Positions 1 through 64,000 of a stretch of DNA of 64,000 nt are shown here, piece after piece (the first letter of the stretch is position 1; each line of letters begins with the position of its first letter). The notes under the pieces were generated by a model, which saw only the letters and a list, made by a program, of their open reading frames with translations, made no database searches and had not been told where the DNA came from. The DNA comes from Thermoanaerobaculia bacterium (GTDB lineage: Bacteria; Acidobacteriota; Thermoanaerobaculia; Multivoradales; JAHEKO01). A program made the translations under genes and the position numbers. The DNA is taken from NCBI GenBank assembly GCA_046756565.1, contig JBHHWO010000003.1, positions 144 through 64,143 of the forward strand. The letters run 5' to 3'.

Positions 1-77
1 TTGCGTCGTGGGCGCCTTGGCAGCGCACACCATGACCTCGAGCCTTATGCACCGAACCACTGGGACAGGACACTAGC
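1..77. mobile_element. Right-hand part (including the right terminal inverted repeat) of a MITE-like repeat, truncated by the window edge
   Basis: nt 1-77 match nt 21236-21312 at 76 of 77 positions. The match ends with CGAACCACTGGGACAGGACACTAG, the right 24-bp TIR of the complete copy at 21144-21311 (one mismatch). Flanking sequence diverges immediately after ...CACTAG. Confidence 0.6.
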
Positions 78-270
78 AGCCCGTCGTAGAAGTCCAGATG
101 GTCGCGCGACAAGGTCTTACGGTACGCTTGCAAGGCACGAGGAGGACTCGATGCGGTGTCATCGTGGACGACGAGTAACGCCGCAGGCGTGCCGTAACCC
201 CTTGTCGCCCTGAGGGTTGCGGCGGCATGGGCGCTCGCAACGCGACCGTCTCGACTTCTACGACGGGCTG

Positions 271-903
271 CTAGTCTTTGCCAGGGACCGAGGGATTCAG
301 GGGATCGCGGCGCGTTCTCGGGTGAGGCGCCTGGATCTCGGCTTTCTCGTCCTCGATCTGGACCACGCCATTCAGAGGCTGGTCGGTAGTGATCGTTATC
401 GAGTAAAGCCCGGCAAGCTCGTCCCGCGGCGTGCGTGAGTCCTCGATCGCGAGAACATAGTGTCCCGGTCCACCGAGGGTTAGCGTCACGCTCTCGCCGC
501 CCGCCAGCCCCGCCATGTTCCAAGGGGCGAAGGAGTTGGTCAAGATGTTGGTGCCCGTCGTCGGATCGACGCCGGGCGCGAATAAGAACAGCTCCACATC
601 CAAGAAACCGTCGTCGTCGACCATGATCGTGATGCGGGTACCCGGACTCGGCACCGTCAGCCGCCACCAATCGCTGCCCGTGTTCTCCGGAGAACCGGGA
701 GGGCCCGTACCGAGTGCCCCTTGGAGCACGATCGGTGCGATCGACGCTTGCGCCCATGCGGTTCGCGTTCCGAAGAAGCTGCGAATTCCCGGACGCTGAT
801 ACGGCAGGGAACCGGCTACGGCACCCCCCACCATCCAGGCCGCTGCCCGGATCAGTTTGCGGCGCACCCTGAAGATGCCGACCGGCTCTTGGAGGTCTCC
901 CAT
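271..903 (-). CDS. Hypothetical secreted protein (N-terminal hydrophobic signal-like segment; beta-sandwich/PPC-like C-terminal region, tentative)
   Basis: 210-aa ORF with high third-position GC typical of real genes here. N-terminus ...LIRAAAWMVGGAVAGSLP resembles a signal peptide. No confident family assignment. Confidence 0.45.
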   Translation of the reverse strand: MGDLQEPVGIFRVRRKLIRAAAWMVGGAVAGSLPYQRPGIRSFFGTRTAWAQASIAPIVLQGALGTGPPGSPENTGSDWWRLTVPSPGTRITIMVDDDGFLDVELFLFAPGVDPTTGTNILTNSFAPWNMAGLAGGESVTLTLGGPGHYVLAIEDSRTPRDELAGLYSITITTDQPLNGVVQIEDEKAEIQAPHPRTRRDPLNPSVPGKD

Positions 904-957
904 TGCCCAATTACGGTGTGAACAGCTGCGACGAGACTCGCATACCTGACGGCAAAG

Positions 958-2232
958 TCAAGCGCCGTCGATCTCGAGTCCTTCGACCAGGAGAGTAGGC
1001 GATCCGAGATGGCCCGCCAGAGGGACGAATGTCAGGTCGCGGGCCACGCCCTGAATGCCACCGAGCAGACGACGCATCGAGCCTCTGAGCCGAGCGCGGG
1101 TTGTCGCACCCGTGGGCCGTCCTCCTCGTACCGCGAATCCGCCCACCACCAACTCGAAGCGACCGCTCTCCAGGTCGAAGCTGCCGGCATTCTGCGCCTC
1201 GAGCAGGTAGTAGCCGCGAGCGAGATCCGCGAGCAGGGCTCCGGCCGGCTGCTGCCTATTGGGATCGATGAACAGATGCGACGGTCCGATCGCGGGGACG
1301 TCACGATAGCTTTCGCGGCGCACACATCCCCAGCCGCGCCCGGTTTTCGCATCAGCGGTGGCTCCCAGTGCCGATCGCAACTCGCCGCCCTCGATCAACA
1401 CCGTGCGGCCGGTCGGCATGCCCTCGCCGTCGACGGGCGCGGCAAACAGCCCCTCGGGCAATCGGCCGTCATCGATGACCGTCAAGAGCGGCGACCCGAT
1501 ACGTCCGTCGGAAACCGCCAGGCCGACGGCGCGGTCTCGACCACCGAGCAGGACCGGCAGCAAGGCTCCGAGAATCCGGACCGCAACCGGCGGTGCCAAT
1601 AGAAGCACCCCGCGATCCCGCTCGGCCGCTCGGCCGTCGCGGCGTATCAACAGCCGGTCCGCCAGCCGCCGCGCGAGAGCACGCGGCGCGAAGCCCCTGG
1701 CGTTGCGCGCACCGACGAGCTCGGTCACCGCCTCCGTCCCGAGAGCAGCTTCGAGAAACAGAGTCGCCGTCCTCTGCCGCACCCCTTCCTCGACGCCACG
1801 CGTGTTCTCGATCTGCCCGTGGCTCTCGCCGTCCTCGAGCGAAGCGCGGAGCAGCCTCGCCTCCGGCAGCTCACGCGCCAGTTCCTTGCCACAGGCCTCC
1901 AGGATCTCGAGCGCTTCGTGCTCGACCGTGAGCGGCGAGCGAAGCTCGGCAGGCTCTCGCCAGTCGGCGACCGGGCGCGGACTGGGGAGCTTCACCGGAA
2001 AACCGTCGGGTCTCGGCCAGGGACCGATCTTGGGCTCGCCACTGCCGCAGCAGAACAAAGACGATTGGTCCCCGCTCGCGCGGATTGCCCAGCCTTGCTC
2101 GTGGTGGAGCGAGACTAAGCGCCCTTCCGGACCCAACGCGGCCCTGCGGCTCCTTCCCTCCTTCAGGTAGAGCTCGACGTCCTCGAGGCCCGACGGCAGC
2201 AGAGCTTCGGCAACCGCGCTCAGATTTGTCAC
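958..2232 (-). CDS. pmbA: TldD/PmbA-family metalloprotease, PmbA(TldE)-like partner subunit
   Basis: Paired immediately downstream of tldD. Lacks the HExxxH motif but has the conserved PmbA/TldD C-terminal region. I place the start at the GTG at 2232, whose GTGA overlaps the tldD stop (2229-2231); the ORF track extends to the ATG at 2310, which would overlap tldD by 82 bp with an Arg-rich, out-of-frame-looking N-terminus. Confidence 0.7.
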   Translation of the reverse strand: MTNLSAVAEALLPSGLEDVELYLKEGRSRRAALGPEGRLVSLHHEQGWAIRASGDQSSLFCCGSGEPKIGPWPRPDGFPVKLPSPRPVADWREPAELRSPLTVEHEALEILEACGKELARELPEARLLRASLEDGESHGQIENTRGVEEGVRQRTATLFLEAALGTEAVTELVGARNARGFAPRALARRLADRLLIRRDGRAAERDRGVLLLAPPVAVRILGALLPVLLGGRDRAVGLAVSDGRIGSPLLTVIDDGRLPEGLFAAPVDGEGMPTGRTVLIEGGELRSALGATADAKTGRGWGCVRRESYRDVPAIGPSHLFIDPNRQQPAGALLADLARGYYLLEAQNAGSFDLESGRFELVVGGFAVRGGRPTGATTRARLRGSMRRLLGGIQGVARDLTFVPLAGHLGSPTLLVEGLEIDGA

Positions 2233-3560
2233 GGTCCGGCCTCGAGTCCGGCCAGACGGAGGCCGGAACAGGTCGCCCAGACCGGCAGTCGCTGCCCGGC
2301 CTTGGCGCACCAGCCCGCTCCGGCGAACACCGAGCGGCTGCCGACGGCCTCCACCGCGGCCAGAATCTCCCTGACCTTGCCGCGTAGAGTCGAGCGGCCC
2401 ACCCAGTCGGCCAGCTCTCCGGACCGGAACCGCCGGCCGTAGGGGAACTCGACGGTGAGCTCGCCCGACAGCGGGTCCAGACGTCCTCTTGAGATCTCGG
2501 GCAGATAGACGCCTTTCTTGCCGGCGAGAAGATCTTGGTCACTACTCTCGCCGGCCAAGAGCTCGAGATGCGTCGATCGAGGCCCGGGCGGCACGTGACG
2601 GCTCTCCCGCCGTGCGGCTCCGGGCAGCAGATGAGACGACAGGCCGGCATGAAATCGATCCGCCAGCGGCTGGCTGACCTCGCCCCGTTGTAGGAGCCAG
2701 CGCTTGAGCACCGGCAGGCCCTCGTCATCGGTGGTCCGCCGGAGTCCCTCCGGCAGATCGCCGGGACTGTCCAAGACGTCGAGCAGCTCGCTTCCCAGAG
2801 AGACTCCTATGGCGGCTTCCGGGCGCCCACTCAGTACCAAGGTATCGGTCTCGAGCGCGTGCGCAACCGCCTCGTGGAGCAAGACCGCGGTCGCCGCCGG
2901 CCCCAGCACCAGAGGACCCGCAAAGTGCCGCATCGGCTTGTGCGCACGTGCCTGGAAGCGGCCGATCAGGCAGTCGGCGATTCCGGCCGCGGCGTCGGCG
3001 CCGAGATCGGCGGACAGCGAGCCGAACCTGCCCCACGGTGTGGAGACGTCGAAGCTGAACAGCGTCTCGGTCTCGGCGCCGGGGACCAGTCGGCGTCCGA
3101 CGATCTGAAGCTCGCGGCGGAGCCGGGCGAGTCTGAGCCGGAACTCGAATGCGGAGTGACGCTCGCGCACCCGTTGGCGGATGAGCGCGGCGAACCCTGC
3201 AAGTTCCTGATAGTCCGGCTCGCTTCCGGCGTCGATAGGACCTCCGAATGCCTCGGGCGGCGCCAGCTGGGGCACGCGATACGGCGCCGCCGGAGACACG
3301 CGCGCGACGTCTCGCAGAGCCGACTCCAGGGCGCGTGTTCCGAACCCGTCCCGCGCCGCCAGATACGTCTGTCCCTCCCGAACCAAGCGGACCGCGAAGC
3401 CCTGATCGCGGCGCTCGACGACGCCGGGTCCGGGCTCCTCAGAGCGCAGCTCGGACTCCAGCTTGCGCTCCAGGAAGAGATCGATCGCGTCGGCATCGGC
3501 GTCCGCGACCTGCGCGAGACAGCGGCCCAAAGCGCTCGAATCCGCCTCCGAAAACCACAT
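2229..3560 (-). CDS. tldD: Metalloprotease TldD
   Basis: 443 aa. Contains [11 protein letters not shown] (HExxxH zinc motif of TldD), followed by the PmbA-type paralog. Confidence 0.85.
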
Positions 3561-3663
3561 CGAAAAATTGTTTCACAGCGAAGCGGAGCGGCCGGCAAAC
3601 AGCGGTTCGCCGGGTAAGATACCCGCAGGCGCCGCTCCGGCTCCTCCGCCCGCAGCCCACTCG

Positions 3664-5235
3664 ATGTCAGAGAGCACCAAGAGCGCATCCCGCCCGGCAC
3701 CTCGAGACGAGCTCGAGCGGCGCTTGAAGGCGGCCAGAGACGGCGGCGGCCAGGCGCGAATCGAACGCCAGCACGCCTCAGGCAAGCTCACGGCTCGCGA
3801 GCGCGTCGAGCTGCTGCTCGATCCCGGGTCCTTCGTCGAGCTCGACGCCCTGGTAACCCATCGCTGCCGGGATTTCGGCATGGAAGAGAAGACGATTCCC
3901 GGCGACGGCGTGGTCTCGGGCTACGGCACGATCGAGGACCGCACGATGTACGTCTTTGCGCAGGACTTCACGGTGTTCGGAGGATCCCTGTCCGAGACCA
4001 ATGCCGGGAAGATCTGCAAGATCATGGATCTGGCGCTCGAGAATGGTGCGCCGGTCATCGGGCTGAATGACTCCGGCGGAGCGCGGATTCAGGAAGGTGT
4101 CGCCTCGCTCGGCGGCTACGCCGACATCTTCCTGCGCAACACCCTGGCCTCCGGTGTAATCCCCCAGATCAGCGCAATCATGGGCCCGTGCGCAGGCGGA
4201 GCCGTCTACTCGCCGGCGATCACGGATTTCACGTTCATGGTCGATCAAACGAGCTACATGTTCGTGACCGGCCCAGACGTGATCAAGACGGTCACTCACG
4301 AGGAGGTCACCAAGGAGGAGCTCGGCGGCGCCAACACCCACGGCTCGAGGAGCGGCGTCAGTCACTTCACGGTCGCCAACGACGCCGCCTGCCTGCTGGC
4401 GATACGCGAGCTTCTCTCCTATCTCCCGAGCAACAACCTGGAAGATCCGCCCACTTCGGCCAGCGACGACCCCAGCGACCGGGAAGACGACTCCCTGGAT
4501 TCGCTTATTCCCATGGACCCGAACAAGCCGTATGACATCAAGCACCTGATCGCCGGCATCGTCGACGACGGCAGGTTCTTCGAGATCCACACCGACTACG
4601 CCAAGAACATCGTCGTCGGCTTCGCCCGGTTCGGCAATCACAGCGTCGGAATCGTCGCCAATCAGCCCGCCTATCTTGCGGGGGTTCTCGACATCGACGC
4701 GTCGCTCAAGGGTGCGCGCTTCGTCAGGTTTTGCGACGCCTTCAACATTCCCCTGGTCACACTCGAGGACGTACCCGGCTTTCTTCCGGGCACACAGCAG
4801 GAATTCGGAGGAATCATCAAACACGGCGCAAAGCTGCTGTTCGCGTTCGCCGAGGCCACCGTACCCAAAATCACCGTGATCACCCGCAAGGCCTACGGCG
4901 GCGCCTATTGCGTCATGGCCAGCAAGCACCTGCGCACCGACGTCAATCTCGCTTATCCCACCGCCGAGATCGCAGTGATGGGGCCGGAGGGTGCCGTAAA
5001 CATCCTCTACAAGCGTGAGCTTGGAGCGACCGATGACCCCGGCGCGCTGCGCGGCGAGAAGGTGAGCGAGTACCGGAGCAAGTTTTCGAATCCCTTCATT
5101 GCTGCCGAAAGGGGATTCCTGGACGCGGTGATCGAGCCGAGATGCACCCGGACCCACGTCATCCGCGCGCTTCGCCAACTGCGCGGAAAACGGCAGGGAA
5201 TCCCGAAGAAAAAGCACGGCAACATTCCGCTCTGA
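3664..5235 (+). CDS. pccB: Acyl-CoA (propionyl-CoA/methylmalonyl-CoA-type) carboxylase carboxyltransferase beta subunit
   Basis: MSESTKS...[26 protein letters not shown]...[29 protein letters not shown] aligns with the PccB/AccD5 N-terminus. The track ORF starts at 3463, but the homologous N-terminus begins at the ATG at 3664. Confidence 0.85.
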
Positions 5236-5443
5236 AGCCGCGCGAGATCGACCTGACGTAGTCGCTTCGCTCGCTTGACAGCCCCGGGCTCGTGGGACAA
5301 GCTCCATGGCCTGAATTCAGCGGGTTCCCGAACAAATCACGCGGGCGCTCCACCCAAGGAGAGACATGCGAGAAAAAGACAGAGCGCTTCGGCGGAGACG
5401 CCAACGGCGTCTGAAACGACTCAAGAAACGGCGGCGCGAGATC

Positions 5444-5854
5444 ATGGCCTCGGTCAAGACCACGCGCCGCAAGGCTTCGAAGCGCTCGAAAGCCGATGCG
5501 CCCGCGAAGGTAACCGAGCCGGTCGTAGAAGAAGCCGCTCCGGAGGCCGCGGACGAAGCCGCTACCGAAACCGCAGAAGCCGCCGCAGCCGAGGCCGCTC
5601 CCGAAAAGACCACCGCCAAGAAGAAGACCGCGGCCAAGAAGAAGACCACCGCCAAGAAGAAGACCGCAGCCAAGAAGACCGCCAAGAAGAAGGCCGTAGC
5701 CAAGAAGACCGCCAAGAAGAAGACCACCAAGAAGAAGACCACCAAGAAGAAGACCGCAGGCAAGAAGAAGACCACCGCCAAGAAAACCACCAAATCCGCG
5801 AAGAAAAAGACCGCGAAGAAGAAGACCACTAAGAAAACCACCAAGTCGGACTGA
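5444..5854 (+). CDS. Histone H1-like lysine/alanine-rich DNA-binding protein (Hc1/AlgP-like) with KKKTAAK tandem repeats
   Basis: [15 protein letters not shown]... then an acidic/Ala-rich stretch and more than 15 imperfect KKKT(A/T)AKK repeats. The coding frame has high GC3. The upstream in-frame extension from 5366 uses rare AGA/CGA/AAA codons, so I start at the ATG at 5444. Confidence 0.6.
5611..5850 (+). repeat. Imperfect tandem repeat (18-21-nt units AAGAAGAAGACCGCnGCCAAG) inside the H1-like gene
   Basis: Direct reading of nt 5611-5850. The mirror strand gives the spurious FFLAVFF ORF 5317..6807. Confidence 0.8.
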
Positions 5855-5865
5855 TTCCGCGCCTC

Positions 5866-7110
5866 ATGATCGACCGACGCAGCATCGCCGAAGCGGATCC
5901 CGAAGTACAGCGTGCCATCTCGGGAGAAAAGACTCGGCAGAACCGGAGCCTCGAGTTGATCGCCTCGGAGAACTTCGCGAGCGCCGCGGTGCTCGAGGCG
6001 GCCGGCTCGGTACTGACCAACAAGTACGCGGAAGGCTATCCGGGAAGGCGCTACTACGGCGGCTGTGAGTGGGTGGACGAAGCCGAGCGGCTCGCGATCG
6101 CCCGCGCCAAAGAGCTCTTCGGCGCCGAGCGCGCTAACGTTCAGCCCCACAGCGGCACCCAGGCCAACGCCGCGGTCTACTTCGCAACGCTCGCGCCAGG
6201 CGACGTGCTGATGGGAATGGATCTGTCGAGCGGCGGCCATCTGACGCACGGTCATCATCTCTCCTACTCCGGCCGTGACTTCGAGGTCGTGGCCTATGGC
6301 GTCGATCGGGAAACCGAGCGCGTCGACTATGAACACGTCGCCGAGGTGGCGCGCGAGCACAGACCGAAGCTGATCGTCTGCGGTGCCAGCGCCTACAGCC
6401 GCACACTGGACTTCGAGAAGTTTCGCGCGGTCGCGGACGAGGTCGACGCGCTGCTGATGGCCGACATCGCACACATCGCGGGGCTGGTCGCCACCGGCCT
6501 GCACCCGTCGCCGGTGCCGCATTGTCACTTCGTCACGACCACCACTCACAAGACGCTGCGTGGCCCGCGTGGCGGCCTCATCCTGTCGACCAAGGAGCAC
6601 GTCAAGCAGATCAATCGTGCGGTGTTCCCGGGCATGCAGGGTGGTCCCTTGATGCATGTGATTGCCGCCAAGGCGGTGGCCCTGGGAGAGGCTCTGCGCC
6701 CCGAGTTTCGCGACTATCAGGCCCAGATCATTCGCAACGCCAAAGCATTGTCGGCGGCCCTCGCCGAGAACGGTCTGCGTATCGTTTCCGGAGGAACCGA
6801 CAATCACGTGTTCCTCGTCGACGTGACCTCGGTCGGCATCACCGGCAAGATCGCCGAAGAGGCGCTCGAGCGGGCCGACATCACGGTCAACAAGAACACC
6901 ATTCCCTACGACGAGAACCCACCTCTGGTGGCCTCCGGCATCCGGATCGGGACCCCGGCCCTGACCACTCGTGCAATGACCGAGAGCGAGATGGGGACGA
7001 TCGCCGGCTGGATGGCGCGCGTCCTGGCGGCGCCCGACGACGAGTCACTCGCGGAAAGCGTTCGCCGAGAGGTACACGAGCTCTGCGGGCGGTTTCCGCT
7101 CTACGCCTGA
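5866..7110 (+). CDS. glyA: Serine hydroxymethyltransferase
   Basis: Full-length SHMT signature: ...LIASENFAS..., ...[15 protein letters not shown]..., [14 protein letters not shown]. Confidence 0.95.
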
Positions 7111-8429
7111 GCTTGCGGATCCGGCGGATAGAGCGCCTCTGACGCGCGCGACGGTAGGCCGAAGCGCTCGCGAAGCGCGGTTCTCGCCCAGCCCACGAGG
7201 TAGAGCGACCCGCAGACGACCAGGGGCGCATCACCGTCCAGAAGCGCCTCCAGCGCCTTTTCGCGCTCCGCTTCTACCTGGACTTCGCGATGCGGCAGCC
7301 ACGGCCGCAGAGTCTCCGGATCCAGCGCTCGATCGCTGGGTGGCGAGGTCAAGACGATCCTCGCCGCCGTCATCGACACCGCCTCGAGCACCGCCCGGGC
7401 GTCCTTGTCCGACAGGATGCCGAACAGGAGATCGAAGTCACCTTGGATCGCAGTCAAGAACTCCGCAAGAGCCTTCGCGCCCTGGGGATTATGGGCAGCG
7501 TCGAGCCATACCGTCTTTCCGGTCGGCAGCACCACCTTTTCGAGACGCCCGGGCCAGCGACAGCGCCGCACGCCCTCTTCGATGGCCGGCCGGTCGAGAC
7601 CGCTCCAGCCTTCCGCCGCCAGCCGTTCGGCGGCTGCGACGGCCACCAGCAGATTGCGCAACTGGTGCTCGCCTGGCAGAGCCAGCTCGAGCTCGTAGCG
7701 TGCTGCCCGGGTCTGAACGCGCACGAACTGACCGTGGTCCCGAGGCTCCGAGCTGACCCGTTGGATCGAGTCGGCGACTTCCTGCAGCGGCGTACCCAGC
7801 TCGTGTGCGTGAGCGGCGAGTCCATCCCGTGCCTCGGCGGCAGTCGCGCCACTCAGGGCAGCCACGCCGGGCCGGAAGATTCCGGCCTTTTCCCGCGCGA
7901 TCGCCCCGAGCGTTTCTCCCAGCTGCGTTGAGTGATCGATGCCGATCTCGGTCACCACCGAAAGGCTGGGCGAGCAGGAGTTGGTCGCGTCCAGCCTCCC
8001 CCCCATGCCGACTTCGAAGACCGCCAGATCGACTTCGGACCGCGCGAACCAGAGAACGCCTGCCAGAGTCAGCGCCTCGAAGTAGGTTGGCGGCTCGAGG
8101 CCAGCCGTCTCCGCGTTGCCGAGTATCTCCCGCAGAAGATCGGCCAGCGCGGATCGTCCTATCGCAACGCCGTCGATTCTCAACCTCTCCTCGACCGACT
8201 CGAGGTGAGGCGAGGTGAACAGACCTGTGCGGTAGGCACCGGCAGCGACGATGGAGGCCAGAAGAGCTGCGGTCGAGCCCTTGCCGTTGGTTCCTGCGAC
8301 CAGAATCGTCGAAAAGGTCCGCTCGGGACGCCCGAAGTGGTCGAGCAGGTTCTCGACCCGTCCGAGCTCGAGACGCACTCCCCAGCTCTCGAGGACACCC
8401 AGAATACGGTCCGGGTCGCGTTCGACCAT
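7101..8429 (-). CDS. folC: Dihydrofolate synthase/folylpolyglutamate synthase
   Basis: Mur-ligase fold with P-loop [10 protein letters not shown]; conserved accD-folC adjacency; 10-bp convergent overlap with glyA. Confidence 0.9.
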
Positions 8430-8440
8430 TCCTGGGCGGG

Positions 8441-9295
8441 CTAGCTCCGCTGGCCGAGATGGCGCAAACAGGTCGCCAGCGTTCTCTTGAGCTGGCTGCG
8501 CTCGACGACCAGATCCAGAAAACCGTGCTCCAGCAGAAACTCGCTGGTCTGGAAACCCTCGGGAAGGCTCTCGCGGATCGTCTGCTGAATGACTCGCGGC
8601 CCGGCGAACCCGATTAGGGCGCCGGGCTCGGCGACGTTCAGATCGCCCAGCATGCCGAACGATGCGGTCACTCCGCCGGTGGTGGGATCGGTCAGAACCG
8701 ACAGGAACGGAATCCCTTTGTCACGGAGCCTCGCGAGCGCAGCCGAGATCTTTGCCATCTGCATCAGCGACACGACCCCCTCTTGCATCCGGGCACCCCC
8801 GGAGGCCGACACAACGACCAGGCCGCACTTGCGCTTCGAAGCGTACTCCGCCGCTCGGGCGATCTTCTCGCCGACTACCGACCCCATCGAACCGCCCATG
8901 AAGCGGTACTCCATCACCGCGACCACGGCCGGCACGCCTTCGAGATGGCCCTCCACGACGATCACGGCCTCCTCCTCGCCGCTCGTCTTCGAGTTGTCCT
9001 TGACGCGGTCCCGGTAACTCACACGGTCCCGGAACTTCAGCGGGTCCGCCGGAAGCAGACCGCGGAACAGCTCCGTGGGCTGGTCCTCATCGAGCAGAAG
9101 TCGGATCCTCGCGCGGCTGTGGATGCGGAAGTGGTGGCCGCATTTCGGACAGATCTGGAGATTCCGCTCGAGCTCCTTGGAGTAGATGATCTCCCGGCAT
9201 CCGTCGCAACGCACCCACAGTCCCTCGGGGACCGTGCTCCGGGGCCGTTCGGAACCGGCGCTGCGGGGCTTCTTCGATTTGCGGAACCAGGCCAT
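8441..9295 (-). CDS. accD: Acetyl-CoA carboxylase carboxyltransferase beta subunit
   Basis: N-terminal Zn ribbon CDGC...CPKC and a carboxyltransferase domain; 12 bp upstream of folC. Confidence 0.9.
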   Translation of the reverse strand: MAWFRKSKKPRSAGSERPRSTVPEGLWVRCDGCREIIYSKELERNLQICPKCGHHFRIHSRARIRLLLDEDQPTELFRGLLPADPLKFRDRVSYRDRVKDNSKTSGEEEAVIVVEGHLEGVPAVVAVMEYRFMGGSMGSVVGEKIARAAEYASKRKCGLVVVSASGGARMQEGVVSLMQMAKISAALARLRDKGIPFLSVLTDPTTGGVTASFGMLGDLNVAEPGALIGFAGPRVIQQTIRESLPEGFQTSEFLLEHGFLDLVVERSQLKRTLATCLRHLGQRS

Positions 9296-9317
9296 CGGTA
9301 TGCGAAGACTACCCGGT

Positions 9318-11630
9318 TCAGCCGATCAGGAGCTTGATGGCGCTGGCGACCAGCCCGGCCGCAAGCAGACCGGCCATGACTCCCCACCAGAATCGCGCAG
9401 TCTTGGTGCGCGGCAACCTGACGGCGGTCGTGAGGGTCCGTGTCCCGGCAGAGACGGGCTCCTGCTCCGCAGTCGAGATTGTCGAAGCCACGTCTTCCAC
9501 GGCGGGCACATCCGCCGGCTCGGCAAACAGGTCGGTGAAGAACTCACTCAGGGTCTGTTCGCTCGGGGAGGCGTCGAGTGTCCGCAGCAGCGCTCTCAGA
9601 TCCGACTCCAGTTCGCCCGCGCTCTGGTAGCGAACCGACGGTTTCTTGGCCAGCGTCTTGACCAGGATCCTTCGGATTTCCTGGGGCAGGCCCGGGCAGT
9701 GCTTGCGAGGATCGTCGAAATTCCCGGCTCGCACGGCATCCAGCAGAGAGATCTCGTTGTCGGCTTCGTACAGACGGCGCCCGGCGATGATCTCGTACAT
9801 GACGCTGCCGAGCGAGTAGATGTCGCTGCGGGCGTCCACTGCCTTCCCCGAGGCCTGCTCGGGCGACATGTACTGGAGCTTTCCTTTGAGGGCCCCGATC
9901 TCGGTCTGAATCACGGACGAGACGGCTTTCGCGACTCCGAAATCGCAGAGCCTCACGCGTCCGTCACGGCCCAGCAGGACGTTGCGCGGCGACACGTCGC
10001 GGTGGACGAGCCCCATAGGCGCACCCTGGGAGTCCTGGCGAGTGTGTGCGTACTCGAGACCCCGCGCCAGCTGGGCGCCGATCAGGAGAGCCAGCCCGAT
10101 GGGCATCTGCTCGGATCGCTGACGGAGCCGATTCAGCAGGCTGCGCAGGTCCCGGCCGTCAACATATTCCATCGCTATGAAGAAGCTCGACCCGATCTTG
10201 CCGAGGTCGTAGATCTCGACGAGATTCTCGTGACTGAGCTGAGCGGCCAGCTTCGCCTCTTCGATGAACATCGCGACGAATTCGCTGTTTTCTGCGAGGT
10301 GCGGAAGGATCTTCTTGATAGCCACCGTCTTACGGAAGCCCTCCATGCCGAGCATGCTCGCCCGCCAGACCTCGGCCATACCTCCCACCGCGATCCGCTC
10401 GTCGAGCTTGTACTGGCCAAAACGAACACCGCCGCCATCCGTGTCCCCGCGAGCCGGATCCGGAGCGTCCGCCTCAGGCCCGGCGGGCTCGACGCCCGCC
10501 GAGGCGCCAACCGCACTCGGCTCCTCTTCCGGGATCGCCTCATCCGACAGGGCTGCGGCCGGCGCAACCGGGGAGACCGCCGCGGAGACCTCGTCGTCCC
10601 CGCCCTTGAGATCCTCCGACTCCGCATCTTCCGAGAGCTCCGACGCAACCTCGGCTGAGGAGCCCACGGGCTCGGCTTCCGCGTCGGCGGCGCCAGCCTC
10701 GACAGACAGCTCGGGGCTCAGCGTGCGGACCAGCGCTTCTATTGGATCTTCCGGCTGATGCGCCAATTGAGCGTCCGGCAGCTCGTCAGGCTCCGCGGCC
10801 AACTCCTCGGCCTTTGGCTTCTCGGCCGGCTCTTCGATCGACTCCTCGGTCGGTTCATAAGCTTCGGACCCAGCCAGCTCAGCTGCCGTCTCGGGCTCGT
10901 CGGCACTCGAATCGGCAATCTCCAGGGACTCTTCGAATGCCACACCGGACGCCGACTCGGGTTCCCCATCCCCGACCAGCGAGTCGAGCTCGGCCAAAGC
11001 TGCAGTCACCGCGCTGGGCACCTCCTCGGCCAAGTCCTCATCGAAGGGTGGCGGCGCCTCCTCGGTCTCCTGCGAACCGGCTTGGGCAGCGGCGGATTCC
11101 AGCCCGGGCGGAGGAGCCTCAGCTTCCGGCTCAGCCTCGGGCTCCGGCGCCGGCGCCGGATCGGCCTCGAGCTCCGAGGCCGGGAGCTCACCCATCTCCG
11201 AGAGAAGGTCGCCGAAGATCTCTTCGGACCCGAGCTTTTCGCCCATCATGGGTGTGATCGGTCCGGTCGAGTGATGCGGCAACGACATGACCCGCTCGGC
11301 AGCGTCGAGCAGCTCTTGGGCCCGAGGCGGCTTGCTGAGAATCTGATCCGCGCCGGCCTCGAACGCACCGAATGCATCCTCGGCACCCTCCGCGGGCTCC
11401 AGGAGGAGCACTCCGGGTCCGCCGTTCCGCGAGCCGAAGGTACGCACGAGCTCGCTGGCTCCATCGACCTCAAAGTCAACGATCACCAGCCCCGGCTCGT
11501 GATCCGCACTGGCCCGAAGCGCGGCCTCCCGATCCTCTGCAGTGGTCACGAACCAGCCTTGCGAGCCGAGGACGCTGCGTACATGGCGCCCGATGCGGCC
11601 GTCGTTGGAAACCACGAGAATCACGACCAT
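9318..11630 (-). CDS. Hybrid protein: N-terminal receiver (REC)-like domain, long acidic E/A/P-rich linker, Ser/Thr protein kinase domain, C-terminal TM helix
   Basis: REC-like fold in the first ~115 aa (…VIVDFEVDG…ILSKPP). Kinase motifs YKLDERIAVGGMAEVW, AIKKI, HRDVSPRNVLL, DFGVAKA, SPEQ. C-terminal FWWGVMAGLLAAGLVASAIKLLIG. Confidence 0.8.
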   Translation of the reverse strand: MVVILVVSNDGRIGRHVRSVLGSQGWFVTTAEDREAALRASADHEPGLVIVDFEVDGASELVRTFGSRNGGPGVLLLEPAEGAEDAFGAFEAGADQILSKPPRAQELLDAAERVMSLPHHSTGPITPMMGEKLGSEEIFGDLLSEMGELPASELEADPAPAPEPEAEPEAEAPPPGLESAAAQAGSQETEEAPPPFDEDLAEEVPSAVTAALAELDSLVGDGEPESASGVAFEESLEIADSSADEPETAAELAGSEAYEPTEESIEEPAEKPKAEELAAEPDELPDAQLAHQPEDPIEALVRTLSPELSVEAGAADAEAEPVGSSAEVASELSEDAESEDLKGGDDEVSAAVSPVAPAAALSDEAIPEEEPSAVGASAGVEPAGPEADAPDPARGDTDGGGVRFGQYKLDERIAVGGMAEVWRASMLGMEGFRKTVAIKKILPHLAENSEFVAMFIEEAKLAAQLSHENLVEIYDLGKIGSSFFIAMEYVDGRDLRSLLNRLRQRSEQMPIGLALLIGAQLARGLEYAHTRQDSQGAPMGLVHRDVSPRNVLLGRDGRVRLCDFGVAKAVSSVIQTEIGALKGKLQYMSPEQASGKAVDARSDIYSLGSVMYEIIAGRRLYEADNEISLLDAVRAGNFDDPRKHCPGLPQEIRRILVKTLAKKPSVRYQSAGELESDLRALLRTLDASPSEQTLSEFFTDLFAEPADVPAVEDVASTISTAEQEPVSAGTRTLTTAVRLPRTKTARFWWGVMAGLLAAGLVASAIKLLIG

Positions 11631-11718
11631 CCTGAGCGATTCTTAGCAGGCCCGGATCGACTGAGTCAATGCAACCGATGCAGGCTACTATTGGGGCACA
11701 AGGTCGCTGGAGGTATCG

Positions 11719-12462
11719 ATGGCTGGACACAGTAAGTGGGCGCAGATCAAACGGAAGAAGGCGGTGACGGACGCCCGCCGGGGACAACTCTGGACCCGGC
11801 TTCTCAAAGAGATCACCGTGGCTGCCCGGCTCGGCGGCGGTGATCCGGATGGCAACGCGCGCCTCCGAGTAGCGGTGCAAGAAGCGCGCGGGAACAATGT
11901 GCCGGCGGCCAATATCGAGCGAGCGATCAAGCGTGGCACGGGAGAGCTCGAGGGGTTTTCGTACGAAGAGGTGTCCTACGAGGGCTACGGACCCGGAGGC
12001 GCGGCGATACTGGTCGAGGCGGTCACCGACAATCGAAATCGCACGGTGGCGGAGGTCCGGCACCTTTTCTCCAAGCACGGAGGCAACCTGGGAGAGAACG
12101 GCTGCGTGTCCTGGATGTTCGACAAGCGCGGCTATCTGGCGTTCGAGTCCGATTCGATGACCGAAGAGGCCTTCGTGGAGCTCGCCCTGGAGCTCGACGT
12201 CGATGACCTCGCGTCCGAGGAGGACGGGCACGAGCTGTTCACGTCTCCGGAGAGATATCTGGAGGTCCGAGAGGCGGTCGCGGCCAGGGGCGTGGAGCCG
12301 GTGACCGGCGAAGTGGCCATGCTGCCCAAGAACTACGTCGATCTGCCCGAGGACAAGGTGCATACCGTGCTCAAGTTGATTGACGCGCTCGAGGACCTGG
12401 ACGACGTCCAGAGCGTGTGGAGCAACGTCAACATCGAGGCCGTCGCCGCCGGTGCAAGCTGA
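11719..12462 (+). CDS. yebC: YebC/PmpR-family transcriptional regulator
   Basis: MAGHSKWAQIKRKKA... is the canonical YebC N-terminus; ruvC lies immediately downstream, as in many bacteria. Confidence 0.9.
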   Translation: MAGHSKWAQIKRKKAVTDARRGQLWTRLLKEITVAARLGGGDPDGNARLRVAVQEARGNNVPAANIERAIKRGTGELEGFSYEEVSYEGYGPGGAAILVEAVTDNRNRTVAEVRHLFSKHGGNLGENGCVSWMFDKRGYLAFESDSMTEEAFVELALELDVDDLASEEDGHELFTSPERYLEVREAVAARGVEPVTGEVAMLPKNYVDLPEDKVHTVLKLIDALEDLDDVQSVWSNVNIEAVAAGAS

Positions 12463-12970
12463 CCGATCGGCTGCCAACGTACGGATCCTAGGGCTGGACC
12501 CCGGCAGCCGCCACACGGGCTTCGGGGTAATCGACCAGAAGGCAGGCCGACTGCAGCCGGTTCGCTTTGGTCGCTTCTCGCTCCCACCCAAGTCCGACCT
12601 GGCGAGCCGCCTGGCGGAGCTCGACGCTCAGCTGAGCGCGCTCGTAGACGAGCTCGAGCCCACGCACGCCGCGCTCGAAACTCCGTTCCAGGGCCTCAAC
12701 CCCCGGTCTCTGATCATCCTCTCCCAAGCCCGGGGCGTTCTGATCGCGGCACTCGCCCGGCGCAGGATCCCGATCACCGAATACACCCCCACGGAGGTCA
12801 AGAGCGCGGTGTCCGGGTACGGCCGCGCTGCTAAGTCTCAGGTGGGCCGGATGGTCTGCCAAATCCTCGCCCTGGGGAACGAAAAACCGTCCGAAGACGC
12901 CGCCGACGCACTCGCGGTGGCCATCTGTTGCGCCAACCGCAGCCACTTCGAACTGCTTAGGACCGAGTAG
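12452..12970 (+). CDS. ruvC: Holliday junction resolvase RuvC
   Basis: RILGLDPGSRHTGFGVI... matches the RuvC N-terminus and catalytic Asp. I use the GTG at 12452 (11-bp overlap with yebC); the track ORF begins at the ATG at 12380, deep inside yebC. Confidence 0.8.
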   Translation: MQADRSAANVRILGLDPGSRHTGFGVIDQKAGRLQPVRFGRFSLPPKSDLASRLAELDAQLSALVDELEPTHAALETPFQGLNPRSLIILSQARGVLIAALARRRIPITEYTPTEVKSAVSGYGRAAKSQVGRMVCQILALGNEKPSEDAADALAVAICCANRSHFELLRTE

Positions 12971-13182
12971 CCTCCATCGCGCTTTTCTTGTTTTTGCTAT
13001 TGTGCTAGGGTCTCCGCTCGTCTCACTACGGTGATCGTTGTTCGATAAGCCATACGGAATGAAGGTTTTTCGCCCCGAACGATGTCCGGGCCGGCCCCTT
13101 CGGCTGGCCTGCATCGATGGGCGAAAAACATGGAACTGGAGTCTCCGAAGCGGAGTCCAATTCAAGGTAGAGGAGGAATAGC

Positions 13183-13857
13183 GTGGCAGAATTCGGCGGT
13201 ACTTTCGTCAAGATCTTTCGTGATGGCGGCTTTGTCATGTGGCCGCTTCTGGTGTTCTCGATTCTCTCGGTTATCTTCATCATCGAGCGCTGGCTGGCTC
13301 TGCGGCGGGCCAAGATCAACGTCAATGAGTTCCTGGCCAAGACCCGCAAGGAGCTGATCGTCAACCGCTCGGTCAAGAACGCGATCAAGGTCTGTGAGGA
13401 CTATCGTGGCCCGGTTGCCTCGATCCTCAAGGCTGGATTGCTGAAGTACGGCCAGCCCCGTGAAGATGTCGAGAAGACGATCGAGAACGCAGCCCTCTAC
13501 GAGATGGGCCGGCTCGAGCGCAACCTTGTCTGGCTCGCCAGTATCGCCAACGTCGCGCCGCTGCTCGGTTTCTTCGGAACCGTCGTCGGCATGATCAAGT
13601 CCTTCGAGGCGCTGGCCGAAGCCGGTCTCTCGAATCCGGGCCTGGTCGCCGCGGGTATCTCCGAAGCCCTGATCACAACCGCGGCAGGTCTGTTCGTCGC
13701 GATTCCGGCCCAGTTGTTCTACAACTTCTTCATGAGCCGAATCAACACATTTGTGCGCGACATCGAGACTTCCTCGAACATGCTGCTCGAGACCTTCAAC
13801 GAGATGGAACGGAGTGGGATCACCGGCGACGCGCCCAGCCAGCCAGGGCGCGCCTAG
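13183..13857 (+). CDS. exbB: ExbB/TolQ/MotA-family proton channel
   Basis: GTG start preceded by AGGAGG (13171-13176). Three TM segments and the conserved ...LASIANVAPLLGFFGTVVGMI... motif. Confidence 0.85.
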   Translation: MAEFGGTFVKIFRDGGFVMWPLLVFSILSVIFIIERWLALRRAKINVNEFLAKTRKELIVNRSVKNAIKVCEDYRGPVASILKAGLLKYGQPREDVEKTIENAALYEMGRLERNLVWLASIANVAPLLGFFGTVVGMIKSFEALAEAGLSNPGLVAAGISEALITTAAGLFVAIPAQLFYNFFMSRINTFVRDIETSSNMLLETFNEMERSGITGDAPSQPGRA

Positions 13858-13878
13858 GTTTCTAATAGGAACGACGCG

Positions 13879-14322
13879 ATGAGGCTAAAAGCCCGTTCGG
13901 TACAAAACACCGGAATTCCCACGGCATCGATGGCGGATATCGCCTTTCTGCTGATCATCTTCTTCATGGTGACGATCTCGTTCGAGGTCGACAAGACGAC
14001 CGTGACTCTTCCGGAAACCGACCTGCGCTTCGAGATTCCCAAGCAGGCCGCCTATGTCTCGGTCACCGAGAACGGACAGATCCGCGTCTCGAGCGGGGAA
14101 GAGATCAGCGTTCCGGTTCCCGGACCGGATGAGGTGCTCTCCTTTGCCGCCGGCGTGGTCGCGGCCGATCCCGGCAAGGCCTTCGTGCTCAAGGCGGACA
14201 AGGAAGTGCCCTACCAGTACGTCGACGGCGTCATGGACTCCTTGAAGCAGGCCAAGGCGCAGGTCATCTATCTTCTGTCGAATCAGGAGACGGTCGAAGA
14301 TGGTGATGGGACGGAGGGCTAG
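13879..14322 (+). CDS. exbD: ExbD/TolR biopolymer transport protein
   Basis: MADIAFLLIIFFMVT single TM plus an ExbD periplasmic domain. Confidence 0.85.
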   Translation: MRLKARSVQNTGIPTASMADIAFLLIIFFMVTISFEVDKTTVTLPETDLRFEIPKQAAYVSVTENGQIRVSSGEEISVPVPGPDEVLSFAAGVVAADPGKAFVLKADKEVPYQYVDGVMDSLKQAKAQVIYLLSNQETVEDGDGTEG

Positions 14323-14325
14323 GCG

Positions 14326-14763
14326 ATGAAGATCAAGAAAATGCAAGCCAGTGACGAGATCCCGACTTCCTCGATGGCGGACATCGCCTTCCTGCTGATC
14401 ATCTACTTCATGGTGACCACGACTTTTGCGGCTACCCGCGGTCTGGACTTCTCGCTACCTCCCGAGGACGACACCCCGCCGATGGTCGAAAAGGAAGAGG
14501 CGGTGCTCATCGAGATCCAGGCCGGCGGCGTCTACGTGGTCGACCAGAAGCCCATGCCCCTGTCCGAGATCCTCGACTACCTCAAGCCGAAGCTCGAGCG
14601 AAACCCGAAGAAGCCGGTCATCATCCGGCCGCAGCCAGATGCCCAGTACGGCTACATGGTCGCGGTCTTTGACGAACTGCGGCAGGGCGAGGACAAGATC
14701 GGCATGAAGGTGGACAATATCTCCATCCCGACACAGCGCGAAATCGAAATGTTCTGGTTCTAG
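14326..14763 (+). CDS. exbD: Second ExbD/TolR paralog
   Basis: MADIAFLLIIYFMVTTTF...; 3 bp after the first exbD. Confidence 0.85.
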   Translation: MKIKKMQASDEIPTSSMADIAFLLIIYFMVTTTFAATRGLDFSLPPEDDTPPMVEKEEAVLIEIQAGGVYVVDQKPMPLSEILDYLKPKLERNPKKPVIIRPQPDAQYGYMVAVFDELRQGEDKIGMKVDNISIPTQREIEMFWF

Positions 14764-14772
14764 GAGAGCAGA

Positions 14773-15489
14773 ATGGCCGAAGAAGAAAAGGTTCAGCGCA
14801 GCGCGGTGGACGAAGCCACCGACCTGGCGGCGGGCGACCTGATGACCTTCGCGCACGAGTACGACGAGGATCGCAAGACGATGCGCTGGGCAGCTGTGGC
14901 TGCGGTGATTCTGCACATCATCTTCTTCATCATCCAGTTCCCTGAGATGGTGGCCGCGGAACGGGAACAGAAGAAAGCCAAGGTCTACGTCGTCCAGCAG
15001 GTGCGTTTCAAGCCGCCGCCACCCAAGCAGCAGCAGGAGATCCCCAAGCCCAAGTCGAAGAAGGTCCCGATTCCGGATCCGACCCCGGACGAGCCCGAGC
15101 CCATCCGACTCCAGGAAGAGATCGAGCCCGAGGTCGAGATGCCCGACACCGACATCATCATGGGCATTCCGGAAGGGCCTCCTCCGATGGAGCCCACCGG
15201 TCCGATCCGTGTGGGAGGTGACGTCAAGCCACCCAAGAAGACCTTCTTCCCGTCGCCCCAGTACACCGAGATCGCGCGCAAGGCGCGGATCACGGGGGTC
15301 GTGATCGTCGAGGCGATCATCAACAAGCAGGGCAACGTCACCAACGTCAAGGTGCTCAAGGGCCTTCCGATGGGCCTCGACCAGGCGGCCGCCGATGCGG
15401 TCGCGCGCTGGAAATTCGAGCCGGCTACGCTCAACGGCAAGCCGGTGGCGGTGATCTACAACCTCACCGTCAATTTCCAATTGCAGTGA
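14773..15489 (+). CDS. tonB: TonB-family energy transducer (TM anchor, Pro/Lys-rich spacer, TonB_C domain)
   Basis: TM AAVAAVILHIIFFIIQF, a PPPPKQQQEIPKPKSKKVPIPDP spacer, and C-terminal ...ARITGVVIVEAIINKQGNVTNVKVLKGLPMGLDQAAADAVARWKFEPA.... Confidence 0.8.
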   Translation: MAEEEKVQRSAVDEATDLAAGDLMTFAHEYDEDRKTMRWAAVAAVILHIIFFIIQFPEMVAAEREQKKAKVYVVQQVRFKPPPPKQQQEIPKPKSKKVPIPDPTPDEPEPIRLQEEIEPEVEMPDTDIIMGIPEGPPPMEPTGPIRVGGDVKPPKKTFFPSPQYTEIARKARITGVVIVEAIINKQGNVTNVKVLKGLPMGLDQAAADAVARWKFEPATLNGKPVAVIYNLTVNFQLQ

Positions 15490-15728
15490 GGCCGCGCCAG
15501 CGAGAAACGGCTCCAAAGCGAGAGCCGGCCTCGCGGGCGAGGTTCGAAGCCGTCCGTAAGTGAGGACAAACCGGCTGAAACCGGCCTGGGTCTAGCGCCA
15601 TGCAACATGACTGTGAACTCGCGTTCCGAGCCAGGGCTCGGACCGAAGCAGCCAATCCCGTGGCACGGCGCTTGCTCTGTCAAGATGGCGTGTAGGGTGA
15701 AGTGATATCGATCGAAAGGAGACTCGAA

Positions 15729-16904
15729 ATGAAGCTCAGAAACACAACAGCCGTCATCGCCGTGCTGGCCATGATGTTGACGGCCGGCATCGCCAGCGCC
15801 GGTGACTATGAGGACGGCGTTGCCGCCTTCAAGAAGGCCGACTGGGCCACCGCCATCGCCAAGTTCAAGGCCCAGGTCGATAAACAGCCGGAGTGGGCCG
15901 GCGGACACTTCATGCTCGGTTGGGCTTACCTGAAGAACAAGAACACGCGCGACGCGATCACCCATCTCCGCAAGGCCTACGACCTCGAGCCTGCCAACGC
16001 CAACCATCAGATGCGCTTGGGCGAGGCCTACGTCGCGGCCAACCGCAACAGCGATGCAGTCGCGTTTCTGAGCAAGATCGACGCTTCGGCCCTGCCCAAG
16101 AACGCGCAAGGCTACCTGGCGCAGCTCAAGGCGGTCGCGCTCACCAAGAGCGGGCAGGCCGGGAGCGCGGTGGCCGAGTTGAAGAAGTCGGCCGCAGCGA
16201 ATCCCAACGACGCCGACATCCAGTTCCAGCTCGGATCGACCGCTGCTGCTGCCGGTGATACCAGGACGGCCCTGTCGGCGCTCGCCAAAGCCGCTTCTCT
16301 CGACCCCGGCGACAGCAAGAAGCAACTCGCCTATGCCAAGGTCCTGATCGGCCAAGCCGTGCGCATGCCCAAGGGCTCGGCCAAGGACGGCCAGTACCGG
16401 AAGGCCGCCGCCGCGGCCCAGAGAGTCGTCTCCTCGAACGCTTCGTTCGACAATCTGATGCTCCTCGGCGATGCCGAGCTCGGCTCGAAGTCCTACGACG
16501 CGGCGATCGCTACCTACAAACGAGCGTCGGCCAAGAACTCGGCGGACTGGCTCCCCGAGTACTACATCGGCCAGGCCTATACCGCCAAAGGCCAGTACAG
16601 ATCGGCCGAGTCGTCTCTGAAGACGTCTCTCGACCGTGCCAAGACTGCCGCAGACCAGGCCAAGGTCTGGAAGCAGCTCGGCTTCGTCTACGAGAAGCAA
16701 AGGAACTTCACGGAAGCGATCTCTTCCTACAATCGGGCCGGCGACGGCGCGGGGGCGGAACGTGCCCGGAAGAACCAAGAGACGCAAGCCGAGAATAGGC
16801 GGATCGAGGCCGAGAACACCGAGTTGGCGAAGCTCAAGGCCGAGCAGGAAGCTCTGGAAGCCGAGCTGAAGAACCTCCCGGGCGCCGCGCCGCCCCGCTT
16901 CTAG
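15729..16904 (+). CDS. Secreted TPR-repeat protein (TonB-system-associated)
   Basis: ATG at 15729 with AAGGAG 7 nt upstream; signal peptide MKLRNTTAVIAVLAMMLTAGIASA; multiple TPR-like A/L/Y-rich repeats; C-terminal coiled coil. Confidence 0.75.
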   Translation: MKLRNTTAVIAVLAMMLTAGIASAGDYEDGVAAFKKADWATAIAKFKAQVDKQPEWAGGHFMLGWAYLKNKNTRDAITHLRKAYDLEPANANHQMRLGEAYVAANRNSDAVAFLSKIDASALPKNAQGYLAQLKAVALTKSGQAGSAVAELKKSAAANPNDADIQFQLGSTAAAAGDTRTALSALAKAASLDPGDSKKQLAYAKVLIGQAVRMPKGSAKDGQYRKAAAAAQRVVSSNASFDNLMLLGDAELGSKSYDAAIATYKRASAKNSADWLPEYYIGQAYTAKGQYRSAESSLKTSLDRAKTAADQAKVWKQLGFVYEKQRNFTEAISSYNRAGDGAGAERARKNQETQAENRRIEAENTELAKLKAEQEALEAELKNLPGAAPPRF

Positions 16905-16930
16905 TCCGACCCACCGACCGAGTCTTCTAT

Positions 16931-16964
16931 GAGAGGCCGCCGAAAGGCGGCCTCTCTTTCATCT
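16931..16964. terminator. Bidirectional Rho-independent terminator between the convergent TPR gene and ftsX
   Basis: GAGAGGCCGCC-GAAA-GGCGGCCTCTC perfect 11-bp stem followed by TTTCATCT. Confidence 0.8.
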
Positions 16965-16975
16965 CGCATCGGCGT

Positions 16976-17869
16976 CTACCCGAAAACCCCGGTCCTTTCG
17001 CGCAGCGGGATGAGCCCGCCGATGAGACCGGCAAGGCCCCCCAGGCTCAGCAGCGCCAGGATCTGGCTACGGGTAAGGAAGAACTCGAGCAGAGCCCCTC
17101 GCACGAACCACGGTACCTCGGCGGCCGCCAGCCCCCAGTAGCCCAGCCAGAGAGCGCCCAGAGCGAAGCCCGCTCCGAGAACGCCTTGGACCAGTCCCTC
17201 GATGACGAACGGGCCTCTTACGAAGAACTCGGTGGCGCCAATCAGGCGCATCGCCGAGATCTCCTTGCGATAGACGAAGGTGGACAGCCGTACGACGCTG
17301 GCGATGCTGACTGCAGCCGCGACCATCAGAATCCCACCTATGAGCAGGCCCAGAGTGCTCGCCACGGACGCCGCCGTATTCATCGTTTCGAGCCACTCCC
17401 GGTCGTCGTCGACCTCGGCGACACCGGCCAGGTGGGACAACTCGGCGGCCAACCCTGCGACCCGGGTCCGGTCGCCGGATACCTCGAGCTCGATGGATGC
17501 CGGGAGCGGCGAACGCTCGAGATCCTCGGTCACCTCATCCAGCTCCGGAAAGCGGCTGCGGAAGCGCTCGGCGGCCTCTTCAGGGGAGACTTCACGGGCC
17601 ACCACGAACGAGTCGAGCGACTCTAGATACTCATGCAGGCGCTCGCGGTCCGCTGGCGCGATGTTTCCGTCGAGAAACACCACGACCTGCGCCTGAGCGC
17701 GCCAGGTGTCGACCGCCCGCGCCATATTGCCGCCCAGCAGGACCAGGGTCCCGCCGATGAACAGGCTGAGGGCGGTCGTCGCGACCGCGAGCGAGCTGAT
17801 CCGCCATCCACGCAGCAGATTGCGAAGCGCTTCGCCGAAGAAGTACCTGAGCGCCTGAAACAGGCTCAT
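16976..17869 (-). CDS. ftsX: Cell division permease FtsX
   Basis: Four-TM FtsX topology with a periplasmic loop; 4-bp overlap with ftsE. Confidence 0.85.
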   Translation of the reverse strand: MSLFQALRYFFGEALRNLLRGWRISSLAVATTALSLFIGGTLVLLGGNMARAVDTWRAQAQVVVFLDGNIAPADRERLHEYLESLDSFVVAREVSPEEAAERFRSRFPELDEVTEDLERSPLPASIELEVSGDRTRVAGLAAELSHLAGVAEVDDDREWLETMNTAASVASTLGLLIGGILMVAAAVSIASVVRLSTFVYRKEISAMRLIGATEFFVRGPFVIEGLVQGVLGAGFALGALWLGYWGLAAAEVPWFVRGALLEFFLTRSQILALLSLGGLAGLIGGLIPLRERTGVFG

Positions 17870-18624
17870 CCGAACACAGGGGCCTCGGCCGTGGCAGTCG
17901 GAGACGGTTCCAGGGGACGATCCTCGACCAACCGGCCCTCGTCCAGACGCAGGAGCCTTTGCCCGAACTCCCGCCGCAGGTCCGGGTCGTGGGATGCCAG
18001 CACGATCGTGGTTCCATCTCGATGGAACTCGGAAAAGAGCTTCATGATCTCTCTCGAGAGATCCGGATCGAGGTTGCCGGTCGGCTCGTCTGCCAGCACG
18101 ACGTCGGGCTTGTTGACAACCGCCCGCGCGATTGCGACCCGCTGTTGCTCACCCCCGGACAGCTCGGCCGGGTAGGCATCGGCGTGATCCCGCAAGCCGA
18201 CCCGATCGAGCGCGCGCAGGGCCAGCTCACGGCGCCGCTCGGCGTCCATTCCCATGATCAAAGGCAAGAAGCTCACGTTCTCATGCACGGTCTTGCGCTC
18301 GATCAGCGAGAAGTCCTGAAAAACAATTCCCATCGTTCGCCTCAGGAACGGTACCTTCTTCGCCGGCAGCGACCCGACGTTGCGTCCATTGACCACGATC
18401 TGACCTTCGGTAGGCACCTCGGCACGGTAGATGAGGCGCAAGAACGTCGTCTTGCCGGCGCCGCTCTTTCCGGTCAGTACGACGAACTGCCCGCTCGGAA
18501 TGCTCAGGCTGACCTTCGACAACGCCACCCGGTTGCCAGGGTAGGTCATCGACACGTTGAAGAACTCGATCACGACGAAACCCGTGCGGCTGGTATTGCC
18601 AGTGGAAGTCCATCCACTGAGCAT
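17866..18624 (-). CDS. ftsE: Cell division ATP-binding protein FtsE
   Basis: Walker A GKSGAGKTT, ABC signature LSGGEQQRVAIARA, Walker B VVLADEPTGNLD. An alternative GTG start at 18573 would give the canonical IEFxNV N-terminus. Confidence 0.9.
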   Translation of the reverse strand: MLSGWTSTGNTSRTGFVVIEFFNVSMTYPGNRVALSKVSLSIPSGQFVVLTGKSGAGKTTFLRLIYRAEVPTEGQIVVNGRNVGSLPAKKVPFLRRTMGIVFQDFSLIERKTVHENVSFLPLIMGMDAERRRELALRALDRVGLRDHADAYPAELSGGEQQRVAIARAVVNKPDVVLADEPTGNLDPDLSREIMKLFSEFHRDGTTIVLASHDPDLRREFGQRLLRLDEGRLVEDRPLEPSPTATAEAPVFG

Positions 18625-18662
18625 TTCCCCAGCCTGGCTAGTCTAGCGCCCCGTGCTAGCGT

Positions 18663-19373
18663 GTGAGCGTGACCGACGGCACAGTCTCTACGTCCACGCG
18701 CGCCGCTCGAATGCTTCCGCCGGTCCCCTGCTGGAGGTACCACGCAGACGGCGTCGAAGTCCGGTTCGTCGGCAAGACTCCGGGCGATGTCGGCTCCGAG
18801 ATCACCACGGTCCTCGACGCGCTCGACGAGAGTCCCGAAGCGGTCGGCTGGCTTCGCCAACAGCACTCAGCCGAGGTGCGGGCTGCGCTCGAGGGCCCTT
18901 GCGGAAGCGGCGACGGGCTCTGGACGACACGACCCGGGCTTGCGCTCTGCGTCGTTACGGCCGACTGCGTTCCCGTCGTCTGCGCCGCCCGCGGCCGCCT
19001 CGCCGTGATCCACGCCGGGTGGCGCGGCCTCGAGGCGGGCGTCATCGCGGCGACGCTCCGAGCTCTACCGGAGCCCGCGCGTGATCTCGAGGCATGGCTC
19101 GGGCCCGCCATCGGTCCCTGTTGCTACGAGGTCGGCGAAGATGTTGCGGATCGAGTCTGCTCAGCCTCCTCGGAATCGATCCTGATCGTGAAAGACCCGG
19201 GCAGACCCCGACTGGACCTTCACCGGGCCGCTGAGATCCAGCTACTGGAGCTTGGTATCGAGAGAGTGCGGAGGGTCGAGGAATGCACGAAGTGCCATTC
19301 CGACCGGCTCTGGAGCTACCGGGGAAGTCCGGGATCCCGAGGCCGCAACCTGACTCTCGCCTGGCTCGCCTGA
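18663..19373 (+). CDS. pgeF: YfiH/PgeF-family (DUF152) peptidoglycan editing factor / purine nucleoside phosphorylase-like protein
   Basis: Conserved CVPV, HAGWRG, CTKCHSDRLWSYRG motifs. Confidence 0.8.
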   Translation: MSVTDGTVSTSTRAARMLPPVPCWRYHADGVEVRFVGKTPGDVGSEITTVLDALDESPEAVGWLRQQHSAEVRAALEGPCGSGDGLWTTRPGLALCVVTADCVPVVCAARGRLAVIHAGWRGLEAGVIAATLRALPEPARDLEAWLGPAIGPCCYEVGEDVADRVCSASSESILIVKDPGRPRLDLHRAAEIQLLELGIERVRRVEECTKCHSDRLWSYRGSPGSRGRNLTLAWLA

Positions 19374-19383
19374 CCGCCAATCG

Positions 19384-19668
19384 CTATCGGCGGCGACGCG
19401 TCGAGCGGGTCGGATCGATTCCGAGGCTGCGCAGGATCGAAAGATCCCGGCCGTCGATCTTGAACACGGGCCTCGACTCGAGCTCGCACTCGACCCCGGT
19501 ACTCCCGCCCGCCTCCTCGCCTTCGACGCGCCGGTTGACGACGAAGTAGAGCGAATACCCCTCTTCTCTGATCTGCTCGAATAAGTCCCTGACCTCGCTC
19601 GAGCCCGAGAGCGCGCGCACGATCGCGGCCCTCAGGTCCTTCAAGAGATGCGTCGCTCGCGGGTTCAT
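19384..19668 (-). CDS. Small conserved hypothetical protein (94 aa)
   Basis: High-GC3 frame between pgeF and the kinase gene; ends with a basic RSTRRRR tail. No family recognised. Confidence 0.45.
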   Translation of the reverse strand: MNPRATHLLKDLRAAIVRALSGSSEVRDLFEQIREEGYSLYFVVNRRVEGEEAGGSTGVECELESRPVFKIDGRDLSILRSLGIDPTRSTRRRR

Positions 19669-19793
19669 CGCATTGCCTTGTCCGTGCTCTCGGCCCGGTG
19701 ATTATGCGGTGGCGTCCCTGGAGTGTCAAACAAACCAACGCGACTGCCCAATCCCCGTTCCTCACGCCGTCTGTGCTACGGTTCGCGCATCCG

Positions 19794-20786
19794 ATGGACG
19801 GCGTTCGAGCGCGAATCCTGCCCTGGTTGAGCTCTTTGGGCATCGAGCCGCGACGGATCGAGCCGCTGCGCGGCGATGTCTCCGCCCGCCGTTATTTCCG
19901 CCTCGTCGGCTGCGACGCCGTCGTTGCGATGTACCTGCCGGACTCCGCCACCGACGTGAACCGATTCGTCGAGGCTTCGCGTGAGTTCGCTGCAGCGGGA
20001 GTCCGGGTTCCGGAGATTCAAGCGGCCGACGGCGACAGGGGCCTACTCCTGCTCGAGGATCTCGGCAGCGAGTCTCTGTTCGACACATCCGACCGCGATT
20101 GGTCATTGCTCGAGGCGATCTATCGTCAGGCGATCGCTATCACGCTCGCGCTCGGCCGGTACCGCTCCCGCGTCCTGGAGAGCCTCAACCCTCCGTTGGA
20201 CGCTCGGCGTCTGGAGCGCGAACTCCAAGGAGCGTACAAGGAGTTCCTGGCGGAGCCCGAGTTCTGCGGCTCGCCCGACCAGCTCGAGGCGATTCGGTCC
20301 GCACTCGAAGGTGTCTGCCGAGGGCTCGCCTCGGAGCCCATGGTCCCCGCTCACCGGGACTTCATGAGCCGCAACCTCATGCTCGCCGCCGGCGGCGCCG
20401 AGCTCGTAGTCATCGATCATCAGGACGTCTGCATGGCGCCACGCTTCTACGATGCCGCCAGCCTCTTGAATGACAGCTTCTTCCCATCCTCCTCGATCGA
20501 AGGGGCCCTTCTCGATCGCGTCCTGCACGACGACGACGATTGGCTCGCGTACCGGCGATGCGCGGTTCAGAGGACGCTCAAGGCCTGCAGCACCTTCATC
20601 CGATTCGCGCGCCAGGGTCGCGACCGTCACCTGCCGCTGGTAGCGCCCACTCTGGCCCGCGCGGCCGAGAAGCTCGAGCGGTTGCCCGAAGGCGCCCGCC
20701 TTCCGCAGGTGGTCTTCGAGCGCTGGCGCGACGGAGAGCAGATCTCGGCAGGCCTGAAACGTGTGGCGAAACTGGAAAGCCTCTAG
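19794..20786 (+). CDS. Aminoglycoside-phosphotransferase-fold kinase, AmgK-like (anomeric MurNAc/GlcNAc kinase family) candidate
   Basis: ...LRGDVSARRYFRL... (AmgK-like N-terminal motif), catalytic HRDFMSRNLML, downstream ...VIDHQD.... ATG at 19794; the track ORF starts earlier at 19698. Confidence 0.65.
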   Translation: MDGVRARILPWLSSLGIEPRRIEPLRGDVSARRYFRLVGCDAVVAMYLPDSATDVNRFVEASREFAAAGVRVPEIQAADGDRGLLLLEDLGSESLFDTSDRDWSLLEAIYRQAIAITLALGRYRSRVLESLNPPLDARRLERELQGAYKEFLAEPEFCGSPDQLEAIRSALEGVCRGLASEPMVPAHRDFMSRNLMLAAGGAELVVIDHQDVCMAPRFYDAASLLNDSFFPSSSIEGALLDRVLHDDDDWLAYRRCAVQRTLKACSTFIRFARQGRDRHLPLVAPTLARAAEKLERLPEGARLPQVVFERWRDGEQISAGLKRVAKLESL

Positions 20787-20935
20787 AGGATCCTTCGATT
20801 CGTTGATTGCCGCGGAAAACCAATCGGCAAGGGACACGATGGAATCGGCACTGCGACCTACGGAGGCTTCGACAACCAGTCTGGAGGGGACACCTCGGAA
20901 ACGTGGCCCCGGGTGCTAGACTGGCAGCCCCGTCG

Positions 20936-20955
20936 GGGGCGATCCGCATCGCCCC
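20936..20955 (+). promoter_or_regulatory. GC-rich hairpin in the tatA leader immediately upstream of the RBS
   Basis: GGGGCGAT-CCGC-ATCGCCCC. An overlapping alternative stem GCCCC-GTC-GGGGC lies just 5'. RBS AGGAGG at 20958-20963. Confidence 0.3.
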
Positions 20956-20970
20956 ATAGGAGGTAGATCA

Positions 20971-21147
20971 ATGCCCACACTCGGTGTACAAGAACTTCTG
21001 ATCATCCTGCTCATCGTCCTGGTGATCTTCGGCGCTTCCAAGCTGCCCCTACTCGGTAAGGGGCTCGGCGAGGGCATCAAGAACTTCAAGAAAGGCATCA
21101 AGGACGACACCTCCGACAACACCGGCTCTTCCGAGGGCGGCTCCTAG
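20971..21147 (+). CDS. tatA: Twin-arginine translocase subunit TatA/E (58 aa; below the ORF-track length cutoff)
   Basis: [46 protein letters not shown]... matches the TatA TM plus amphipathic helix. AGGAGG RBS 7 nt upstream. Confidence 0.85.
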
Positions 21148-21311
21148 TGTCCTGTCCCAGTGATTCGCTACACAAATCTCGGGCCTTTCTGCACGCTGCC
21201 GGCGTTGCCACTCCTCAACATAGGCCCAGCTATGCTTGCGTCGTGGGCGCCTTGGCAGCGCACACCATGACCTCGAGCCTTATGCACCGAATCACTGGGA
21301 CAGGACACTAG
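21144..21311. mobile_element. 168-bp MITE-like element with perfect 24-bp terminal inverted repeats (CTAGTGTCCTGTCCCAGTGATTCG), flanked by CTC on both sides
   Basis: The left TIR at 21144-21167 is the exact reverse complement of 21288-21311. The internal 21236-21312 is repeated at nt 1-77 of the window. The element begins inside the tatA stop codon. There is no long ORF inside. Confidence 0.65.
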
Positions 21312-21334
21312 CTCGGGACGCCAGCTCTCGTCGA

Positions 21335-22117
21335 CTATCCGCTCACCGGAGACGCGACCTCGCCGTCGAAAAGGTCGACCCGGCCCGAGCTGCGCCAGAC
21401 GTCCTGGTGGTGATCCACGTATCGAGATAACACCTTGCGCACGTACGACCGTGTTTCGCGAAACGGAGGCACGCCGTTGAAGCGCCGCACATTGCCGGGT
21501 CCGGCGTTATACGCCGCGAGCGCGAGTTCCAGATCGCCATCGAAGGACGCCAGCATCCGGCTCAGATAGCGAGCGCCCAGGTCCACGTTGGACGCAGGGT
21601 TCAGCGCCTCCCGGTACCCGTAGAGCTCGGCGGTCGCAGGCATCACCTGCATCAGCCCCAAAGCGCCGACCGGTGACACGGCATCGGCATCGAAGGCAGA
21701 CTCGACTTCGATAACGGCGGCGAGCAGGAACTCGTCCAGGCTGTGCCGCTCCGCCGCCTTCTGAATCAGTTTCGCGTACGGCAAGTGCTCGAGGTGCGCC
21801 AACCGCTCCTCGCGCGGGTTGACCGAGCGAAAGAGCTGAAAGCTCGTCGGACGGGCGCGGACGGCCTCGGCCAGATCGGACGGGCCGACGCCAAGAAAAT
21901 TACGGTCCTCGGGGCCGATCCACTCGACAAGCTCCTCCAGGATCGCGATCTCCTCCGGCGACGGAGGTGGCGGCCGATCGTCCGAGATCGACGGAATCGT
22001 CGGCTGGGGCGAGTTGAGTGCGACGACCACGAAGAACGCAGTGGCCACCGTGACGCGAGACGCGCGAGTTCGAAAAGACATGATGCTTGTAGGTGCGGAT
22101 ATAAGGGCCGAAGGCAC
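21335..22117 (-). CDS. Lytic transglycosylase (SLT-domain) with N-terminal membrane anchor/signal
   Basis: ...EVESAFDADAVSPVGALGLMQVMPATA...AAYNAGPGNV... SLT catalytic motif. GTG at 22117 or ATG at 22081 as start. Confidence 0.8.
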   Translation of the reverse strand: MPSALISAPTSIMSFRTRASRVTVATAFFVVVALNSPQPTIPSISDDRPPPPSPEEIAILEELVEWIGPEDRNFLGVGPSDLAEAVRARPTSFQLFRSVNPREERLAHLEHLPYAKLIQKAAERHSLDEFLLAAVIEVESAFDADAVSPVGALGLMQVMPATAELYGYREALNPASNVDLGARYLSRMLASFDGDLELALAAYNAGPGNVRRFNGVPPFRETRSYVRKVLSRYVDHHQDVWRSSGRVDLFDGEVASPVSG

Positions 22118-22199
22118 TCGGCACCCATCAATCGTGCAAGGGCGATACCACTCCTTATTCGCCCGGCGTTACACCAGTAAGGCGTTGCAGGAATTGAAC

Positions 22200-22478
22200 T
22201 TAGTTTCGAGCGCGGGGCCGCGATTGACGGCCGGGCCGGCGACGGGAGGGTGCCAAATAGTCCGATGGCTGAATGTCGAGACTACCCACCTTATTGCGCA
22301 GCGTGTTTCTATGGATACCGAGATGCTGGGCAGAGCGAGAGAGATTACCGTCGTTTTTTCGCAACGTCGCCAGAATGAATTGCTTTTCGAACTCTTTGGA
22401 GACTTGATTCAGGGTGAGTCCCTTGCCGGCCAACTCGTTTACCAACTTGCCCAACTTGCGGTTCAAGTTCCGTTTCAT
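22200..22478 (-). CDS. Fis-family small DNA-binding protein (HTH_8)
   Basis: ...ATLRKNDGNLSRSAQHLGIHRNTLRNKV... matches the Fis C-terminal HTH (GNQTRAA..LGI.R.TLRKKL). The gene is visibly AT-richer (about 53% GC in the first 60 nt by hand count) than its flanks. Confidence 0.65.
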   Translation of the reverse strand: MKRNLNRKLGKLVNELAGKGLTLNQVSKEFEKQFILATLRKNDGNLSRSAQHLGIHRNTLRNKVGSLDIQPSDYLAPSRRRPGRQSRPRARN

Positions 22479-22566
22479 CCTCGCTCCCTGCCGAATTTGA
22501 GAGACGAAAGGATAGCAGAACCGTGGCCGCCGAAGCTAGCGAAAACGGCTCGATTCGAGGCTTTTC

Positions 22567-23736
22567 TTAGCGCTTCGGATCGATCCGGTCACCGACGTGC
22601 ACGGTGTACCGGGACTCGAGCACTTTGGCCACCGAGGAGCGATCGCGCACCGACAGGATTCCCAGCTCGCCGATGACCACCGGCGGGTGCCCCTTGCGGT
22701 TCATCCGGTAGATCGAGTAGATGTCGCCGGGCGTGACACCGGCCTCCTCGCCAAGGTCGAGATACACCAAGTGATCCCGGCCGATGCTCACCAGCTGGCG
22801 CTCGGAGCGTACGATCATGGGCGCCGTTTCGAGTACCTCCGAGCTGACCGGATCGTTGATGCCGGTCAAGAGCGTGCGACGAGCGAGCGGCACCGGCTCG
22901 GGCACGTAGGGCGTCAGCGCAGCGCCCACCCGAACCGGCATACAACCGTGAACGATCTCGGCAATCGCCGTTTCCTCCTGGACGGACAGGACCCTGACTC
23001 GCCCCACGAAGCTGTAGAACCTGCCGATGGCCGTGCCGCTGGCCGGGTGCTTGACTGTCTCGCGCGGGATGACCACGGTAAACAGATCTCCCGGCAGGAG
23101 GTCGGCCTGGCGTCCTCCGTCCACGTAGACGATGTCTCCAAGGGCCAGGTCGATCTTGACGGTGCCGGTCTCCCCGAGTAAGGAGTCGTAATTCGACTGC
23201 TGAGTGCCGACCAGATTCGGCGACAGGCTTTCGTACTCGGAGCCGATAATGCGCCGCGGGAACTCCTCCTCGAGCTCGCCGATGTATCCTGAACACTGAA
23301 TGTCGTCCTCGCTGCCGAGGGCCGTGGGCGCGGAAGCGCCCCGCGCGAGCCGCAGGCCAGCTTCAGTGTCGTCGTCATCCTCAACCGCGTCGCTCGCGGC
23401 CAAGACATCCTCGATCGGCGTGACTTCGAACCCCACCACCAGCGGATCGCCTGGGTAGATCCAGTGCGCGTCGAGGACGTAGCGATTCTGCTCCCAGATC
23501 TGGGGCCAGAGATAAGGATTGCCGTACAACCTACCGGCCAGGTCCCACAGAGTGTCTCCGGTCTCCACCGTGTGAACTTGCGCGCCTTCCGGGAACGAGG
23601 TCGGTGGATCCCAAGCCGTCCAGTGTCCGTCGACCTGATGCAACTCGGTGGGCGGCTGGTGCGCCGCGATGCCTGCGAGGCCGGCCAGAGCCAGTATCGA
23701 AAAAATCGCAGCAGTTCTCTGGGAGTTCATAGACAT
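22567..23736 (-). CDS. Secreted LysM-domain peptidoglycan-binding protein
   Basis: Signal peptide AAIFSILALAGLAGIAA; LysM TVETGDTLWDLAGRLYGNPYLWPQIWEQN; large C-terminal region of unknown function. Confidence 0.75.
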   Translation of the reverse strand: MSMNSQRTAAIFSILALAGLAGIAAHQPPTELHQVDGHWTAWDPPTSFPEGAQVHTVETGDTLWDLAGRLYGNPYLWPQIWEQNRYVLDAHWIYPGDPLVVGFEVTPIEDVLAASDAVEDDDDTEAGLRLARGASAPTALGSEDDIQCSGYIGELEEEFPRRIIGSEYESLSPNLVGTQQSNYDSLLGETGTVKIDLALGDIVYVDGGRQADLLPGDLFTVVIPRETVKHPASGTAIGRFYSFVGRVRVLSVQEETAIAEIVHGCMPVRVGAALTPYVPEPVPLARRTLLTGINDPVSSEVLETAPMIVRSERQLVSIGRDHLVYLDLGEEAGVTPGDIYSIYRMNRKGHPPVVIGELGILSVRDRSSVAKVLESRYTVHVGDRIDPKR

Positions 23737-23957
23737 TTCGGCCTCCGCTCAGGAAGCTACAGAAGGGAATCGATCGCTTCCAGCCAAGCTATAGCCTTTT
23801 CTTCGCGCCTGTCAAGTTTTAAGGTCACATGCCTCAAGCAGCACTTGAAGTGTAGCAGGTCGCGTGCTGCTGCCAGCCGCCGCAGAGCCCCGACTCGGCG
23901 CCCACGGTGTTCCGACTTCACGGGGCAGAACGCCGTCCAGGCCTGCCGAGTCGTCTG

Positions 23958-24761
23958 TCAGCGAAGGCTGTCGAGTCGCTCTTCGGCGATGGCGGCCGCC
24001 GCCGAGTTGGGGTGCTCTTCGACAACCTGGCGGTACTTGCGCCGCGCACCCTCGCTGTCTCCCAGATCGCGGAGACAATCCCCCACCTTCAGCTCCGCGT
24101 CCGGCACTTTGTTGCCGTCCGGAAAGCGTGACACTGTCTCACGGAACGCCGCCAGCGCGCCGTCTACGTCGCCTCGGGCATAGCGCGCTTCCGCAATCCA
24201 GAATTGCGCGTTATCGCCCAGCACGGTATCGACGAACTGCTGCAGAAACTGCTGAAACGCCGTTTCGGAGTCCACGTAGCGTCCCTGGTGGAAGAGCGTG
24301 TAGCCGCGGTCGTAGAGAGCCTGGGCAGCTGCGGACAGGGTGTTCGAGGTCGAAGCTGCCTCGGCCGGGGCGGCGGGGGCCGGGCCTGGCGCGGGCTCGA
24401 TGGCTGGTAACTCCGCGACCTCCAGTTTCGGCTCCGGCGGCGTTGGAGCGGGCGCGCGCGACGGCAAGGCAGCTGGCGTCGGCTTTCCGGCGGTGGGCAT
24501 CGAGGCTACCTCGGATTCCGGACCCGGCGAACCGGCCTCGAGCTCAGTCACCCTCTTGCGCAGTCTCTTGACCTCGACCTCGGTCATCGCGGCCCGGCGC
24601 TCGAGCTCGACAATGTGCTTCCTCAGTTCTTCAAGCTCACCGGATCCCGGTTCGCTCTTCGACTCGCCCCGCGTGCCCAAGCCGGTCGTCGAGCAGCCGC
24701 CGACAAGCAGCCCGAGAAGCGCGATTCCGGCATAGGCGGCTCGTGGGTTCATACCTTTCAC
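23958..24761 (-). CDS. CpoB/YbgF-like lipoprotein (coiled coil plus C-terminal TPR)
   Basis: Lipobox LLVGGC; N-terminal coiled coil (ELEELRKHIVELERR...); Pro/Ala linker; C-terminal TPR-like YDRGYTLFHQGRY.... Confidence 0.65.
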   Translation of the reverse strand: MKGMNPRAAYAGIALLGLLVGGCSTTGLGTRGESKSEPGSGELEELRKHIVELERRAAMTEVEVKRLRKRVTELEAGSPGPESEVASMPTAGKPTPAALPSRAPAPTPPEPKLEVAELPAIEPAPGPAPAAPAEAASTSNTLSAAAQALYDRGYTLFHQGRYVDSETAFQQFLQQFVDTVLGDNAQFWIAEARYARGDVDGALAAFRETVSRFPDGNKVPDAELKVGDCLRDLGDSEGARRKYRQVVEEHPNSAAAAIAEERLDSLR

Positions 24762-25494
24762 CCCGACTTCTGGTGTACGTACGTACTCTGAGGGAATTCC
24801 TCGGTCAGCCGTTCGCGTGCCTCGGCAGCTTTGTCCTCCTGCTGGAGCGCTTCGAACGCCTCGATGAGGTAGAACAGCACCTTGTCGGTTTCGGCGAAGT
24901 CCGGGAACTCCTCCAGGAGACCCTCGAAGCGGTTGATCGCCGCCTGATGCAGTCTCAGCTTCTGGTTGAAGCGGCCCTTCAAGAACTCGGACTCGGCAAG
25001 TCTCTGGCGCACCGCGACGATTCGCTCTTGCGACAGGGCCGCGTACTGACTGGTCGGAAAGACACGAATTACGTCCTCGAAGGCCTCTAGGGCTTTGCGC
25101 GCGATCGACTGATCGCGATCCGGAGGGCGGACACGTTTTTCCAGGCTCGCCGCGATCTGGAACTGAACATAGTCCGAACGGCTGCTGGTCGGGAAGCGAT
25201 TCTGAAAGTCGCGGTATTTGGCCTCCGCTTTGACGAAGTTCTGAGAGCCGCCCTGCTGGAAGAGAGCGTCGGCGACGAGCAGAAGAGCCTCACGCCCGAC
25301 CGCCGAGTTGGGCTCGACCTCGAACGCGTGCTGGAAGTACTCGCGGGCCTGGCCGAACTTGCCGTTCTCCATCAAGGCCCTGCCGGTTTCCATCGCCTCC
25401 TTCGCCGAAAGCCTGAGAATGGGATCCTCGGGCTCGCCCCCGCCGCAGGCGGACACGATCGACACCAGGACCAGAATGAGCAAGATTCGTCTCA

Positions 25495-25495
<1 letters not shown>
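24758..25495 (-). CDS. bamD: Outer membrane protein assembly factor BamD (YfiO)
   Basis: Lipobox LVSIVSAC followed by TPR repeats typical of BamD (...YFQHAFEVEPNS...). Confidence 0.7.
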
Positions 25496-26144
<649 letters not shown>

Positions 26145-26145
<1 letters not shown>

Positions 26146-26912
26146 TAGCCCGTCACCTCGTCTCGCGTGACCACCAGTGAGACCACGTCCGATCTGCGCA
26201 GCGGGTGACCCGGCAGAGGATGCTGTCTGAGAATCACCCCGGGCGCGATTCCCTCGTAGGACTCGAACTTCACGCTGCCCAGCCGGATGCCCCGCCGCTC
26301 GAAGTAGCGGCGGACGTCCGAATAGCTCCGATAGATCAGATCAGGCATAACGAAAACGGCTTCCCGGTCATCGAGATTCAGGTAAAGATCGACGCCGCTG
26401 CCCCGGCTGACCTGAGTACCCGCCGGTGGATTCTGGGTCACCACGGTTCCCGAGCGCCCGCTCCGGCTAAAGACGTTCGCAACCCTTCCGAGCGCAAGAC
26501 CTTCGGCCACCAGCGTTACCTGAGCGGCCTGGAGAGCCCGCTCCGAAACGTCCGGCACCGTGACGACCTCCTGCCCCAGAGATACAACCGCCTTGACCGC
26601 GGTGCCGCGCTTCACGAGCGAGCCGGAGCGCGGATCCTGGCGCACCACATGCCCTTCCGGCACCGAATCGTCGTAGCGCGCTTCCTCGTCCCAGTCCAGA
26701 CTAAGGCCTTGATCGCGCACCAGCGCCTCGGCCTCGGCCATCGGGGTGCCTTCGAGATTCGGCACGGCAGTCACGCCGCTGCGCACGAAGAAACTGAACG
26801 CGAAGTAGGAGGTCAACACGAACGCACCTCCAAGCAGCGCGGCGTAGGCGACCCACGCCAGCCAGCGCAACGGCCGCGCCGAAAAATCACGCAGTTTCTT
26901 GGATCGACTCAC
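26145..26912 (-). CDS. Stand-alone membrane-anchored protein with three PASTA domains
   Basis: N-terminal TM LAWVAYAALLGGAFVLTSYFAF, then three ~65-aa repeats each beginning VP(N/D)L...G..V.Q.P..G (PASTA pattern). No kinase or transpeptidase domain. Confidence 0.7.
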
Positions 26913-26949
26913 GAGCGAATGGGCGGTTTCCGGGATTGCCGGAAACCGG

Positions 26950-27465
26950 TCAGTTGACCCAGCGGTCCACCAGACGGTTGATCACCTTGCGCGGATAGTT
27001 CGCGGTCGACGATTCGCCCGGCAACGCGCCAAGCGCGGCCTGAACGCCTTCGGCCGCCGCCGGAGCCGGGTTCGCCAGCCAGAGCACTCTCTGGTCGCGT
27101 CCGACCAGCACGCAGATGGCACTGTCGCCATCCCCCTCGGCCCAGTCCGCGCCGTAGGCTCCAGCGAGGTTCCGATCGTCGTGGAGCAGTGGAAACGGAA
27201 GTGCCAGGTCTCGCTGCACGCCCTTGAGCTCGTCGAGCGTGGCCGCGGAGACACCGAGAACCTTGACGTTTCTTCGAGTGAGCCGAGGAAACGCCGCCTT
27301 CAGCGCCGACAGGTCAGCCCGGCGCGCTGCCGACTCGGTACCGGCGAAGAGATAGAGCAGTACCGGAGTCCGAGGCACCTCGTCGCGAAGCATCAGCACC
27401 ACGTCTTCGGTGGAGGCGAGATCGAAGTTCGGAGCTTCGTCTCCTACTTGCAGGAGTTTCGTCAT
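26950..27465 (-). CDS. Bcp/AhpC-TSA-family (thioredoxin-fold) protein lacking both catalytic cysteines
   Basis: VGDEAPNFDL...PVLLYLFAGTESAARRAD...VLGVS... aligns to Bcp (..FYPKAMTPGCTVQAC..), but Cys(P) and Cys(R) are replaced (T..R). Confidence 0.65.
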   Translation of the reverse strand: MTKLLQVGDEAPNFDLASTEDVVLMLRDEVPRTPVLLYLFAGTESAARRADLSALKAAFPRLTRRNVKVLGVSAATLDELKGVQRDLALPFPLLHDDRNLAGAYGADWAEGDGDSAICVLVGRDQRVLWLANPAPAAAEGVQAALGALPGESSTANYPRKVINRLVDRWVN

Positions 27466-27481
27466 GTCAAGACCTCTCGAA

Positions 27482-28804
27482 TCAGGAGCCCGGGAGCATG
27501 CCCTCCGGAATGACCTTGCGTAGATCGAAGTAGATGACCATCACCATCAGCATGATGATGAGGACAAAGCCCACCTGGTTGACGCGCTCTTTCAACGTGA
27601 ACGACAAGTCGCGCCGGAACAGGCTCTCCACCAACAGGATCACGATCTGACCGCCGTCGAGAATCGGCACCGGCATCAGATTGAGAATGGCGATGCTGAT
27701 GCTGATCAGGCCCATCAGATGAAGCAGGTTGCGAAGCCCGGATCGAGCCGCGGCCCCGCTGAGCGCGGCGATCTGAATCGGACCCGACAGCGCGCTCTTG
27801 GCGGCCAGCTTGCCGGTGAAGATCTTCCCCAGCACCGCAAACGTCTGGCGGGTCACATCCCAGTTGAACCGGCAGCTCTGGACTACGGATTCGATCGGGC
27901 CGTAGCGTTGAAACGAGGTCGAAGCCAGGCTGACTCCGATCCAGCCGCGACCTTCGTTCTCCCGTGGCACGACCGTCAGCGTCAGCGAGCTTCCGTCGCG
28001 CTGTATTTCCACCAGAATCGACTGGCCGGGTCGCTCGGACAGGTAGTCGACGAAATCCCTTTGCCCACTCAGGGGCCGACCGTCGACGGCGCGGATCTCG
28101 TCGCCGACCAGGAGACCGGCGGCCTCGGCGGGATCGTTGGGAAACAGCCCCGCGACTCGCGGCAGCATCTCGGGGAAAACGCCGGCGTCGCCGAACTCGT
28201 ACTTCGGGACGGTGTCCGGCACCACGGTCGCCCGGAGCGTCTCACCCGACCGGTCGAGCTCGAGCTCGACCGGTTTTCCAGGAGATGTCAGAATGGCAAA
28301 CCGAACCTCTTCCCAGTTCTCGACGGGCTTATTGCCGATCGCGGTCACCACGTCGCCCGGCTCGAGCCCGGCTCTCGCCGCCGGCGATTCGGGTCGAACG
28401 CCTCCGACCACCGACGGCAGATCCGGGGGCGCAGCCACCTCGATCCCGACCATGAACACCACGGCGATCAGAGCGATCGCCAGCACGATGTTCATCGCCG
28501 GACCGGCCAGATAGATGACGATTCGCTGCCACCGGGGCTTGTTGAGAAACTCGGAGGGGTCGTCACCGACCTCGCTCGGATCCTCGCCGCTCAGCTGTAC
28601 ATAGCCCCCGAGCGGAACCAGTGACACACGATAGTCCGTGCCGGCGCGCTCGAAGCCCCACAGGCGCTTGCCGAAGCCCAGCGAGAACACGTGCGCGTGC
28701 ACCTTGAACAACTTCGCCGCCACCAGGTGCCCACCCTCGTGAACAAAAATAATGACCCCGAGCGCGAAGACAAAGGCGGCCGTGTTGATCAGGAACGTCG
28801 TCAT
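27482..28804 (-). CDS. rseP: Site-2 protease RseP (M50 zinc metalloprotease with PDZ domains)
   Basis: FVHEGGHLVAAK (HExxH); PDZ regions; C-terminal LDGG motif. ATG at 28804 gives the canonical N-terminus; the track ORF starts at 28867. Confidence 0.85.
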   Translation of the reverse strand: MTTFLINTAAFVFALGVIIFVHEGGHLVAAKLFKVHAHVFSLGFGKRLWGFERAGTDYRVSLVPLGGYVQLSGEDPSEVGDDPSEFLNKPRWQRIVIYLAGPAMNIVLAIALIAVVFMVGIEVAAPPDLPSVVGGVRPESPAARAGLEPGDVVTAIGNKPVENWEEVRFAILTSPGKPVELELDRSGETLRATVVPDTVPKYEFGDAGVFPEMLPRVAGLFPNDPAEAAGLLVGDEIRAVDGRPLSGQRDFVDYLSERPGQSILVEIQRDGSSLTLTVVPRENEGRGWIGVSLASTSFQRYGPIESVVQSCRFNWDVTRQTFAVLGKIFTGKLAAKSALSGPIQIAALSGAAARSGLRNLLHLMGLISISIAILNLMPVPILDGGQIVILLVESLFRRDLSFTLKERVNQVGFVLIIMLMVMVIYFDLRKVIPEGMLPGS

Positions 28805-28957
28805 CTGGATGTAAACCGGCTGGATTCGAGCCGGCTGAGCTCGAAAGCCGGCGGTTTCAGAGGCCAAGCAGGCCGCAGAGGGCGCTCATCATACACCGGT
28901 TGACGGCGCCGACGACCTCGCATGGGCTCGTCCCGCGGGAACCTTGCGAGGTGCCTC

Positions 28958-29776
28958 CTAGCTCCCCACCAGAGGCGTGAACCGGCAGATCAGCTCCAGA
29001 ACCGGCCCGCCGACGAACAGGGAGTCGAGGCGGTCGAGTATGCCCCCATGGCCGGGGAGCAGAGCGCCGGAATCCTTGGCACCGGCGGCTCGCTTGATCA
29101 GTGATTCGACCAGGTCCCCGATCTGGCCGGCGGTGGAGATCAACGCACCGGTAGCGAGCAGCCAGGGCTCCAGACCACCCAGGCGCCACGCCCCCCAAAG
29201 GCCCGCCGCGAGCACGCCCAGGACGAGGCCGCCGACCGCGCCTTCCCAAGTCTTGTTTGGACTCACCCGAGCGGCGATCTTTTTCTTGCCCCAGGTGCGT
29301 CCGACCAGAAAGGCGCCGGTATCGGTCGCCCAGATCACCGCCAGCAGCAGGACCATCAGCCAGGGGTCCCGGCCTCTGAGCCGATCGAAGGCGACTACAG
29401 GGAGGGCGAGGTAGAGCGAGCCAAACGCCAGAGCTCCGAGCGCGAGAGCCCGCTCGCGGACCGAGTCTCGGCTCCACAGGGCCGCCAGCGAGGTCCCGAG
29501 GGTCGCCAGGATCACGAAGCCAAAAACCCATGATGCGGATTCGCCGCCAATCCGGCCGTTCAGCGCTCTGGCCAGCGCCGGGGCCGCCAGGAGAACGAAA
29601 ACCGGTAGGCTCCACGCGGCTCGGCCGGCACCGGTAGAGACCGCGAGTCTGGCAAGCTCGACGGCGCCGGCCACGCACACCACCAGGACCACGCCGAAGA
29701 AGCCGGCGCGCGGCAGCTGGAACACCGCCGCGAGCACCAACGGCATTCCCACCGCAGCCGTCAGGACACGTTGCAT
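28958..29776 (-). CDS. cdsA: Phosphatidate cytidylyltransferase
   Basis: ...SPNKTWEGAVGG... and PGHGGILDRLDS CdsA motifs. Real start is the ATG at 29776 (MQRVLTAAVGMPLVL...); the longer track ORF to 30112 overlaps uppS and is Arg-rich junk. Confidence 0.85.
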   Translation of the reverse strand: MQRVLTAAVGMPLVLAAVFQLPRAGFFGVVLVVCVAGAVELARLAVSTGAGRAAWSLPVFVLLAAPALARALNGRIGGESASWVFGFVILATLGTSLAALWSRDSVRERALALGALAFGSLYLALPVVAFDRLRGRDPWLMVLLLAVIWATDTGAFLVGRTWGKKKIAARVSPNKTWEGAVGGLVLGVLAAGLWGAWRLGGLEPWLLATGALISTAGQIGDLVESLIKRAAGAKDSGALLPGHGGILDRLDSLFVGGPVLELICRFTPLVGS

Positions 29777-29799
29777 GAATCGCCGCCGAACCGACTCTC

Positions 29800-30627
<828 letters not shown>

Positions 30628-30665
30628 CTGCTCGCAAGATGCTATAATTTAGCACAATCAAGCGA

Positions 30666-31436
30666 CTATTCGGCCACGCCGCGCACGTATGCGACGCTCT
30701 CGAGTACCAGGCCCTGAGACGGCGCCGTGGGTCCGGCCAGCGACCTGGATCCACCCCCGAGAAGCCGCTCGAACTCGATCACTCGACGTTTACCGAGCCC
30801 GACCTCGAGCAGGGTTCCCACCAGCGACCTGACCATGCCGCGCAGAAACCCCTCGCCCTCGACCCGGAGAATCAGGCCTCGATCGGCCTCGCGCAGATCC
30901 GCGGCGAAGATCCGCCTGTGCGGGTCCGAATGAGCGCCGCCACTGCGCGCAAACGCGGAGAAATCGTGCCGGCCCACGAGAGCTCCGACCGCCGAGCGCA
31001 TGAGCCCGAGGTCGACCGCAGGATCCACTTGAGCCGCGAACAGCGAATCCAGAGGCGAAAGCACCCGGGTTGGGATCATCCGATACGAATAGATCTTGCT
31101 GATCGCGCTTTTCTGGGCGTGAAACTCCGCGGGCATCCGATCGGCGGTCAAGACCCGTATGTCCGGTGGAAGATGTCTATTGGTCGCGTGGACGAGCGCT
31201 TTATCCGGCAGGGTCTGCCATGCCGGAGACTCACCGGGCTGAACCACGATGTGGGCGACTTGGCCGCGAGCATGAACCCCGGCGTCGGTACGTCCGGCGC
31301 CGACGGTGCGTACGCTCACGCCGAGCGCTCTCTCGAGGGCTTCCTCGAGGCGCTGCTGTACAGTCATCGCGTTCGGCTGACGCTGCCAGCCCGCGTATGC
31401 GGTCCCCCGGTAGGCGAGGGTCAGCCTTGGAACCAT
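30666..31436 (-). CDS. truA: tRNA pseudouridine(38-40) synthase TruA
   Basis: MVPRLTLAYRGTAYAGWQRQ...GAGRTDAGVHARGQVAH... (catalytic Asp). ATG at 31436; the track ORF extends to 31790 through an unrelated frame. Confidence 0.85.
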   Translation of the reverse strand: MVPRLTLAYRGTAYAGWQRQPNAMTVQQRLEEALERALGVSVRTVGAGRTDAGVHARGQVAHIVVQPGESPAWQTLPDKALVHATNRHLPPDIRVLTADRMPAEFHAQKSAISKIYSYRMIPTRVLSPLDSLFAAQVDPAVDLGLMRSAVGALVGRHDFSAFARSGGAHSDPHRRIFAADLREADRGLILRVEGEGFLRGMVRSLVGTLLEVGLGKRRVIEFERLLGGGSRSLAGPTAPSQGLVLESVAYVRGVAE

Positions 31437-31447
31437 CGGCCGTTCAC

Positions 31448-32764
31448 CTATTCCTCCTGCGCCCGTCTCATATCCAGCAGGCGCATCGCAGCATAGGGAC
31501 CCCAGAGCGCGGCGAAGATCCAGGGCATCATCGGAGTCTGAGTGAATTGCGGCACGTAGGCAAGAATGCCGGAGCAGCACAGAACCAGCCAGGCTCGGCG
31601 CTCCTCGAGAGCCGCAAAGGGAAGCAGCCAGAGCAGGTACCAGGGATACACAGTGGCCGAGCACAGCAGGGTGGCTTCGAGCACCCGACCGCCGGTGGTA
31701 ACCGGGTCCGGCTTGCGCCAGGCCGCTATCACCAGTCCTCCCAGCAGCCCGGCCAGAAGCAACCGAGCGTGCATGCGCGGATGGTTCCAAGGGTAGAACC
31801 GGTTCCAGTACTCATGCTCCTCGCTACGTTCCTTCCGGCGGTCCAGAATATCCTCGACGAAGTCCCTCGAATCGATCGCATCCAGCCCGCGCCACAGCGG
31901 CTCGTAGAGCGGGCCATTGAACTCCCAGGAGGTGCCGAAGCGCACGTACCCGGACGGGATGCCGCCGACCGATGTCGCGACCGGGCCGAATGCGAAGATA
32001 AGAGTCAGCCCGACAAGGCCGGCGAACACCCAGGGCCGCGGGCTCTGTCTCATCCACGCCGGCACCAGGATCAGGGGTACCAGCTTCGACAGAATCCCCG
32101 CGGCCGCCGCCAGAGCGGCGGTGGTGCTGTCCCGCTTGACCGCCAGAGCCCATACCGCCACCAGAACGAAGCAGACGCCCAGCGCGTCGACGTGCCCCAT
32201 TCCGGCGGTCTCGACCACCGCCAACGGGTTCCACGCGTACCAGATCGCCCCTCCCCGGCCGCATTTCCTGGTCGCCGCCAACCGGCACAGGAAGTAGCAG
32301 GCGATCAGATCGGCGATCGTCACGATCAGCTTCCAGGCCAGGATCGGCCACGGAAATCGGGCGGCTATGCTGAACAGAGTGAGTGCCAACGGCGGATAGA
32401 CCGTGGCGACATCGCGATGGTCGAGCTCCAGCCAGATATCGCCCCGCAACGAGGCAAGCTCGGGCGCGTCCGGCGACAACTCGTATGGGTTGAGGCCAGC
32501 TCCGGCGACCTTGCCGTCCCAAACGTATCGGTAGATGTCGTCGGACAGGGACGGCTGGATGGGCAACAACAGGAGGCGCATGGCTGTCGCGACCAGAATG
32601 ACGACACGGGCCGAGGGAACCGGCTGCCAGCGCCGAGCCCAGACCATGGCCGCCAGCGCAGCGCCGAAACACGCGAGCGCAACACCGAGCCGGGAGCCCA
32701 GGTCCCCGGTCGCCGCAAGCCCCAGGTACGGGACAAGCAATACGAGGTAACGTACGCCCTGCAT
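31448..32764 (-). CDS. Polytopic membrane glycosyltransferase (GT-C fold, DUF2029/GT87-like)
   Basis: More than 9 predicted TM helices; conserved ...SDDIYRYVWDGKV..GLNPY... loop motif typical of DUF2029 mannosyltransferase-like proteins. ATG at 32764 preferred (the track uses GTG at 32845). Confidence 0.6.
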   Translation of the reverse strand: MQGVRYLVLLVPYLGLAATGDLGSRLGVALACFGAALAAMVWARRWQPVPSARVVILVATAMRLLLLPIQPSLSDDIYRYVWDGKVAGAGLNPYELSPDAPELASLRGDIWLELDHRDVATVYPPLALTLFSIAARFPWPILAWKLIVTIADLIACYFLCRLAATRKCGRGGAIWYAWNPLAVVETAGMGHVDALGVCFVLVAVWALAVKRDSTTAALAAAAGILSKLVPLILVPAWMRQSPRPWVFAGLVGLTLIFAFGPVATSVGGIPSGYVRFGTSWEFNGPLYEPLWRGLDAIDSRDFVEDILDRRKERSEEHEYWNRFYPWNHPRMHARLLLAGLLGGLVIAAWRKPDPVTTGGRVLEATLLCSATVYPWYLLWLLPFAALEERRAWLVLCCSGILAYVPQFTQTPMMPWIFAALWGPYAAMRLLDMRRAQEE

Positions 32765-32826
32765 TCGGAACCCGGCCTCTCCATGCGGTCCCGAGGCACC
32801 ACTCAATCTGCGGACCTGGACCCAAA

Positions 32827-34347
32827 ATGACGAGCGACCTGGCACAACTGGTGCTGATTCTGTACTACTCGACTCTCGGCGTCCTGGCTGTTTACGGCGG
32901 ACACCGTCTGGTGCTCGTGGTCCTCTACTTCCGCACCCGGCACCTTAGCGCACCGGTTCCGCCCGAACCGGAGATCTGGCCTCGGGTCACGGTGCAGCTG
33001 CCGCTATACAACGAGCTCTACGTCGCCGAGCGGCTGATCCGGGCGGTCGGAGAGCTCGACTACCCGAGAGACCGTCTCCAGATCCAGGTCCTGGACGATT
33101 CCAACGACGAAACCCGGGAGATCGTGGCCCGCACGGTCGCCCGGCTCCACAGCCGGGGCATCGACATCGAGCACATCCGGCGGCCGGATCGTACCGGCTT
33201 CAAGGCCGGTGCCCTCGAGTACGGTCTCGGGACGGCCACCGGCGAGCTGGTTGCGATCTTCGACGCCGACTTCGTGCCCCACCCGAGCTATCTCCGAGAG
33301 ATCGTGCCGTACCTCGCCGACGCCGAAGGCCGCGACCTTGGCATGGTGCAGGCCTGCTGGGAGCACTTGAACCGCGACTACTCTCTGCTGACGCGCATCC
33401 AGGCCATCTTCCTCGACGGTCACTTCCTGGTCGAGCACGCGGCCCGCAATCGGAGCGGCTGCTTCTTCAACTTCAACGGCACCGCCGGAATCTGGCGGCG
33501 TCAGGCGATCGTCGACGCCGGCGGCTGGCAGCACGATACGCTGACCGAGGACCTGGACCTTTCATACCGGGCTCAGCTGGCCGGCTGGCGCTTCCTGTTC
33601 CTGCCGGATCTCAAGGTGTCGGCGGAGCTCCCCGTCGAGATCAACGCGTTCAAGCGCCAACAGTTTCGATGGGCAAAGGGATCCATCCAGACGGCGCGCA
33701 AACTGCTTCCGACAATCCTCAAGGCTCCGATCGACTGGAGGATCAAGGCCGAGGCATTCGTTCACCTGACCAACAACGCCAGCTATCTGCTTATGGTTCT
33801 CTTGTCCGTGCTGGTATTTCCGGCAATGGTCTTTCGTCGAGGCTCCCCGGTTACGAGCCTGCTGACGATCGACCTTCCTTTGTTTCTGTGCGCGACGGTA
33901 TCGGTACTGGCATTCTACGCGACTAGCCAGTTGTCCGCTCGGGGCGGTGGCAGACTGAGACAACTGGTGCCGCTGATGGGCCTCGGCATCGGCCTGGGCA
34001 TCAACAATTCGCGGGCGGTCCTCCAGGGGCTCATGAAAGACGTCGGCGTCTTCGAGCGAACTCCCAAGTACCGCATCGAGTCCCGCAACGACAAGTGGCG
34101 TACCAAGAAGTATCGCGTCCGTGCCAACCTCGGCACCGTGCTCGAAGGCCTTCTCGCGGGCTGGTTCGTCATCGCGTTTCTGCTCGCCTGGCAGTGGGGC
34201 ATGTGGTCCTCACTTCCGTTCTTGTACCTGTTCCTACAGGGCTACTGCTACATGTACGCTTTGTCGATGGTCTCGAGCGGCTTCGGCGCTTCCCTCACGA
34301 CACGCCCCGCGGTGGTCCCGGCGCCTCTGGACGGCGGAGGGCCCTGA
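32827..34347 (+). CDS. Family-2 glycosyltransferase, membrane-embedded processive type (CESA/CslA-like)
   Basis: D...DDSND, DADF, and QFRWAKG (QxxRW) motifs plus N- and C-terminal TM helices. Divergently arranged with the GT-C gene (62-bp intergenic). Confidence 0.8.
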   Translation: MTSDLAQLVLILYYSTLGVLAVYGGHRLVLVVLYFRTRHLSAPVPPEPEIWPRVTVQLPLYNELYVAERLIRAVGELDYPRDRLQIQVLDDSNDETREIVARTVARLHSRGIDIEHIRRPDRTGFKAGALEYGLGTATGELVAIFDADFVPHPSYLREIVPYLADAEGRDLGMVQACWEHLNRDYSLLTRIQAIFLDGHFLVEHAARNRSGCFFNFNGTAGIWRRQAIVDAGGWQHDTLTEDLDLSYRAQLAGWRFLFLPDLKVSAELPVEINAFKRQQFRWAKGSIQTARKLLPTILKAPIDWRIKAEAFVHLTNNASYLLMVLLSVLVFPAMVFRRGSPVTSLLTIDLPLFLCATVSVLAFYATSQLSARGGGRLRQLVPLMGLGIGLGINNSRAVLQGLMKDVGVFERTPKYRIESRNDKWRTKKYRVRANLGTVLEGLLAGWFVIAFLLAWQWGMWSSLPFLYLFLQGYCYMYALSMVSSGFGASLTTRPAVVPAPLDGGGP

Positions 34348-34349
34348 GC

Positions 34350-34904
34350 GTGGTAGCCCATCCGGACCATGAGCGGCATGGTGCTCCGGCGGTCACCATT
34401 CGGCCGATCCGACCGTCCGACGCGCCACTCCTGGATCGCTGGCGCCTCGAGCCCAGCGTCCGCGAGCACCAACCGCTGTCTGACTCCTCGACCGCGCAAC
34501 TGCTGGCGGACCTGCACCGGCAGAGACACGAGGACCTCTACGCCTCACGGGGCGAGAAGTTCCAGTGGGTCATCCAGCACGATCTGCGACCCGCGGGCTG
34601 GATCACCCTGGTGATCATCAATTGGAGCCACGGGCTCGCCGAGATCGGGTACGCCCTGTCGACCGAGTTCCAACGCAAGGGCCTGATGGGCCAGGCTCTT
34701 CGGACCCTGCTCTCCGATCTTTTTTCCCGCACCGCGGTGCGGCGGGTCGAAGCCCGGTGCGCGGTCGACAATCAGCCGTCGCAACAGGTCTTGGAACGCG
34801 TCGGCTTCGAGCGAGAGGGCTTCCTGCGTGGCTATTTCGTGCTGCGCGGGAAACCGGTCGACAACTACCTCTACGCGATCCTCAAGAGCGACTGGGCCTC
34901 CTAG
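34350..34904 (+). CDS. GNAT-family N-acetyltransferase (RimJ/RimL-like)
   Basis: GTG start overlapping the GT2 stop (TGAGCGTG). ...IRPIRPSDAPLLDRW...EIGYAL...QRKGLMGQALRTLL...VEARCAVDNQPSQQVLERVGFEREGFLR... GNAT motifs A/B. Confidence 0.7.
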   Translation: MVAHPDHERHGAPAVTIRPIRPSDAPLLDRWRLEPSVREHQPLSDSSTAQLLADLHRQRHEDLYASRGEKFQWVIQHDLRPAGWITLVIINWSHGLAEIGYALSTEFQRKGLMGQALRTLLSDLFSRTAVRRVEARCAVDNQPSQQVLERVGFEREGFLRGYFVLRGKPVDNYLYAILKSDWAS

Positions 34905-34911
34905 AAGACGA

Positions 34912-37083
34912 CTACAGGTACTCGAGGCCGGCGTACTTCGCCACCAGCTTGCGTTTGCCTACGCGGTCGAAGTAGACCGTGAGCTTGCTGGCGTCGCCGT
35001 CCCCTTCACTGCCCAGAACGACGCCGTCGCCCAGGGTCGGGTGCCGCACCCGGCGGCCTCGGGAGAGAGCCCTGGGCTCGGCGCTCGAGCCGCTTCGCCC
35101 GGGCTGGGCGCGGCCGAAGAAGCTGTAGACGCCACTGGTTCTAGGACTGGCAAAGAGGTCCGGACTGTCGGTGATTGTCAGGCTGTCCTCGGGGATCTCG
35201 GCGATGAACCGGGATTGTTCCTGATCCTGATAGCGGCCGGCAATCCGGCGCCGGCGGCAGCAGGTCAGAAAAAGCGTCCGCCGAGCTCGGGTCATTCCCA
35301 CGTACAGGAGCCGCCGCTCCTCTTCGACATCCTCTTCCCCGCCGAGTGCGTTGAAGTGCGGCAGCAGGCCCTCTTCCAGACCGGCCACAATGACTGCGGG
35401 AAACTCGAGACCCTTGGCGCTGTGCAGGGTCATCAGCGAGACGCCGCGATCCGACTGCCAGCCATCGATGTCGGACACCAGTGATGCGTGGTCCAGGAAG
35501 GCGCCCAGGAGGTCGTCCTCCTCATGGCTCTTCTCCTCCACGAACTCGTGGATCGCGGTGACGAACTCGCGGATGTTTTCGAACTTGGCTTGTGACTCCG
35601 GGTCCTCCTTGCGGTAGAGCTCGAGGTAGCTGGTCTCTTCCAGGAGCTTCTCGATCAGGTCGGGCAGCGCGAGGCGCTCCGCGGCCTCGCTCAAACCCAC
35701 GATCAGGTCGCGAAAACCGGTCAGTGCCTTGGCGCTTCTCTGCGGGAACCGGCCCGGCTGAAGATGCCGCAGAGCGTCCCACAGGGTCGAGCCGCTGGAG
35801 GCGACGCTCTGATCCAGAAGTTCCCGGGTCGCCTTGCCGATGCCGCGCGGCGGCTGGTTGATCACCCTGCCGAGCGAGAAGTCGTCCTGAGGATTGCGCA
35901 GCAGGCGCAGGTAGGCGACGAGATCCTTGATCTCGGCACGCTCATAGAAGCGCAACCCACCCACCAGAACGTAGGGAATCCGCCGATCCAGCAGTCGCTC
36001 CTCGACCACACGGGTCTGGGCATTGGTTCGGACCAGCACCGCCATCTCGCTCCAGCGCCGTTTGTCGTGCAATTGCTCGAGCGTGTTGGCGATCCAGCGC
36101 GCTTCATCCTGCTCGTCGCCCGCTCGGTAGAGCTCGACCGGATCACCGTCTCCCGAGTCGGTCCACAGCTTCTTGCCACGGCGCCGGCTGTTGTTCGCGA
36201 CCACCGCTCCCGCCACCGTGAGGATGTTCTGGGTGGAGCGGTAGTTCCGCTCGAGCTTGCGGACCTGGGCCTCCGGAAAGTACTTCTCGAAATCAAGTAC
36301 GTTGTCCAGATCCGCTCCCCGCCACCGATAGATGCCCTGATCCTCGTCTCCAACCGCCGTCAGGTTGCCGGCTGCACCGATCAGCTCCAGCACCAGATGC
36401 ATCTGCGCGTGATTGGTATCTTGAAACTCGTCCACCATCAGATAGTGGATTCCGTCCCGGAGACGCTGGCGCACGTCCTCGTGTCCCTTGAGAAGCGCCA
36501 CGGCGAGGCGCAGCATGTCGTCGAAATCGACCCCGGCGGCCTTCTGGAGAAGCCCCTGATAGGTGCGGTAGATGCCTGCGACCTTCTGATCGAAGAAGCT
36601 TCTGGCCTCGGCTTCGAACGCCGACGGATCGAGGAGCCGGTTCTTGGCCGCGCCGATCGCCGCCAGAACACTGCGCGGGGGATAGGACGAGTCGGCCAGC
36701 CCTTCCTGCTGAAGCGCCTTTTTGACCATCCGGATCTGATCATCCCGGTCGAAGATCAGAAAGCCGTGCTTCAACCCCACCCGCTCGCCGTAGCGCCGCA
36801 GGAGGCGCAGGGAGAAACCATGAAAGGTGCCGACGAAGCTCGGCAAAGGCTCGATCCGCACCAGACCTTCGACCCGCTCACGCATCTCCGCCGCCGCCTT
36901 GTTGGTGAAGGTGACCGCCACGATGGCGGCGGGATCGATTCCCAGTCCCTCGACCAGCCAGGCCACCCGGTGGGTGATGACGCGGGTCTTGCCCGATCCG
37001 GCGCCCGCCAGAACCAGCTGCGGCCCTTCCCCGTGGGTGACCGCCTCGAGCTGCTGCGGATTGAGGTCGCGTTCGAGGTCCAA
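34912..37083 (-). CDS. uvrD: ATP-dependent DNA helicase UvrD/PcrA
   Basis: ...LNPQQLEAV...LVLAGAGSGKTRVITHR... (motif I), DEFQDTN (motif II), and a full SF1 helicase core. Confidence 0.9.
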   Translation of the reverse strand: MDLERDLNPQQLEAVTHGEGPQLVLAGAGSGKTRVITHRVAWLVEGLGIDPAAIVAVTFTNKAAAEMRERVEGLVRIEPLPSFVGTFHGFSLRLLRRYGERVGLKHGFLIFDRDDQIRMVKKALQQEGLADSSYPPRSVLAAIGAAKNRLLDPSAFEAEARSFFDQKVAGIYRTYQGLLQKAAGVDFDDMLRLAVALLKGHEDVRQRLRDGIHYLMVDEFQDTNHAQMHLVLELIGAAGNLTAVGDEDQGIYRWRGADLDNVLDFEKYFPEAQVRKLERNYRSTQNILTVAGAVVANNSRRRGKKLWTDSGDGDPVELYRAGDEQDEARWIANTLEQLHDKRRWSEMAVLVRTNAQTRVVEERLLDRRIPYVLVGGLRFYERAEIKDLVAYLRLLRNPQDDFSLGRVINQPPRGIGKATRELLDQSVASSGSTLWDALRHLQPGRFPQRSAKALTGFRDLIVGLSEAAERLALPDLIEKLLEETSYLELYRKEDPESQAKFENIREFVTAIHEFVEEKSHEEDDLLGAFLDHASLVSDIDGWQSDRGVSLMTLHSAKGLEFPAVIVAGLEEGLLPHFNALGGEEDVEEERRLLYVGMTRARRTLFLTCCRRRRIAGRYQDQEQSRFIAEIPEDSLTITDSPDLFASPRTSGVYSFFGRAQPGRSGSSAEPRALSRGRRVRHPTLGDGVVLGSEGDGDASKLTVYFDRVGKRKLVAKYAGLEYL

Positions 37084-37086
37084 CGT

Positions 37087-38910
37087 CTATTCCACGGTCA
37101 CGCTCTTAGCCAGATTCCGCGGCTGGTCGACGTCCGCGCCCCGCCGAACCGCCATGTAGTAGGCAAACAGCTGGAGCGGCACGACGTTGACCACCGGCTG
37201 CAGAAGCTCCGAGACCCGCGGCACCTGAACGACTTCGTCGGCTGCGGTCTCGACCTCAGAAGCCCTGCGATCGGTCAACGCCATGACGATGCCCTCGCGG
37301 GCACGCACTTCCTGCATGTTGCTCACCATCTTTTCGAACACCCGATCGCCGGTAGCTACCGCGACCACCGGCATCTTGCGATCGATGAGAGCGATGGGGC
37401 CGTGCTTCATCTCGCCCGCCGGATATCCCTCGGCGTGAATGTAGGAGATTTCTTTGAGCTTGAGCGCACCCTCTAGCGCGATCGGATAGTTGAGGCCCCT
37501 TCCGATGTAGAGAAAATCCCGCGCCTCGAAATAGACCCGCGCCAGGCGCTCGTAGGCTTCCGCCTCGGCCAGCACCTCCCCCACCGCGCCCGGCAAGTGC
37601 GCCAGATCGGTAAGCAGATCGCCGACTTCGCCTCGGCCGGTCTGCAGGCGCATGTAGACGGCCAGCAGGTAGAGGGCCACCAGCTGGGTCGTGAACGCCT
37701 TGGTCGACGCGACTCCGATCTCGGGCCCGGCGTGGGTATAGATGACGCCTTCCGAGATCCGCGTGGCCTGGCTCCCGACGACGTTGCACACCGAGAGCAG
37801 CTTGGCGCCGCGCTCCCGGGCGGCCTCCATCGCCGAGATCGTGTCCGCGGTCTCGCCCGACTGCGAGATTCCTACGACCAGGTCTCCTGGAGCCACCAAC
37901 GGATTTCGATACCGGTACTCGGAGCCGTAGTCGACCTCGACCGGGATGCCCACCAGCTCCTCGAGCAGGAACTGGCCGACCAGAGCCGCGTGCCACGAAG
38001 TGCCGCACGCGAGAAGGTGGATCCGGCGCGCGGCCTCGATCTCGTCGCCCGACAGCTCCAGCGTGTCGAATCCGACCTTTTCGACCTCGAAGTCGACGCG
38101 CCCGGCGAAGGTGTCCTGGATGGCCTGCGGCTGCTCGTGGATCTCCTTGAGCATGAAGTGCTTGAAGCCGCCCTTTTCGGCCTGGATCGGATCCCAGTTG
38201 AGCCGGACGATTGGTCGCTCGACACTGGAGCCGTCTACGGCCCAGGTCTCAACCTCGCTGTCGGTGAGCCTCGCCAGGTCCCCGTTCTCGAGAAAGACCA
38301 CGTCCCTTGTGAAGGCCAGAAGCGCCGAAGGATCCGAGGCCAGGAAGTTCTCCTCTTCCCCGAGACCCAGCACCAGGGGCGGTCCCTGGCGGGCGGCGAC
38401 GATCTCGCCCTCGGACGACTCGACCGAGATGACCGCAAAGGCATACATGCCCTCGAGCTCGGCTACCGACCGCCGCACCGCCTCGAGCAGATCGCCATCG
38501 AGATGCGAGCTCACCAGGTTGGCGATCACCTCGGTATCGGTGTCCGACACGAAGCTCCAGCCTTCCGCGCGCAGTCTCGTCTTGAGCTCCAGAAAGTTCT
38601 CGATGATGCCGTTGTGGATGAGTGCCAGCCGGCCCTTGCAGTCGTTGAGTGGATGAGCGTTGCGCTCGCTCGGAATGCCGTGCGTCGCCCAGCGTGTGTG
38701 ACCCAGGCCGTAGCTGCCCGCAAGGCCGCTGCCCTCGAGCTTCGCCGCCAGCTGGTCGAGCTTGCCTTCTGCCTTGATCGTCTTGAGCTCGCCGTTGGAT
38801 CGGACCACGACTCCGGCGGAGTCGTAGCCTCGATATTCCAGGCGACGAAGACCATTCACCAGCAGCGGCACCACATTCTGGCTTCCGAGATAACCGACAA
38901 TCCCGCACAT
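37087..38910 (-). CDS. glmS: Glutamine-fructose-6-phosphate aminotransferase
   Basis: MCGIVGY... N-terminal nucleophile Cys; two SIS domains; C-terminal ...KSVTVE. Confidence 0.95.
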   Translation of the reverse strand: MCGIVGYLGSQNVVPLLVNGLRRLEYRGYDSAGVVVRSNGELKTIKAEGKLDQLAAKLEGSGLAGSYGLGHTRWATHGIPSERNAHPLNDCKGRLALIHNGIIENFLELKTRLRAEGWSFVSDTDTEVIANLVSSHLDGDLLEAVRRSVAELEGMYAFAVISVESSEGEIVAARQGPPLVLGLGEEENFLASDPSALLAFTRDVVFLENGDLARLTDSEVETWAVDGSSVERPIVRLNWDPIQAEKGGFKHFMLKEIHEQPQAIQDTFAGRVDFEVEKVGFDTLELSGDEIEAARRIHLLACGTSWHAALVGQFLLEELVGIPVEVDYGSEYRYRNPLVAPGDLVVGISQSGETADTISAMEAARERGAKLLSVCNVVGSQATRISEGVIYTHAGPEIGVASTKAFTTQLVALYLLAVYMRLQTGRGEVGDLLTDLAHLPGAVGEVLAEAEAYERLARVYFEARDFLYIGRGLNYPIALEGALKLKEISYIHAEGYPAGEMKHGPIALIDRKMPVVAVATGDRVFEKMVSNMQEVRAREGIVMALTDRRASEVETAADEVVQVPRVSELLQPVVNVVPLQLFAYYMAVRRGADVDQPRNLAKSVTVE

Positions 38911-40328
38911 CAGCTATTCGATCTCCGCTTCTTCGAGCCGGCCCTGTCCTTGCGATCGGCCCAGCCCTGCAAGTTGCGTTGTCGCGCGCGGCCCACCCCC
39001 AGCCCGCCTTCCGGCACATCCTGGGTGATCACCGAGCCCGCGGCGGTCGTCGCTCTGTCGCCGACTCGAACCGGCGCAACCAGCATGGTATCGCTCCCAA
39101 TGAAGGCGCCGGCTCCGATCTCGGTTCGATGTTTGGCTTCGCCGTCGTAGTTGCAGGTCACTGTCCCGGCACCGATATTGGCTCGATCGCCGATCTCTGC
39201 GTCGCCCAGATAGGACAGATGCCCCGCTTTGACGCCGCTGCCAAAAGTCGAGTTCTTGATCTCGACGAAGTTGCCGACGCGGCAGCCGGTACCGAGGTGA
39301 GCGCCCGGCCGCAGCCTGGCGTACGGGCCCACGCGGCAACCGGCCTCGACGGTCGAGTCTTCGATCACGGTCATCGGGCCGATCTCGGCATCGCGCCCGA
39401 CTCGGGCGTTTCGAATCCACGCGCCCGAGTGGACAATCGCTCCCGACTCGATCGTCGTATCTCCAGCCAGGGTCACGCCGGGATGGATCACGGTATCGGC
39501 CGCGATCGCGACACCGGCTTCGATGACCGTCCGCTGCGGCTCGAGAATCGTCACGCCGGCCACCATCAGCTCGGCGCACTTGCGATCCAGCAGCAGGCGG
39601 TGAACGCGGGCGAGATCCGCTCGGTCGTTGACGCCGAGGGCCTCATCGACATCGGCGAGCTCGAACAGCCCCAGCTGCGTTCCGGCTTCGGCCGCAGCGG
39701 TGAACGCGTCGGTGAGATAGAGCTCACCCAGGGCGTTCGAGGGACGCAGATTGGACAGGTGGGGCTCGATCTCGGCCGACGGAACGACGTAGATTCCCGC
39801 GTTGACCGTGCGCACCGCCAACTCGTCGGCGCTCGCATCCGCAGCTTCGACAATGCGTGCCAAGGTGCCATCCGGCCCGGCGATCACGCGACCGAGCGAA
39901 CCCGGCGAGCTCTGTTCGGCAACCGCAAGCGCCCAGCCGGTCCCCGCGTGGTCGAGCAAGGAGACGAGAGTCGAGCCGGTCACCAGCGGCACGTCGCCGG
40001 AGAGCACCAGCAGCCGTGCCGGCGCGTCGAGAGCCGTGACGGCGCGGGCAAGCGCGTCGCCGGTGCCTCTCTGGTCGAGCTGTTCGACCCACTCCGGTGT
40101 CGGCCCGGAGCCGGCTTGAGCGAAGGTCGAGCGTACCGCCCCGGCTCCATGGCCGATCACGGCCAGGACCCTTTCGCAGCCGGCATCGGCCGCGGCCCGA
40201 AGAACCCACTCGAGCAGGGGCCGGCCCGCCGCACGGTGCAGCACCTTGGGCTTCGCCGAGCGCATACGAGTTCCGCGCCCAGCGGCCAGAACGACGGCAA
40301 CGGTCGGCAGCTGGGAGGCTTCGGTCAT
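38910..40328 (-). CDS. glmU: Bifunctional UDP-GlcNAc pyrophosphorylase / GlcN-1-P acetyltransferase
   Basis: ...LAAGRGTRMRSAKPKVLH... nucleotidyltransferase motif and C-terminal left-handed beta-helix hexapeptide repeats; 1-bp overlap with glmS. Confidence 0.9.
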   Translation of the reverse strand: MTEASQLPTVAVVLAAGRGTRMRSAKPKVLHRAAGRPLLEWVLRAAADAGCERVLAVIGHGAGAVRSTFAQAGSGPTPEWVEQLDQRGTGDALARAVTALDAPARLLVLSGDVPLVTGSTLVSLLDHAGTGWALAVAEQSSPGSLGRVIAGPDGTLARIVEAADASADELAVRTVNAGIYVVPSAEIEPHLSNLRPSNALGELYLTDAFTAAAEAGTQLGLFELADVDEALGVNDRADLARVHRLLLDRKCAELMVAGVTILEPQRTVIEAGVAIAADTVIHPGVTLAGDTTIESGAIVHSGAWIRNARVGRDAEIGPMTVIEDSTVEAGCRVGPYARLRPGAHLGTGCRVGNFVEIKNSTFGSGVKAGHLSYLGDAEIGDRANIGAGTVTCNYDGEAKHRTEIGAGAFIGSDTMLVAPVRVGDRATTAAGSVITQDVPEGGLGVGRARQRNLQGWADRKDRAGSKKRRSNS

Positions 40329-40356
40329 GCTTCTAGTCTAGCCGGGAGCCGAGCAG

Positions 40357-41403
40357 CTATGACGCTTGCCGGTCCGAAACGCGCCTTTGCGCGAGATCCA
40401 GCACCGCGCTCCGAAGCTTGCCCGGGTCGTGGCGGATCAGATCGCCTTCCTCGAGCAGATCGGCCCCGATCAGGGCCGGTCGCCCTTCCGAGGCGCGGTG
40501 CTCGGGCATCCGGACCGGCTCGGCTCCGGCCTCCGCATAGCGACTCACTACCCCTTCCGGAAGGGCGCCCCGGTGCGCGAGGACCACGTCCACGAGATCA
40601 AGACCCGCATGCCGCCGGAGCGCTTCGAGGTGTGCCGCAGCATCCATGCCGTCGGTCTCACCCGGCTGGGTCATCAAGTTGAGCACCAGCGCGACCTGAG
40701 CGTGGCTCCCCGCGAGGGCGTCGGCGATCCCCGCGATCAGCAAATTGGGCAGAATCGAGGTGTAGAGAGATCCCGGACCCAACAAGATCAGGTCCGCGGC
40801 TTCGATCGCTTCGATGGCGGGAGGAAACGCCGCGGCCCGGACCGGCTCGAGCTCCATGGTCTCGAGCGCCTCACCGGACCGGCCGATCGCCGATTCGCCT
40901 TCGTACTCCGTGCCCGAGATTCCCCGACCCCGGAGCCTGACGTCCGTCAGGGTCGCCGGAAGGATCCGCCCGCGCACCGAGAGAATCGATTCGGCGGTCA
41001 GAATCGCCTGCGAGAAATCGCCTGTGATTCCGGTCAAGGCGGTCAGGAACAGGTTACCGAAGGAGTGCCCGGCCAGGCCCTCGCCCATCGCAAAGCGGTA
41101 TTGGAAGAGCTTGGCGACCAGATCCTCGTCGTCGGCCAGCGCCACCAGGCAATTGCGGATGTCCCCCGGTGCGGGCACGCCGAAGTCTCGACGCAGGCGC
41201 CCAGAGGAGCCGCCGTCGTCGCTGACCGTCACGATCGCGGTCAGATCCGAGAGCTCGTCGTCGACCGCGGGCTTCAGAGCCCTGAGCAGTACGGCGAGGC
41301 CGGTGCCGCCACCGACCGCGACGACCCGCGGAAGCTTGGATTCAGTTGCCTGCAAAAAGAGACGCGTGATCAGGGTCGCTCCGCAGGGAGTCGAAATCCT
41401 CAT
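40357..41403 (-). CDS. yvcK: YvcK/UPF0052 (CofD-like) family protein
   Basis: ...VVAVGGGTGL...VTVSDDGGSSG...GPGSLYTSI... Start ambiguous: TTG 41415, ATG 41403 or TTG 41355; all overlap the upstream gene's 3' end. Confidence 0.75.
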   Translation of the reverse strand: MRISTPCGATLITRLFLQATESKLPRVVAVGGGTGLAVLLRALKPAVDDELSDLTAIVTVSDDGGSSGRLRRDFGVPAPGDIRNCLVALADDEDLVAKLFQYRFAMGEGLAGHSFGNLFLTALTGITGDFSQAILTAESILSVRGRILPATLTDVRLRGRGISGTEYEGESAIGRSGEALETMELEPVRAAAFPPAIEAIEAADLILLGPGSLYTSILPNLLIAGIADALAGSHAQVALVLNLMTQPGETDGMDAAAHLEALRRHAGLDLVDVVLAHRGALPEGVVSRYAEAGAEPVRMPEHRASEGRPALIGADLLEEGDLIRHDPGKLRSAVLDLAQRRVSDRQAS

Positions 41404-41974
41404 CGTGAGCCGCAACCACCCGGTTCCGGGCGTTGGCGTCGATCGCCTTGGTCAAGAAATCCGCGGCCTTCTCGTCGTCGCCCTGAAGGGCGTGAATCGC
41501 AGCCGCCAGATACGCGAAGCGCTCGTCCTTCGCGGACCGTCCGCCCCGCATGCAGATATCGAGTGCCTGGTCGAGCTCGCCGCGATTGCGCAGGAAAACG
41601 GCCTCCAGATATGGATCGTCGGCTCCCTGGCCCTTTTTGGCCAGGTTGTGCTCGCAAACCGCCAGATAGCGCCGGGCGCTCTGCCCGAGGGAGGGCAGGT
41701 CGGTTGCCTTGCGCACCTGCTCGAGCATCTTCGCGGCCTCTCGCCACTTCTTCTGATAGGTGGCTTTCACCGCTTTCTCGAACAGCTTGACGTTGGGATC
41801 GTCTGCCAGGTTGGGCGCGACGACCATGTCGTGGGCCGTGAGACCCAGCTCGGTGAGCTTGGCTTCCACGGTATCGGCGTCGGTCTTGAATCGCTCGGCA
41901 AGCTCCGCGAGGCGACGCTTCTTCGCATAGCGCTTCAGGTAGGTCAGGTCTCCGGATTTCCAGCGCTTCGCCAT
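41342..41974 (-). CDS. Hypothetical protein (basic N-terminus, TPR-like C-terminal half) encoded between mglA and yvcK
   Basis: 210-aa high-GC3 ORF with 3-bp spacing to mglA; helical repeat-like ...YLAVCEHNLAKKG... / ...YLAAAIHALQGDDEKAADFLTKAID.... Confidence 0.5.
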   Translation of the reverse strand: MAKRWKSGDLTYLKRYAKKRRLAELAERFKTDADTVEAKLTELGLTAHDMVVAPNLADDPNVKLFEKAVKATYQKKWREAAKMLEQVRKATDLPSLGQSARRYLAVCEHNLAKKGQGADDPYLEAVFLRNRGELDQALDICMRGGRSAKDERFAYLAAAIHALQGDDEKAADFLTKAIDANARNRVVAAHDEDFDSLRSDPDHASLFAGN

Positions 41975-41977
41975 GCT

Positions 41978-42562
41978 CTACCTTTTCCTCAGTTCGACCA
42001 GGATCTGTTTCGCCACCGCCTTGAGCGTGTCGAATACGCCAACGCCCTGGGGAGCTACCGCTTCGAACGTCGGCTCGCGCTTGTAGTTGAGCATCCGGTA
42101 CATCTCGTCGACCGGCATGGCGTTGGGAAGGTCGCGTTTGTTGAACTGCAATGCCGACGGAACCGTCTTCAAGTCGAAGCCGTGATCGCGCAGGTTCGCT
42201 TCCAGATTGCGAATCGACTCGACGTTCGCCTCCATGCGCTCACGCTGGCTGTCGGCCACGAAGATCACGCCGTCCACGCCTTTGAGGATGAGCTTCCGAC
42301 TGGCGTCGTAGAAGACCTGGCCGGGCACGGTATAGAGGTGGAAGCGAGTCGTAAAACCGCGGATCGACCCGAGATCGAGCGGCAGGAAATCGAAAAACAG
42401 CGTTCGGTCCGCCTCGGTAGCAAGTGAGATCATCTTGCCCTTCCGGTCGGGCGCGGTCTTGTTGTAGATGTACTGGAGGTTGGTCGTTTTGCCGCCCAGG
42501 CCGGGGCCGTAGTAGACGATCTTGCAGTTGATCTCCTTGGCCGCATAGTTGATGAACGTCAT
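41978..42562 (-). CDS. mglA: Ras-like small GTPase MglA
   Basis: [36 protein letters not shown]...[33 protein letters not shown]... is near-identical in pattern to Myxococcus MglA. Confidence 0.9.
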
Positions 42563-42608
42563 CGCTGATCTCTGTGCCTATCGACTACCTGTGGAACGAC
42601 TCGCAGAC

Positions 42609-43088
42609 CTATTCGCTGAACAGGGCGTCGATGTCCTCGTCGGTGATCTCCGAGAACGGGCTGGGCTCCGAAACGCCCTCCTCCGGGAGCGCCTTGGCGT
42701 CCATCTCATCGAAGACCTTCTTGAGCTCCACGCTCGCTCGCTTGACTCTCAAACGCACCAGCCCCAGAGACGAGCGCTCGTCGAAGATCACCAGGAGAAT
42801 CGCACGGCGCGCGACGATCGAGATATGGATGTGGTCCCGCTGCCCCTCGTGGAAGAGGACGGAGAACTCCCGTTCACCGATCAGCTTGGCCAGGCCGTCG
42901 GTCGCGGCGACGTTGCCAGCGGTCAGCGAGGCCAGGGAGGTCGAATCGAACTCTTCGGTCTCGCCCGCGGCCGCAATGTGCTGGCCGTTCTTGTCGATCA
43001 GGAAGACCGCCTTGGCGTTGGCGTCCTGGCGGAGCCTGCGCAGGGCGTCCTCTAGACGCCGAAACTCTGTTTCGAAAACTACTTCCAT
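42609..43088 (-). CDS. mglB: Roadblock/LC7-domain GTPase-activating protein MglB
   Basis: Roadblock fold sequence upstream of mglA (...AVFLIDKNGQHIAAAG...); acidic C-terminal tail. Confidence 0.8.
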   Translation of the reverse strand: MEVVFETEFRRLEDALRRLRQDANAKAVFLIDKNGQHIAAAGETEEFDSTSLASLTAGNVAATDGLAKLIGEREFSVLFHEGQRDHIHISIVARRAILLVIFDERSSLGLVRLRVKRASVELKKVFDEMDAKALPEEGVSEPSPFSEITDEDIDALFSE

Positions 43089-43206
43089 GATCGGGACTTA
43101 CCTGGATGGACTCTATTCCCCCGGCACCAAAGGCGCCGCGAAAAATATCACAACCCCCACGGTTTACTCCAAACACTGATGGTACGGTATTTAGCCCTGT
43201 CTGAGA

Positions 43207-44886
43207 ATGGCTTCCGGGCGGGTTTTCGACGGAATCCTCATGCGCGCGCTCGTCCCCCCGAGATCCACGGCGTCTCGCGACCGCGACTTCGAAGGCCTGG
43301 GCTCGGAATCCTGGGATCTCCTGGTCATCGGCGGCGGAATTACCGGCACCGCTGTGGCCCGCGACGCCGCCCTTCGGGGCCTGAGAACGGCCCTTGTCGA
43401 GCAGGGCGACTTCGCGTTCGGAACCTCTAGCCGCTCCTCGCGACTGGTTCACGGCGGCCTGAGATACCTGGCGGACTTTGATTTCTCGTTGGTGCGCGAG
43501 GGGCTGGTCGAGCGCAAACGGCTCCTCGAGGCGGCTCCGGGGCTGGTACGGCCTGTGCGATTCACCTACCCGGTCTATCGCGGCGACCCCGACGGCCTCT
43601 GGAAGGTACACCTGGGGGTGCGTCTCTACGATGCGCTGTCGTTCGGCTACGGACTCGGTGACACCGAAAAACTCAACCGCGATCGGCTCTTGGCGTCCGT
43701 TCCCGGACTGCGCCGGGACGGTCTCGTGGGAGCGGTCACCTACTTCGACGCCGCGACCCACGACACCCGGCTGACCCTGGCGGTGGCTCGCTCGGCGCGA
43801 GACGCCGGAGCGCTTCTGGTGCCGCGCTGCCGGGCACTGGGCCTCACCGGAGACTCCGAATCGAGCCAGGGCGCCGAGATCGCGGACCTTCTGGGCGATC
43901 GACGTGTCCAGGTGCGGGCCAAGGCCACGGCGCTCTGTTGTGGTCCGTGGCAGACCCTCTATCCGCCGGCCACGGTCGAGCTCCGAACCGCGCGCGGCAC
44001 TCACATTTCGCTCAAGAACCGGCGGATTCCGCTCGACGGCTACATCGCTCTGCGCTCGCCTCGGGACGGCCGCTTCGCCTTTGCGATGCCGATCGGTCGT
44101 TACATCGTCTTCGGCACCACCGATACCGACGATCGCGTCGAGCCGGGCTTGGTCCGGCCGTCGGCCGAGGACACCGAATATCTGCTCGAGCTCGCCAATC
44201 ACGCCTTCCCGGCAGTCGACGTGACCGCCGACGACGTCACCGGCGCCTGGGCCGGGTTGCGGCCGCTGGTCGCCGAAAGCGGCGAGGAAGACGCCGACGC
44301 CTTGTCGCGACGCCATCAGATCGTCCCCGGCCCGCCGGGCCTGTGGATCCTCACCGGCGGCAAGCTCACCACCCACCGGCGCATGGCGGAGGATCTGGTC
44401 GACGAGATCGCGCCGTTTCTGGAGCGGGCGGGAGTCGCCGTCGGCGACTGCCGCACACAGGAAGGTCGCTTCTCGTCCGCTTCGCTCGAATCAGGCGGGC
44501 ATCGTCTTGCCGCCGTGGGAGTCTCCGAGGCTGCGATCGATTCGGCCGCCGGCCTCTACGGACCTATGATCGAGGAGCTCTCGGTCCGCGTCCAGACACC
44601 CGAAGGCGCCGAGCCCGACGCCGCGCTTCGCCGAGCCCAGATCGCAATGGCGGTCGAAGATGAGTGGGCGCTTTCCCTCGACGATCTCCTGCTCCGCCGG
44701 CTCGAGCCCGGTCCTCTCGATCTCAAGGCCTGCTGGAGCGAAGCTCCTGCAGCCGCGCACGAGCTGGGCTCGCGGCTCGGCTGGACCGACGACGAGATAA
44801 GGCATCAGGCCGCCGAGCTCCGCGGCGGCATCGAGCGCGATCTCGAAGCGGCTGACGTGCCGCTGCCACGCAGCACCCACGAGTAG
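43207..44886 (+). CDS. glpD: FAD-dependent glycerol-3-phosphate dehydrogenase
   Basis: DLLVIGGGITGTAVARDAALRGL...GTSSRSSRLVHGGLRYL... GlpD/GlpA signature. The true start may be the internal ATG at 43240. Confidence 0.85.
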   Translation: MASGRVFDGILMRALVPPRSTASRDRDFEGLGSESWDLLVIGGGITGTAVARDAALRGLRTALVEQGDFAFGTSSRSSRLVHGGLRYLADFDFSLVREGLVERKRLLEAAPGLVRPVRFTYPVYRGDPDGLWKVHLGVRLYDALSFGYGLGDTEKLNRDRLLASVPGLRRDGLVGAVTYFDAATHDTRLTLAVARSARDAGALLVPRCRALGLTGDSESSQGAEIADLLGDRRVQVRAKATALCCGPWQTLYPPATVELRTARGTHISLKNRRIPLDGYIALRSPRDGRFAFAMPIGRYIVFGTTDTDDRVEPGLVRPSAEDTEYLLELANHAFPAVDVTADDVTGAWAGLRPLVAESGEEDADALSRRHQIVPGPPGLWILTGGKLTTHRRMAEDLVDEIAPFLERAGVAVGDCRTQEGRFSSASLESGGHRLAAVGVSEAAIDSAAGLYGPMIEELSVRVQTPEGAEPDAALRRAQIAMAVEDEWALSLDDLLLRRLEPGPLDLKACWSEAPAAAHELGSRLGWTDDEIRHQAAELRGGIERDLEAADVPLPRSTHE

Positions 44887-44970
44887 GCCTCATCCGCGAA
44901 AGTGTCGGGCGGCGGCCTCTCCCGAGGTAGGGGTCGGAGATGGGGATCGAGGGAGAGAGGGGGAGACCCT

Positions 44971-45795
44971 TTAGGCGGTCTTGCGGGCCGTCGAGCGCTT
45001 CGGCGCCCGCTTGGCCGGTCGCTTGCGCGAGCGTCCGCCCCCGACCAGGCCCGTGATGACGTAGGTGCCGGCGCGCGGGTCCTTCTTGAGCTTGATCAGC
45101 TTGCTCTTCTCCGCGTCCTCCAGGAGCTCGGAGAACGAAGAGTAGCCGTAGTAGCCCTCCGAGAAGGACGGCCGCTTCCTCTGCATGGTCTGCTTGACCA
45201 TCGAGCCCCAGAGAACGTCCTTGTTCTCGCGTTGGAGGGCGTGAATCGAGTCGATCATGAGGGTGAAGGCCTCGGCGTTCTTGTCGGAGACGCCCGACGC
45301 GGTCTTGATCTTCGGGGTCGCCTGCGACTCGCGCCAGACGTCCTCGTAGAAGATGAACTCGTCGCAGTTGTCGATCAGGAGGTTGGCCGACGAGTTCTTG
45401 ACGCCGACGCCGATCACCATCTTGTTGTTTTCCTTCAGCTTGGTCACCAGCGGCGTGAAATCGCTGTCGCCGGTCAGGACGACGAAGGTGTCGATGTGCT
45501 CCTTGGAATGAGAGACGTCCATGGCATCCACGACCATCTTGATGTCGGCCGAGTTCTTGCCGGAGTAGCGCCGCTTCGGGATGTCGATGAGTTCGATTCC
45601 GGCCTCGTGGAACTCGCGCTTGAAGTCGCGGTAGCTCTCCCAGTCGGCGTACGCCTTCTTTACGATGATCTTTCCCTTCTCGACCAGTCGCTCGAGAATC
45701 AGGTTGATGTTGAGTTTCTTGATATCCGAATCGCGCACTCCGAGCGCGATGTTTTCCAGATCGCAGAACAAAGCGATCCGCTTTTCGTCATTCAC
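44971..45795 (-). CDS. NYN (LabA-like PIN-fold) domain protein with C-terminal OST-HTH/LOTUS domain
   Basis: N-terminal ...IALFCDLENI...VLTGDSDFTPLV... (NYN); C-terminal ~70-aa OST-HTH-like region; Lys/Arg-rich tail. Somewhat AT-richer than neighbours. Confidence 0.7.
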   Translation of the reverse strand: MNDEKRIALFCDLENIALGVRDSDIKKLNINLILERLVEKGKIIVKKAYADWESYRDFKREFHEAGIELIDIPKRRYSGKNSADIKMVVDAMDVSHSKEHIDTFVVLTGDSDFTPLVTKLKENNKMVIGVGVKNSSANLLIDNCDEFIFYEDVWRESQATPKIKTASGVSDKNAEAFTLMIDSIHALQRENKDVLWGSMVKQTMQRKRPSFSEGYYGYSSFSELLEDAEKSKLIKLKKDPRAGTYVITGLVGGGRSRKRPAKRAPKRSTARKTA

Positions 45796-45924
45796 GGGTA
45801 TTTCCTCTTATCGGTTCTTGTTTCTCTAGAAGGACTTCCGAGGTCCGGCGCCGTCGTTGTCCCTGGCGACCTTGTCTTGGAACAAGAGAGGTAAGCCGGG
45901 GCCCGAAGTTCCTGTGCGCGGAGC

Positions 45925-47019
45925 TTAGCACGGGGAAGCCGGCAGACGCTCGGCCGCTGCCGCCATCCACTTCGCGAAACCGTTGCGATCCCGCCGTTGG
46001 ATCAGGTCACGCAAGTGCCCGAGCGCTCGCTCCAGCCTGGCAACGGCTTCTTCCGAGTACGGGTTGTCGACCTGAATCTCGAAATAGACCTCGGGGCTCT
46101 CCCGGACCAGAGTCGCCGCCAGTTTCTCGAGCCCCCTGTCGGTCGTGCTGTGAAGCTCCACCGATCGCTCACCGCCGTCGACACGGGCTCCGGCAAACGC
46201 CAGCGTAGAGGCGTGGGCGAGGCTCAGCATGTCGGCCATCAGGCGATCGTGCTCGTCGAGACCGATCCGGATCAGACGGGCCGAGGTCGGCGCGAAGAGA
46301 TCGCTGACGAAGTCCTCGGCGCCTCTGTCGCCGGTGTCGCAGACGACGACATCGCAATCGCGCAGGCTGGTGGTGGTGGGTCCGAAAAGTGGGTGAAACG
46401 AGGACACCCGAACACCTCGGGCCTGAAGATTCCGGATGGCCTCGACCATGGGGGTCTTGATACTCGCCATGTCGCAGACGATCCCGCTGGGCGGTGCGGA
46501 GCACCAGTCGCGGTAGAGCTCTGCGGTACGGCTCGGCGGGGCCGCCGACACCACCAGCTCGACCTCGGTCAGGCGCGATCGAGTCGCCTCATCGATCCCC
46601 CCCGGACTGCGCGGATCGAGAACCGCGACCCGAAACTCCTGGGCCCGCAGAAACGAGACCATCCAGCGCCCCATCCGACCCGCGCCGCCTACGACGATCG
46701 CGCTCTTGCCCTTTCCAGCAGCCGCGAAGCGCAGACGCTGCGCTTCCTGCGCCGTGACCGAGGCCGACATGAGCGTCGAGAGAATGTCGTCGGCCAGGTG
46801 CGGATCCAGACCAGTGGTTTGCGCGATCTCGCGGCCCCGGTCGAGCACCTTGCGCTCCTGACGGTAGTCGACCGTCGGCAGGTCTTGGCTGAGCTTGATC
46901 GCCGCAACCTCACGCGCCAGCTCGATTCGGCGAGCTGCACTTTCAAGGATTGTCTCGTCCAGCTTGCGAATACGATGGCGGGCATCCTCGAGATCCATGG
47001 GCGTCTCCTTGGGCGGCAC
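45925..47019 (-). CDS. tyrA: Bifunctional chorismate mutase / prephenate dehydrogenase (T-protein-like)
   Basis: N-terminal AroQ chorismate mutase helix pattern (LEDARHRIRKLDETILE...RRIELAREVAAIK), then Rossmann AIVVGGAGRMG and a prephenate dehydrogenase domain. Confidence 0.75.
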   Translation of the reverse strand: MPPKETPMDLEDARHRIRKLDETILESAARRIELAREVAAIKLSQDLPTVDYRQERKVLDRGREIAQTTGLDPHLADDILSTLMSASVTAQEAQRLRFAAAGKGKSAIVVGGAGRMGRWMVSFLRAQEFRVAVLDPRSPGGIDEATRSRLTEVELVVSAAPPSRTAELYRDWCSAPPSGIVCDMASIKTPMVEAIRNLQARGVRVSSFHPLFGPTTTSLRDCDVVVCDTGDRGAEDFVSDLFAPTSARLIRIGLDEHDRLMADMLSLAHASTLAFAGARVDGGERSVELHSTTDRGLEKLAATLVRESPEVYFEIQVDNPYSEEAVARLERALGHLRDLIQRRDRNGFAKWMAAAAERLPASPC

Positions 47020-47089
47020 AATGGGTAACTCTGCTCACCCAGTATAGGCAGGAAACAGGCCGGTCCCCTGATACGATCCCGGCCCCGCG

Positions 47090-47725
47090 ATGAACGATTC
47101 CACCTCTGCGAGAATCGCACTCCTGGTCACCGGCGCCTCGGGCATGAGCTTGCCACGAGTGTTGCTCGGTACGCTCGCGAGCCATCCGGCCATCGAGAAG
47201 ATTCACCTGGTGGTCTCGGCGGGAGCCAGCCAGGTGCTCAAGCATGAGCTCGATCGTGACAAGACCGGAGCCGAGGACCTCATTGGCGCTGCTGCGATCG
47301 AACCGGCGGACCGCGAGCGGATTACGGTCCATCGCGACAGCGAGCTTGACGCTGCGGTCGCGTCCGGCTCGTACCGGCTGACCGGAACCGCGATCGTGCC
47401 CTGCAGCGCGGGTACCCTGGGTGCGCTCGCCACCGGCAGCGCGCGTACGCTGATCCAGCGCGTCGGTGCGGTGGCACTCAAAGAGGATTGGCCCCTGGTT
47501 CTCGGTTTCCGCGAAACTCCCCTTTCGATCGTCCACCTCGAGAACCTCCGCCGCCTTGCCTACGCGGGGGCCGTGATCCTGCCACCCGTGCCCGCCTTCT
47601 ACATCGGGGGTGACTCGATGGATCGCTTCCTCGAGCACTACAGCCTCCGGATCATGGATCGACTGGGTCTTGCCGCGGTCGACTCGAGCGAGCTTCGCTG
47701 GCCGCCTCGGGGACACCTTTCCTAG
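47090..47725 (+). CDS. ubiX: UbiX/Pad1-family flavin prenyltransferase
   Basis: ...IALLVTGASG...TAIVPCSAGTLGA... flavoprotein signature. Confidence 0.8.
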   Translation: MNDSTSARIALLVTGASGMSLPRVLLGTLASHPAIEKIHLVVSAGASQVLKHELDRDKTGAEDLIGAAAIEPADRERITVHRDSELDAAVASGSYRLTGTAIVPCSAGTLGALATGSARTLIQRVGAVALKEDWPLVLGFRETPLSIVHLENLRRLAYAGAVILPPVPAFYIGGDSMDRFLEHYSLRIMDRLGLAAVDSSELRWPPRGHLS

Positions 47726-47858
47726 GTGTCCCCTTCTCGGCTGGTTTTCGGAGTCTCCTCCGGTCGCAACGGCGCATCATCCGTACGTCGCGACCTGGGC
47801 GTAGAGGAGGCGGTACCCCGATATACTCGCAGTCCCAAGACCGCCACGTTTCGCGCCC

Positions 47859-48995
47859 ATGAGCACGCCAATCCCCGACATCCGACCCGAGAGGTTCCCG
47901 ATTCCGCTCCAGACTCTGGCCGCGAAGGTCCGCGACGGCGAGCGCCTCGACGAGGCCGACGCACTGTTGTGCTTTTCGACCCCGGACATCCTTCATCTCG
48001 GGCGCCTGGCCGGAGCCGTTCGGACCCAACTCCACGGCGATGTCGCCTATTTCAACGTCAACCGGCATATCAACCCGACCAACATCTGTGTCTACACCTA
48101 CGACTGCAAGTTCTGTGGATTCGCCGCGCTCCCGGGCGAGGGTCATGCCTGGGAGATGTCCCACCAGGACGTCTACGAGCACGCCGCCAAGCAGGGCGGT
48201 GACTCGGTCACCGAGTTCCACATCGTCGGTGGACTTCACCCGGACCTCTCACTCGAGTGGTACTGCGAGATGCTCCGGGGCCTCAAGCAGCGGTTCCCGA
48301 GCGTGCATCTGAAGGCCTTCACCGCGATCGAGATCGGCTGGTTCGCGCAGCACGAAAAGATTCCGATACGCGAGGTACTGGAGCGCCTGCGCGCCGCCGG
48401 CCTGGGATCTCTGCCCGGCGGCGGTGCCGAGATCTTCCACGAGCAGGTCCGCAAGGAGATCTGCAACGGCAAACTCGATTCCGACGAGTGGATCGAGGTT
48501 CATCGGACCGCTCACGGGATGGGCATCCCGTCGAACTGCACCATGCTCTACGGCCACATCGAACAGGCCGACCACAAGGTGGACCATTTGATGCGACTGC
48601 GTCAGCTCCAGGACGAGACCCGCGGCTTCAACTGCTTCATCCCCCTGGCCTATCACCCGGAGAACAACTACATGGGGCTCAAGTACCACACCACCGGTAC
48701 CGAAGACTTGCGCCACCTGGCCGCCTCGCGACTGGTGCTCGACAACGTGGCGCACCTCAAGGCCTACTGGATCATGATCTCGCCGAAGCTGGCTCAAGTG
48801 GCGCTTTCGTTCGGAGCCGACGACATCGACGGGACGGTCGTCGAAGAGACCATCTACCACATGGCGGGCGCAGAAACCGATCAGTACATCTCGCGCGGCG
48901 AGCTCGAGCGAATCGTCCGCGAGGCCGGCTACACGCCAATCGAGCGGAACACTCTCTACCAATCGATCCGCAGCGCGGAAGCCGTGAGCGTGTGA
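47859..48995 (+). CDS. Radical SAM enzyme of the CofH/MqnC/MqnE family (futalosine-pathway menaquinone biosynthesis candidate)
   Basis: ...NICVYTYDCKFCGF... radical-SAM Cys cluster; TIM-barrel-like remainder; adjacent to ubiX. Confidence 0.7.
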   Translation: MSTPIPDIRPERFPIPLQTLAAKVRDGERLDEADALLCFSTPDILHLGRLAGAVRTQLHGDVAYFNVNRHINPTNICVYTYDCKFCGFAALPGEGHAWEMSHQDVYEHAAKQGGDSVTEFHIVGGLHPDLSLEWYCEMLRGLKQRFPSVHLKAFTAIEIGWFAQHEKIPIREVLERLRAAGLGSLPGGGAEIFHEQVRKEICNGKLDSDEWIEVHRTAHGMGIPSNCTMLYGHIEQADHKVDHLMRLRQLQDETRGFNCFIPLAYHPENNYMGLKYHTTGTEDLRHLAASRLVLDNVAHLKAYWIMISPKLAQVALSFGADDIDGTVVEETIYHMAGAETDQYISRGELERIVREAGYTPIERNTLYQSIRSAEAVSV

Positions 48996-49636
48996 CCGAG
49001 TCGCCGCCGGTACACTACATCGCGGTCGATGGGCCGATCGGAGTCGGCAAGACGACTCTGGTCGAGCTCCTTGCGCAGCGCTTCGACGGGGTCAAGCTCC
49101 TCGAAGACGTGGAAAACCCGTTCCTGCCTTCGTTCTACGAAGACCGGCCCGGAGCCGCCTTCCAGACCGAGCTCTACTTCCTGCTCTCCCGATTCAAGCA
49201 GCAGCAGGACGTCGCGCAAAGGAACCTGTTCGATCGCTTGATGGTCGCGGACTATACCTTCCCCAAGAACCGCATCTTCGCCTACCTGAATCTGTCGGAC
49301 GACGAGCTCATGCTGTTCGACAAGCTCTACACGCTACTCGAGCCGCAGCTGGCGGCACCCGATCTCGTGATCTACCTGGTTGCCGATCTCGACACCTGCA
49401 TGGAGCGAATCGACAAACGCAGGCGTGATTTCGAACGAGACATGTCGACCGAGTACATGACCGAGTTGATCGACGCTTACAATCACTACTACCACTACTA
49501 CAACCGCTCACCGCTTCTGGTCGTCGACACCCGCAGCCTGAACTTCGCCCAGCAGCCCGAGCATTTCGATGACCTCATTCAGAGGATCTCGAGGCCGCTA
49601 AAGGGCACTCACTACTATCAGCCGTTGGGCGGTTAG
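48992..49636 (+). CDS. Deoxynucleoside kinase (dCK/dGK family)
   Basis: GTG start in a GTGA overlap with the preceding stop; P-loop AVDGPIGVGKTT; ...ERS... and DR motifs of dNK enzymes. The track ORF from 48257 is an out-of-frame shadow upstream. Confidence 0.75.
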   Translation: MTESPPVHYIAVDGPIGVGKTTLVELLAQRFDGVKLLEDVENPFLPSFYEDRPGAAFQTELYFLLSRFKQQQDVAQRNLFDRLMVADYTFPKNRIFAYLNLSDDELMLFDKLYTLLEPQLAAPDLVIYLVADLDTCMERIDKRRRDFERDMSTEYMTELIDAYNHYYHYYNRSPLLVVDTRSLNFAQQPEHFDDLIQRISRPLKGTHYYQPLGG

Positions 49637-49671
49637 GCGCGCGGAAGTGCTCGTCGAGCCGTGCTAGGGTA

Positions 49672-51555
49672 ATGGGCTTCGAAAGTCTTGCCGCTAGCGC
49701 TTTGCGCCAGGTGCGCATACGAAATCAAGGTGGTCTCGCAGTGACACTCCCGATCGAAGAAGTCCTCGAGGGCAAGTACGAGATCCTCGAGAAGATCGGT
49801 GAGGGCGGAATCGGATCCGTCTACAAGGTCCGCCACCGGTTGCTCGACGAGATCCGGGTCATCAAGGTCCTGCGGCCCCAAGTCGCGGCCAAGGAAGATC
49901 ATCAGGAGCGCTTCCTTCACGAAGCCCGCATGGCGATTCGGCTCAAGCACCCGAACATCGCCCAACTCCACGATTTTTCGATCTCCGACGAAGGCACCGC
50001 CTTCATCGTCATGGAGTTCATCGACGGCATCGCACTCGACGCCCTACTCAAGGCCTCCGGCCCGCCCAGCCTCGATCTGACGCTGGAGATGGCGCAGCAG
50101 TCATTGCGGGCACTGGCCTATCTCCACTCTCATGAGCTGGTTCACCGCGATGTGTCGCCGGACAACTTGATGCTGACCACGTCGTTCGACGGCACCGCGC
50201 GCATCAAGCTGATCGACCTGGGCATCGCCAAGAACCTGGCCGAGGAAAGCAACCTGACACAGACGGGCGTTTTCCTGGGCAAGGTCCGTTACTGTTCACC
50301 CGAGCAGTTCTCGAGCGCGGAAGATCAGACCCGGCCGCTCGATCATCGCAGCGACATCTACTCATTCGGACTACTGCTTTACGAGCTCCTGACCGGTATC
50401 TACCCGTTCAAGGGCGAGACCTTTGCCGAGCTGGCGGGCTGCCATCTGTTCCAGCCGCCGATCGGTTTCGATCAGACGGATCCCGAGGGCAAGGTGCCCG
50501 ATGAGTTGCGCGAGGTCGTGCTGCGATCCATCGCAAAGGATCCCGAGGACCGCTTCTCTACCGCCGAAGAGTTCGTTCAGGAGCTGCTTCCGTTTCGCGA
50601 CACCGAGAGCTCGATCGAGGACGAGCTCAATCGCACGGTCGAGCGAACGACCTCAGCGATCGCTCTCAAGAACTACACTCGCCCGGGTTCCACCCAGGAC
50701 CGTCTGAACGCCGAGTTCGGGCTCGGCACCACGGCCGCGCCCAAGCCGCTGACCGAGGCTCGGCAGCCAGAAGCAGCTGGCGCAAGAGGTACGGCCTCGG
50801 CGGTATTGCCTACAGCCGGCGGCCCGGCCAAGAAATGGTGGTGGATCGCCGGAGGCGGCGCAGCCGTGGTCCTGGCGGGTCTCGGCATCTGGCTCGGTAG
50901 CTCCGTTCTGGGCCGAGACTCGGGCGACACGGCGGGTGACGGCTCCTCCGAGGCGCAGGCTATAGAGATCGCGCAGACCGAGAGATTCACTCTTCCCGAG
51001 GTTGACCCCGACCGGGTGGCTCTCGACGCCGCGCTGCCTCCTCCGCCCACCGGAGACGAAGAGAAAGCGGCCCCTCAGGTCGAACCTGGAACTGATGCTC
51101 CCGGTCCCTCCCAGCTCGGACCGGACCCGGACCCGGAAGACGGACGCCGGCCTCCGCTCGGTGACCCTCAGTTCCAGGGGAGACCCCCACCCCACGGTGG
51201 GCGTCCGCCGCCGGGGAGTCGGCCGGGAGAGCTCGGTCCACCACCGATCGGCCGGACTTCGGAGATCTATGAGACCAGCGTGGGGGTGGTCGCTCCGGTG
51301 CTGGAGATGCTGCCCGAGCCGATGTATCCGGACGGCAAGCGGCCCAAGAACCGTCTCACGGTGGACGTCGCGGTGCTGGTCGACGAGGAAGGCAAGGTGC
51401 TCACCGCCCGGGTCGAGGCCGGCGCAGGGTTTCGGCGCCGCTTTCGCGACGCCGCCATCGAGACCGCGAAGCGATCGAGATTCCGCCCCGCGGTTCGCAA
51501 CGGCGTCGCAGGCCGCATGTGGACCAGTCTCAAGATCGTATTCGAGACCGAGTAG
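49672..51555 (+). CDS. Ser/Thr protein kinase with TM helix, Pro-rich periplasmic linker and C-terminal TonB_C-like domain
   Basis: Kinase motifs IGEGGIGSVYKV, VIKVL, HRDVSPDNLML, DLGIAK, SPEQ. TM WWWIAGGGAAVVLAGLGIWLG. PPxxG-rich spacer. C-terminus ...PEPMYPDGKRPKNRLTVDVAVLVDEEGKVLTARVE...AAIETAKRSRFRPAVRNGV... resembles TonB_C. Confidence 0.8.
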   Translation: MGFESLAASALRQVRIRNQGGLAVTLPIEEVLEGKYEILEKIGEGGIGSVYKVRHRLLDEIRVIKVLRPQVAAKEDHQERFLHEARMAIRLKHPNIAQLHDFSISDEGTAFIVMEFIDGIALDALLKASGPPSLDLTLEMAQQSLRALAYLHSHELVHRDVSPDNLMLTTSFDGTARIKLIDLGIAKNLAEESNLTQTGVFLGKVRYCSPEQFSSAEDQTRPLDHRSDIYSFGLLLYELLTGIYPFKGETFAELAGCHLFQPPIGFDQTDPEGKVPDELREVVLRSIAKDPEDRFSTAEEFVQELLPFRDTESSIEDELNRTVERTTSAIALKNYTRPGSTQDRLNAEFGLGTTAAPKPLTEARQPEAAGARGTASAVLPTAGGPAKKWWWIAGGGAAVVLAGLGIWLGSSVLGRDSGDTAGDGSSEAQAIEIAQTERFTLPEVDPDRVALDAALPPPPTGDEEKAAPQVEPGTDAPGPSQLGPDPDPEDGRRPPLGDPQFQGRPPPHGGRPPPGSRPGELGPPPIGRTSEIYETSVGVVAPVLEMLPEPMYPDGKRPKNRLTVDVAVLVDEEGKVLTARVEAGAGFRRRFRDAAIETAKRSRFRPAVRNGVAGRMWTSLKIVFETE

Positions 51556-51585
51556 CGTCAGGCCGCCCTGCCCCGACGTCTTCGG

Positions 51586-53811
51586 TTACAGGATCTCGAC
51601 TTCGACCGGGCCTTTGAGCCGCATCATGCAGGCCAGTCGGCACGGGCCGGCTTCGAGCTCACAGATCTCCTCCAGCGTCTCACGCTCCTGATCCGAAAGC
51701 TCGTCCACGTTTTCGGCGCCCGACAACACGCGCACGGGGTCGCTGCCGCAGATTCCGGAATGACACTCCGCGGTGATCTGCACGCCCGCGGCTTCGGCCG
51801 CCTCGCAGACGTTGGACCCGGCGGCAACCGGCACCGACTCGCCGGTACCCTTGAAGGTAGCGGTCGGGCCCTCGGCCGCGGCGCTCCCGTCCGCTTCCCG
51901 GGCAGCGCCAACGGCCGGCGGTGACTCGGCAAGGCCCTCGTCCAGAACCTCCTCGGCGCCCCGGCTGAACAGGAAGGACTGCTGTCCCATGCGGATCCGG
52001 TCTCCGTGCTCCAGGAGGCGCGCGGCGCGGACTTTCAAATAGGTGCCGTTGACGCTTTTGAGGTCCTTGATCAGGATCGCTCCGCCCTCGGCGGACACCG
52101 CGAGATGGCGCCGCGAGAGCGTCGTGTCCTCGGCGTCGAGGATCCCCCCGGGCGCCTCGCGTCCGAAGATCATCGGCTTGTCTCCGAGCTCGTAGCGTCC
52201 CTCCTCGGCGCCCGCTGCGTCGTAGTGAATCACCGCCATTTCGCCGCCATCGATCGAGAACAGCAGGAACTGGCGGCCGACACGCACCAAGTCCCGGTCT
52301 CCGACCTCGATCTTCTTGGCAGCTTGCGCGCGCAGGAAAACGCCCGTGGCTCCACCGTCGTCGCGCACGAAATAGCCTTCCTCGCTGTGCGCCACCGATC
52401 CGTGGACATTCGACAGTGTCGAGTCGTCGGCAAACGCCAGATCACAGCCGGAGCGCCCGATGGTCACGACTCCTTTGACGGGCAGCGGATACTCGTCCTC
52501 CTGGACACCCGTGGGAAGCACGCGAATCAAGAGGGGCCCAGCGGAGACCTCTTCGCGGCCGGGCTCCAGGCTCTCCTCGGGCGGGCCGCTAGGCTCCGCC
52601 GACCCGGCCGGCGTCCCGGCGACGGCGGATTCGGAGACCTCGAGCTCCGCCTCCTGGATCTCGACGTCGATCTGCTCTTTGCCGTCGATCCGCTGCCGGA
52701 TCACCTGGGCCACTCGCACGCCGTCACGCAGGGCCGACTTGATGTTGCCGCGATGCTTGACCTCCTTGAAGCCGGCAGGGTCGGCGTCGAAATCCTCGGT
52801 CTCGAAGTAGGCCTGGCTCAGCAGATCTCCCACCAGGTACAAGTTGTTCTGGCAGGTCTCGAGGCACCGATTGACCACCATGCGCTTCCTGTTCTTGGGC
52901 CCGCCGTTGACCATGTGAACCCCGAACGAGTTGAGGAGGGCTTCCGGAATGTCCTCGCCGATGCAGGCGATGACCTGCGGCTTGGGAAACTCCAGCAGAG
53001 TGAGCTCGCCGGGCCGTCCGTCCATCCGGCGCCGGTCGGTGCGAATCGCCAGGTACTCCTCTCGGTCGTCGCCGGTCAAGACGGCCACCGGCTCGCTGCG
53101 CCGGTAGTAGCGGATGTTGCCGTTGCCGACATAGGCGGCGAAAAACGCATCCGCCAGGGCCTTGGAGATCCTCGGCATCTTGTCGCCGCGGTAGGACCAG
53201 TAGACCGAAGTGCGGTCTCGGGCCTCGCTCTTGGCCTCGGAAATGGCGATCACCGCCTCGGCGGCCGAGGTTCCACCTCCGATAACGCAGGCGGGCTGCC
53301 CGACGAATCGCTCGGCCTCGGAAAGCTTGTAGGCGATGCCGTCGGTATTGCCGGGGATATCGAAGCGACGCGGTACGCCGCGGCCCAGAGCCAGGACCAC
53401 ATGACGGGCTTCGTAATGCTCGCTTTGGCGTGTCCGGTGGTTCCACAGTGTCGCGCGATAGCCGCCGTTTTCGAGTAGCTCGAGCTCCGAGAGCTCGGCG
53501 CCCACCCGGACCGGAACCTCGTGCTCTCGATAGAGCTCTTTCCATTGCTCGCACATGTCGTCTTTGTCGATCGGATCAAAATGGAGACAGGAGACCAGGT
53601 TCCCTCCCACCGGGAAGCACATCTGATCGCCGCCACCGAAGCTCGGCAGGATCAGCTTGTCCTTGGCGTAGTCGCGAATGCGCTTCATCAGGTCGTCGTA
53701 GTCGACCACCAGAACGCCGATGCCGAGCTCGACCGCGCGGAAGGCCGTGGCCGTACCGGCCGGGCCACCGCCGGCGATGAGAACGTCCACCGTTTTCGAA
53801 GACCCAGCCAT
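51586..53811 (-). CDS. Multidomain protein: two-dinucleotide-binding FAD/NAD(P) oxidoreductase, two FHA domains, C-terminal ferredoxin-like (2Fe-2S-type) domain
   Basis: VLIAGGGPAGTA and VIGGGTSAAEA Rossmann motifs. FHA 1: TIGRSGCDLAF...VFLR...VGRQFLLF. FHA 2: IFGRE...LSRRHLAV...IKDLKSVNGTYLKV...GDRIRMGQQSFLF. C-terminus ...AECHSGICGSD...CRLAC.... ATG at 53811 (4 bp after the upstream gene's stop); the track extends to 53889. Confidence 0.7.
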   Translation of the reverse strand: MAGSSKTVDVLIAGGGPAGTATAFRAVELGIGVLVVDYDDLMKRIRDYAKDKLILPSFGGGDQMCFPVGGNLVSCLHFDPIDKDDMCEQWKELYREHEVPVRVGAELSELELLENGGYRATLWNHRTRQSEHYEARHVVLALGRGVPRRFDIPGNTDGIAYKLSEAERFVGQPACVIGGGTSAAEAVIAISEAKSEARDRTSVYWSYRGDKMPRISKALADAFFAAYVGNGNIRYYRRSEPVAVLTGDDREEYLAIRTDRRRMDGRPGELTLLEFPKPQVIACIGEDIPEALLNSFGVHMVNGGPKNRKRMVVNRCLETCQNNLYLVGDLLSQAYFETEDFDADPAGFKEVKHRGNIKSALRDGVRVAQVIRQRIDGKEQIDVEIQEAELEVSESAVAGTPAGSAEPSGPPEESLEPGREEVSAGPLLIRVLPTGVQEDEYPLPVKGVVTIGRSGCDLAFADDSTLSNVHGSVAHSEEGYFVRDDGGATGVFLRAQAAKKIEVGDRDLVRVGRQFLLFSIDGGEMAVIHYDAAGAEEGRYELGDKPMIFGREAPGGILDAEDTTLSRRHLAVSAEGGAILIKDLKSVNGTYLKVRAARLLEHGDRIRMGQQSFLFSRGAEEVLDEGLAESPPAVGAAREADGSAAAEGPTATFKGTGESVPVAAGSNVCEAAEAAGVQITAECHSGICGSDPVRVLSGAENVDELSDQERETLEEICELEAGPCRLACMMRLKGPVEVEIL

Positions 53812-53815
53812 CTCT

Positions 53816-54670
53816 TCAACCTTCCTCGACCAAACGTCCCTCGAGGCGGCCGAAGACGACCCGCTCTCCGACCGGAAGCTCGACTTCACCCTCCGTCTGG
53901 GCGCCCGCCACGAACGTGTGGTTGCGGCTGCCTTCGTCGCGCACCAGCACCTTGTCGCCCGTCACGGTCACTACCGCGTGACGGCGAGAGACGTCCGGGA
54001 CGTTCAGGCGCACTCGGGCGTCCTTGGTGCGACCGACGAGGTTTTCGCCCTCGTCGAGCTGGAAGCGCTGGACTCGGCCCGCCATCTGGAGCTCCAGAAA
54101 CAGGCGGCGGCCGGGCGCACCCGGCTGCGCAGGCCTGCTTGCGCTCGCGCTCGCCTCGGCCAGGATCTCGGGAATCGGCACGACGACCTTCTCGACACGA
54201 GTACCGCCGTCGTCCGCCAGCTCCTTGGACGCGGCCGGCTTCTTTTCTGCCAGCTCGTCCTCGGACCGCTTCTCCTCGGCTCCGTCGTCGCGCAGGGCCG
54301 CCGGCAGAATTGGGATCTCGCCGTCCGTTTGCGTCTTGTCGACGGGAGGGATATCGATGGTGTCGAACTCACCGCCTTCGGTATCGAGAGCCTGAAAGAT
54401 AAACCTCTCGCTACCGCCGAAGCAGACCATGCTGAGCGGACCGATCGGCTCCGGCCGCTCGAGGCGCACGCCGTCCACTTCGGTGCCGTTCAGGCTTCCG
54501 AGGTCCTCGATCAGATACCTCTCGCTGTCGGTATCGAACGCAATCCGGGCGTGCTCGGTCGACACCACCGAAGCCTGGATGCACACCGTGCTCTCGGCCG
54601 AGCGCCCGATCGTGGCCTCGGCGCCGATCTCGAACTCACCGTGCTCGCGTGATATCAGTTTTGCCTTCAT
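53816..54670 (-). CDS. Tandem FHA-domain protein
   Basis: FHA 1: ...ATIGRSAESTVCI...VSTEHARIAF...YLIEDLGSLNGTEVDGVRL.... FHA 2: ...LVGRTKDARVRLNVPDVSRRHAVVTV..VLVRDEGSRNHTFV.... ATG at 54670 overlaps the upstream stop by 4 bp. Confidence 0.75.
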   Translation of the reverse strand: MKAKLISREHGEFEIGAEATIGRSAESTVCIQASVVSTEHARIAFDTDSERYLIEDLGSLNGTEVDGVRLERPEPIGPLSMVCFGGSERFIFQALDTEGGEFDTIDIPPVDKTQTDGEIPILPAALRDDGAEEKRSEDELAEKKPAASKELADDGGTRVEKVVVPIPEILAEASASASRPAQPGAPGRRLFLELQMAGRVQRFQLDEGENLVGRTKDARVRLNVPDVSRRHAVVTVTGDKVLVRDEGSRNHTFVAGAQTEGEVELPVGERVVFGRLEGRLVEEG

Positions 54671-56247
54671 GGTGCTTCGTCCAAGTACAAGAGTAGCTCC
54701 GACCGGCGACTCTTGTTGGGGTGGAACAGGTGGCACGTGACACAGCGATCCGACGCCAGGCGAGCGGCATGGCACCGCCGGCAGGAGTCGATCGCCGGCA
54801 GGTTCTGGATCGACGCGTTATCGAGGCTCGTATCCGGAGGGTCTTCGGCTTCGAGCTCGTCTTCGATCGGGATGCGGTCGTGGCAATCCAGGCAGCGCGC
54901 CTGCAGGATGTGCGCGCGATGATCGAACTCCGCCCGCCGCAGGGCTCGCTGGTCCTTCTGGACACGGCCGATGGTGGCGTCCTCGACCCGGTGACACTGC
55001 CTGCAGGGCGTCGTCAGCTCTTCGACCAGAAGCTCGATCGAGACCACCTCGTCTTCCGAGAGGTCGGTGCTCTTATCGCCCAGGGCCAGCTCGAAGACCG
55101 TCTCGTCGAGCGCCGCGAACGGCTCTTCCACCTCGCGCGCGAGCTTTCCGAGGAGATCCTCGATCGCGGCCAGCTCGGCCTGAATCTCTTGCTCCGGCCG
55201 GCCCCGCAACCCGATCGCCTGCTCCTCGAGGGCGCCGATGGCCTCTCTATAGAGCGCTCGCAACTCATGGGGCTCGGTGTTCGGCGAGGTCTCGAGGAGA
55301 TCGGCCAAACCCGCGCTCGGATAGAGCATCTGGCGCAGCATGCGCAGGTTCTCCAGAATCCACGGATCTCGGTGGTGGACCGGCCCCTTCACGACCAGGG
55401 AACCGCGGCGGCGATACTCGTTGGGGTCGGTGAAATACGCCCAGCGGATGCCCGCGCCCTGGTCGGCGATGATCTGCTCGAGTGTAGCCACGCCTGGTGC
55501 TCCAGCGCCGGTGCGGATCGGTAGCCCCGGAGTCGAGACCGTCGACGTCAGGTGGCAGGAGTCGCAGTGCCGATCGAAGTCGATCAGCTCGAAGCTCCGG
55601 CCATCCGGTTTGGCGTTATGGCAGTAAAGGCAGGATCTTTCGACGTCGGTGAGCTTCTGGCGCTTCATCACTTCGCGTACGTGGTGAACGTGGGCAAATG
55701 ACAGGCTCTCGTTATCTGCGATCTGCTCGGCGACGAAGTCGAACTCGGGGTGCTCGCTCGTGAAGGAATCGAAATGGCATCGCTCGCAGCGCTGGTCGGC
55801 GACACGAGTGATCGAGGCATCCCGGCCCTCGTGCTCGAGGTGACAGGTGAAGCACGGCACCTCGTGCTCTCCCGGCACCAGGCGGCGGAAATCGTCGGAC
55901 CGGAAGATGTAGTGAGCAGCGAAGTTGTACACACCCAGCTCATCCCCGAATTTTTCGTGACAGCTCGAACAGAGCTCGTCACTCGCCTGTCGCGCTTCCG
56001 GATCGTGGCAGCTCGCGCACTCACTCTCGAAGGCGGCGTGATTGGACGACAGTGGACCATTTGAAGACAAGGAGCCACGGCCCATGAACTCGTCGACCGC
56101 TATGACGCCGAGTACCAACCCGATCAGAGCCGCTCCCAGGAGCAGCATCTTGTTGCGCGCCGGTCGCGGCGGGTACGCATTGGCGACGGGAAGCTCGCTT
56201 TCGCCGAAGCTCCCTTTCTGGCCGGTCCACTTGTCCTTGGGGCTCAT
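54667..56247 (-). CDS. Membrane-anchored decaheme c-type cytochrome
   Basis: Ten CxxCH motifs (CASCH, CSSCH, CFTCH, CERCH, CLYCH, CDSCH, CRQCH, CLDCH, CRRCH, CVTCH). N-terminal signal anchor MLLLGAALIGLVLGVIAV. ATG at 56247 with a GGAG RBS. The track extension to 56415 overlaps the upstream gene. Confidence 0.8.
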   Translation of the reverse strand: MSPKDKWTGQKGSFGESELPVANAYPPRPARNKMLLLGAALIGLVLGVIAVDEFMGRGSLSSNGPLSSNHAAFESECASCHDPEARQASDELCSSCHEKFGDELGVYNFAAHYIFRSDDFRRLVPGEHEVPCFTCHLEHEGRDASITRVADQRCERCHFDSFTSEHPEFDFVAEQIADNESLSFAHVHHVREVMKRQKLTDVERSCLYCHNAKPDGRSFELIDFDRHCDSCHLTSTVSTPGLPIRTGAGAPGVATLEQIIADQGAGIRWAYFTDPNEYRRRGSLVVKGPVHHRDPWILENLRMLRQMLYPSAGLADLLETSPNTEPHELRALYREAIGALEEQAIGLRGRPEQEIQAELAAIEDLLGKLAREVEEPFAALDETVFELALGDKSTDLSEDEVVSIELLVEELTTPCRQCHRVEDATIGRVQKDQRALRRAEFDHRAHILQARCLDCHDRIPIEDELEAEDPPDTSLDNASIQNLPAIDSCRRCHAARLASDRCVTCHLFHPNKSRRSELLLYLDEAP

Positions 56248-56260
56248 GAGCTCAGCTCCG

Positions 56261-57103
56261 CTAGTAGCGGAGCACCCCCCAAAGATGGAGCCCGAGAAAG
56301 ACGAGCAGCAGAAGCGACGTCGGAACGTGCAGCCAGAGCCAGGCACGCAGGGCCTGTTGCAGTGTGTAGTGCGCGTCGATCTCGAACTTGGCCCGGTAGA
56401 GCTCTTCCAGCTCATCGAGCTTTTCGGCCTCTTCCTCGGGCAGCTTCTCGCGCAGATAGCGGACCGATCGGAGTCTCTCCCGGATACCGCCGGTGATGTC
56501 GAAGAAATAGACCCACCGACGGTTCGGCGCTTGGAGCTTCGTCGCCATCGCGCTGTCGTGCAGATCCCGGATCTCGGTGGCGCTCGAGGCGGCCAGCTCT
56601 GCGGCCCGGGCGCGAATGTCGTCTACGAGCTCCGGAATCCTCTCGTAGAGCACCTCGGTCGACAGACCCGAGGTCATCAGGCGTGGGATCCAGCGCTGCA
56701 TCCCTCGCCCCGCGAGACCGCCGATCACCGTCCAGATGCTCAAGCCGAGCAGCCAGATGGTCACCCATCCCTCGGGCATTCCGAAACCACTGTGAACAAG
56801 AACCAGGAGCAGGAAGAGCGCGCCCCCATACACGTGGAGCACGAGCCAGAGGCGCGACCGGCCGAGGCCGAGGCGGCTGAAGAACGACATCGCCCGCTTG
56901 CGGGCGCTGAGCGCGGTGACCAAGAGCAGCAGCGCCGCGGCGGACCAGCCGAAGATGAGGCTGAGGGTTCCGCCCGGCGCCGCGTCCCACCAGATCGTTC
57001 CGGCGGCATACGCCGACACGACCGCCAGGCACAGGAGCACAAAGCCCCAGACGCCACCGAGTGGAGCTCCCGGCACCGAGAGACCGCTACCCGGTTCGGC
57101 CAT
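56261..57103 (-). CDS. Integral membrane protein with ~5 TM helices and four TM-embedded His (putative di-heme b-type cytochrome)
   Basis: ATG at 57103 in a TGATG junction with the upstream gene. TM helices contain ...LVLHVYGG..., ...LVHSGFG..., ...LWLHVPT..., ...LGLHLWG.... The 355-aa N-terminal extension in the track (to 58168) is an out-of-frame shadow of the upstream gene. Confidence 0.6.
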   Translation of the reverse strand: MAEPGSGLSVPGAPLGGVWGFVLLCLAVVSAYAAGTIWWDAAPGGTLSLIFGWSAAALLLLVTALSARKRAMSFFSRLGLGRSRLWLVLHVYGGALFLLLVLVHSGFGMPEGWVTIWLLGLSIWTVIGGLAGRGMQRWIPRLMTSGLSTEVLYERIPELVDDIRARAAELAASSATEIRDLHDSAMATKLQAPNRRWVYFFDITGGIRERLRSVRYLREKLPEEEAEKLDELEELYRAKFEIDAHYTLQQALRAWLWLHVPTSLLLLVFLGLHLWGVLRY

Positions 57104-58746
57104 CAGGCATCCCCCGTCAAGAGCAATTGAAACTCGTCCAGCGAGCCGATCCGAAACGCGCAGCCCTGCGGGCAGTTGCTGACGCAGGCCGGTCCGTGCC
57201 CCGTGTCCTCGCACAGGTCGCACTTCGAGGCGACCGCCCGGTTCCGTCCCCGCAGGCCGGTCGGAACCATGTCGTCGGGCCACACGGTGGCGGTCTCGTG
57301 CATCACGATGGCGTCGTAGGGGCAGTTGTTGGCGCAATTCGAGCATCCGATGCATACATCCTCGTCGACCGCCACGACTTCGCCGACACCGGCGCGGTGA
57401 ATCGCACCTGTCGGGCAGCCCACCAGGCATACCGGATCGCGACAGTGGTAGCAGGATTTGGCGACCAGCAGATTGCCGTACTTGTTGCCCTCGCGCACGA
57501 AGCGCGGCCTGCCGCCGTGTGTGTCCGCGCAGGCCCGCACGCAGTCGTCGCAACGGGTGCAGGTGTTGAGGTCGATCGCCAGGATGCTGTTGCCCTGGAC
57601 AAGGCCGCTGCGCAGCGCCACTTCGGTGAATTCGGCAAAGCCCACATTGCGGCGCGAGAAACCCGCTTCGCGAATTCGATCGGTGGCGCTCTGCCAGAGC
57701 TGGTCCTCGATCTCCGGCTGGCTCTGAATCAGCTGCTCGACCACCGTCCGGGGGATCTTGATCAGCTCCGCATACTCCACTGACAGTGCAGTCGACTGCC
57801 ATTCGTCCAGGGCCTCGACCACGAACTCGACTTCGCCCAGGGTCATTCCCTTCGACAGATAGGAGACCGCGATCTCGCCGTCGGCGTAGCCCTGCATGAG
57901 CTTGACGAAGCCCGAGCGAACGAGATAAAGGCAGTCGGCGGCCTCCCCGGCCTTGACGATCTCCTCCTCCGGCTCGCACGACACCAGCTCGACATTCTCC
58001 TTGAGCGCGTCGACAAAGACGTCGGTGCAGCCCTGGAAGAGCGGCGTGTTCTTGAGCTGAACCGCCAGCGAGCGCTCCCGGTACAGCTCGTCGAGCTCGG
58101 CCTTGAGCGCCTTCGACTTGCGCTTCATCAGCCGGAGCGCCGCCACCTTGATCTGGACCAGGCGGCACTCGCCGGCGGTCCTGGCGGTCACCGACTGCGG
58201 CCAGCCGCTCATCGAGCCGATCTCACCGATCAGCTCACCCTTGCCCAGGCGCGCCGCTGCGCCCTCAGGCAGATCGAAGTCCATGGTGGCGAGCAGCGTG
58301 ATCCGGCTCGGATCGACCCGAGTCGCCCTGCGCATCAGGACAGTGCCGCCGGCCACGGTGTCGGTCGGCGATTCGGCCGGCGAAGCTCCGATCACCGTGC
58401 GTGAAAGATCGAAGATCGGCCGGGCTCCAGTGGCTTCCGGCCCGACGCCCTGAACGAAGACTTCGACTTCGCCCTCGAGAACGTAAAACGCCAGATCGAT
58501 GTAGGTCCCCTCTTCGAAGAGAACCGAGCCGTTCGCCCAGCGCGCGATCGAGATATCGGGGCTGATCTTCTCGAGGAACCTGTCGTCGAAATCCGAGAAC
58601 AGCTCAATCGCCTTGAGCTCCTCGACCGACGGCTTGTCCGAGATCTCTGCCAGGCCGCTCTCGTCGTCGTACGAGGACCAGCGATCCCGGTACTGCTCCA
58701 ACCGGCGAAACTCGGTCTTGCCCGGCCCGAGGACCTCGTCGCTCAT
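57103..58746 (-). CDS. Fusion of two cyclic-nucleotide-binding (CAP-effector) domains with an NrfC/DmsB-like 4x[4Fe-4S] ferredoxin module
   Basis: CNB 1: ...ELFSDFDDRFLEKI...FEEGTYIDLAFYVLEGEVEV...GELIGEIG...RSVTARTAGEC.... CNB 2: ...LFQGCTDVFVDAL...GEAADCLYLVRSGFVKL...GEVEF.... FeS: CTRCDDCVRAC, CYHCRDPVCLVGCP, CIGCSNCANNCP, CDLCEDTGHGPACVSNCP. No Tat or Sec signal. Confidence 0.8.
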   Translation of the reverse strand: MSDEVLGPGKTEFRRLEQYRDRWSSYDDESGLAEISDKPSVEELKAIELFSDFDDRFLEKISPDISIARWANGSVLFEEGTYIDLAFYVLEGEVEVFVQGVGPEATGARPIFDLSRTVIGASPAESPTDTVAGGTVLMRRATRVDPSRITLLATMDFDLPEGAAARLGKGELIGEIGSMSGWPQSVTARTAGECRLVQIKVAALRLMKRKSKALKAELDELYRERSLAVQLKNTPLFQGCTDVFVDALKENVELVSCEPEEEIVKAGEAADCLYLVRSGFVKLMQGYADGEIAVSYLSKGMTLGEVEFVVEALDEWQSTALSVEYAELIKIPRTVVEQLIQSQPEIEDQLWQSATDRIREAGFSRRNVGFAEFTEVALRSGLVQGNSILAIDLNTCTRCDDCVRACADTHGGRPRFVREGNKYGNLLVAKSCYHCRDPVCLVGCPTGAIHRAGVGEVVAVDEDVCIGCSNCANNCPYDAIVMHETATVWPDDMVPTGLRGRNRAVASKCDLCEDTGHGPACVSNCPQGCAFRIGSLDEFQLLLTGDA

Positions 58747-60914
58747 CGCGATCCTCCTGTCGATCCACCGGAACCGTCAGCGCGGCCGGCCGAGACATTG
58801 GTCGGGCTGACCAGTTTGTAAAGCTCCCGGAGCCGTTTCTGAACCGCCAGGAGAAGCTCCTCGATCGACGCTTCGCCCACCTTGGGAAGCGGTTTGAAAT
58901 CCACGCCCCCCGATGCAATTCCCGCCGCCGAGCCGACGGTGGCCCCCGGGGTCAGCGGTCGCGGCGTCGGCGGGCGGAGTACCCACTCTTCCGAGCGGCG
59001 CTGCTCGGCGAACGTCGTCGTCGACCGAACCGATCCCGAGCTTTCACTCGAGCTCGCACTCTGCCCACGACCGCCCCCGGAAGAGCCCGCCGGCAGCGTC
59101 GCCACGCGCACGTCGGGTACCGGGCCCCGGGACGCGATCACGGCCCTCGCCGACGACGAGATCTCGCCGTCCGCCAGCCGGTGCTGCCAGTGGCGCACTT
59201 CGTTCATGCCGCGCACATAGTCGAAGTCCGACCCGGACGGATGCCCTGCCGACAGCAGGCGCCGATCGGTGACGTAGTGGCAGCCGGTGCAGGTCTCGGC
59301 CCGCGTCTTCGACTGGCGCAGATCCTTCTTGCCCAAACCGAGCGCCGCCAGGTGCCCGGGCCGCTGCCGGCCCAATTCTTTGCCGGCTTCGTTCTTGTGC
59401 GGCTCGAGCCAGTCCGCCGCGGGCCCGTGGCAGCTCTCGCAACCGACCCCGTCGAGCACCTCCCGCGACTCCTTGCCCGAGAGAATCGTGCCGTGGCAAT
59501 CCATGCACACCGCGCGACCGGTGGTCATTTGCGATGTCTTGACGCCATAGAGGCGCGCGATCCTGAGGACGTCGGGATCGCCGTCGAAGAACGGATTCAC
59601 CGAGCGGGAGTGCTCATGACCGAACCACCATTGGTTCTGCTCGGTGTGACAGCCGGCGCAATTGACCGGACCGATGGTCCTACGCTGCGAAGCCGGCCGG
59701 ATACGGATCTTGAACCCTCCCGCGACCCCCGCCGCCCCGGTCGATGCTGCTCGGGCGCCCGGCTCCGCAGAGGCGCCGCCGCTCGAGGCGGGCACGGTCG
59801 AGCCGGGAGAGCTTCCTTCGCTCGGCGGAGTCCGATCTCGCACACCGGAAGCACCGCCACCCGCGGCCGGGGTCCCGTCGGCCGCGGCGACCTCGAAGTC
59901 TTCCTCGGGCTCGATTCCACGAACCAGGTCATCGAGAGATGCGAGCTGCGATGCGTCGGCAGCGCCCAGAAAGCTCCTCGTCGCGCGCGCGATCGTGTCG
60001 GCGGCAGCGAGGAGAGACGCCTCGTTGCCGGGCACCGTGCGCACAGCCTTGACCGCGGCCAGCATCTCATCGACCTGAGAGATCCCGGCTGCGCGGCTGA
60101 CCGCTCGCAACTCGGACACCGCGCTTCGCACCCTGCGGCTCATCGCTTTCGAATAAATGCCGTCGACGGTCGCCTTGGCCATTCCGCGCAGGCTGTACTC
60201 GAGATCGAGCGCCCGGCCGACGACGTACATAACGCGCTTGCGCGACATGGAACGTTCGCGATTGACCGGATCGGTACGGTCGCGAAAGGATCTCAGGAAG
60301 TTGTGTCGAATCTGACCCTGGCTCCACTCGACCAGCTCGAAGCCGGCGCTGCCGGTCGTGTGTCCCCCTTCGTTCACGAGACGTTCGAGCGGTACCGAGT
60401 GGCAGCTGAAGCAGTTCGCGGCGACCGGATACAGGTCGGACGGCCGCCGCATTCCGGCGTTGCGGCTGTCCGCGATGCGCTGGCGGCGGTGCGCTGCCGA
60501 TTCTCCCGTATGGTCCTCGGCCGCACCGTAGTCGTTGTGGACGTCGAGGTAGTCCGCCCCGGCGCCGTGACACGACTCGCAAGAGACGCCCGAGACCACT
60601 CGGATCTGCCCGCTCTGGATGACCGGCGTGTAGTGGCAGCTGAAGCAGAGGCTGTCGCGCTTGATCAGGCGAAAGCCCATCTTTTTGGCGATCGTCTCCG
60701 CCTGCTCCTTCTTGTGAAGTGTCTTGAATCCGGTCGCGTGCGGAGTTGTCTTCCAGACCACCGCCTCGTGGATGTGGCATTCACCGCATTTCTCCGCCGT
60801 AACCACCTTGTTCGGGTCGATCTTGGCGTACTCGAAGAAGGGCGGTTGGGCCCGCAGGGGCGCGCACAGCGCCAGGCCGATCAGCAACACCCCCGCTACG
60901 ACTGGTCGTTTCAC
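58743..60914 (-). CDS. Secreted octaheme c-type cytochrome with Ser/Gly-rich low-complexity segments
   Basis: Signal peptide MKRPVVAGVLLIGLALCAPLRAQ. Eight CxxCH motifs (CGECH, CFSCH, CESCH, CFSCH, CAGCH, CMDCH, CESCH, CTGCH). Confidence 0.8.
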   Translation of the reverse strand: MKRPVVAGVLLIGLALCAPLRAQPPFFEYAKIDPNKVVTAEKCGECHIHEAVVWKTTPHATGFKTLHKKEQAETIAKKMGFRLIKRDSLCFSCHYTPVIQSGQIRVVSGVSCESCHGAGADYLDVHNDYGAAEDHTGESAAHRRQRIADSRNAGMRRPSDLYPVAANCFSCHSVPLERLVNEGGHTTGSAGFELVEWSQGQIRHNFLRSFRDRTDPVNRERSMSRKRVMYVVGRALDLEYSLRGMAKATVDGIYSKAMSRRVRSAVSELRAVSRAAGISQVDEMLAAVKAVRTVPGNEASLLAAADTIARATRSFLGAADASQLASLDDLVRGIEPEEDFEVAAADGTPAAGGGASGVRDRTPPSEGSSPGSTVPASSGGASAEPGARAASTGAAGVAGGFKIRIRPASQRRTIGPVNCAGCHTEQNQWWFGHEHSRSVNPFFDGDPDVLRIARLYGVKTSQMTTGRAVCMDCHGTILSGKESREVLDGVGCESCHGPAADWLEPHKNEAGKELGRQRPGHLAALGLGKKDLRQSKTRAETCTGCHYVTDRRLLSAGHPSGSDFDYVRGMNEVRHWQHRLADGEISSSARAVIASRGPVPDVRVATLPAGSSGGGRGQSASSSESSGSVRSTTTFAEQRRSEEWVLRPPTPRPLTPGATVGSAAGIASGGVDFKPLPKVGEASIEELLLAVQKRLRELYKLVSPTNVSAGRADGSGGSTGGSR

Positions 60915-62410
60915 TAGAACTTCAAGACCAGTTCAAAGCGTCCGCCAAAGCCGGTCAGGTCGTCCGAGGCGCCGAGGCCCTCGATGTAGCTCGCGAAGCC
61001 GTCCCAGACCAGGACCACGTGTTTTCCCTTGGCCATCTGGTAGCGAACGGTCGCGGCAGCCTGGTTAGCCACTCCGGAGGCCGTTCCGACCCGAAGACCG
61101 AGTTCGCCGAGCAGCTGGCGGCGAGCCAAGGGACCGTAGAACTTCTGGTAGCCGATCGCGCCGCCGGCGACGTTCCGCGCCCGGCTCGACAGCGGCGCCC
61201 CGTAGTTACCCAGGCCGACCGCGGCAAACGAGACTCCCGCGGGACCCAGCGGCCCGCCCGAAGCCGGCCCACTCGCCGCCGCCGAGTACTCGTCGAGCGC
61301 CAGGAAAGTCGTGAAATAGAACAGATCGAAGCTGTGGTGCGGGGTCCAGGACACCTCGCTGAAGAGCAGCGTGCCGTCGGTGGCAAACGCAGTCTCCTCG
61401 TCCAGGGCAAGCGAGCTCAGGAGTCGAAACGACGTATTGATTTTCCCGATGCGCTGAACCGCACTCACACCGACGCCGACAAGATCGCCGCTCGAGTCGC
61501 TACCGGTCACGTAGGCGAGATCGACATCGATGGTCGAGGTCCGGACATCGGTCGAGGTCAATACCGCAAACAGCTCGGCGTCGCCGTCTTCCACATTGTT
61601 GCGATGCAGGTCGCTCGCCCCGAAGAACAAGGTCGCTCGAAAGTTCGACGTGTTCTTGGGCAACAGGGTGTTGCGAGTGATCCCGACGCCATCTATCGAG
61701 TCATTGATCAGCATGCCTTCCTGGAAGATCAACAGCTGCCGGCCGATCGAGAAACCGACGTCGGTGCGTCCGAAGTCCTGCTTGTCGATCCCCGGAAAAA
61801 TCTCGCCGAACTCACCCTCGAAGTACAGACTCTGGATCTCGGCGTTGAGCTCATCGCGGAAGGCGTCGTCGTCGCCAAACAGCGCCTGGAACTCGGGGCT
61901 CCGCGAGCTGGGCTCGAGGATGTAGCTGGTGAACCGGCCGTCCTGGTCGAAATTGCGGAAACCCAGCACCAGCCGCTCGGTTCCGGTGAGCTGCAAGTTG
62001 GCGAACAGATCGAGCCGATTGGCCCACTCGGTGATCCGGAAGTCGTCGACCTCGAAACTCTGGATCGCGCTGCGCAGCGTGCCGAAAACGATCAAGGTCG
62101 GCTGCCACACGGCGCCGGTCGGAAGCTTGAACCCCGGATTGATGTTGCCGGTGCCCAGATACGGATTGCCCAGCTCGAGCAGAAGCCGTGGCCGCTCGGG
62201 AAGATCCTCGAGCAGCGGAATGTACTCGTCGGTAACCGCGCTCGAGTCATGGGCGCCGTCGTCGCTTTCGCCGTGCGCCTCCCCGACCTCGGGGTCTGAA
62301 GCGACTTCCACCGCGACCGCCGCATGGGCCGGTACACCGGCTCCGGTGGCAAGCAACAGAATCAGACCACCGGCCGCCGCGAGGAGTCCGAGGTCTCTCC
62401 TGCGAGTCAT
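60914..62410 (-). CDS. Outer-membrane beta-barrel protein (porin-like) encoded inside the cytochrome operon
   Basis: Signal peptide ...LLAAAGGLILLLATGAGVPAHA. Alternating amphipathic beta-strand pattern throughout. C-terminus ...GGRFELVLKF ends in the aromatic residue typical of OMP terminal strands. Confidence 0.6.
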   Translation of the reverse strand: MTRRRDLGLLAAAGGLILLLATGAGVPAHAAVAVEVASDPEVGEAHGESDDGAHDSSAVTDEYIPLLEDLPERPRLLLELGNPYLGTGNINPGFKLPTGAVWQPTLIVFGTLRSAIQSFEVDDFRITEWANRLDLFANLQLTGTERLVLGFRNFDQDGRFTSYILEPSSRSPEFQALFGDDDAFRDELNAEIQSLYFEGEFGEIFPGIDKQDFGRTDVGFSIGRQLLIFQEGMLINDSIDGVGITRNTLLPKNTSNFRATLFFGASDLHRNNVEDGDAELFAVLTSTDVRTSTIDVDLAYVTGSDSSGDLVGVGVSAVQRIGKINTSFRLLSSLALDEETAFATDGTLLFSEVSWTPHHSFDLFYFTTFLALDEYSAAASGPASGGPLGPAGVSFAAVGLGNYGAPLSSRARNVAGGAIGYQKFYGPLARRQLLGELGLRVGTASGVANQAAATVRYQMAKGKHVVLVWDGFASYIEGLGASDDLTGFGGRFELVLKF

Positions 62411-64000
62411 CGTCCCGCCTCCCCGGTCGCGGCGCCTCCGGTGCCACCGGCCGTCCGGACTTCCCCGACCCGGGCCTCGATCTCCTGCTGCCAGAGCACC
62501 TGATGGCCGGCGACCACCCGCTCGGCAATCTGTTTGGTCGTCAGGCCATAGTCGAAACCGACGATCCTGATTCGGTTGACCAGGTTGACCGGCAGCATTC
62601 CGGCCACCAGCTCGACCCGGATCTTGTAGGTCCCCGAACCGCTGAGCTGGGACGGCTTCACCTTGTACTTCGGGTAGCGCCGGCCGGCGGGCTCGATATT
62701 CTGCTTGTGCTTGCGCGCCCCGCGCGGCCGGCCGGTGAGAATCGTCGAGGTCGTCGACGGCCGCAGAAACGGCAGCGGATCGGGCGAGAAGTTGAGTGCC
62801 AGAATCTGCTCGCGCTCGCCGCCGCGCACCATCCGGGTCAAGAACCGGCCCTGGAGGCTGAACAGCTGCTTGTCGAGCGGCAGCTCGCCGTTGTGGACGT
62901 AGAGCGAGTGGTTGTCGCGCAGATCGCCGTTGGGATCGAGATCGCCGGACCGGAAAACGACGTTGCCGTCGGGGCCGGTTACAGTCACCCGCAGGAATAC
63001 CACTCGCTCGGCGTCGAATCCCGTCGGCACGCCGTGCCCGTCGGTGCCATTGGCGACCTCGACCTGAAACACCAGGCCCTTCTCGGGATCGGCCTTCAGA
63101 ATCTCGACGCCCATCAAACGGTAGGCCACGCGGAGAATATGACGGCGCTGGCGATTGGCCTCGGCCAGAAGCTCGATGTTGTCGGTCAGGATGTCGCGAG
63201 CGTCGTAGCGGTCATCGGCCGAGCTCCAGTGCTCGGGAAACTCGTAGTCCTCGGCCACATTTGTCTCGAACTCGTCCGTGCCCCAGCCGGCCTCGTGGTC
63301 GTAAGTCAGCCACTGCCGGATAGTTGCCAGCTCCGAGGCGGCGGTGTTGTGCGGAAAGATTCCGGGATGGATGACCGAGTGGTCAGGCCCGATAAACATG
63401 TGGTTGGTGATCCGTCGTGTCCGCGTCGGCTTGCCGCCGACCACGGCGGCAGGGCCCTCCGGGTAGCCCGAGTCCACACCCGGCTCCGTGCCCATGTGGC
63501 AGTCCTGGCAGGAGACGCCCTTCCTGGCCGCCGGCGAGGTCTTGAACTCGCTGAACGCCTCTTCCAACCGGAAGCCGTTGACCAGATTCACATCGTGACA
63601 GGTCGCGCAAAAGCCCGAAGTGGTGAGCTGTAGGAATTTCTCTGCCTTTCCGTGGATCGCTCGCCCAGCCTTGCCCCGCTCGGGATTCACCCGGTAATCG
63701 GAGCTCTCGATGACGCGCGCGACCTCGACGTTGCCCTCGGGACCGTAGACGGGATCGAAAAGGTCACCGCGCTCGATCGCCAGGCGACCGGAGAGCTTGC
63801 CGTAGTTGCGGTTGACGCGATGGCAGACGACGCAGGTCACGCCCTCGCGCGAGGTCGGGTGCCGGTCCATGTTGGTCATGAACTCGGGCTCCTCGAGATT
63901 CATCCCTACCGGATCGTGGCAGCGGATGCAGAAGTCTCCGTTGGTGCCGTTGGTGATGACCAGGACCGCCCCCTGCATCGCGTTGAAGATCGGGCTCATC
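62407..64000 (-). CDS. Multiheme c-type cytochrome, partial (N-terminus lies beyond the window end)
   Basis: At least four CxxCH motifs in the visible part (CIRCH, CVVCH, CATCH, CQDCH). The frame is open to the window edge. Stop overlaps the OMP start (ATGA-type, 4 bp). Confidence 0.7.
   Translation of the reverse strand, partial: MSPIFNAMQGAVLVITNGTNGDFCIRCHDPVGMNLEEPEFMTNMDRHPTSREGVTCVVCHRVNRNYGKLSGRLAIERGDLFDPVYGPEGNVEVARVIESSDYRVNPERGKAGRAIHGKAEKFLQLTTSGFCATCHDVNLVNGFRLEEAFSEFKTSPAARKGVSCQDCHMGTEPGVDSGYPEGPAAVVGGKPTRTRRITNHMFIGPDHSVIHPGIFPHNTAASELATIRQWLTYDHEAGWGTDEFETNVAEDYEFPEHWSSADDRYDARDILTDNIELLAEANRQRRHILRVAYRLMGVEILKADPEKGLVFQVEVANGTDGHGVPTGFDAERVVFLRVTVTGPDGNVVFRSGDLDPNGDLRDNHSLYVHNGELPLDKQLFSLQGRFLTRMVRGGEREQILALNFSPDPLPFLRPSTTSTILTGRPRGARKHKQNIEPAGRRYPKYKVKPSQLSGSGTYKIRVELVAGMLPVNLVNRIRIVGFDYGLTTKQIAERVVAGHQVLWQQEIEARVGEVRTAGGTGGAATGEAGR

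Follow-up and report, generated by a model that had tools for sequence, protein, structure and literature searches.

Gene organization of the locus

The window analyzed here comprises 64,000 nucleotides of DNA from a Thermoanaerobaculia bacterium (GCA_046756565.1 JBHHWO010000003.1:144-64143). The target gene (51586..53811, minus strand) encodes a 741-amino-acid protein in which a TrxR-like flavoprotein is followed by two FHA domains and a Fer2 domain. Its open frame extends over 51586..53889 (minus strand), and the ATG at 53811, which is preceded by the Shine-Dalgarno-like stretch GAGGAAGG, comes 4 nt after the FHA gene upstream has ended. Position 53811 is the likely start because homologue alignments begin at target residues 4 to 9.

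The target is the last cistron of an operon conserved in 34 of the 40 loci with enough flank. In the window, this operon consists of eight genes in the same direction, all on the minus strand, with successive junctions of -4, -1, -4, -1, +13, -4, and +4 nt. The first gene (62407..63999), whose 5' end is probably outside the window, encodes a multihaem cytochrome c with at least four CxxCH motifs and is conserved in 15 loci. The second (60914..62410) encodes a secreted protein of 498 amino acids, ending in ...LVLKF, which has homologues in 15 loci and no Pfam match; it is a possible outer-membrane beta-barrel. The third product (58743..60914) is a secreted octahaem cytochrome c with eight CxxCH motifs, a hydrophobic N-terminal leader, and a c554-like N terminus (Pfam Cytochrome_C554, E=7.8e-24; match to 1bvb, E=4.4e-9).

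The next gene (57103..58746) encodes a cytoplasmic protein that joins one or more cNMP-binding domains (Pfam cNMP_binding, E=7e-24) to a Fer4-family C terminus, where four Cys motifs suggest a four-cluster [4Fe-4S] ferredoxin "wire." Residues 387 to 538 match HycB3 (7qv7_A, 2.7e-16), NrfC/PsrB, NarH, and FdnH, and the wire subunits HycB, NrfC, NarH, and FdnH, each with four clusters, are matched full-length by this C terminus. It is followed by a previously overlooked gene (56261..57103) for a 5-TM protein of 280 amino acids. Two H-x13-H pairs in TM3 and TM5 are formed by the invariant residues H90, H104, H259, and H273, and the protein has a weak Pfam match to DUF4405, members of which have been shown to bind haem b (PMC11334425). 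The 5-TM protein is a putative dihaem b transmembrane cytochrome. A 206-amino-acid frame at 56412-57032, which is Arg-rich and has no Pfam match, is a wrong-frame artefact, the real gene lying in another frame.

The two genes immediately upstream of the target encode a membrane-anchored decahaem cytochrome c with 10 CxxCH motifs (54667..56247) and a cytoplasmic protein with two FHA domains (53816..54670; 284 amino acids from the ATG at 54670; Pfam FHA twice, E=2.8e-30). The stop of the decahaem gene and the start of the latter share 4 nt. The decahaem cytochrome has a cytoplasmic tail of about 33 amino acids, one TM helix, and a periplasmic haem domain, and no sequence relative was found for it in the PDB. 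Its tail carries a conserved motif, K-G-x-[FY]-[SG]...LPVA, in which x varies (T, S, V, F, or I), and no conserved phospho-acceptor Thr was found there. Both of these proteins are encoded upstream of the target in 34/40 loci and the cNMP-Fer4 protein in 29/40, and gene order is kept in loci from many phyla.

A convergent gene (49672..51555, plus strand) encodes a Hanks-type Ser/Thr kinase (Pfam Pkinase, E=5.9e-45) with one TM helix at residues 390 to 408 and a periplasmic TonB_C domain (E=1.5e-8). A Hanks kinase is found at most 6 kb downstream of the target gene in 17 of 41 loci; in Bacteroidota-type loci it is on the same strand and directly downstream, by 100 to 1000 nt.

Domain architecture of the target protein

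The first-pass annotation had proposed that a single chain carries an FAD/NAD(P) oxidoreductase, two FHA domains, and a ferredoxin-like domain, and Pfam-A profiles, PDB matches, and an AF2 model all bear this out. The model (mean pLDDT of 83.7; pTM of only 0.54) contains two successive beta-sandwiches, at residues 427 to 521 and 524 to 616, and a small alpha/beta domain at residues 650 to 740. The middle region is FHA by Pfam and beta-sandwich by AF2, and about 230 residues of FHA domains lie between the FAD domain and the ferredoxin domain.

Residues 1 to 385 (52657..53811, minus strand) form an FAD/NAD(P)H two-dinucleotide-binding domain, matched by Pfam-A Pyr_redox_2 (residues 9 to 331, E=1.6e-16) and Pyr_redox_3 (E=3.5e-15). 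The two Rossmann motifs recognized earlier are present, VLIAGGGPAGTA at residues 10 to 21 and CVIGGGTSAAEA at residues 175 to 186, and the GGGPAG, GGGTSAAE, and GD (residues 328-329) motifs are invariant in 68 homologues. The best Foldseek matches in the PDB are TrxR-type FNR (6gar, 3ab1, and 3lzw) and Bdr/YpdA (7apr and 7a76), with E values of about 5e-19, and many TrxR structures are also matched. No CxxC is present in residues 1 to 390, and in an alignment with TrxR 4zn0 the target has Y-KLSE opposite the YCAIC of TrxR. Without CxxC, the domain is less plausibly a reductase of disulfides than one that works with a one-electron or Fe-S partner. The earlier domain assignments stand, and the term "flavin reductase" is loose for what is a CxxC-less TrxR-like domain nearest to Bdr/YpdA and TrxR-type FNR.

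Both of these relatives differ from the target. Bdr/YpdA is the best sequence match for residues 9 to 236 (7a76, E=1.2e-8) and likewise has no CxxC, but its FAD motif is GGGPCG, with a Cys, whereas in the target and its family this motif reads GGGPAG, and the target has additional FHA and Fer2 domains. We know of no bacillithiol synthesis in the host phyla. The TrxR-type FNRs (Bacillus YumC/FNR1-2 and Chlorobaculum FNR) have the same two-dinucleotide-binding fold, also without CxxC, and use ferredoxin as partner, as the target presumably would. However, identity to them is only about 18%, the ferredoxin of the target is fused in cis behind two FHA domains, and its NAD(P)H-domain motif, YRG...P.I...NG.I, is by sequence nearer to YpdA than to TrxR-type FNR.

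Pfam-A FHA matches two stretches of the middle region (E=1.4e-15, 57.9 bits versus a gathering score of 20.7), and sequence matches for the second FHA domain include the FHA domains of OdhI, GarA, and FhaB, as well as that of TagH. Pfam Yop-YscD_cpl also matches the target (E=2.7e-11), as it does the upstream two-FHA protein. FHA domain 1 (residues 425 to 521; 52249..52539, minus strand), a beta-sandwich in the AF2 model, is degenerate: among 120 homologues, G452 is conserved in 100%, R453 in 86%, S467 in 65%, and H470 in 99%, and the usual Asn position is occupied by Thr or Ser (T489 in the target). FHA domain 2 (residues 524 to 616; 51964..52242, minus strand; Pfam FHA at residues 549 to 609) is canonical. 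None of the same 120 homologues departs from G550, R551, S566, R567, R568, D583, or N588, and only one departs from S586 (kept in 119), while position 569 is H in 79 and Q in 41. The second FHA domain had been called near-canonical, which is in line with retention of the pThr-binding set in 119 to 120 of the 120 homologues.

The C terminus (residues 649 to 741; 51589..51867, minus strand) is a plant-type 2Fe-2S ferredoxin-like domain, matched by Pfam-A Fer2 (residues 654 to 732, 26.6 bits versus a gathering score of 21). Its best solved relative is ferredoxin 9i2a (E=2.1e-8), whose CREGECGTC...RLAC aligns with CHSGICGSD...RLAC of the target, which places C683, C688, D691, and C728 where the four ligands are expected. 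The classical four-Cys set, C-x4-C-x2-C...C, is absent from the target, in which Asp occupies the third position. That Asp replaces the third Cys had been noticed from the sequence, correctly in view of this alignment and the invariance of D691; all four residues are invariant in 120 homologues. Across loci, the third ligand position is Asp in 53/58 and Cys in 5/58, the latter (L048, L050, L051, L067, and L068, from Binatia and Deltaproteobacteria MAGs) forming a divergent sister clade. C717 was considered as a substitute fourth ligand and, although invariant in the close set, was rejected because it is absent from the Cys-type clade and from nine Asp-type loci (L023, L025, L030, L036, L038, L040, L042, L043, and L045).

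The same C-x4-C-G-S-D arrangement is found in Escherichia coli SdhB (1nek_B; Cys55, Cys60, Asp63, and Cys75, checked in the PDB sequence), which binds a 2Fe-2S cluster in an N-terminal domain of the same plant-type ferredoxin fold family. The last Cys follows the Asp by 11 residues in SdhB and by 37 in the target, the latter being a ferredoxin-like spacing, and the two share no further homology beyond fold family and motif. Conservation suggests an Fe-S site under selection, which may hold a Cys3Asp cluster with SdhB as precedent.

Distribution and genomic context of the family

At least 120 full-length homologues (54 to 74% identity) were found, and all of those listed have the length and Pfam set of the target. 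Their hosts are MAGs of Acidobacteriota, Bacteroidota, KSB1, Calditrichia, Gemmatimonadota, and others, and the search yielded 73 genomic loci. With this many loci and more than 120 homologues that are independent and full-length, a chance product, gene fusion, or assembly artefact is ruled out. Annotations are generic names only; P0001, which is 100% identical to the target, is named [quoted passage not shown] NCBIfam gave only sub-threshold, per-domain matches, with no curated family spanning the whole protein, PDB matches were confined to single domains, and literature searches found no published description of a flavoprotein-FHA-FHA-ferredoxin family. One "FHA" match (PMC10734482) refers to filamentous haemagglutinin and is irrelevant. 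The initial impression that the protein belongs to no described family is upheld by NCBIfam and the literature. The minus-strand location of the gene, the size and spread of the family, the eight-gene operon with its 5-TM protein, and the Cys-type sister clade were absent from the first-pass annotation.

Some homologues are unlinked to cytochrome genes. L061 and L048 have no cytochromes nearby, and the neighbors of L074 are metallo-beta-lactamase/PDEase_II-like genes together with a PQQ propeller and a kinase. The genome of another unlinked homologue, P0028, also encodes the 5-TM protein (P0388), on the same 12.18-Mb contig, and in divergent loci without the core operon giant 9- to 10-haem proteins are still nearby. 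Rare fusion proteins (P0252/P0391, from Methylomirabilota, and P0267) combine three FHA domains, a TM helix, 10 CxxCH motifs, a second TM helix, Fer4, and a TrxR-like flavoprotein in a single chain, providing an independent "Rosetta stone" link among the operon parts.

Proposed function

We put the chances at about even that the target is the cytoplasmic flavin/Fe-S end of a conserved multisubunit conduit across the inner membrane, tethered or gated by its FHA domains via pThr. The proposal starts from what the analysis shows: how the domains are arranged, which residues are conserved, how the operon is built, that synteny extends over many phyla, and that fusion proteins exist. From these we infer that cofactors bind, in which order and direction electrons move, that the proteins form a physical complex, and that the system depends on phosphorylation. 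FAD in the CxxC-less TrxR-like domain would be reduced by NAD(P)H and pass electrons to the C-terminal [2Fe-2S] cluster with its Cys3Asp ligation, and from there they would reach the cNMP-binding ferredoxin of the same operon with its four [4Fe-4S] clusters. The membrane would be crossed via the two b haems of the 5-TM protein. Electrons would then enter the membrane-anchored decahaem cytochrome and continue to the octahaem cytochrome and the probable outer-membrane barrel/cytochrome module. Outward flow seems more likely than the reverse. On general bioenergetic grounds, an outward path starting at NAD(P)H would use up membrane potential instead of generating it, a doubtful gain for the cell.

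FHA domain 2 and the separate two-FHA protein may hold the flavoprotein at the membrane complex, or gate it there, by binding pThr that would be made by the neighboring Hanks kinase, and the cNMP-binding domain may provide a second regulatory input. The phosphorylation-dependent docking suggested from the sequence at the outset fits the conservation of FHA domain 2, the two-FHA neighbor, and the nearby kinase. The fullest form of the proposal is an undescribed, quinone-independent conduit running from NAD(P)H through FAD, the Cys3Asp 2Fe-2S cluster, four 4Fe-4S clusters, and two b haems to ten c haems and onward to periplasmic and outer-membrane multihaem cytochromes, in which a cyclic nucleotide and Ser/Thr phosphorylation, the latter sensed by the enzyme's own FHA domains, would switch how the flavoprotein couples to the membrane part; we offer it only tentatively and regard it as possible but doubtful. 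If true, it would constitute a valve for respiration or electron overflow that is gated by phosphorylation and common among uncultured members of the Acidobacteriota, the FCB group, KSB1, and the Gemmatimonadota. The FHA-spaced redox domains, the missing fourth Cys, the degenerate FHA domain 1, a kinase in less than half of the loci, the lack of a conserved Thr in the decahaem cytochrome's tail, the loss of membrane potential by outward flow, and the cytochrome-unlinked homologues were counted against the conduit.

Signalling components are prominent in the operon, which has four FHA domains and a cNMP-binding domain as well as a kinase close by, and the target could instead be a redox sensor or regulator. 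Its flavin and Fe-S centers would then monitor oxidative state or the balance of NAD(P)H to NAD(P)+. Its FHA domains would relay this to the kinase or phosphorylated parts and control assembly or activity of the conduit without bulk flux. In agreement with such a role, L074, although unlinked from cytochromes, still adjoins a kinase, and FHA domains placed between redox domains are awkward for fast intramolecular electron transfer. We nevertheless think a sensor rather unlikely, since in the fusion proteins the decahaem polypeptide itself carries Fer4 and a TrxR-like flavoprotein, an arrangement expected of a redox partner, the four-cluster wire and the putative dihaem membrane protein need a cytoplasmic donor or acceptor, and both nucleotide-binding motifs are wholly conserved.

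Electron transfer could also be retained with the FHA domains acting as phospho-independent adaptors that bolt the flavoprotein on, like YscD/PrgH in the T3SS ring, the neighboring kinase being unrelated or only loosely related. The Yop-YscD_cpl matches of the target and the upstream FHA protein, the loss of part of the pThr-binding set from FHA domain 1, the limited number of loci with an adjacent kinase, and the lack of a conserved Thr in the decahaem cytochrome tail all favor adaptors of this kind. The near-complete conservation of the full pThr set (GR, SRR, and S-x-NG) in FHA domain 2 would be unexpected for a structural fold, and this, with the same-strand kinase of Bacteroidota-type loci, makes a purely structural role improbable. 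Far less credible is a thiol-disulfide reductase of the TrxR/Bdr type, acting in thiol homeostasis or cytochrome c maturation with the ferredoxin domain as a clusterless remnant. In its favor, the N-terminal domain is closest in sequence to Bdr/YpdA and TrxR, and one classical Cys ligand is absent from the ferredoxin-like domain. Against this, the protein lacks CxxC, has GGGPAG in place of the GGGPCG of YpdA, and scores far under the NCBIfam cut-offs for Bdr/YpdA (TIGR04018; 51.6 bits, E=5.9e-14, versus 339.9 bits) and TrxB (TIGR01292; 21.7 versus 343 bits); moreover, the three Cys and the Asp are invariant, the Asp is replaced by Cys in the sister clade, and the SdhB cluster provides a precedent.

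As the cytoplasmic end of a transmembrane conduit, the target would bear on the many uncultured bacteria that have multihaem cytochromes and lack the inner-membrane modules of Shewanella and Geobacter. For these the operon is a testable candidate for cytoplasmic electron exit or entry, with each redox step encoded side by side. To our knowledge, the ways in which Hanks kinases and FHA readers might regulate the respiratory complexes of bacteria post-translationally are almost unexplored, and FHA domains built into a flavoenzyme would provide a clear example for probing them. The strictly conserved Cys3Asp site offers a natural case for Asp tuning of 2Fe-2S clusters. Even if our reading is wrong, this is a large, conserved, multi-phylum protein family without functional annotation.

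Comparison with known systems

The Tmc and Hmc complexes of sulfate reducers consist of a periplasmic multihaem cytochrome, a membrane cytochrome b, and a cytoplasmic Fe-S protein. The operon resembles them in encoding a multihaem cytochrome, a haem-b membrane subunit (here putative), and an Fe-S protein together, without an obvious quinone step. No homology to HdrD/CCG-type TmcB was detected in the operon, in which the Fe-S subunit instead combines a cNMP-binding domain with a four-cluster part like HycB/NrfC. The 5-TM subunit is possibly DUF4405-like, the flavoprotein-ferredoxin and the FHA and kinase parts are additional, and the host phyla are different.

GarA/OdhI-PknG and T6SS Fha-PpkA are control modules of FHA domains and Hanks kinases. 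The locus resembles these in having the gene for a membrane Hanks kinase next to one for a protein with a canonical FHA domain. The FHA domain of the target sits inside a redox enzyme, whereas in GarA/OdhI and T6SS Fha it belongs to a small adaptor or to part of a secretion system.

A link between FHA domains and multihaem cytochromes was found in only one preprint (bioRxiv 10.64898/2026.01.22.701106), in which a membrane multihaem cytochrome with a cytosolic FHA domain adjoins a 5-TM protein and a cytosolic [4Fe-4S] protein in the NHC cluster of Ferrigenium straubiae. A "Forkhead-associated protein" with 10 CXXCH motifs is also listed in 27 Gallionellaceae genomes (PMC9900912). Compared by description only, the Gallionellaceae proteins have FHA fused to the nonahaem or decahaem cytochrome itself, and a flavoprotein-FHA-ferredoxin gene is absent from the preprint. 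The tightly packed operon has the look of a so far undescribed path by which electrons would cross the cell membrane, probably under the control of protein phosphorylation.

Architecture and distribution of the flavoprotein-FHA-ferredoxin protein

The open reading frame extends from 51586 to 53889 on the minus strand, and the ATG at 53811 gives a protein of 741 amino acids. This ATG lies 4 nt past the stop of the upstream gene, is preceded by a GAGGAAGG stretch, and is the likely start, as homologue alignments begin at residue 4-9. The first-pass annotation described a single polypeptide combining an FAD/NAD(P) oxidoreductase, two FHA domains, and a ferredoxin-like end, and this was borne out by Pfam-A (Pyr_redox_2 at residues 9-331 [1.6e-16], Pyr_redox_3, two FHA stretches [1.4e-15], and Fer2 at residues 654-732 [26.6 bits versus a gathering score of 21]) and by an AlphaFold2 model built with 68 homologues (mean pLDDT of 83.7). 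Its two glycine-rich motifs were found at residues 10-21 and 175-186. The model contains a TrxR-like domain, two successive beta-sandwiches at residues 427-521 and 524-616, and, at residues 650-740, a small alpha/beta domain, with disordered linkers at residues 392-410 and 624-644; the mutual placement of the domains is unreliable, since the pTM is only 0.54.

A word-indexed search returned 877 matches, the best 120 of which are all full length (729 to 804 amino acids), 54 to 74% identical, and uniform in their set of Pfam domains. A 100%-identical protein among them is annotated [quoted passage not shown]; homologues bear generic names throughout. An exhaustive search of 50%-identity representatives gave 118 matches at an E value of ≤1e-30, many of them fragments. 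Scanning of GTDB species genomes identified 73 loci, exclusively in MAGs, from Acidobacteriota, KSB1, Calditrichia, Gemmatimonadota, Planctomycetota, Binatia, Polyangiaceae, other Deltaproteobacteria, and Bacteroidota (Rhodothermales, Ignavibacteria, Chlorobi-like, Cytophagia, and Chitinophagales). The homologues exclude an assembly artefact, and the spread over many phyla indicates a large family rather than an oddity of one contig. The architecture is real, conserved, and uncharacterized.

Flavoprotein, FHA, and ferredoxin domains

The best structural matches of the N-terminal domain are TrxR-type ferredoxin-NADP+ reductases (6gar, 3ab1, and 3lzw) and Bdr/YpdA (7apr and 7a76), at E values of ~5e-19 and ~18% identity. 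The solved protein closest in sequence is Bdr (7a76; 1.2e-8), which shares the YRG...P.I...NG.I stretch of the NAD(P)H domain. Scores are far under the curated cutoffs for YpdA (51.6 versus 339.9 bits) and TrxR (21.7 versus 343 bits), placing the protein outside both families. KLSE occupies the position of the TrxR CxxC disulfide, and GGGPAG is found where YpdA has GGGPCG. Together with the subthreshold scores, these substitutions place the protein among the TrxR-like superfamily members that lack CxxC, for which hydride-to-one-electron chemistry with an Fe-S partner would be better suited than disulfide reduction.

Conservation of FHA residues was assessed across 120 homologues. In FHA domain 2, G550, R551, S566, R567, R568, D583, and N588 are retained in all 120 and S586 in 119, the His position being the sole variable one of the set (His in 79 and Gln in 41). 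The domain thus carries the full predicted phospho-threonine-binding set. FHA domain 1 is degenerate, with R453 in 86% and S467 in 65% of homologues and the canonical Asn replaced by Thr or Ser.

The best solved relative of the C-terminal domain is ferredoxin 9i2a (2.1e-8), whose CREGECGTC...RLAC aligns to CHSGICGSD...RLAC, making C683, C688, D691, and C728 the ligand positions. Unlike plant-type ferredoxins, which are defined by four Cys, the domain has Asp at the third ligand position. All four residues are invariant among homologues of the protein; at the third position, 53 of 58 genomic loci encode Asp and five encode Cys (L048, L050, L051, L067, and L068), the latter forming a divergent sister clade of Binatia and deltaproteobacterial MAGs. 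Members of this clade have 41 to 45% identity and the motif CK[VI]G[LQ]CGLC at the Asp site. C717 was rejected as a required ligand, since several Asp-type members and the Cys-type clade lack it. The same C-x4-C-G-S-D motif occurs in Escherichia coli SdhB (Cys55, Cys60, Asp63, and Cys75; 1nek_B), an established 2Fe-2S protein. Because three Cys and one Asp are strictly conserved, and the sister clade has Cys, the 2Fe-2S cluster is probably retained here.

Operon and genomic context

The gene closes a run of eight codirectional genes with junctions of -4, -1, -4, -1, +13, -4, and +4 nt. The most upstream, probably cut short by the window end, encodes a multihaem cytochrome and is followed by a 498-amino-acid secreted protein (60914-62410, minus strand), conserved in 15 loci, with no Pfam match and a C terminus of ...LVLKF, which may be an outer membrane barrel forming the porin of a porin-cytochrome module. 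The third gene encodes an octahaem cytochrome with a c554-like N terminus. The fourth (57103-58746, minus strand) encodes a cytoplasmic cNMP-binding protein whose C-terminal 150 residues match, over their full length, the four-cluster [4Fe-4S] “wire” subunits HycB3 (2.7e-16), NrfC/PsrB, NarH, and FdnH. This pairing suggests an electron wire controlled by cyclic nucleotides, of which we know of no characterized example.

The fifth gene (56261-57103, minus strand), masked in ORF lists by a longer out-of-frame ORF (56261..58168), was detected through tblastx conservation and encodes a 280-amino-acid protein with five transmembrane helices, named “hypothetical protein ACE5GX_00830” by NCBI. H90 and H104 (TM3) and H259 and H273 (TM5) are invariant (43/43 and 45/45 homologues). 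They are spaced as two H-x13-H pairs, a hallmark of transmembrane dihaem b cytochromes, and the protein is a putative member of this class. The positive-inside rule, applied to the sequence, predicts one pair near each membrane face and a cytoplasmic location for the 120-residue loop. Pfam gave only a weak match to DUF4405 (E = 0.037), for members of which haem b binding has been demonstrated (PMC11334425).

The sixth gene (54667-56247, minus strand) encodes a decahaem cytochrome with one transmembrane helix and a 33-residue cytoplasmic tail. Within this N-terminal tail, a K-G-x-[FY]-[SG]...LPVA..Y motif is conserved across phyla and contains no conserved Thr; it may be a docking site. A two-FHA protein gene, the seventh, separates the decahaem cytochrome gene from the flavoprotein gene. 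Convergent to the latter, at a distance of 30 nt, is a Hanks kinase gene (49672-51555, plus strand), whose product has a single transmembrane helix followed by a periplasmic TonB_C domain, which is uncommon as the sensor of a Ser/Thr kinase. Elsewhere in the window are another Ser/Thr kinase, which begins with a receiver domain (9318-11642, minus strand), and an MglB/MglA-like Roadblock/LC7 and small-GTPase pair (41978-43097, minus strand), with no relation to the cytochrome operon as far as seen.

In tblastn comparisons of window proteins against the 73 loci, the gene order recurs across phyla. The two-FHA protein and decahaem cytochrome are encoded upstream in 34 of 40 loci with ≥6.5 kb of upstream sequence, and the cNMP-binding protein in 29. 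A Hanks kinase lies within 6 kb downstream in 17 of the 41 loci with ≥3 kb of downstream sequence; in Bacteroidota-type loci it is directly downstream on the same strand.

Exceptions were also found. In a marine TARA MAG (L074, 8333-17293), a 60%-identical homologue (P0028) has no linked cytochromes; its neighbors are two metallo-beta-lactamase/PDEase_II-like genes, a gene for a PQQ beta-propeller, and a convergent kinase gene with an FGE-sulfatase domain. The five-helix protein (P0388) is encoded elsewhere on the 12.18-Mb contig. The core operon is missing from the divergent loci L033, L051, and L067, which encode 1,300- to 1,800-amino-acid proteins with 9 to 10 CxxCH motifs, with LVIVD repeats in L051 and L067 (the two scanned with Pfam) and hemA near L067.

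Among distant representatives, two single-chain fusions, P0252 (with P0391, from a Methylomirabilota MAG; a fuller 1,351-amino-acid member occurs on four contigs) and P0267 (1,417 amino acids), combine, in this order, three FHA domains, a transmembrane helix, ten CxxCH motifs, a second helix, a 2x[4Fe-4S] ferredoxin, and a TrxR-like flavoprotein 33% identical to residues 7-236 of the window protein. As predicted Rosetta-stone proteins, they tie FHA domains, decahaem cytochrome, Fe-S module, and such a flavoprotein together without recourse to gene order. In P0185, found on a single ENA contig, a Hanks kinase domain is joined to the C-terminal portion of the family protein, from the last stretch of the FAD domain through the two FHA domains to the beginning of Fer2. 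This could be a genuine fusion of kinase and reader, or the contig may be chimeric.

Proposed function

With moderate confidence, we propose that the protein is the cytoplasmic flavin/Fe-S end of a transmembrane cytochrome conduit, docked or gated by phospho-threonine through FHA binding. The architecture, conservation, operon, synteny, and fusions are observed, and from these we infer the electron path. FAD reduced by NAD(P)H would hand electrons to the 2Fe-2S cluster with its Cys3Asp ligand set, from which they would reach the four 4Fe-4S clusters in the cNMP-binding protein. Two b haems would then carry them over the membrane to the decahaem and octahaem cytochromes and on to the outer membrane module. 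By recognizing phospho-threonine generated by the kinase, FHA domain 2, together with the two-FHA protein, would serve to dock the flavoprotein or to gate it, the simplest candidate site being the Thr-rich juxtamembrane segment of the Hanks kinase, by analogy with mycobacterial PknB and GarA. Outward flow is more likely, since inward flow to NAD(P)+ from typical extracellular donors would run uphill with respect to both redox and membrane potential. Outward flow would dissipate the membrane potential, making the system an electron sink and not a coupling site.

Against this conduit role stand the 230-residue FHA insert separating the FAD and ferredoxin domains, the absence of the kinase from many loci, and homologues unlinked from cytochromes. 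The protein could instead be a redox sensor or regulator and not a carrier, which we regard as possible but doubtful. It is unlikely that the carrier role holds with FHA domains that are phospho-independent and structural, as in YscD. A role as a thiol-disulfide reductase whose ferredoxin domain is dead is highly improbable, given the missing CxxC, subthreshold family scores, and conserved ferredoxin ligand set.

Comparison with known systems

The protein would function most like a TrxR-type ferredoxin-NADP+ reductase fused to its own ferredoxin. Tmc and Hmc, transmembrane complexes of sulfate reducers, have a similar operon logic, but their Fe-S and membrane subunits are unrelated to those encoded here. 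For Ferrigenium straubiae, a member of the Gallionellaceae, a May 2026 preprint reports a nonahaem cytochrome anchored in the membrane and bearing an FHA domain in the cytosol, adjoining a five-helix transmembrane protein and a [4Fe-4S] protein, and notes that FHA domains were previously unreported with multihaem cytochromes, leaving their function open (10.64898/2026.01.22.701106). According to a pangenome table for Gallionellaceae, 27 genomes encode a 10-CXXCH “Forkhead-associated protein” (PMC9900912). The flavoprotein-FHA-ferredoxin gene appears in neither source, and our literature search found no link for this architecture beyond Gallionellaceae. The operon context suggests more than an odd fusion: the protein is probably the cytoplasmic module of a transmembrane cytochrome system, hitherto undescribed, that has phospho-signaling built in. 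Its components are all of known kinds; what is new is their combination and the system itself.

Follow-up and report, generated by a model that had tools for sequence, protein, structure and literature searches.

What does a protein do in which two folds of the cyclic-nucleotide-binding (CNB) type are fused to a four-cluster ferredoxin module, and what does its sensor part read? This question is raised by a gene at 57103..58746 on the minus strand of the window, that is, the whole stretch of 64,000 nt of Thermoanaerobaculia DNA that we analysed. The first-pass annotation had placed this Fe-S protein, together with a b-type cytochrome, under the control of cAMP or cGMP. We assign a probability of about 60% to a different reading, in which the gene encodes the PtdE subunit of a trans-envelope conduit of the PCC4/Ptd type, the conduit would export electrons fed by NAD(P)H, and the CNB tandem would serve as a gate or docking module.

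The gene is real, and its product is a widely conserved cytoplasmic four-cluster Fe-S protein with two cyclic-nucleotide-type sensor domains, as supported by the ORF, Pfam and NCBIfam profiles, homologues and synteny. The 547-aa sequence matches an NCBI protein from a Thermoanaerobaculia MAG with 100% identity; of its more than 2600 homologues, the best 120 are full-length (61-100% identity). The family comprises 674 clusters (50% identity, E ≤ 1e-30) distributed over many phyla. As had been read at first pass, the ORF is genuine and its two CNB folds in tandem precede four ferredoxin motifs; these hold 16 conserved Cys. No hydrophobic segment was found in the first 70 aa (maximum 15-aa Kyte-Doolittle score 0.28), which bears out the earlier claim of a cytoplasmic Fe-S module lacking a Tat or Sec signal.

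The ferredoxin module (aa ~385-540, 57127..57594, minus strand) was delimited by Cys conservation, solved relatives and Pfam. Its Cys are arranged as C396xxCxxCxxxC, C432xxCx4CxxxCP, C465xxCxxCxxxCP and C509xxCx8CxxxCP. Among 103 aligned family members, 15 of the 16 are invariant (C396, 399, 402, 406, 432, 435, 440, 444, 465, 468, 471, 475, 509, 521 and 525) and C512 is kept in at least 90%; 16 conserved Cys are enough for four [4Fe-4S] clusters, whereas the ptd preprint gives PtdE two. The Pfam profile Fer4_11 scored 34.6 bits against a cut-off of 26.2, and Fer4_9 and Fer4_7 were likewise above their cut-offs, so that the four motifs recognised earlier stand. Their likening to NrfC, HybA and PsrB is right as regards the superfamily (Fer4_11; PsrB, 2vpw_B, E 1.8e-11), but the nearest solved relatives are the cytoplasmic HycB3, HycB4 and HycB (E 3e-16 to 1e-12), with ethylbenzene dehydrogenase beta, PsrB and ArrB ranking after them, and the scores stayed below the NCBIfam equivalog cut-offs (score/cut-off in bits: DmsB 62.6/214, NrfC 38.6/377.6, HybA 37.8/263, FDH-beta 37.1/334.7, HydN 48.7/260). 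Over aa 387-538 the sequence is matched best by HycB, HycB3, HycB4 and HydN (formate hydrogenlyase, 7z0s; HDCR, 7qv7), which have the same Cys pattern as PtdE, are likewise cytoplasmic and share its presumed role of electron wire, but have no CNB domains and work with soluble or membrane-arm enzymes rather than with a di-haem membrane protein. NrfC, HybA, PsrB, DmsB and FdnH, exported by Tat or by hitch-hiking, act in the periplasm with NrfD- or FdnI-type partners, whereas PtdE is cytoplasmic and has no signal peptide. Membership of the FdnH/FdnI or HybA/HyaC type was rejected on account of the wrong membrane side and of equivalog scores far under the cut-off.

The PtdE stop overlaps the start of the next gene (TGATG), at 56261..57103 on the minus strand, so that the two are coupled in translation. 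It encodes PtdF, the 'IMP' of PCC4, a 280-aa putative di-haem b protein with five TM helices, as judged from His conservation, motifs, TM segments and the AF2 model (pLDDT 90.7). Precisely, five hydrophobic segments were found, with W86-x3-H90-x13-H104 on TM3 and W255-x3-H259-x13-H273 on TM5; the His of these motifs are conserved in 118-119 of 120 sequences, and H245 is conserved too. The W-x3-H-x13-H signature on TM3 and TM5 has been published for the IMP of PCC3 and PCC4 (PMC5566968), and its double occurrence indicates that PtdF is likely a di-haem b protein. Weak Pfam matches were obtained for family members to three families of two-haem cytochromes, DUF4405 (65/117), Ni_hydr_CYTB (46/117) and Ferric_reduct (7/117, sub-threshold). 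At the SGxxG site of TM4 the family consensus is A-S-G-L-x-G, and the window protein has I-G-G-L-A-G, with Gly instead of Ser.

The first-pass annotation was correct about the gene overlap and the His-bearing 5-TM protein, and the pairing of an Fe-S protein with a putative b-type cytochrome also holds. In fact, natural PtdE-PtdF fusions exist (P0093, P0106 and P0242), in which an Arg-rich linker joins the PtdE C-terminus to the first TM helix of PtdF, and a PtdF-like ORF with H-x13-H pairs adjoins the PtdE 3' end (from -16 to +93 nt) in 43 of 52 genome loci. No such ORF lies directly 3' of PtdE in 9 of 53 loci, one of which (L058) is an unrelated Fer4-only match. What does not hold is the analogy with FdnH/FdnI, since the NarH/NarI layout or a split NOX fits better. 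In NOX/FRE proteins as in PtdF, TM3 and TM5 carry two His pairs with a spacing of ~13-14 residues, and the NAD(P)H-flavin module is cytoplasmic in both systems, Ptd resembling a NOX split into subunits; PtdF differs in having five helices instead of six, TM5 being preceded by a ~105-aa helical insert on the cytoplasmic side, and in Ptd the Fe-S wire would sit between flavin and haems.

By sequence and synteny, the gene is the orthologue of PtdE in the ptdABCDEFG operon (Elbon et al., bioRxiv 10.1101/2023.11.21.568154), which corresponds to the pfam13247 Fe-S gene that He et al. 2017 (PMC5566968) described upstream of the IMP in subgroup II of PCC4; its architecture has been described as a kind already and is not new. 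The first-pass annotation was silent on this published porin-cytochrome operon, as well as on the FHA and Ser/Thr-kinase genes linked to the PtdE gene. The operon, closely packed and conserved across phyla, consists of eight genes on the minus strand in the order PtdA, PtdB, octahaem PtdD-like, PtdE, PtdF, decahaem PtdG, FHA protein and flavoprotein-FHA-2Fe2S, with the junctions ATGA, TAGTG, ATGA (PtdD stop and PtdE ATG), TGATG, an 11-nt gap, ATGA (PtdG stop and ATG of the FHA protein) and a 5-nt gap.

By synteny, the PtdA position (62407..63999) is taken by a multihaem cytochrome, cut by the window end, with at least four CxxCH. The PtdB position (60914..62410) is held by a 498-aa secreted protein ending in ...LKF, a putative outer-membrane porin by its signal-like N-terminus and synteny, for which no Pfam or NCBIfam match was found; PtdB is called a porin in the ptd paper (bioRxiv 10.1101/2023.11.21.568154). 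The PtdD position (58743..60914) is occupied by an octahaem cytochrome with a signal peptide and two c554-like tetrahaem halves (Pfam Cytochrome_C554, 7.8e-24), whose eight CxxCH lie at 43/90/112/168 and 419/470/492/542. Downstream of PtdF, the PtdG position (54667..56247) encodes a decahaem c-type cytochrome (10 CxxCH; Pfam Cytochrome_C7/CIII) with an N-terminal membrane anchor (hydrophobic segment aa 34-50), and it is followed by a 284-aa protein with two FHA domains (53816..54670; Pfam FHA, 2.6e-30 in two stretches) that is syntenic in most loci. The PtdC position (51586..53811) corresponds to a FAD/NAD(P)H flavoprotein of TrxR/YpdA type that also carries two FHA domains and ends in a 2Fe-2S ferredoxin domain (Pfam Pyr_redox_2, FHA and Fer2), 741 aa long from ATG or 767 aa from the GTG at 53889; its NCBIfam matches (YpdA, FhaB, fdx_isc) are all sub-threshold, and its Sulfidibacter counterpart is listed as PtdC. 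A convergent gene on the plus strand (49672..51555) encodes a Ser/Thr kinase of Hanks type (Pfam Pkinase, 5.9e-45) that ends in a TonB_C domain, also recognised by Pfam, and is a likely partner of the FHA domains. A Pkinase gene occupies the same position in locus L001, and kinases are present also in L062 and L067.

The eight genes are fully syntenic with those of Sulfidibacter corallicola CP071793 (locus L043; PtdE 57% identical), whose cluster appears in Table S7 of the ptd paper (bioRxiv 10.1101/2023.11.21.568154); strain M133 of this species, which carries the same eight genes, is cultured. All eight occur in ~25 genome loci and the PtdE-PtdF-PtdG core in more than 40, with hosts of syntenic loci including Acidobacteriota, Rhodothermales, Calditrichia and Ignavibacteriales. 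The window and the ptd/PCC4 clusters have in common an operon of pentahaem, porin, tetrahaem-type, CNB-FeS, 5-TM di-haem and decahaem genes, the haem count of the window PtdA being incomplete in the cut gene. The window differs in that PtdD is duplicated to an octahaem form, in its extra FHA gene and linked kinase, and in PtdC, a flavoprotein of TrxR type that bears two FHA domains and is encoded at the operon 3' end, whereas in a classic-order cluster (L068) it has NAD_binding_1 and Fer2. Among distant clusters the PtdC slot holds either this combination or NAD_binding_1 with a separate Fer4 protein (L066), and one protein (P0271) is a single fusion of Fer2, FAD_binding_6, NAD_binding_1, CNB and Fer4. 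PCC4 subgroup I is devoid of the Fe-S gene (He et al. 2017, PMC5566968), hence the membrane protein can work without PtdE.

The HMM scan proposed in the first-pass annotation confirmed the CNB domains: Pfam cNMP_binding (PF00027) scored 84.1 bits on the whole PtdE against a gathering threshold of 27.5, and 38.7 bits on the N-terminal 231 aa alone. CNB1 (aa ~46-215, 58102..58611, minus strand) was defined by cNMP_binding in two stretches (aa ~60-97 and 163-205), by AF2 strands and helices and by Foldseek; CNB2 (aa ~229-345, 57712..58062, minus strand) by the best Pfam stretch, aa 255-342, and by alignment with SthK. The two CNB1 stretches are separated by a disordered ~60-aa insert (aa 100-159, 58270..58449, minus strand; pLDDT 27-39), and the AF2 model of PtdE (pLDDT 81.7) is confident except in this insert and in aa 1-30. 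Two motifs, PIFDxxRT near the insert start and ITxLxxMDFDLP spanning its C-terminal boundary, are conserved in at least 108 of 120 close homologues. The top Foldseek matches were the CNB-A/B tandems of PKG I-beta and PKA-R (E ~5e-17), which have the same tandem fold; PtdE is unlike these modules in its insert and in its output, an Fe-S domain instead of the kinase inhibition of PKA-R.

In such cassettes the Gly-Glu pair contacts the ribose 2'-OH, and an Arg (CRP R82, MlotiK1 R348) binds the cyclic phosphate. The pairs are kept among the 120 close homologues (G174 and E175 in all, G304 in all, E305 in 115). The CNB1 cassette equivalent (58174..58239, minus strand), G-E-L-I-G-E-I-G-S-M-S-G-W-P-Q-S-V-T-A-R-T-A, has Gln184 in place of the Arg by column counts and by the alignment with MlotiK1, in which Gln184 matches R348 ('GEPRSATV'); W182, P183 and Q184 are each present in 120/120. 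The 'RSVTARTA' quoted at first pass is a misreading of P-Q-S-V-T-A-R-T-A. A register placing R189 at the phosphate-binding position was rejected, P183-Q184-S185 aligning with P-R-S of MlotiK1; an Arg at the R189 position is also present in representatives that carry the canonical phosphate-binding Arg. In CNB2 (GEVEFVVEALDEWQSTA) the cassette, GMTLGEVEF..DEWQSTA, has no Arg and, in the alignment with SthK, exceeds its counterpart there by 2 aa; the best-aligned position, residue 317, is E in 58, Q in 43 and R in 14 of the close homologues. Both CNB domains, described earlier as complete, are complete as folds but are not canonical cNMP sites. At the Gln184-equivalent position, 150 distant family representatives have R in 111 and Q in 15, with the canonical P-R-[ST]-A-T in 111/150, and the classic-order cluster (L068/P0340) has Arg where the window has Gln.

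Taken with the operon, PtdE is most likely a regulated cytoplasmic wire between PtdC and the di-haem PtdF, and through it to the multihaem cytochromes and the porin. NAD(P)H would reduce the PtdC flavin, the 2Fe-2S domain of PtdC would hand the electrons to the four PtdE clusters, and these would pass them to the two b haems of PtdF and across the membrane; from there they would reach the membrane-anchored PtdG with its ten haems, then the cytochromes of the periplasm and the outer-membrane porin-cytochrome. The conduit would thus be a NOX-like, quinone-independent electron exporter. An electrogenic flow that drains NAD(P)H and membrane potential would need gating, and we infer that the N-terminal CNB tandem may be the gate or a docking module. 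As the CNB pocket of the window clade is strongly conserved but without the cyclic-phosphate Arg, the effector is probably not cAMP or cGMP; control is probably exerted by the Ser/Thr kinase and FHA domains linked to the cluster, by some other small ligand, or by both.

A tentative extension of this reading, which we hold doubtful as a whole, is that the regulatory input has been swapped within one conduit family, from cAMP/cGMP to a non-cyclic ligand or an FHA docking hub. In clades with P-R-[ST]-A-T and a PtdC of FNR type, cAMP/cGMP would do the gating, whereas in the Acidobacteriota/Rhodothermales-type clade the Arg would have become an invariant Gln in a pocket still under strong selection. 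The same Gln clade would have gained the FHA domains on PtdC, the double-FHA protein and the Ser/Thr kinase; there the CNB tandem would either sense a non-cyclic ligand or act in phospho-Thr/FHA docking through PIFDxxRT of the disordered CNB1 insert, and in both cases it would gate electrogenic, quinone-independent, NAD(P)H-driven export, as in a prokaryotic NOX split into subunits.

We considered it unlikely that the tandem binds cAMP or cGMP, so that a second messenger directly gates Fe-S/cytochrome b electron transfer, as had been proposed at first pass. The fold and the Gly-Glu pair are intact in both cassettes, the very strong purifying selection on the CNB1 cassette suggests a functional pocket, and the P-R-[ST]-A-T kept in distant members indicates that the ancestral module was probably cNMP-binding; for such members cAMP/cGMP control is plausible. 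Against it stand the invariant Gln184 and the CNB2 cassette, which has no Arg and an E/Q/R-variable position, so that cAMP/cGMP control is unsupported for the window PtdE, the loss of key cassette residues being what the first-pass annotation itself had named as contrary to its proposal. Moreover, no cyclase gene was found among the scanned neighbours. Trypanosome PKA-R, whose cassettes, like those of PtdE, are without the Arg, binds nucleosides instead of cAMP. It offers a structural precedent, being cAMP-independent by the PDB titles of the Foldseek matches, which include a mutant structure with a triple mutation including T318R. A Gln at the cassette Arg position could still hydrogen-bond a phosphate.

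Comparably improbable is an inward flow, in which a donor outside the cell or in the periplasm (Fe(II), Mn(II), an N or S intermediate) would feed PtdF, and PtdF in turn either quinone or, by way of PtdE and PtdC, a cytoplasmic acceptor. In NarH/NarI, too, a four-cluster protein in the cytoplasm docks on a di-haem b subunit, a layout that PtdE and PtdF would share. For PCC4, inward flow was the proposal of He et al. 2017 (PMC5566968), who drew electrons passing from outside the cell into the quinone pool and found the cluster in Fe(II) oxidisers; the ptd paper (bioRxiv 10.1101/2023.11.21.568154) reported the cluster in nitrite oxidisers, with similarities to nitrogen-cycle enzymes. However, the cytoplasmic partner is a flavoprotein of the NAD(P)H-ferredoxin-reductase type, and the occurrence of two unrelated versions in one slot argues for NAD(P)H input to PtdE; NAD(P)+ reduction by such donors would also be uphill in potential and against the membrane potential. 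A cytoplasmic acceptor reached through PtdE and PtdC would resemble the NarI/NarH redox loop.

Finally, it is very improbable that PtdE chiefly senses redox state or O2 and regulates the complex rather than carrying its electrons: FNR combines a CNB fold with a labile Fe-S cluster, of which PtdE is reminiscent, and FNR-family regulators are among the weaker CNB2 matches, but the Pfam scan found no DNA-binding or output domain, the 16 Cys form a HycB-type four-cluster chain with the architecture of a wire, and some members are physically fused to membrane-protein and NAD(P)H-reductase modules. An identity as FNR-like regulator was rejected for the missing output domain and the wire-type layout.

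PCC4/Ptd clusters are widespread across phyla and are transcribed in marine oxygen-deficient zones. If the chain runs from cytoplasmic NAD(P)H through PtdE and PtdF as we infer, electrons would reach the cell surface bypassing the quinone pool, which would matter for how uncultured Acidobacteriota and their relatives cycle metals, balance redox and transfer electrons extracellularly. A sensor placed on a wire would be a rare post-translational control acting directly on an electron-transfer subunit, and the Arg/Gln split within the PtdE family is a clean handle on what the sensor domain reads.

PtdE, a 547-aa protein encoded by the ORF 57103-58746 on the minus strand, is a genuine and strongly conserved sensor-plus-wire fusion. 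It is 100% identical to P0001, which comes from a Thermoanaerobaculia MAG and carries the NCBI name 'cyclic nucleotide-binding domain-containing protein', and it scored 84.1 bits against the Pfam cNMP_binding model, for which the cut-off is 27.5. Precisely, Pfam placed one clean cNMP_binding domain at aa 255-342, a second one in the N-terminal half, broken into two stretches, and several 4Fe-4S models including Fer4_11, above their cut-offs, at aa 390-540. The AlphaFold2 model, made from an alignment of 103 family members, had a mean pLDDT of 81.7, and only aa 1-30 and 100-159 were unconfident. The N-terminal half resembled the tandem CNB-A/B modules of PKG and of PKA regulatory subunits (Foldseek, E ~5e-17). 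The first of the two CNB-fold domains (CNB1) carries a 60-aa disordered insert (aa 100-159, corresponding to 58270-58449 on the minus strand; pLDDT ~30) with conserved motifs, PIFDxxRT near its start and ITxLxxMDFDLP across its C-terminal boundary, and the N-terminus of the protein has a conserved K-T...Q..DRW motif.

The Cys residues form four groups (C396xxCxxCxxxC, C432xxCx4CxxxCP, C465xxCxxCxxxCP and C509xxCx8CxxxCP). In the 103-sequence alignment 15 of the 16 were invariant and C512 was at least 90% conserved, which is the count for four [4Fe-4S] clusters, whereas the preprint of Elbon et al. states two for PtdE. No hydrophobic segment was found (the maximum 15-residue Kyte-Doolittle value is 1.17 over the whole protein and 0.28 within the first 70 aa), hence there is no Sec or Tat signal. 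The last base of the TGA stop is also the first of the ATG that starts the following gene, 56261-57103 (GCCTGATGGCC). The domain architecture, the cytoplasmic location and the TGATG overlap proposed by the first-pass annotation were thus confirmed by Pfam, the AlphaFold2 model, hydropathy and the junction sequence, and its domain-level reading as a sensor joined to a wire was correct, as judged from Pfam, the fold match and the conserved Cys. As to the label NrfC/DmsB-type, the NCBIfam equivalogs DmsB, NrfC, HybA, FdnH-type and HydN all scored far below cut-off for PtdE. The closest solved relatives of the Fe-S module were HycB3 and HycB4 of the hydrogen-dependent CO2 reductase (7qv7, E 2.7e-16 and 1e-14) and then HycB of the E. 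coli formate hydrogenlyase (7z0s, 1.1e-12), four-cluster wires that are cytoplasmic like PtdE; behind these came ethylbenzene dehydrogenase beta, PsrB ('NrfC protein', 2vpw), ArrB, NarH and FdnH. PtdE is a member of this superfamily and the orthologue of no named subunit.

PtdE belongs to a known though uncharacterised system, a gene cluster that has been described twice, as PCC4 and as ptdABCDEFG. PCC4 combines a porin and 4-, 5- and 10-haem periplasmic cytochromes with a conserved inner-membrane protein and with 'other redox-active proteins', and in its subgroup II the gene for the membrane protein has a gene for an Fe-S protein (pfam13247) upstream of it (He et al. 2017, PMC5566968). The ptd naming is from Elbon et al., according to whom the function 'remains completely unknown'; their Table S7 lists QTD51412-51417 of Sulfidibacter corallicola CP071793 as A, B, D, E, F and G, and QTD51419 as C (bioRxiv 10.1101/2023.11.21.568154). 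In that genome the PtdE is 57% identical to ours and the eight genes have the same order as in the window, which, together with the listing in Table S7, places the protein of the window in the PtdE/PCC4 group.

In the window the operon runs on the minus strand. The PtdA slot is a multihaem cytochrome truncated by the window end, with at least 4 CxxCH (62407-63999), and the PtdB (porin) slot is a 498-aa secreted protein without family match (60914-62410). They are followed by an octahaem cytochrome with two c554-like halves in the PtdD slot (58743-60914), by PtdE with its CNB tandem and four-cluster ferredoxin, by the 5-TM protein PtdF (56261-57103), by a membrane-anchored decahaem in the PtdG slot (54667-56247), by a double-FHA protein of unnamed slot (53816-54670) and, in the PtdC slot, by a TrxR/YpdA-like flavoprotein with two FHA domains and a C-terminal 2Fe-2S ferredoxin domain (51586-53811). 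The junctions, in order, are ATGA, TAGTG, ATGA, TGATG, an 11-nt gap, ATGA and a 5-nt gap. Unlike the published tetrahaem PtdD, the octahaem protein of the window is an internal duplication, with CxxCH at 43/90/112/168 and, in matching spacing, at 419/470/492/542, its two tetrahaem halves being joined by an Ala/Gly/Ser/Pro-rich linker. By tblastn with the eight proteins, the core trio of PtdE, membrane protein and decahaem was found in more than 40 of 57 related genome loci, and all eight genes in about 25 of them; the hosts include Thermoanaerobaculia, Holophagales, Acanthopleuribacteraceae, Rhodothermales, Calditrichia, Ignavibacteriales, Zixiibacteriota and others.

PtdF (280 aa, minus strand) has five hydrophobic helices and an AlphaFold2 pLDDT of 90.7. 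Five of its His are conserved in 118-119 of 120 sequences, namely H90 and H104 on TM3, H259 and H273 on TM5, and H245. The pairs W86-x3-H90-x13-H104 and W255-x3-H259-x13-H273 are exactly the signature reported for the PCC3 and PCC4 inner-membrane proteins, which carry W-x3-H-x13-H on both TM3 and TM5 of their five helices, with SGxxG on TM4, and whose signature was likened to that of the ferric-reductase/NOX domain and of cytochrome b (He et al. 2017, PMC5566968). SGxxG is in the PtdF family consensus, and the PtdF of the window has IGGLAG instead. The N-terminus is placed inside by the Arg-rich loops after TM2 and TM4 and by the Arg-rich linker of natural fusions; with this topology H90/H259 would bind a haem on the cytoplasmic side and H104/H273 one on the periplasmic side. 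H245 (118/120) precedes H259 by exactly 14 residues within one long helix, on the cytoplasmic side, in an invariant D-A-H-x-T-L-Q motif. It is unexplained by the two-haem model, since it has no partner His on TM3, and electrons may enter there, or it may contact PtdE.

Continuous PtdE-PtdF fusions occur in three family members (P0093, 826 aa; P0106, 822 aa; P0242, 828 aa), and a fused annotation of this type was reported in Oceanospirillum (He et al. 2017, PMC5566968). Among the 52 genome loci with enough downstream sequence, 43 have a 233-308-aa ORF with the His pairs starting -16 to +93 nt from the PtdE stop. At loci L034, L037-L042, L046 and L054, whose hosts are Cytophagia, KSB1 and unclassified MAGs, no PtdF-like gene lies directly downstream of the PtdE homologue (53-61% identity); the next ORF, if any, is ~270-360 nt off and without His pairs, and the membrane partner may be elsewhere or different.

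The cAMP/cGMP control assigned to PtdE by the first-pass annotation was weakened by alignment, in which the Arg is gone from both phosphate-binding cassettes; loss of key cassette residues was an outcome that this annotation had itself named as refuting it. The CNB1 cassette, earlier quoted as 'GELIGEIG...RSVTARTA', was misread; it is G-E-L-I-G-E-I-G-S-M-S-G-W-P-Q-S-V-T-A-R-T-A. HMMER aligned its 'SGWPQSVTA' to 'SGEPRSATV' of the MlotiK1 CNB domain, so that Gln184 occupies the place of the phosphate-binding Arg (R348). The second domain, CNB2, aligned best with that of SthK, and its cassette is two residues longer and without Arg; the position that aligns best, 317, varies among the 120 closest homologues (61-100% identity), with E in 58, Q in 43 and R in 14. 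In the same 120 homologues G174, E175, W182, P183 and Q184 are each present in 120, and such extreme conservation of the pocket argues that the domain is not dead. Of the cassette, the Gly-Glu pair and Ser185 are retained; what is missing is only the phosphate's charge partner. A precedent from the fold search is the trypanosome PKA-R, which lacks the Arg, is cAMP-independent according to PDB titles and has, by the same titles, crystal structures with inosine and with guanosine.

Searched exhaustively, a set of 1.84 billion cluster representatives gave a PtdE family of 674 clusters at E<=1e-30. When the best 150 of these are aligned with the family profile, 111 have R at position 184 and 15 have Q; the others have H (4), V (3), A (2), N (1) or G (1), or a gap (13). 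The Q-type sequences are exactly the closest relatives of PtdE. Since Arg is common in the wider family and Gln confined to these relatives, the ancestral CNB module looks like a true cNMP binder that changed in the clade of the window, in whose lineage cAMP/cGMP control is not supported.

A reasonable alternative input to the sensor half is phospho-Thr-dependent control, because the operon encodes four FHA domains and is adjoined by a Hanks-type Ser/Thr kinase with a C-terminal TonB_C domain (49672-51555, plus strand), convergent on its 3' end. Conserved Thr in the disordered regions of PtdE, beside FHA and kinase genes, also suggest phospho-regulation. FHA and kinase genes accompany the Arg-less clades, that is the window type and locus L062 (His at the Arg position, three FHA domains, two kinases), and no FHA gene was found in three Arg-type clusters (L064, L066, L068); locus L067 has two kinases upstream. 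These few data points hint that the Arg-less cassette tracks FHA/kinase genes, a pattern too thin to claim. A kinase has the same position in locus L001, and kinases flank the related clusters in L062 and L067. The genes upstream of the kinase (34912-48995) encode a UvrD-type helicase, GlmS-like and GlmU-like proteins, CofD, a CofH/MqnC-type radical SAM enzyme, a chorismate mutase/prephenate dehydrogenase, an NYN/LOTUS protein and a DAO-type glycerol-3-phosphate oxidoreductase; they are housekeeping genes without an obvious tie to the operon, and those that were scanned included no nucleotide cyclase.

In the AlphaFold2 model the helices after CNB2 (aa 344-380) lead without a break to the strand with which the ferredoxin module begins. 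Ligand binding to PKA, PKG and Epac-type proteins moves the helices behind the cassette. A conformational change after CNB2 could then alter the docking of PtdE to PtdF or PtdC.

As for the cytoplasmic partner, the PtdC slot of the window is Pyr_redox_2 plus Fer2, with the FHA pair between the flavin part and the 2Fe-2S domain, whereas in L068, a distant cluster whose genes follow the classic A-B-x-C-D-E-F order, it is an FNR-type protein of NAD_binding_1 plus Fer2 without FHA; the two look like a non-orthologous replacement. Another distant cluster, L066, has an NAD_binding_1 protein and a small Fer4 protein ahead of PtdE. One homologue (P0271) joins Fer2, FAD_binding_6, NAD_binding_1, CNB and Fer4 in one chain, and another (P0254) has a NuoG-like Fer2_4/Fer4 head (2Fe-2S/4Fe-4S) before the CNB-Fer4 module, which is reused across several architectures. 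P0254, P0268, P0285 and P0294 (739-954 aa) have 250-400 extra N-terminal residues, some with three CNB stretches. Two unrelated NAD(P)H-ferredoxin-reductase scaffolds in one slot, together with direct fusions, argue that the cytoplasmic end of the chain is NAD(P)(H).

From the components and their order, which are observed, we infer an electron flow in which NAD(P)H would reduce the FAD of PtdC, and electrons would pass to its 2Fe-2S domain and then to the four [4Fe-4S] clusters of PtdE, cross the membrane via the inner and then the outer haem b of PtdF, and reach the anchored decahaem, periplasmic cytochromes and the outer-membrane porin-cytochrome. On thermodynamic reasoning the outward direction would be favoured, because NAD(P)H is of low potential and outward electron movement runs with the membrane potential; NAD(P)+ reduction from Fe(II)-type donors would be uphill in potential and against the membrane potential. 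The published PCC4 model draws the opposite, inward direction, in which a donor outside the cell feeds the quinone pool (He et al. 2017, PMC5566968). An outward flow that bypasses quinone would run down both reducing power and the membrane potential, like NOX, and this would give a rationale for heavy regulation.

Follow-up and report, generated by a model that had tools for sequence, protein, structure and literature searches.

A PtdB-family outer membrane β-barrel protein encoded among multiheme cytochrome genes in a Thermoanaerobaculia bacterium

The ptdABCDEFG operon was described in 2023-24 in marine Alphaproteobacteria (UBA11136) with a function called "completely unknown"; its naming paper relates PtdA to T. 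tepidum cytochrome c552, suggests a role in extracellular electron transfer, and lists host phyla that do not include Acidobacteriota (bioRxiv 10.1101/2023.11.21.568154). Proteins of the c552 family have an extended β-hairpin and are akin to archaeal cytochrome nanowire subunits (PMC11976967). Geobacter ExtKL/MccSep, which is related to PtdA, reduces polysulfide and selenite as a soluble enzyme of the periplasm (10.1101/2025.11.18.688581). ExtKL is encoded with a porin, ExtI, the loss of which lowers selenite and tellurite reduction (PMC5877670; PMC11976967).

The window, the whole stretch of 64,000 nucleotides of Thermoanaerobaculia DNA analyzed here, carries on its minus strand a variant of the Ptd system that belongs to the Acidobacteriota. 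The open reading frame at 60914 to 62410, the subject of this study, is PtdB, an outer membrane β-barrel protein; it was matched to the published system by the description of the operon and by the loci of its relatives, not by the accessions of the paper. It is 42 to 48% identical, over about 440 residues, to the barrels of four alpha- or gammaproteobacterial, planctomycete, and Nitrospinales ptd-type loci (L047, L059, L076, and L083), of which L083 has the full PtdA-to-PtdG order with PtdC included. As in the published system, a PtdA whose β-sandwich aligns to the T. tepidum structure and whose full-length homologs have five CXXCH motifs abuts PtdB by an ATGA overlap, and PtdE, PtdF, and PtdG lie downstream. 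Unlike the published system, there is no PtdC between PtdB and PtdD, and the distance between these two genes is below 300 bp in loci of the Acidobacteriota type versus about 1.4 to 1.9 kb in those of the proteobacterial type. The family and the operon are already named, and hence PtdB is not a new discovery. What this analysis adds is the constancy and the fusions of the PtdA-PtdB pair, genomes that have ptdAB only, the c552-family membership of PtdA, and a four-histidine di-heme-b motif in PtdF.

The gene encodes 498 amino acids plus a stop codon and starts with ATG. At its upstream junction (...gacgATGActcgc) the stop codon of the preceding cytochrome gene and the PtdB start share 4 bp (ATGA), and at its downstream junction (...aagttcTAGTGaaacga) the TAG stop of PtdB shares 1 bp with the GTG that starts the following gene (TAGTG). 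The N terminus, MTRRRDLGLLAAAGGLILLLATGAGVPAHA|A, reads as a standard Sec signal peptide of residues 1 to 30 (62321 to 62410) with cleavage after AHA; it is poorly conserved (0.37), and AlphaFold2 (AF2) models a helix at residues 6 to 22. The protein ends in ...GGRFELVLKF, with a terminal Phe and hydrophobic residues at positions -1, -3, -5, and -7; across 50 homologs, G489, R491, and E493 never vary, and conservation at K497 and F498 is at least 90%. These overlaps with multiheme cytochrome genes on both sides, the signal peptide, and the C-terminal outer membrane protein signature had all been pointed out in the original prediction, and each was found again here. The genome has a GC content of 65%, and a shadow frame of 426 amino acids runs on the opposite strand (61019 to 62299, plus strand). 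The minus-strand frame is nevertheless the real gene rather than a chance one, because it has at least 997 homologs in sequence searches, matches 780 clusters at 50% identity, yields a confident barrel model, and lies in invariant synteny.

The AF2 model of PtdB (pLDDT, 78.8; pTM, 0.73) shows antiparallel strands throughout the barrel domain, which holds most of the 237 residues with a pLDDT of at least 90. The top Foldseek matches are 18-strand barrels, led by MOMP (PDB 5ldt; E value of 4.7e-14) and followed by OccK/OprD and AlgE; E values to these porins range from 1e-14 to 1e-9 and target-normalized TM-scores from 0.52 to 0.68, at 6 to 14% sequence identity and an rmsd of about 6 Å. A few 16-strand barrels are also among the top matches, and an independent model of a PtdB relative with about 42% identity retrieves the same matches. 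The strand number derives from DSSP strings and Foldseek matches instead of coordinates: DSSP gives 18 to 19 long strands, and since 19 are listed, a count of 18 requires that residues 146 to 166 be read as one bent strand. The modeled barrel thus looks to be of the 18-strand class, with 20 strands possible, and looks too narrow to sheathe a cytochrome in the manner of MtrB. PtdB matched no Pfam or NCBIfam family at an E value of ≤0.1, including the MtrB/PioB models PF11854 and TIGR03509, the OprD/Occ, AlgE, and MOMP families (PF03573, PF13372, and PF05538), and the autotransporter barrel PF03797, so the likeness to known porins is at the level of fold only. The prediction of an outer membrane β-barrel is therefore borne out by the model and its structural matches, and its suspicion of a distinct barrel family was right, because neither MtrB/PioB nor any Pfam or NCBIfam model matches.

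Two parts of the mature protein stand out. The barrel domain (residues 105 to 498; 60917 to 62098), supported by AF2, Foldseek, and conservation, includes a long conserved loop rich in Gly, Pro, and Ala (residues 375 to 411) and the C-terminal β-signal ...RFELVLKF. The amphipathic periodicity noticed earlier recurs in most predicted strands, in which residues of one parity are hydrophobic, variable, and turned to the lipid, and those of the other are polar, turned to the lumen, and conserved at 90% or more. Among the invariant positions are 18 Arg and 24 Asp/Glu residues, many of them within predicted strands. No His, Cys, or Met is conserved among the homologs, and the PtdB of the window has no CXXCH motif; for these two reasons a Cyc2-type fused porin-cytochrome was ruled out for this protein. 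The second part, a periplasmic N-terminal segment (residues 57 to 104; 62099 to 62242), is more conserved than the barrel (0.81), with many invariant residues and the family consensus S-x-L-T-D-E-x-I-P-L ... P-x-R-P-x-x-L-L-E-L-G-x-P-x-L-G-x-G, and has low pLDDT in the isolated model. In natural PtdA-PtdB fusions its counterpart comes after the linker, and it may serve as a docking or plug element.

PtdA and PtdB form an obligate two-protein module. In all 82 loci with upstream DNA, the gene immediately preceding ptdB is ptdA. The loci come from at least seven phyla, with members of Acidobacteriota, Planctomycetota, Verrucomicrobiota, Bacteroidota, Alpha- and Gammaproteobacteria, and Nitrospinales, and in L087 and L088 ptdAB stands alone as a pair. 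The predicted setting of the barrel inside a multiheme cytochrome operon holds, and the arrangement is kept across phyla. The obligate partner is the upstream pentaheme protein of about 600 amino acids, not the adjacent octaheme cytochrome that had been proposed for docking. More than 45 protein clusters, from many independent assemblies, are natural full-length fusions in the order signal peptide, PtdA, disordered linker of about 40 amino acids, and C-terminal barrel. There is no internal signal peptide at the fusion junction, so the C terminus of PtdA and the periplasmic N terminus of the barrel share a compartment. A model of a fusion (pTM, 0.52) has a disordered linker and does not fix the position of PtdA relative to the barrel. 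Other PtdB relatives have a peptidoglycan-binding SPOR domain at the N-terminal position that PtdA takes in the fusions. Most genomes encode PtdA separately from PtdB, with a signal peptide of its own and without a tether.

The window holds the 3' part of ptdA (62407 to >64000), which encodes a c-type cytochrome with five hemes and, at its C terminus, an Ig-like β-sandwich; four CXXCH motifs are inside the window, and the N terminus with the signal peptide and the first heme motif lies beyond its end. Cytochrome c552 of T. tepidum (PDB 5ze8) is a homolog, matched at an E value of 1.9e-9 by the single sequence and about 2e-15 (2.1e-15) by a profile, in an alignment that takes in the GHxxPTG motif of the β-sandwich. 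Judged by sequence, PtdA belongs to this c552 pentaheme family, and it is best explained as a member of a "pentaheme cap plus Ig-like stem" superfamily that comprises T. tepidum c552 and ExtKL (MccSep). About 150 positions are invariant across phyla, which suggests an enzyme-type pentaheme. Conservation is the ground for this suggestion, because the heme-ligating Cys and the Sec/Cys residue that make MccSep catalytic are absent from PtdA and the sequence match to MccSep is marginal (E value of 0.18).

Downstream of PtdB, the PtdD-like periplasmic cytochrome (58743 to 60914; 723 amino acids) has a signal peptide, eight CXXCH motifs, and two cytochrome c554-type tetraheme domains (PF13435 twice; E value of 7.8e-24); this duplicated octaheme form differs from its tetraheme counterpart in proteobacterial loci. 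It is followed by PtdE (57103 to 58746), a cytoplasmic protein with cyclic-nucleotide-binding (PF00027; E value of 7e-24) and 4Fe-4S dicluster (Fer4 families) domains, and by PtdF (56261 to 57103; gene call in L001), an integral inner membrane protein with about five transmembrane segments and a weak DUF4405 match. Four transmembrane histidines of PtdF, conserved in 19 homologs, form two pairs (H90/H104 and H259/H273) with a spacing of 14 residues, a ferric-reductase-like di-heme-b motif. PtdG (54667 to 56247; gene call in L001) is a decaheme cytochrome with 10 CXXCH motifs and an N-terminal membrane anchor, which brings the periplasmic proteins of the cluster to 23 hemes when the fifth PtdA heme beyond the window is included. 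Two further genes of the operon set it apart from the published one. The double-FHA-domain protein (53816 to 54670; PF00498; E value of 2.8e-30), presumably a phosphothreonine-dependent regulator, is part of the Acidobacteriota-type operon, is kept at the same position in related loci, and lies upstream of the fusion gene in fusion loci. A flavoprotein with Pyr_redox_2, FHA, and 2Fe-2S ferredoxin domains (51586 to 53811; Pfam matches) is kept at the operon end in related loci, including fusion loci. It probably brings in electrons on the NAD(P)H side as a functional analog of PtdC; proteobacterial PtdC, with FAD_binding_6, NAD_binding_1, and Fer2 domains, is not homologous to it. A Ser/Thr kinase gene, also a difference from the published operon, neighbors the cluster.

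Taken together, Ptd is predicted to be a trans-envelope electron transfer system with PtdB as its outer membrane component. The reading that we favor, at a probability of about 0.5, is that PtdB docks periplasmic PtdA and passes a small external substrate to the PtdA hemes. PtdB would be an 18-strand-class barrel that itself lacks a redox cofactor and has its two ends on the periplasmic side, where its conserved N-terminal segment, together with a conserved turn, would hold PtdA at the mouth; in some lineages the two proteins are covalently fused. The barrel would then be a passage through which a small soluble substrate reaches PtdA, rather than a sheath around a heme wire. Electrons may run from NAD(P)H through the flavo-FeS protein (the Pyr_redox_2/FHA/Fer2 protein here, PtdC elsewhere) to PtdE, where 4Fe-4S transfer would be gated by a cyclic nucleotide, then across the inner membrane over two b hemes in PtdF, and on through the anchored decaheme PtdG and the octaheme shuttle PtdD to PtdA. 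Such a supply from inside to outside is consistent with the transmembrane His pairs of PtdF, the cyclic-nucleotide-binding and Fer4 domains of PtdE, and the presence of NAD(P)H flavoproteins with 2Fe-2S domains.

A conduit of the MtrAB or Pcc type would instead have PtdB sheathing an inserted PtdA element or the octaheme PtdD, with a heme chain leading to Fe(III) or Mn(IV) oxides or electrodes. The translationally coupled cytochrome-barrel-cytochrome order, which resembles mtrCAB and omaB-ombB-omcB, speaks for it, as do the 23 hemes of the cluster. One described member of the Thermoanaerobaculia, Thermoanaerobaculum aquaticum, reduces Fe(III)/Mn(IV), and this too is in favor of a conduit. Nor does a small barrel alone bar a heme-wire role, because Geobacter OmbB-type barrels, which are proposed to pass electrons, are predicted to have only about 20 strands. 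The proposal of extracellular electron transfer in the naming paper (bioRxiv 10.1101/2023.11.21.568154) and the β-hairpin and nanowire kinship of the c552 family (PMC11976967) point the same way. However, an 18-strand-class lumen is by geometry roughly 2 nm wide before side chains and inward loops are counted, versus 26 strands in MtrB around MtrA, and neither PtdA (about 600 amino acids, with a cap and an Ig domain) nor PtdD, both globular, comes near to fitting into it. PtdB does not match the MtrB/PioB models, and the cluster has no lipoprotein-type or otherwise evident extracellular cytochrome, PtdA and PtdD having signal peptidase I signals as read from their sequences. Many hosts are from aerobic marine heterotroph lineages, and the electrons apparently originate from NAD(P)H and travel through a NOX-like di-heme protein instead of being drawn from quinol, which is atypical for respiratory metal reduction. 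We therefore regard a conduit as unlikely; of the MtrAB-like arrangement first envisaged, the cytochrome operon setting stands, and the sheath role gains no support from a model and best matches of the 18-strand class, against the 26 strands of MtrB.

It is more doubtful still that PtdB is an autotransporter-type or anchor barrel, with the linker running through its lumen, that exports or tethers PtdA as an extracellular cytochrome. The order of the fusions is the type Va layout, and the conserved interior could hold a threaded segment, but autotransporters have 12 strands, and PtdB has no match to PF03797. Heme attachment and folding of c-type cytochromes take place in the periplasm, and an 18-strand lumen cannot pass a folded holo-cytochrome of about 600 amino acids such as PtdA. 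The SPOR domains that replace PtdA in other relatives are periplasmic, and PtdA mostly exists as an untethered protein that has a signal peptide of its own. A reading of PtdB as a plain porin, general or nutrient-specific, whose gene only happens to lie in a cytochrome operon, with no specific functional coupling, would agree with the fold class, which is that of the substrate-specific porins OprD, AlgE, and LamB. The existence of PtdA-PtdB fusions, in more than 45 independent clusters, effectively refutes it, and the adjacency in 82 of 82 loci across phyla, the translational coupling, and the stand-alone ptdAB pairs also stand against it.

Against this background, the docked-channel arrangement favored for PtdB shares features with several known systems. 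Like MtrB, PioB, and MtoB, PtdB is an outer membrane barrel encoded between or beside multiheme cytochrome genes and proposed to link periplasmic heme with the outside. It differs from them in matching neither PF11854 nor TIGR03509 and in its 18-strand class, compared with the 26 strands of MtrB (PDB 6R2Q) in a family of 26 to 28; unlike MtrCAB, Ptd pairs its barrel with an Ig-domain-bearing pentaheme of the c552 type instead of an MtrA-type decaheme rod, and the cluster has no extracellular MtrC-like lipoprotein. Cyc2 of Fe(II) oxidizers, with one heme and a roughly 16-strand barrel, resembles the PtdA-PtdB fusions in that one polypeptide carries a cytochrome domain followed by a mid-size barrel, and the proposed logic would be the same, with substrate entering the barrel to meet a heme held on the periplasmic side. 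No sequence relationship between PtdB and Cyc2 was detected, and PtdA, unlike Cyc2, has five hemes and an Ig domain (about 590 amino acids), while the PtdB of the window is unfused and lacks CXXCH. MOMP of C. jejuni, OprD/Occ of P. aeruginosa, and AlgE are the best structural matches of PtdB, but none of them is associated with a cytochrome. In the Geobacter extHIJKL cluster, the gene of the porin-like outer membrane protein ExtI accompanies that of a periplasmic pentaheme belonging, like PtdA, to the cap-and-stem superfamily, and loss of the porin impairs the reduction of soluble oxyanions on which the pentaheme enzyme acts. That pentaheme differs from PtdA in having the heme-ligating Cys and the Sec/Cys residue and matches it marginally in sequence, and the Ext cluster has no inner membrane module of the PtdE, PtdF, and PtdG type such as accompanies the Ptd pair.

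The ORF at 60914..62410 on the minus strand encodes a protein of 498 amino acids. The window has a GC content of 65%, and antisense to this ORF runs an Arg/Gly/Pro-rich frame of 426 aa (61019-62299, plus strand), so ORF length alone is weak proof of a gene. The plus-strand frame was rejected as a typical high-GC shadow ORF. The minus-strand ORF is a real gene, because it has at least 997 homologues (53-100% identity), 780 cluster representatives at 50% identity, and a confident structural model; an identical sequence has already been deposited as a hypothetical protein from a Thermoanaerobaculia MAG. Its product begins with a normal Sec signal (MTRRRDLGLLAAAGGLILLLATGAGVPAHA) and ends in GGRFELVLKF, with the alternating hydrophobic residues and terminal Phe of the outer-membrane β-signal, a pattern conserved across the family, as expected from the outer-membrane signature in the original prediction. 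At the 5′ junction (...gacgATGActc), the ATG is overlapped by the stop codon of the upstream cytochrome gene, and at the 3′ junction (...aagttcTAGTGaaacga), the TAG shares one base with the GTG start of the downstream gene, which confirms the ATGA and 1-bp overlaps with multiheme genes on both sides. The upstream gene (62407 to the window end) is clipped by the window edge and retains four CXXCH motifs, against five in full-length homologues; the downstream gene (58743..60914) has eight. The only other multiheme gene in the window encodes a decaheme further down the same operon (54667..56247).

This arrangement matches the ptdABCDEFG operon defined in ODZ Alphaproteobacteria (bioRxiv 10.1101/2023.11.21.568154), where PtdB was assigned as a porin, PtdC as an FAD/NAD(P) oxidoreductase, PtdD as a tetraheme, PtdF as a ferric-reductase-like membrane protein, and PtdG as a decaheme. 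The same paper found ptdAB strongly transcribed in the ocean's largest oxygen-deficient zone, related PtdA to Thermochromatium tepidum cytochrome c552, listed Alpha- and Gammaproteobacteria, Nitrospirales, and Planctomycetes as hosts, and stated that Ptd function "remains completely unknown" (10.1101/2023.11.21.568154). No other paper in the literature searched uses the ptd name, and a literature search for Thermoanaerobaculia with porin or multiheme found nothing. The c552 link was confirmed, since PtdA matched the T. tepidum structure (PDB 5ze8) with E = 1.9e-9 as a single sequence and 2.1e-15 as a profile, the alignment spanning to the GHxxPTG motif of the Ig-like domain. Together with the operon match, this identifies the window ORF as PtdB.

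PtdB had no match in Pfam or NCBIfam at E ≤ 0.1 and is therefore not a member of the MtrB/PioB family, in line with the distinct barrel family proposed earlier. A PDB sequence-profile search with the barrel alignment returned noise only (E ≥ 0.14, with GFP-fusion and galectin matches). An AlphaFold2 model built from a 50-sequence alignment (pLDDT 78.8, pTM 0.73) consists of a signal helix, a low-confidence region at residues 24-91, and antiparallel strands at 105-497. Its best Foldseek matches in the PDB were 18-strand outer-membrane barrels, with Campylobacter jejuni MOMP at E = 4.7e-14 and OccK/OprD, AlgE, chitoporin, and a BenF-like porin among the other top matches (target-normalised TM-scores of 0.52-0.68); there was no porin-cytochrome barrel among the matches listed. 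The same matches came from another, independent model, built for a relative with about 42% identity. DSSP assigned 19 long strands, or 18 if residues 146-166 are counted as one bent strand, and we prefer 18 because it fits two periplasmic termini and matches the structural neighbours. PtdB is thus a predicted barrel of the 18-strand class, with the count taken from DSSP and Foldseek rather than from coordinates and 20 strands being possible.

Along the strands, residues of the polar parity are conserved to at least 90%, whereas those of the hydrophobic parity vary. This pattern marks a membrane barrel whose interior is under functional constraint. Among the invariant residues are 18 Arg and 24 Asp/Glu; His, Cys, and Met are absent from them, so the barrel itself supplies no cofactor ligands. 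Conservation peaks outside the strands: in an N-terminal segment (residues 57-104, conservation 0.81), a Gly/Pro/Ala-rich loop (residues 375-411, 0.85), and a turn around residues 198-217.

A species-level scan with one genome per species found 210 PtdB relatives. Among the best 80 of the 210, hosts were Acidobacteriota (Thermoanaerobaculia, including Ca. Multivoradales, and Holophagae, including the cultured Sulfidibacter corallicola), Planctomycetota, Verrucomicrobiota, Bacteroidota (Rhodothermales), Alphaproteobacteria, Gammaproteobacteria, and Nitrospinales. On long contigs, the conserved operon encodes a pentaheme of about 600 aa, the barrel, an octaheme of about 700 aa, and a cyclic-nucleotide-binding 4Fe-4S protein, followed by a 280-aa membrane protein, an anchored decaheme, a double-FHA protein, and often a flavoprotein with Pyr_redox_2, FHA, and 2Fe-2S domains. 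By tblastn, every one of the 82 loci with upstream DNA has the PtdA gene immediately before the barrel gene, and PtdA is better conserved than PtdB (51-83% versus 41-74%). The porin-cytochrome arrangement of the original prediction stands. Two operon types were seen. In that of Acidobacteriota and Bacteroidota, the next cytochrome abuts the barrel; the proteobacterial and planctomycete type places a further gene of about 1.4 kb between the two, which at one locus (L083) encodes an FAD_binding_6/NAD_binding_1/Fer2 oxidoreductase. One homologous protein (P0160, 1,018 aa) joins a PtdB barrel, a low-complexity and apparently out-of-frame stretch, an FHA domain, and an FNR-like FAD/NAD domain; a frameshifted assembly is the likely cause, yet the sequence shows a PtdC-like, FHA-bearing protein right after the barrel.

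Some genomes have the pentaheme-barrel pair alone. At one such locus (L088), a peroxiredoxin (AhpC-TSA) gene lies directly upstream in the same orientation (7406-8065, plus strand), a single case that is a possible hint of a link to peroxide or ROS. Nine Planctomycetota loci carry a reduced PtdA-PtdB-PtdD cluster by tblastn; six of the nine gave a weak PtdG-like match, and no PtdE or PtdF was found by tblastn near any of them. At three other loci, the E, F, and G genes are upstream or on the opposite strand. These reduced and rearranged clusters imply that the inner-membrane module is more variable than the AB core.

The two core proteins can also occur as one. A homologue of 1,098 aa (P0193) consists of PtdA joined to PtdB, and as a query it retrieved more than 45 clusters (90% identity level) of full-length fusions, which share 46-85% identity with it and lie on contigs of up to 7 Mb. 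A frameshift artefact of the ATGA overlap was considered and rejected: the clusters are diverged, the same length recurs across many independent assemblies, the fusions are located within complete operons, and the junction has no hydrophobic remnant of a signal peptide. The fusions are genuine, so the C-terminus of PtdA and the N-terminus of the barrel are necessarily in one compartment, and with an even-stranded outer-membrane protein this must be the periplasm. Other PtdB relatives have a peptidoglycan-binding SPOR domain (P0178 and P0155) at the N-terminal position where PtdA is fused, and a Calx-beta domain (P0130) or low-complexity regions (P0142 and others) were also seen there, all as long extensions that replace the fused PtdA. 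A full-length fusion homologue of 1,152 aa (P0347, 43% identity) in a eukaryotic protein set (source 'eukprot') is probably a bacterial contamination or symbiont sequence. For the placement of PtdA on the barrel, a natural fusion was modelled with AlphaFold2 from an alignment of 45 fusion sequences and unpaired halves, which gave a pTM of 0.52 and a disordered linker. The conserved N-terminal motif of PtdB had a higher pLDDT here than when PtdB was modelled alone; as the two alignments were not the same, this is not taken as contact evidence.

PtdA belongs to the c552 family with a "pentaheme cap + Ig-like stem," which includes Geobacter ExtKL (PMC11976967). ExtKL is MccSep, a soluble periplasmic polysulfide/selenite reductase, and how its substrate passes the outer membrane is still open (10.1101/2025.11.18.688581). 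In Geobacter, ExtKL is encoded together with the porin ExtI, whose deletion lowers selenite and tellurite reduction but not Fe(III) citrate reduction (PMC5877670). PtdA itself was rejected as an MccSep-type polysulfide reductase, having no invariant Cys outside its five CXXCH motifs and matching the MccSep comparison structure (PDB 9wt8) only at E = 0.18. Its roughly 150 invariant positions across phyla look more like those of an enzyme than of a relay.

As for electron supply, PtdF (56261..57103, minus strand) has about five TM segments and two conserved His pairs 14 residues apart, H90/H104 and H259/H273, which is the di-heme-b arrangement of ferric-reductase/NOX-type domains. PtdE (57103..58746, minus strand) is a cytoplasmic FeS protein, and the flavoproteins are of the NAD(P)H type with 2Fe-2S domains. 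Taken together, these features argue that Ptd electrons leave the cytoplasm without the quinone pool.

We favour, with a probability of about 0.5, a model in which PtdA and PtdB form a PtdAB module whose outer-membrane half, PtdB, serves as a substrate channel. PtdB would hold PtdA at its periplasmic mouth, a small external substrate would pass the barrel and meet the PtdA hemes, and PtdE, PtdF, PtdG, and PtdD would deliver the electrons. The main rival, which we consider unlikely, is a heme wire through PtdB like that of MtrAB, whose arrangement is described in PMC12203936. The wire keeps some probability because small Geobacter barrels have likewise been proposed to pass electrons. Against it, the Ptd cluster has no extracellular cytochrome and its electron input is of the NAD(P)H type. 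Size also speaks against a wire: an 18-strand barrel has a Cα-to-Cα diameter of about 3.3 nm by geometric estimate and a much smaller free lumen, MtrB reportedly needs 26 strands to enclose the MtrA rod, and both PtdA and PtdD are globular, at 600-720 aa. The sheath mechanism of the original prediction is doubtful. Display of PtdA on the cell surface by PtdB would suit the way domains are ordered in the fusions. Against it stand the attachment of heme in the periplasm and the class of the barrel, and we regard it as improbable. That PtdB is a porin functionally unrelated to the cytochromes is contradicted by the fusions and is hardly credible.

The small substrate-channel barrel, the obligate PtdA pairing, and the NOX-like input lead away from the mineral-respiring heme-wire model, which "porin-cytochrome" annotation pipelines would assign to Ptd. 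Instead, barrel class, PtdA family, and the apparent NAD(P)H input favour soluble acceptors and a terminal reductase docked in the periplasm. In a more speculative reading, PtdAB may represent an outer-membrane-coupled reductase of a new class, a "pentaheme Cyc2" in split or fused form that is NAD(P)H-powered, regulated, and non-respiratory. The 18-strand barrel would control how a dissolved environmental oxidant reaches a catalytic c552-type pentaheme, itself clamped at the periplasmic mouth; candidates for the oxidant include chelated Fe(III)/Mn(III), oxyanions of sulfur, selenium, or nitrogen, and O2/ROS. Power would come directly from cytoplasmic NAD(P)H via the NOX-like di-heme-b protein and a 10- and 4/8-heme relay, with cyclic nucleotides and Ser/Thr phosphorylation as a switch. 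If so, PtdAB would be a regulated trans-envelope "bacterial NADPH oxidase/ferric reductase" in marine bacteria of many phyla. The Ptd genes are widespread, the 780 barrel clusters spanning at least seven phyla and chiefly marine and sediment samples. For a system that is expressed in the ocean and has no known function, the natural fusions, the class of the barrel, and the family ties of PtdA offer a concrete, testable direction. Three points, the barrel class, the obligate and often fused pentaheme, and the apparent NAD(P)H supply, alter how Ptd should be tested, and S. corallicola M133, with its ptd locus at around 1.02-1.04 Mb of NZ_CP071793.1, is a cultured carrier for doing so.

Compared with the published ptd operon, the window cluster differs in several respects. 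PtdC is not in place, and a putative NAD(P)H-side flavoprotein with Pyr_redox_2, FHA, and Fer2 domains (51586-53811, minus strand) is found instead at the end of the operon. Set against the unrelated FNR-like PtdC of the proteobacterial type, it looks as if the electron-input module had been exchanged for a non-homologous one. PtdD is an octaheme of duplicated form, whereas the published one is a tetraheme. FHA proteins are added, including a double-FHA protein (53816-54670, minus strand), and a Ser/Thr kinase with a C-terminal TonB_C domain (49672-51555, plus strand) adjoins the cluster in convergent orientation. Ser/Thr kinases also flank the ptd clusters of five other loci, and their proximity, together with the phospho-Thr-binding FHA proteins, suggests phosphorylation control of Ptd. 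Since the family has been described and named before, the window protein is a further member of a kind already known though not yet characterised, which it extends to a new phylum and a variant operon.
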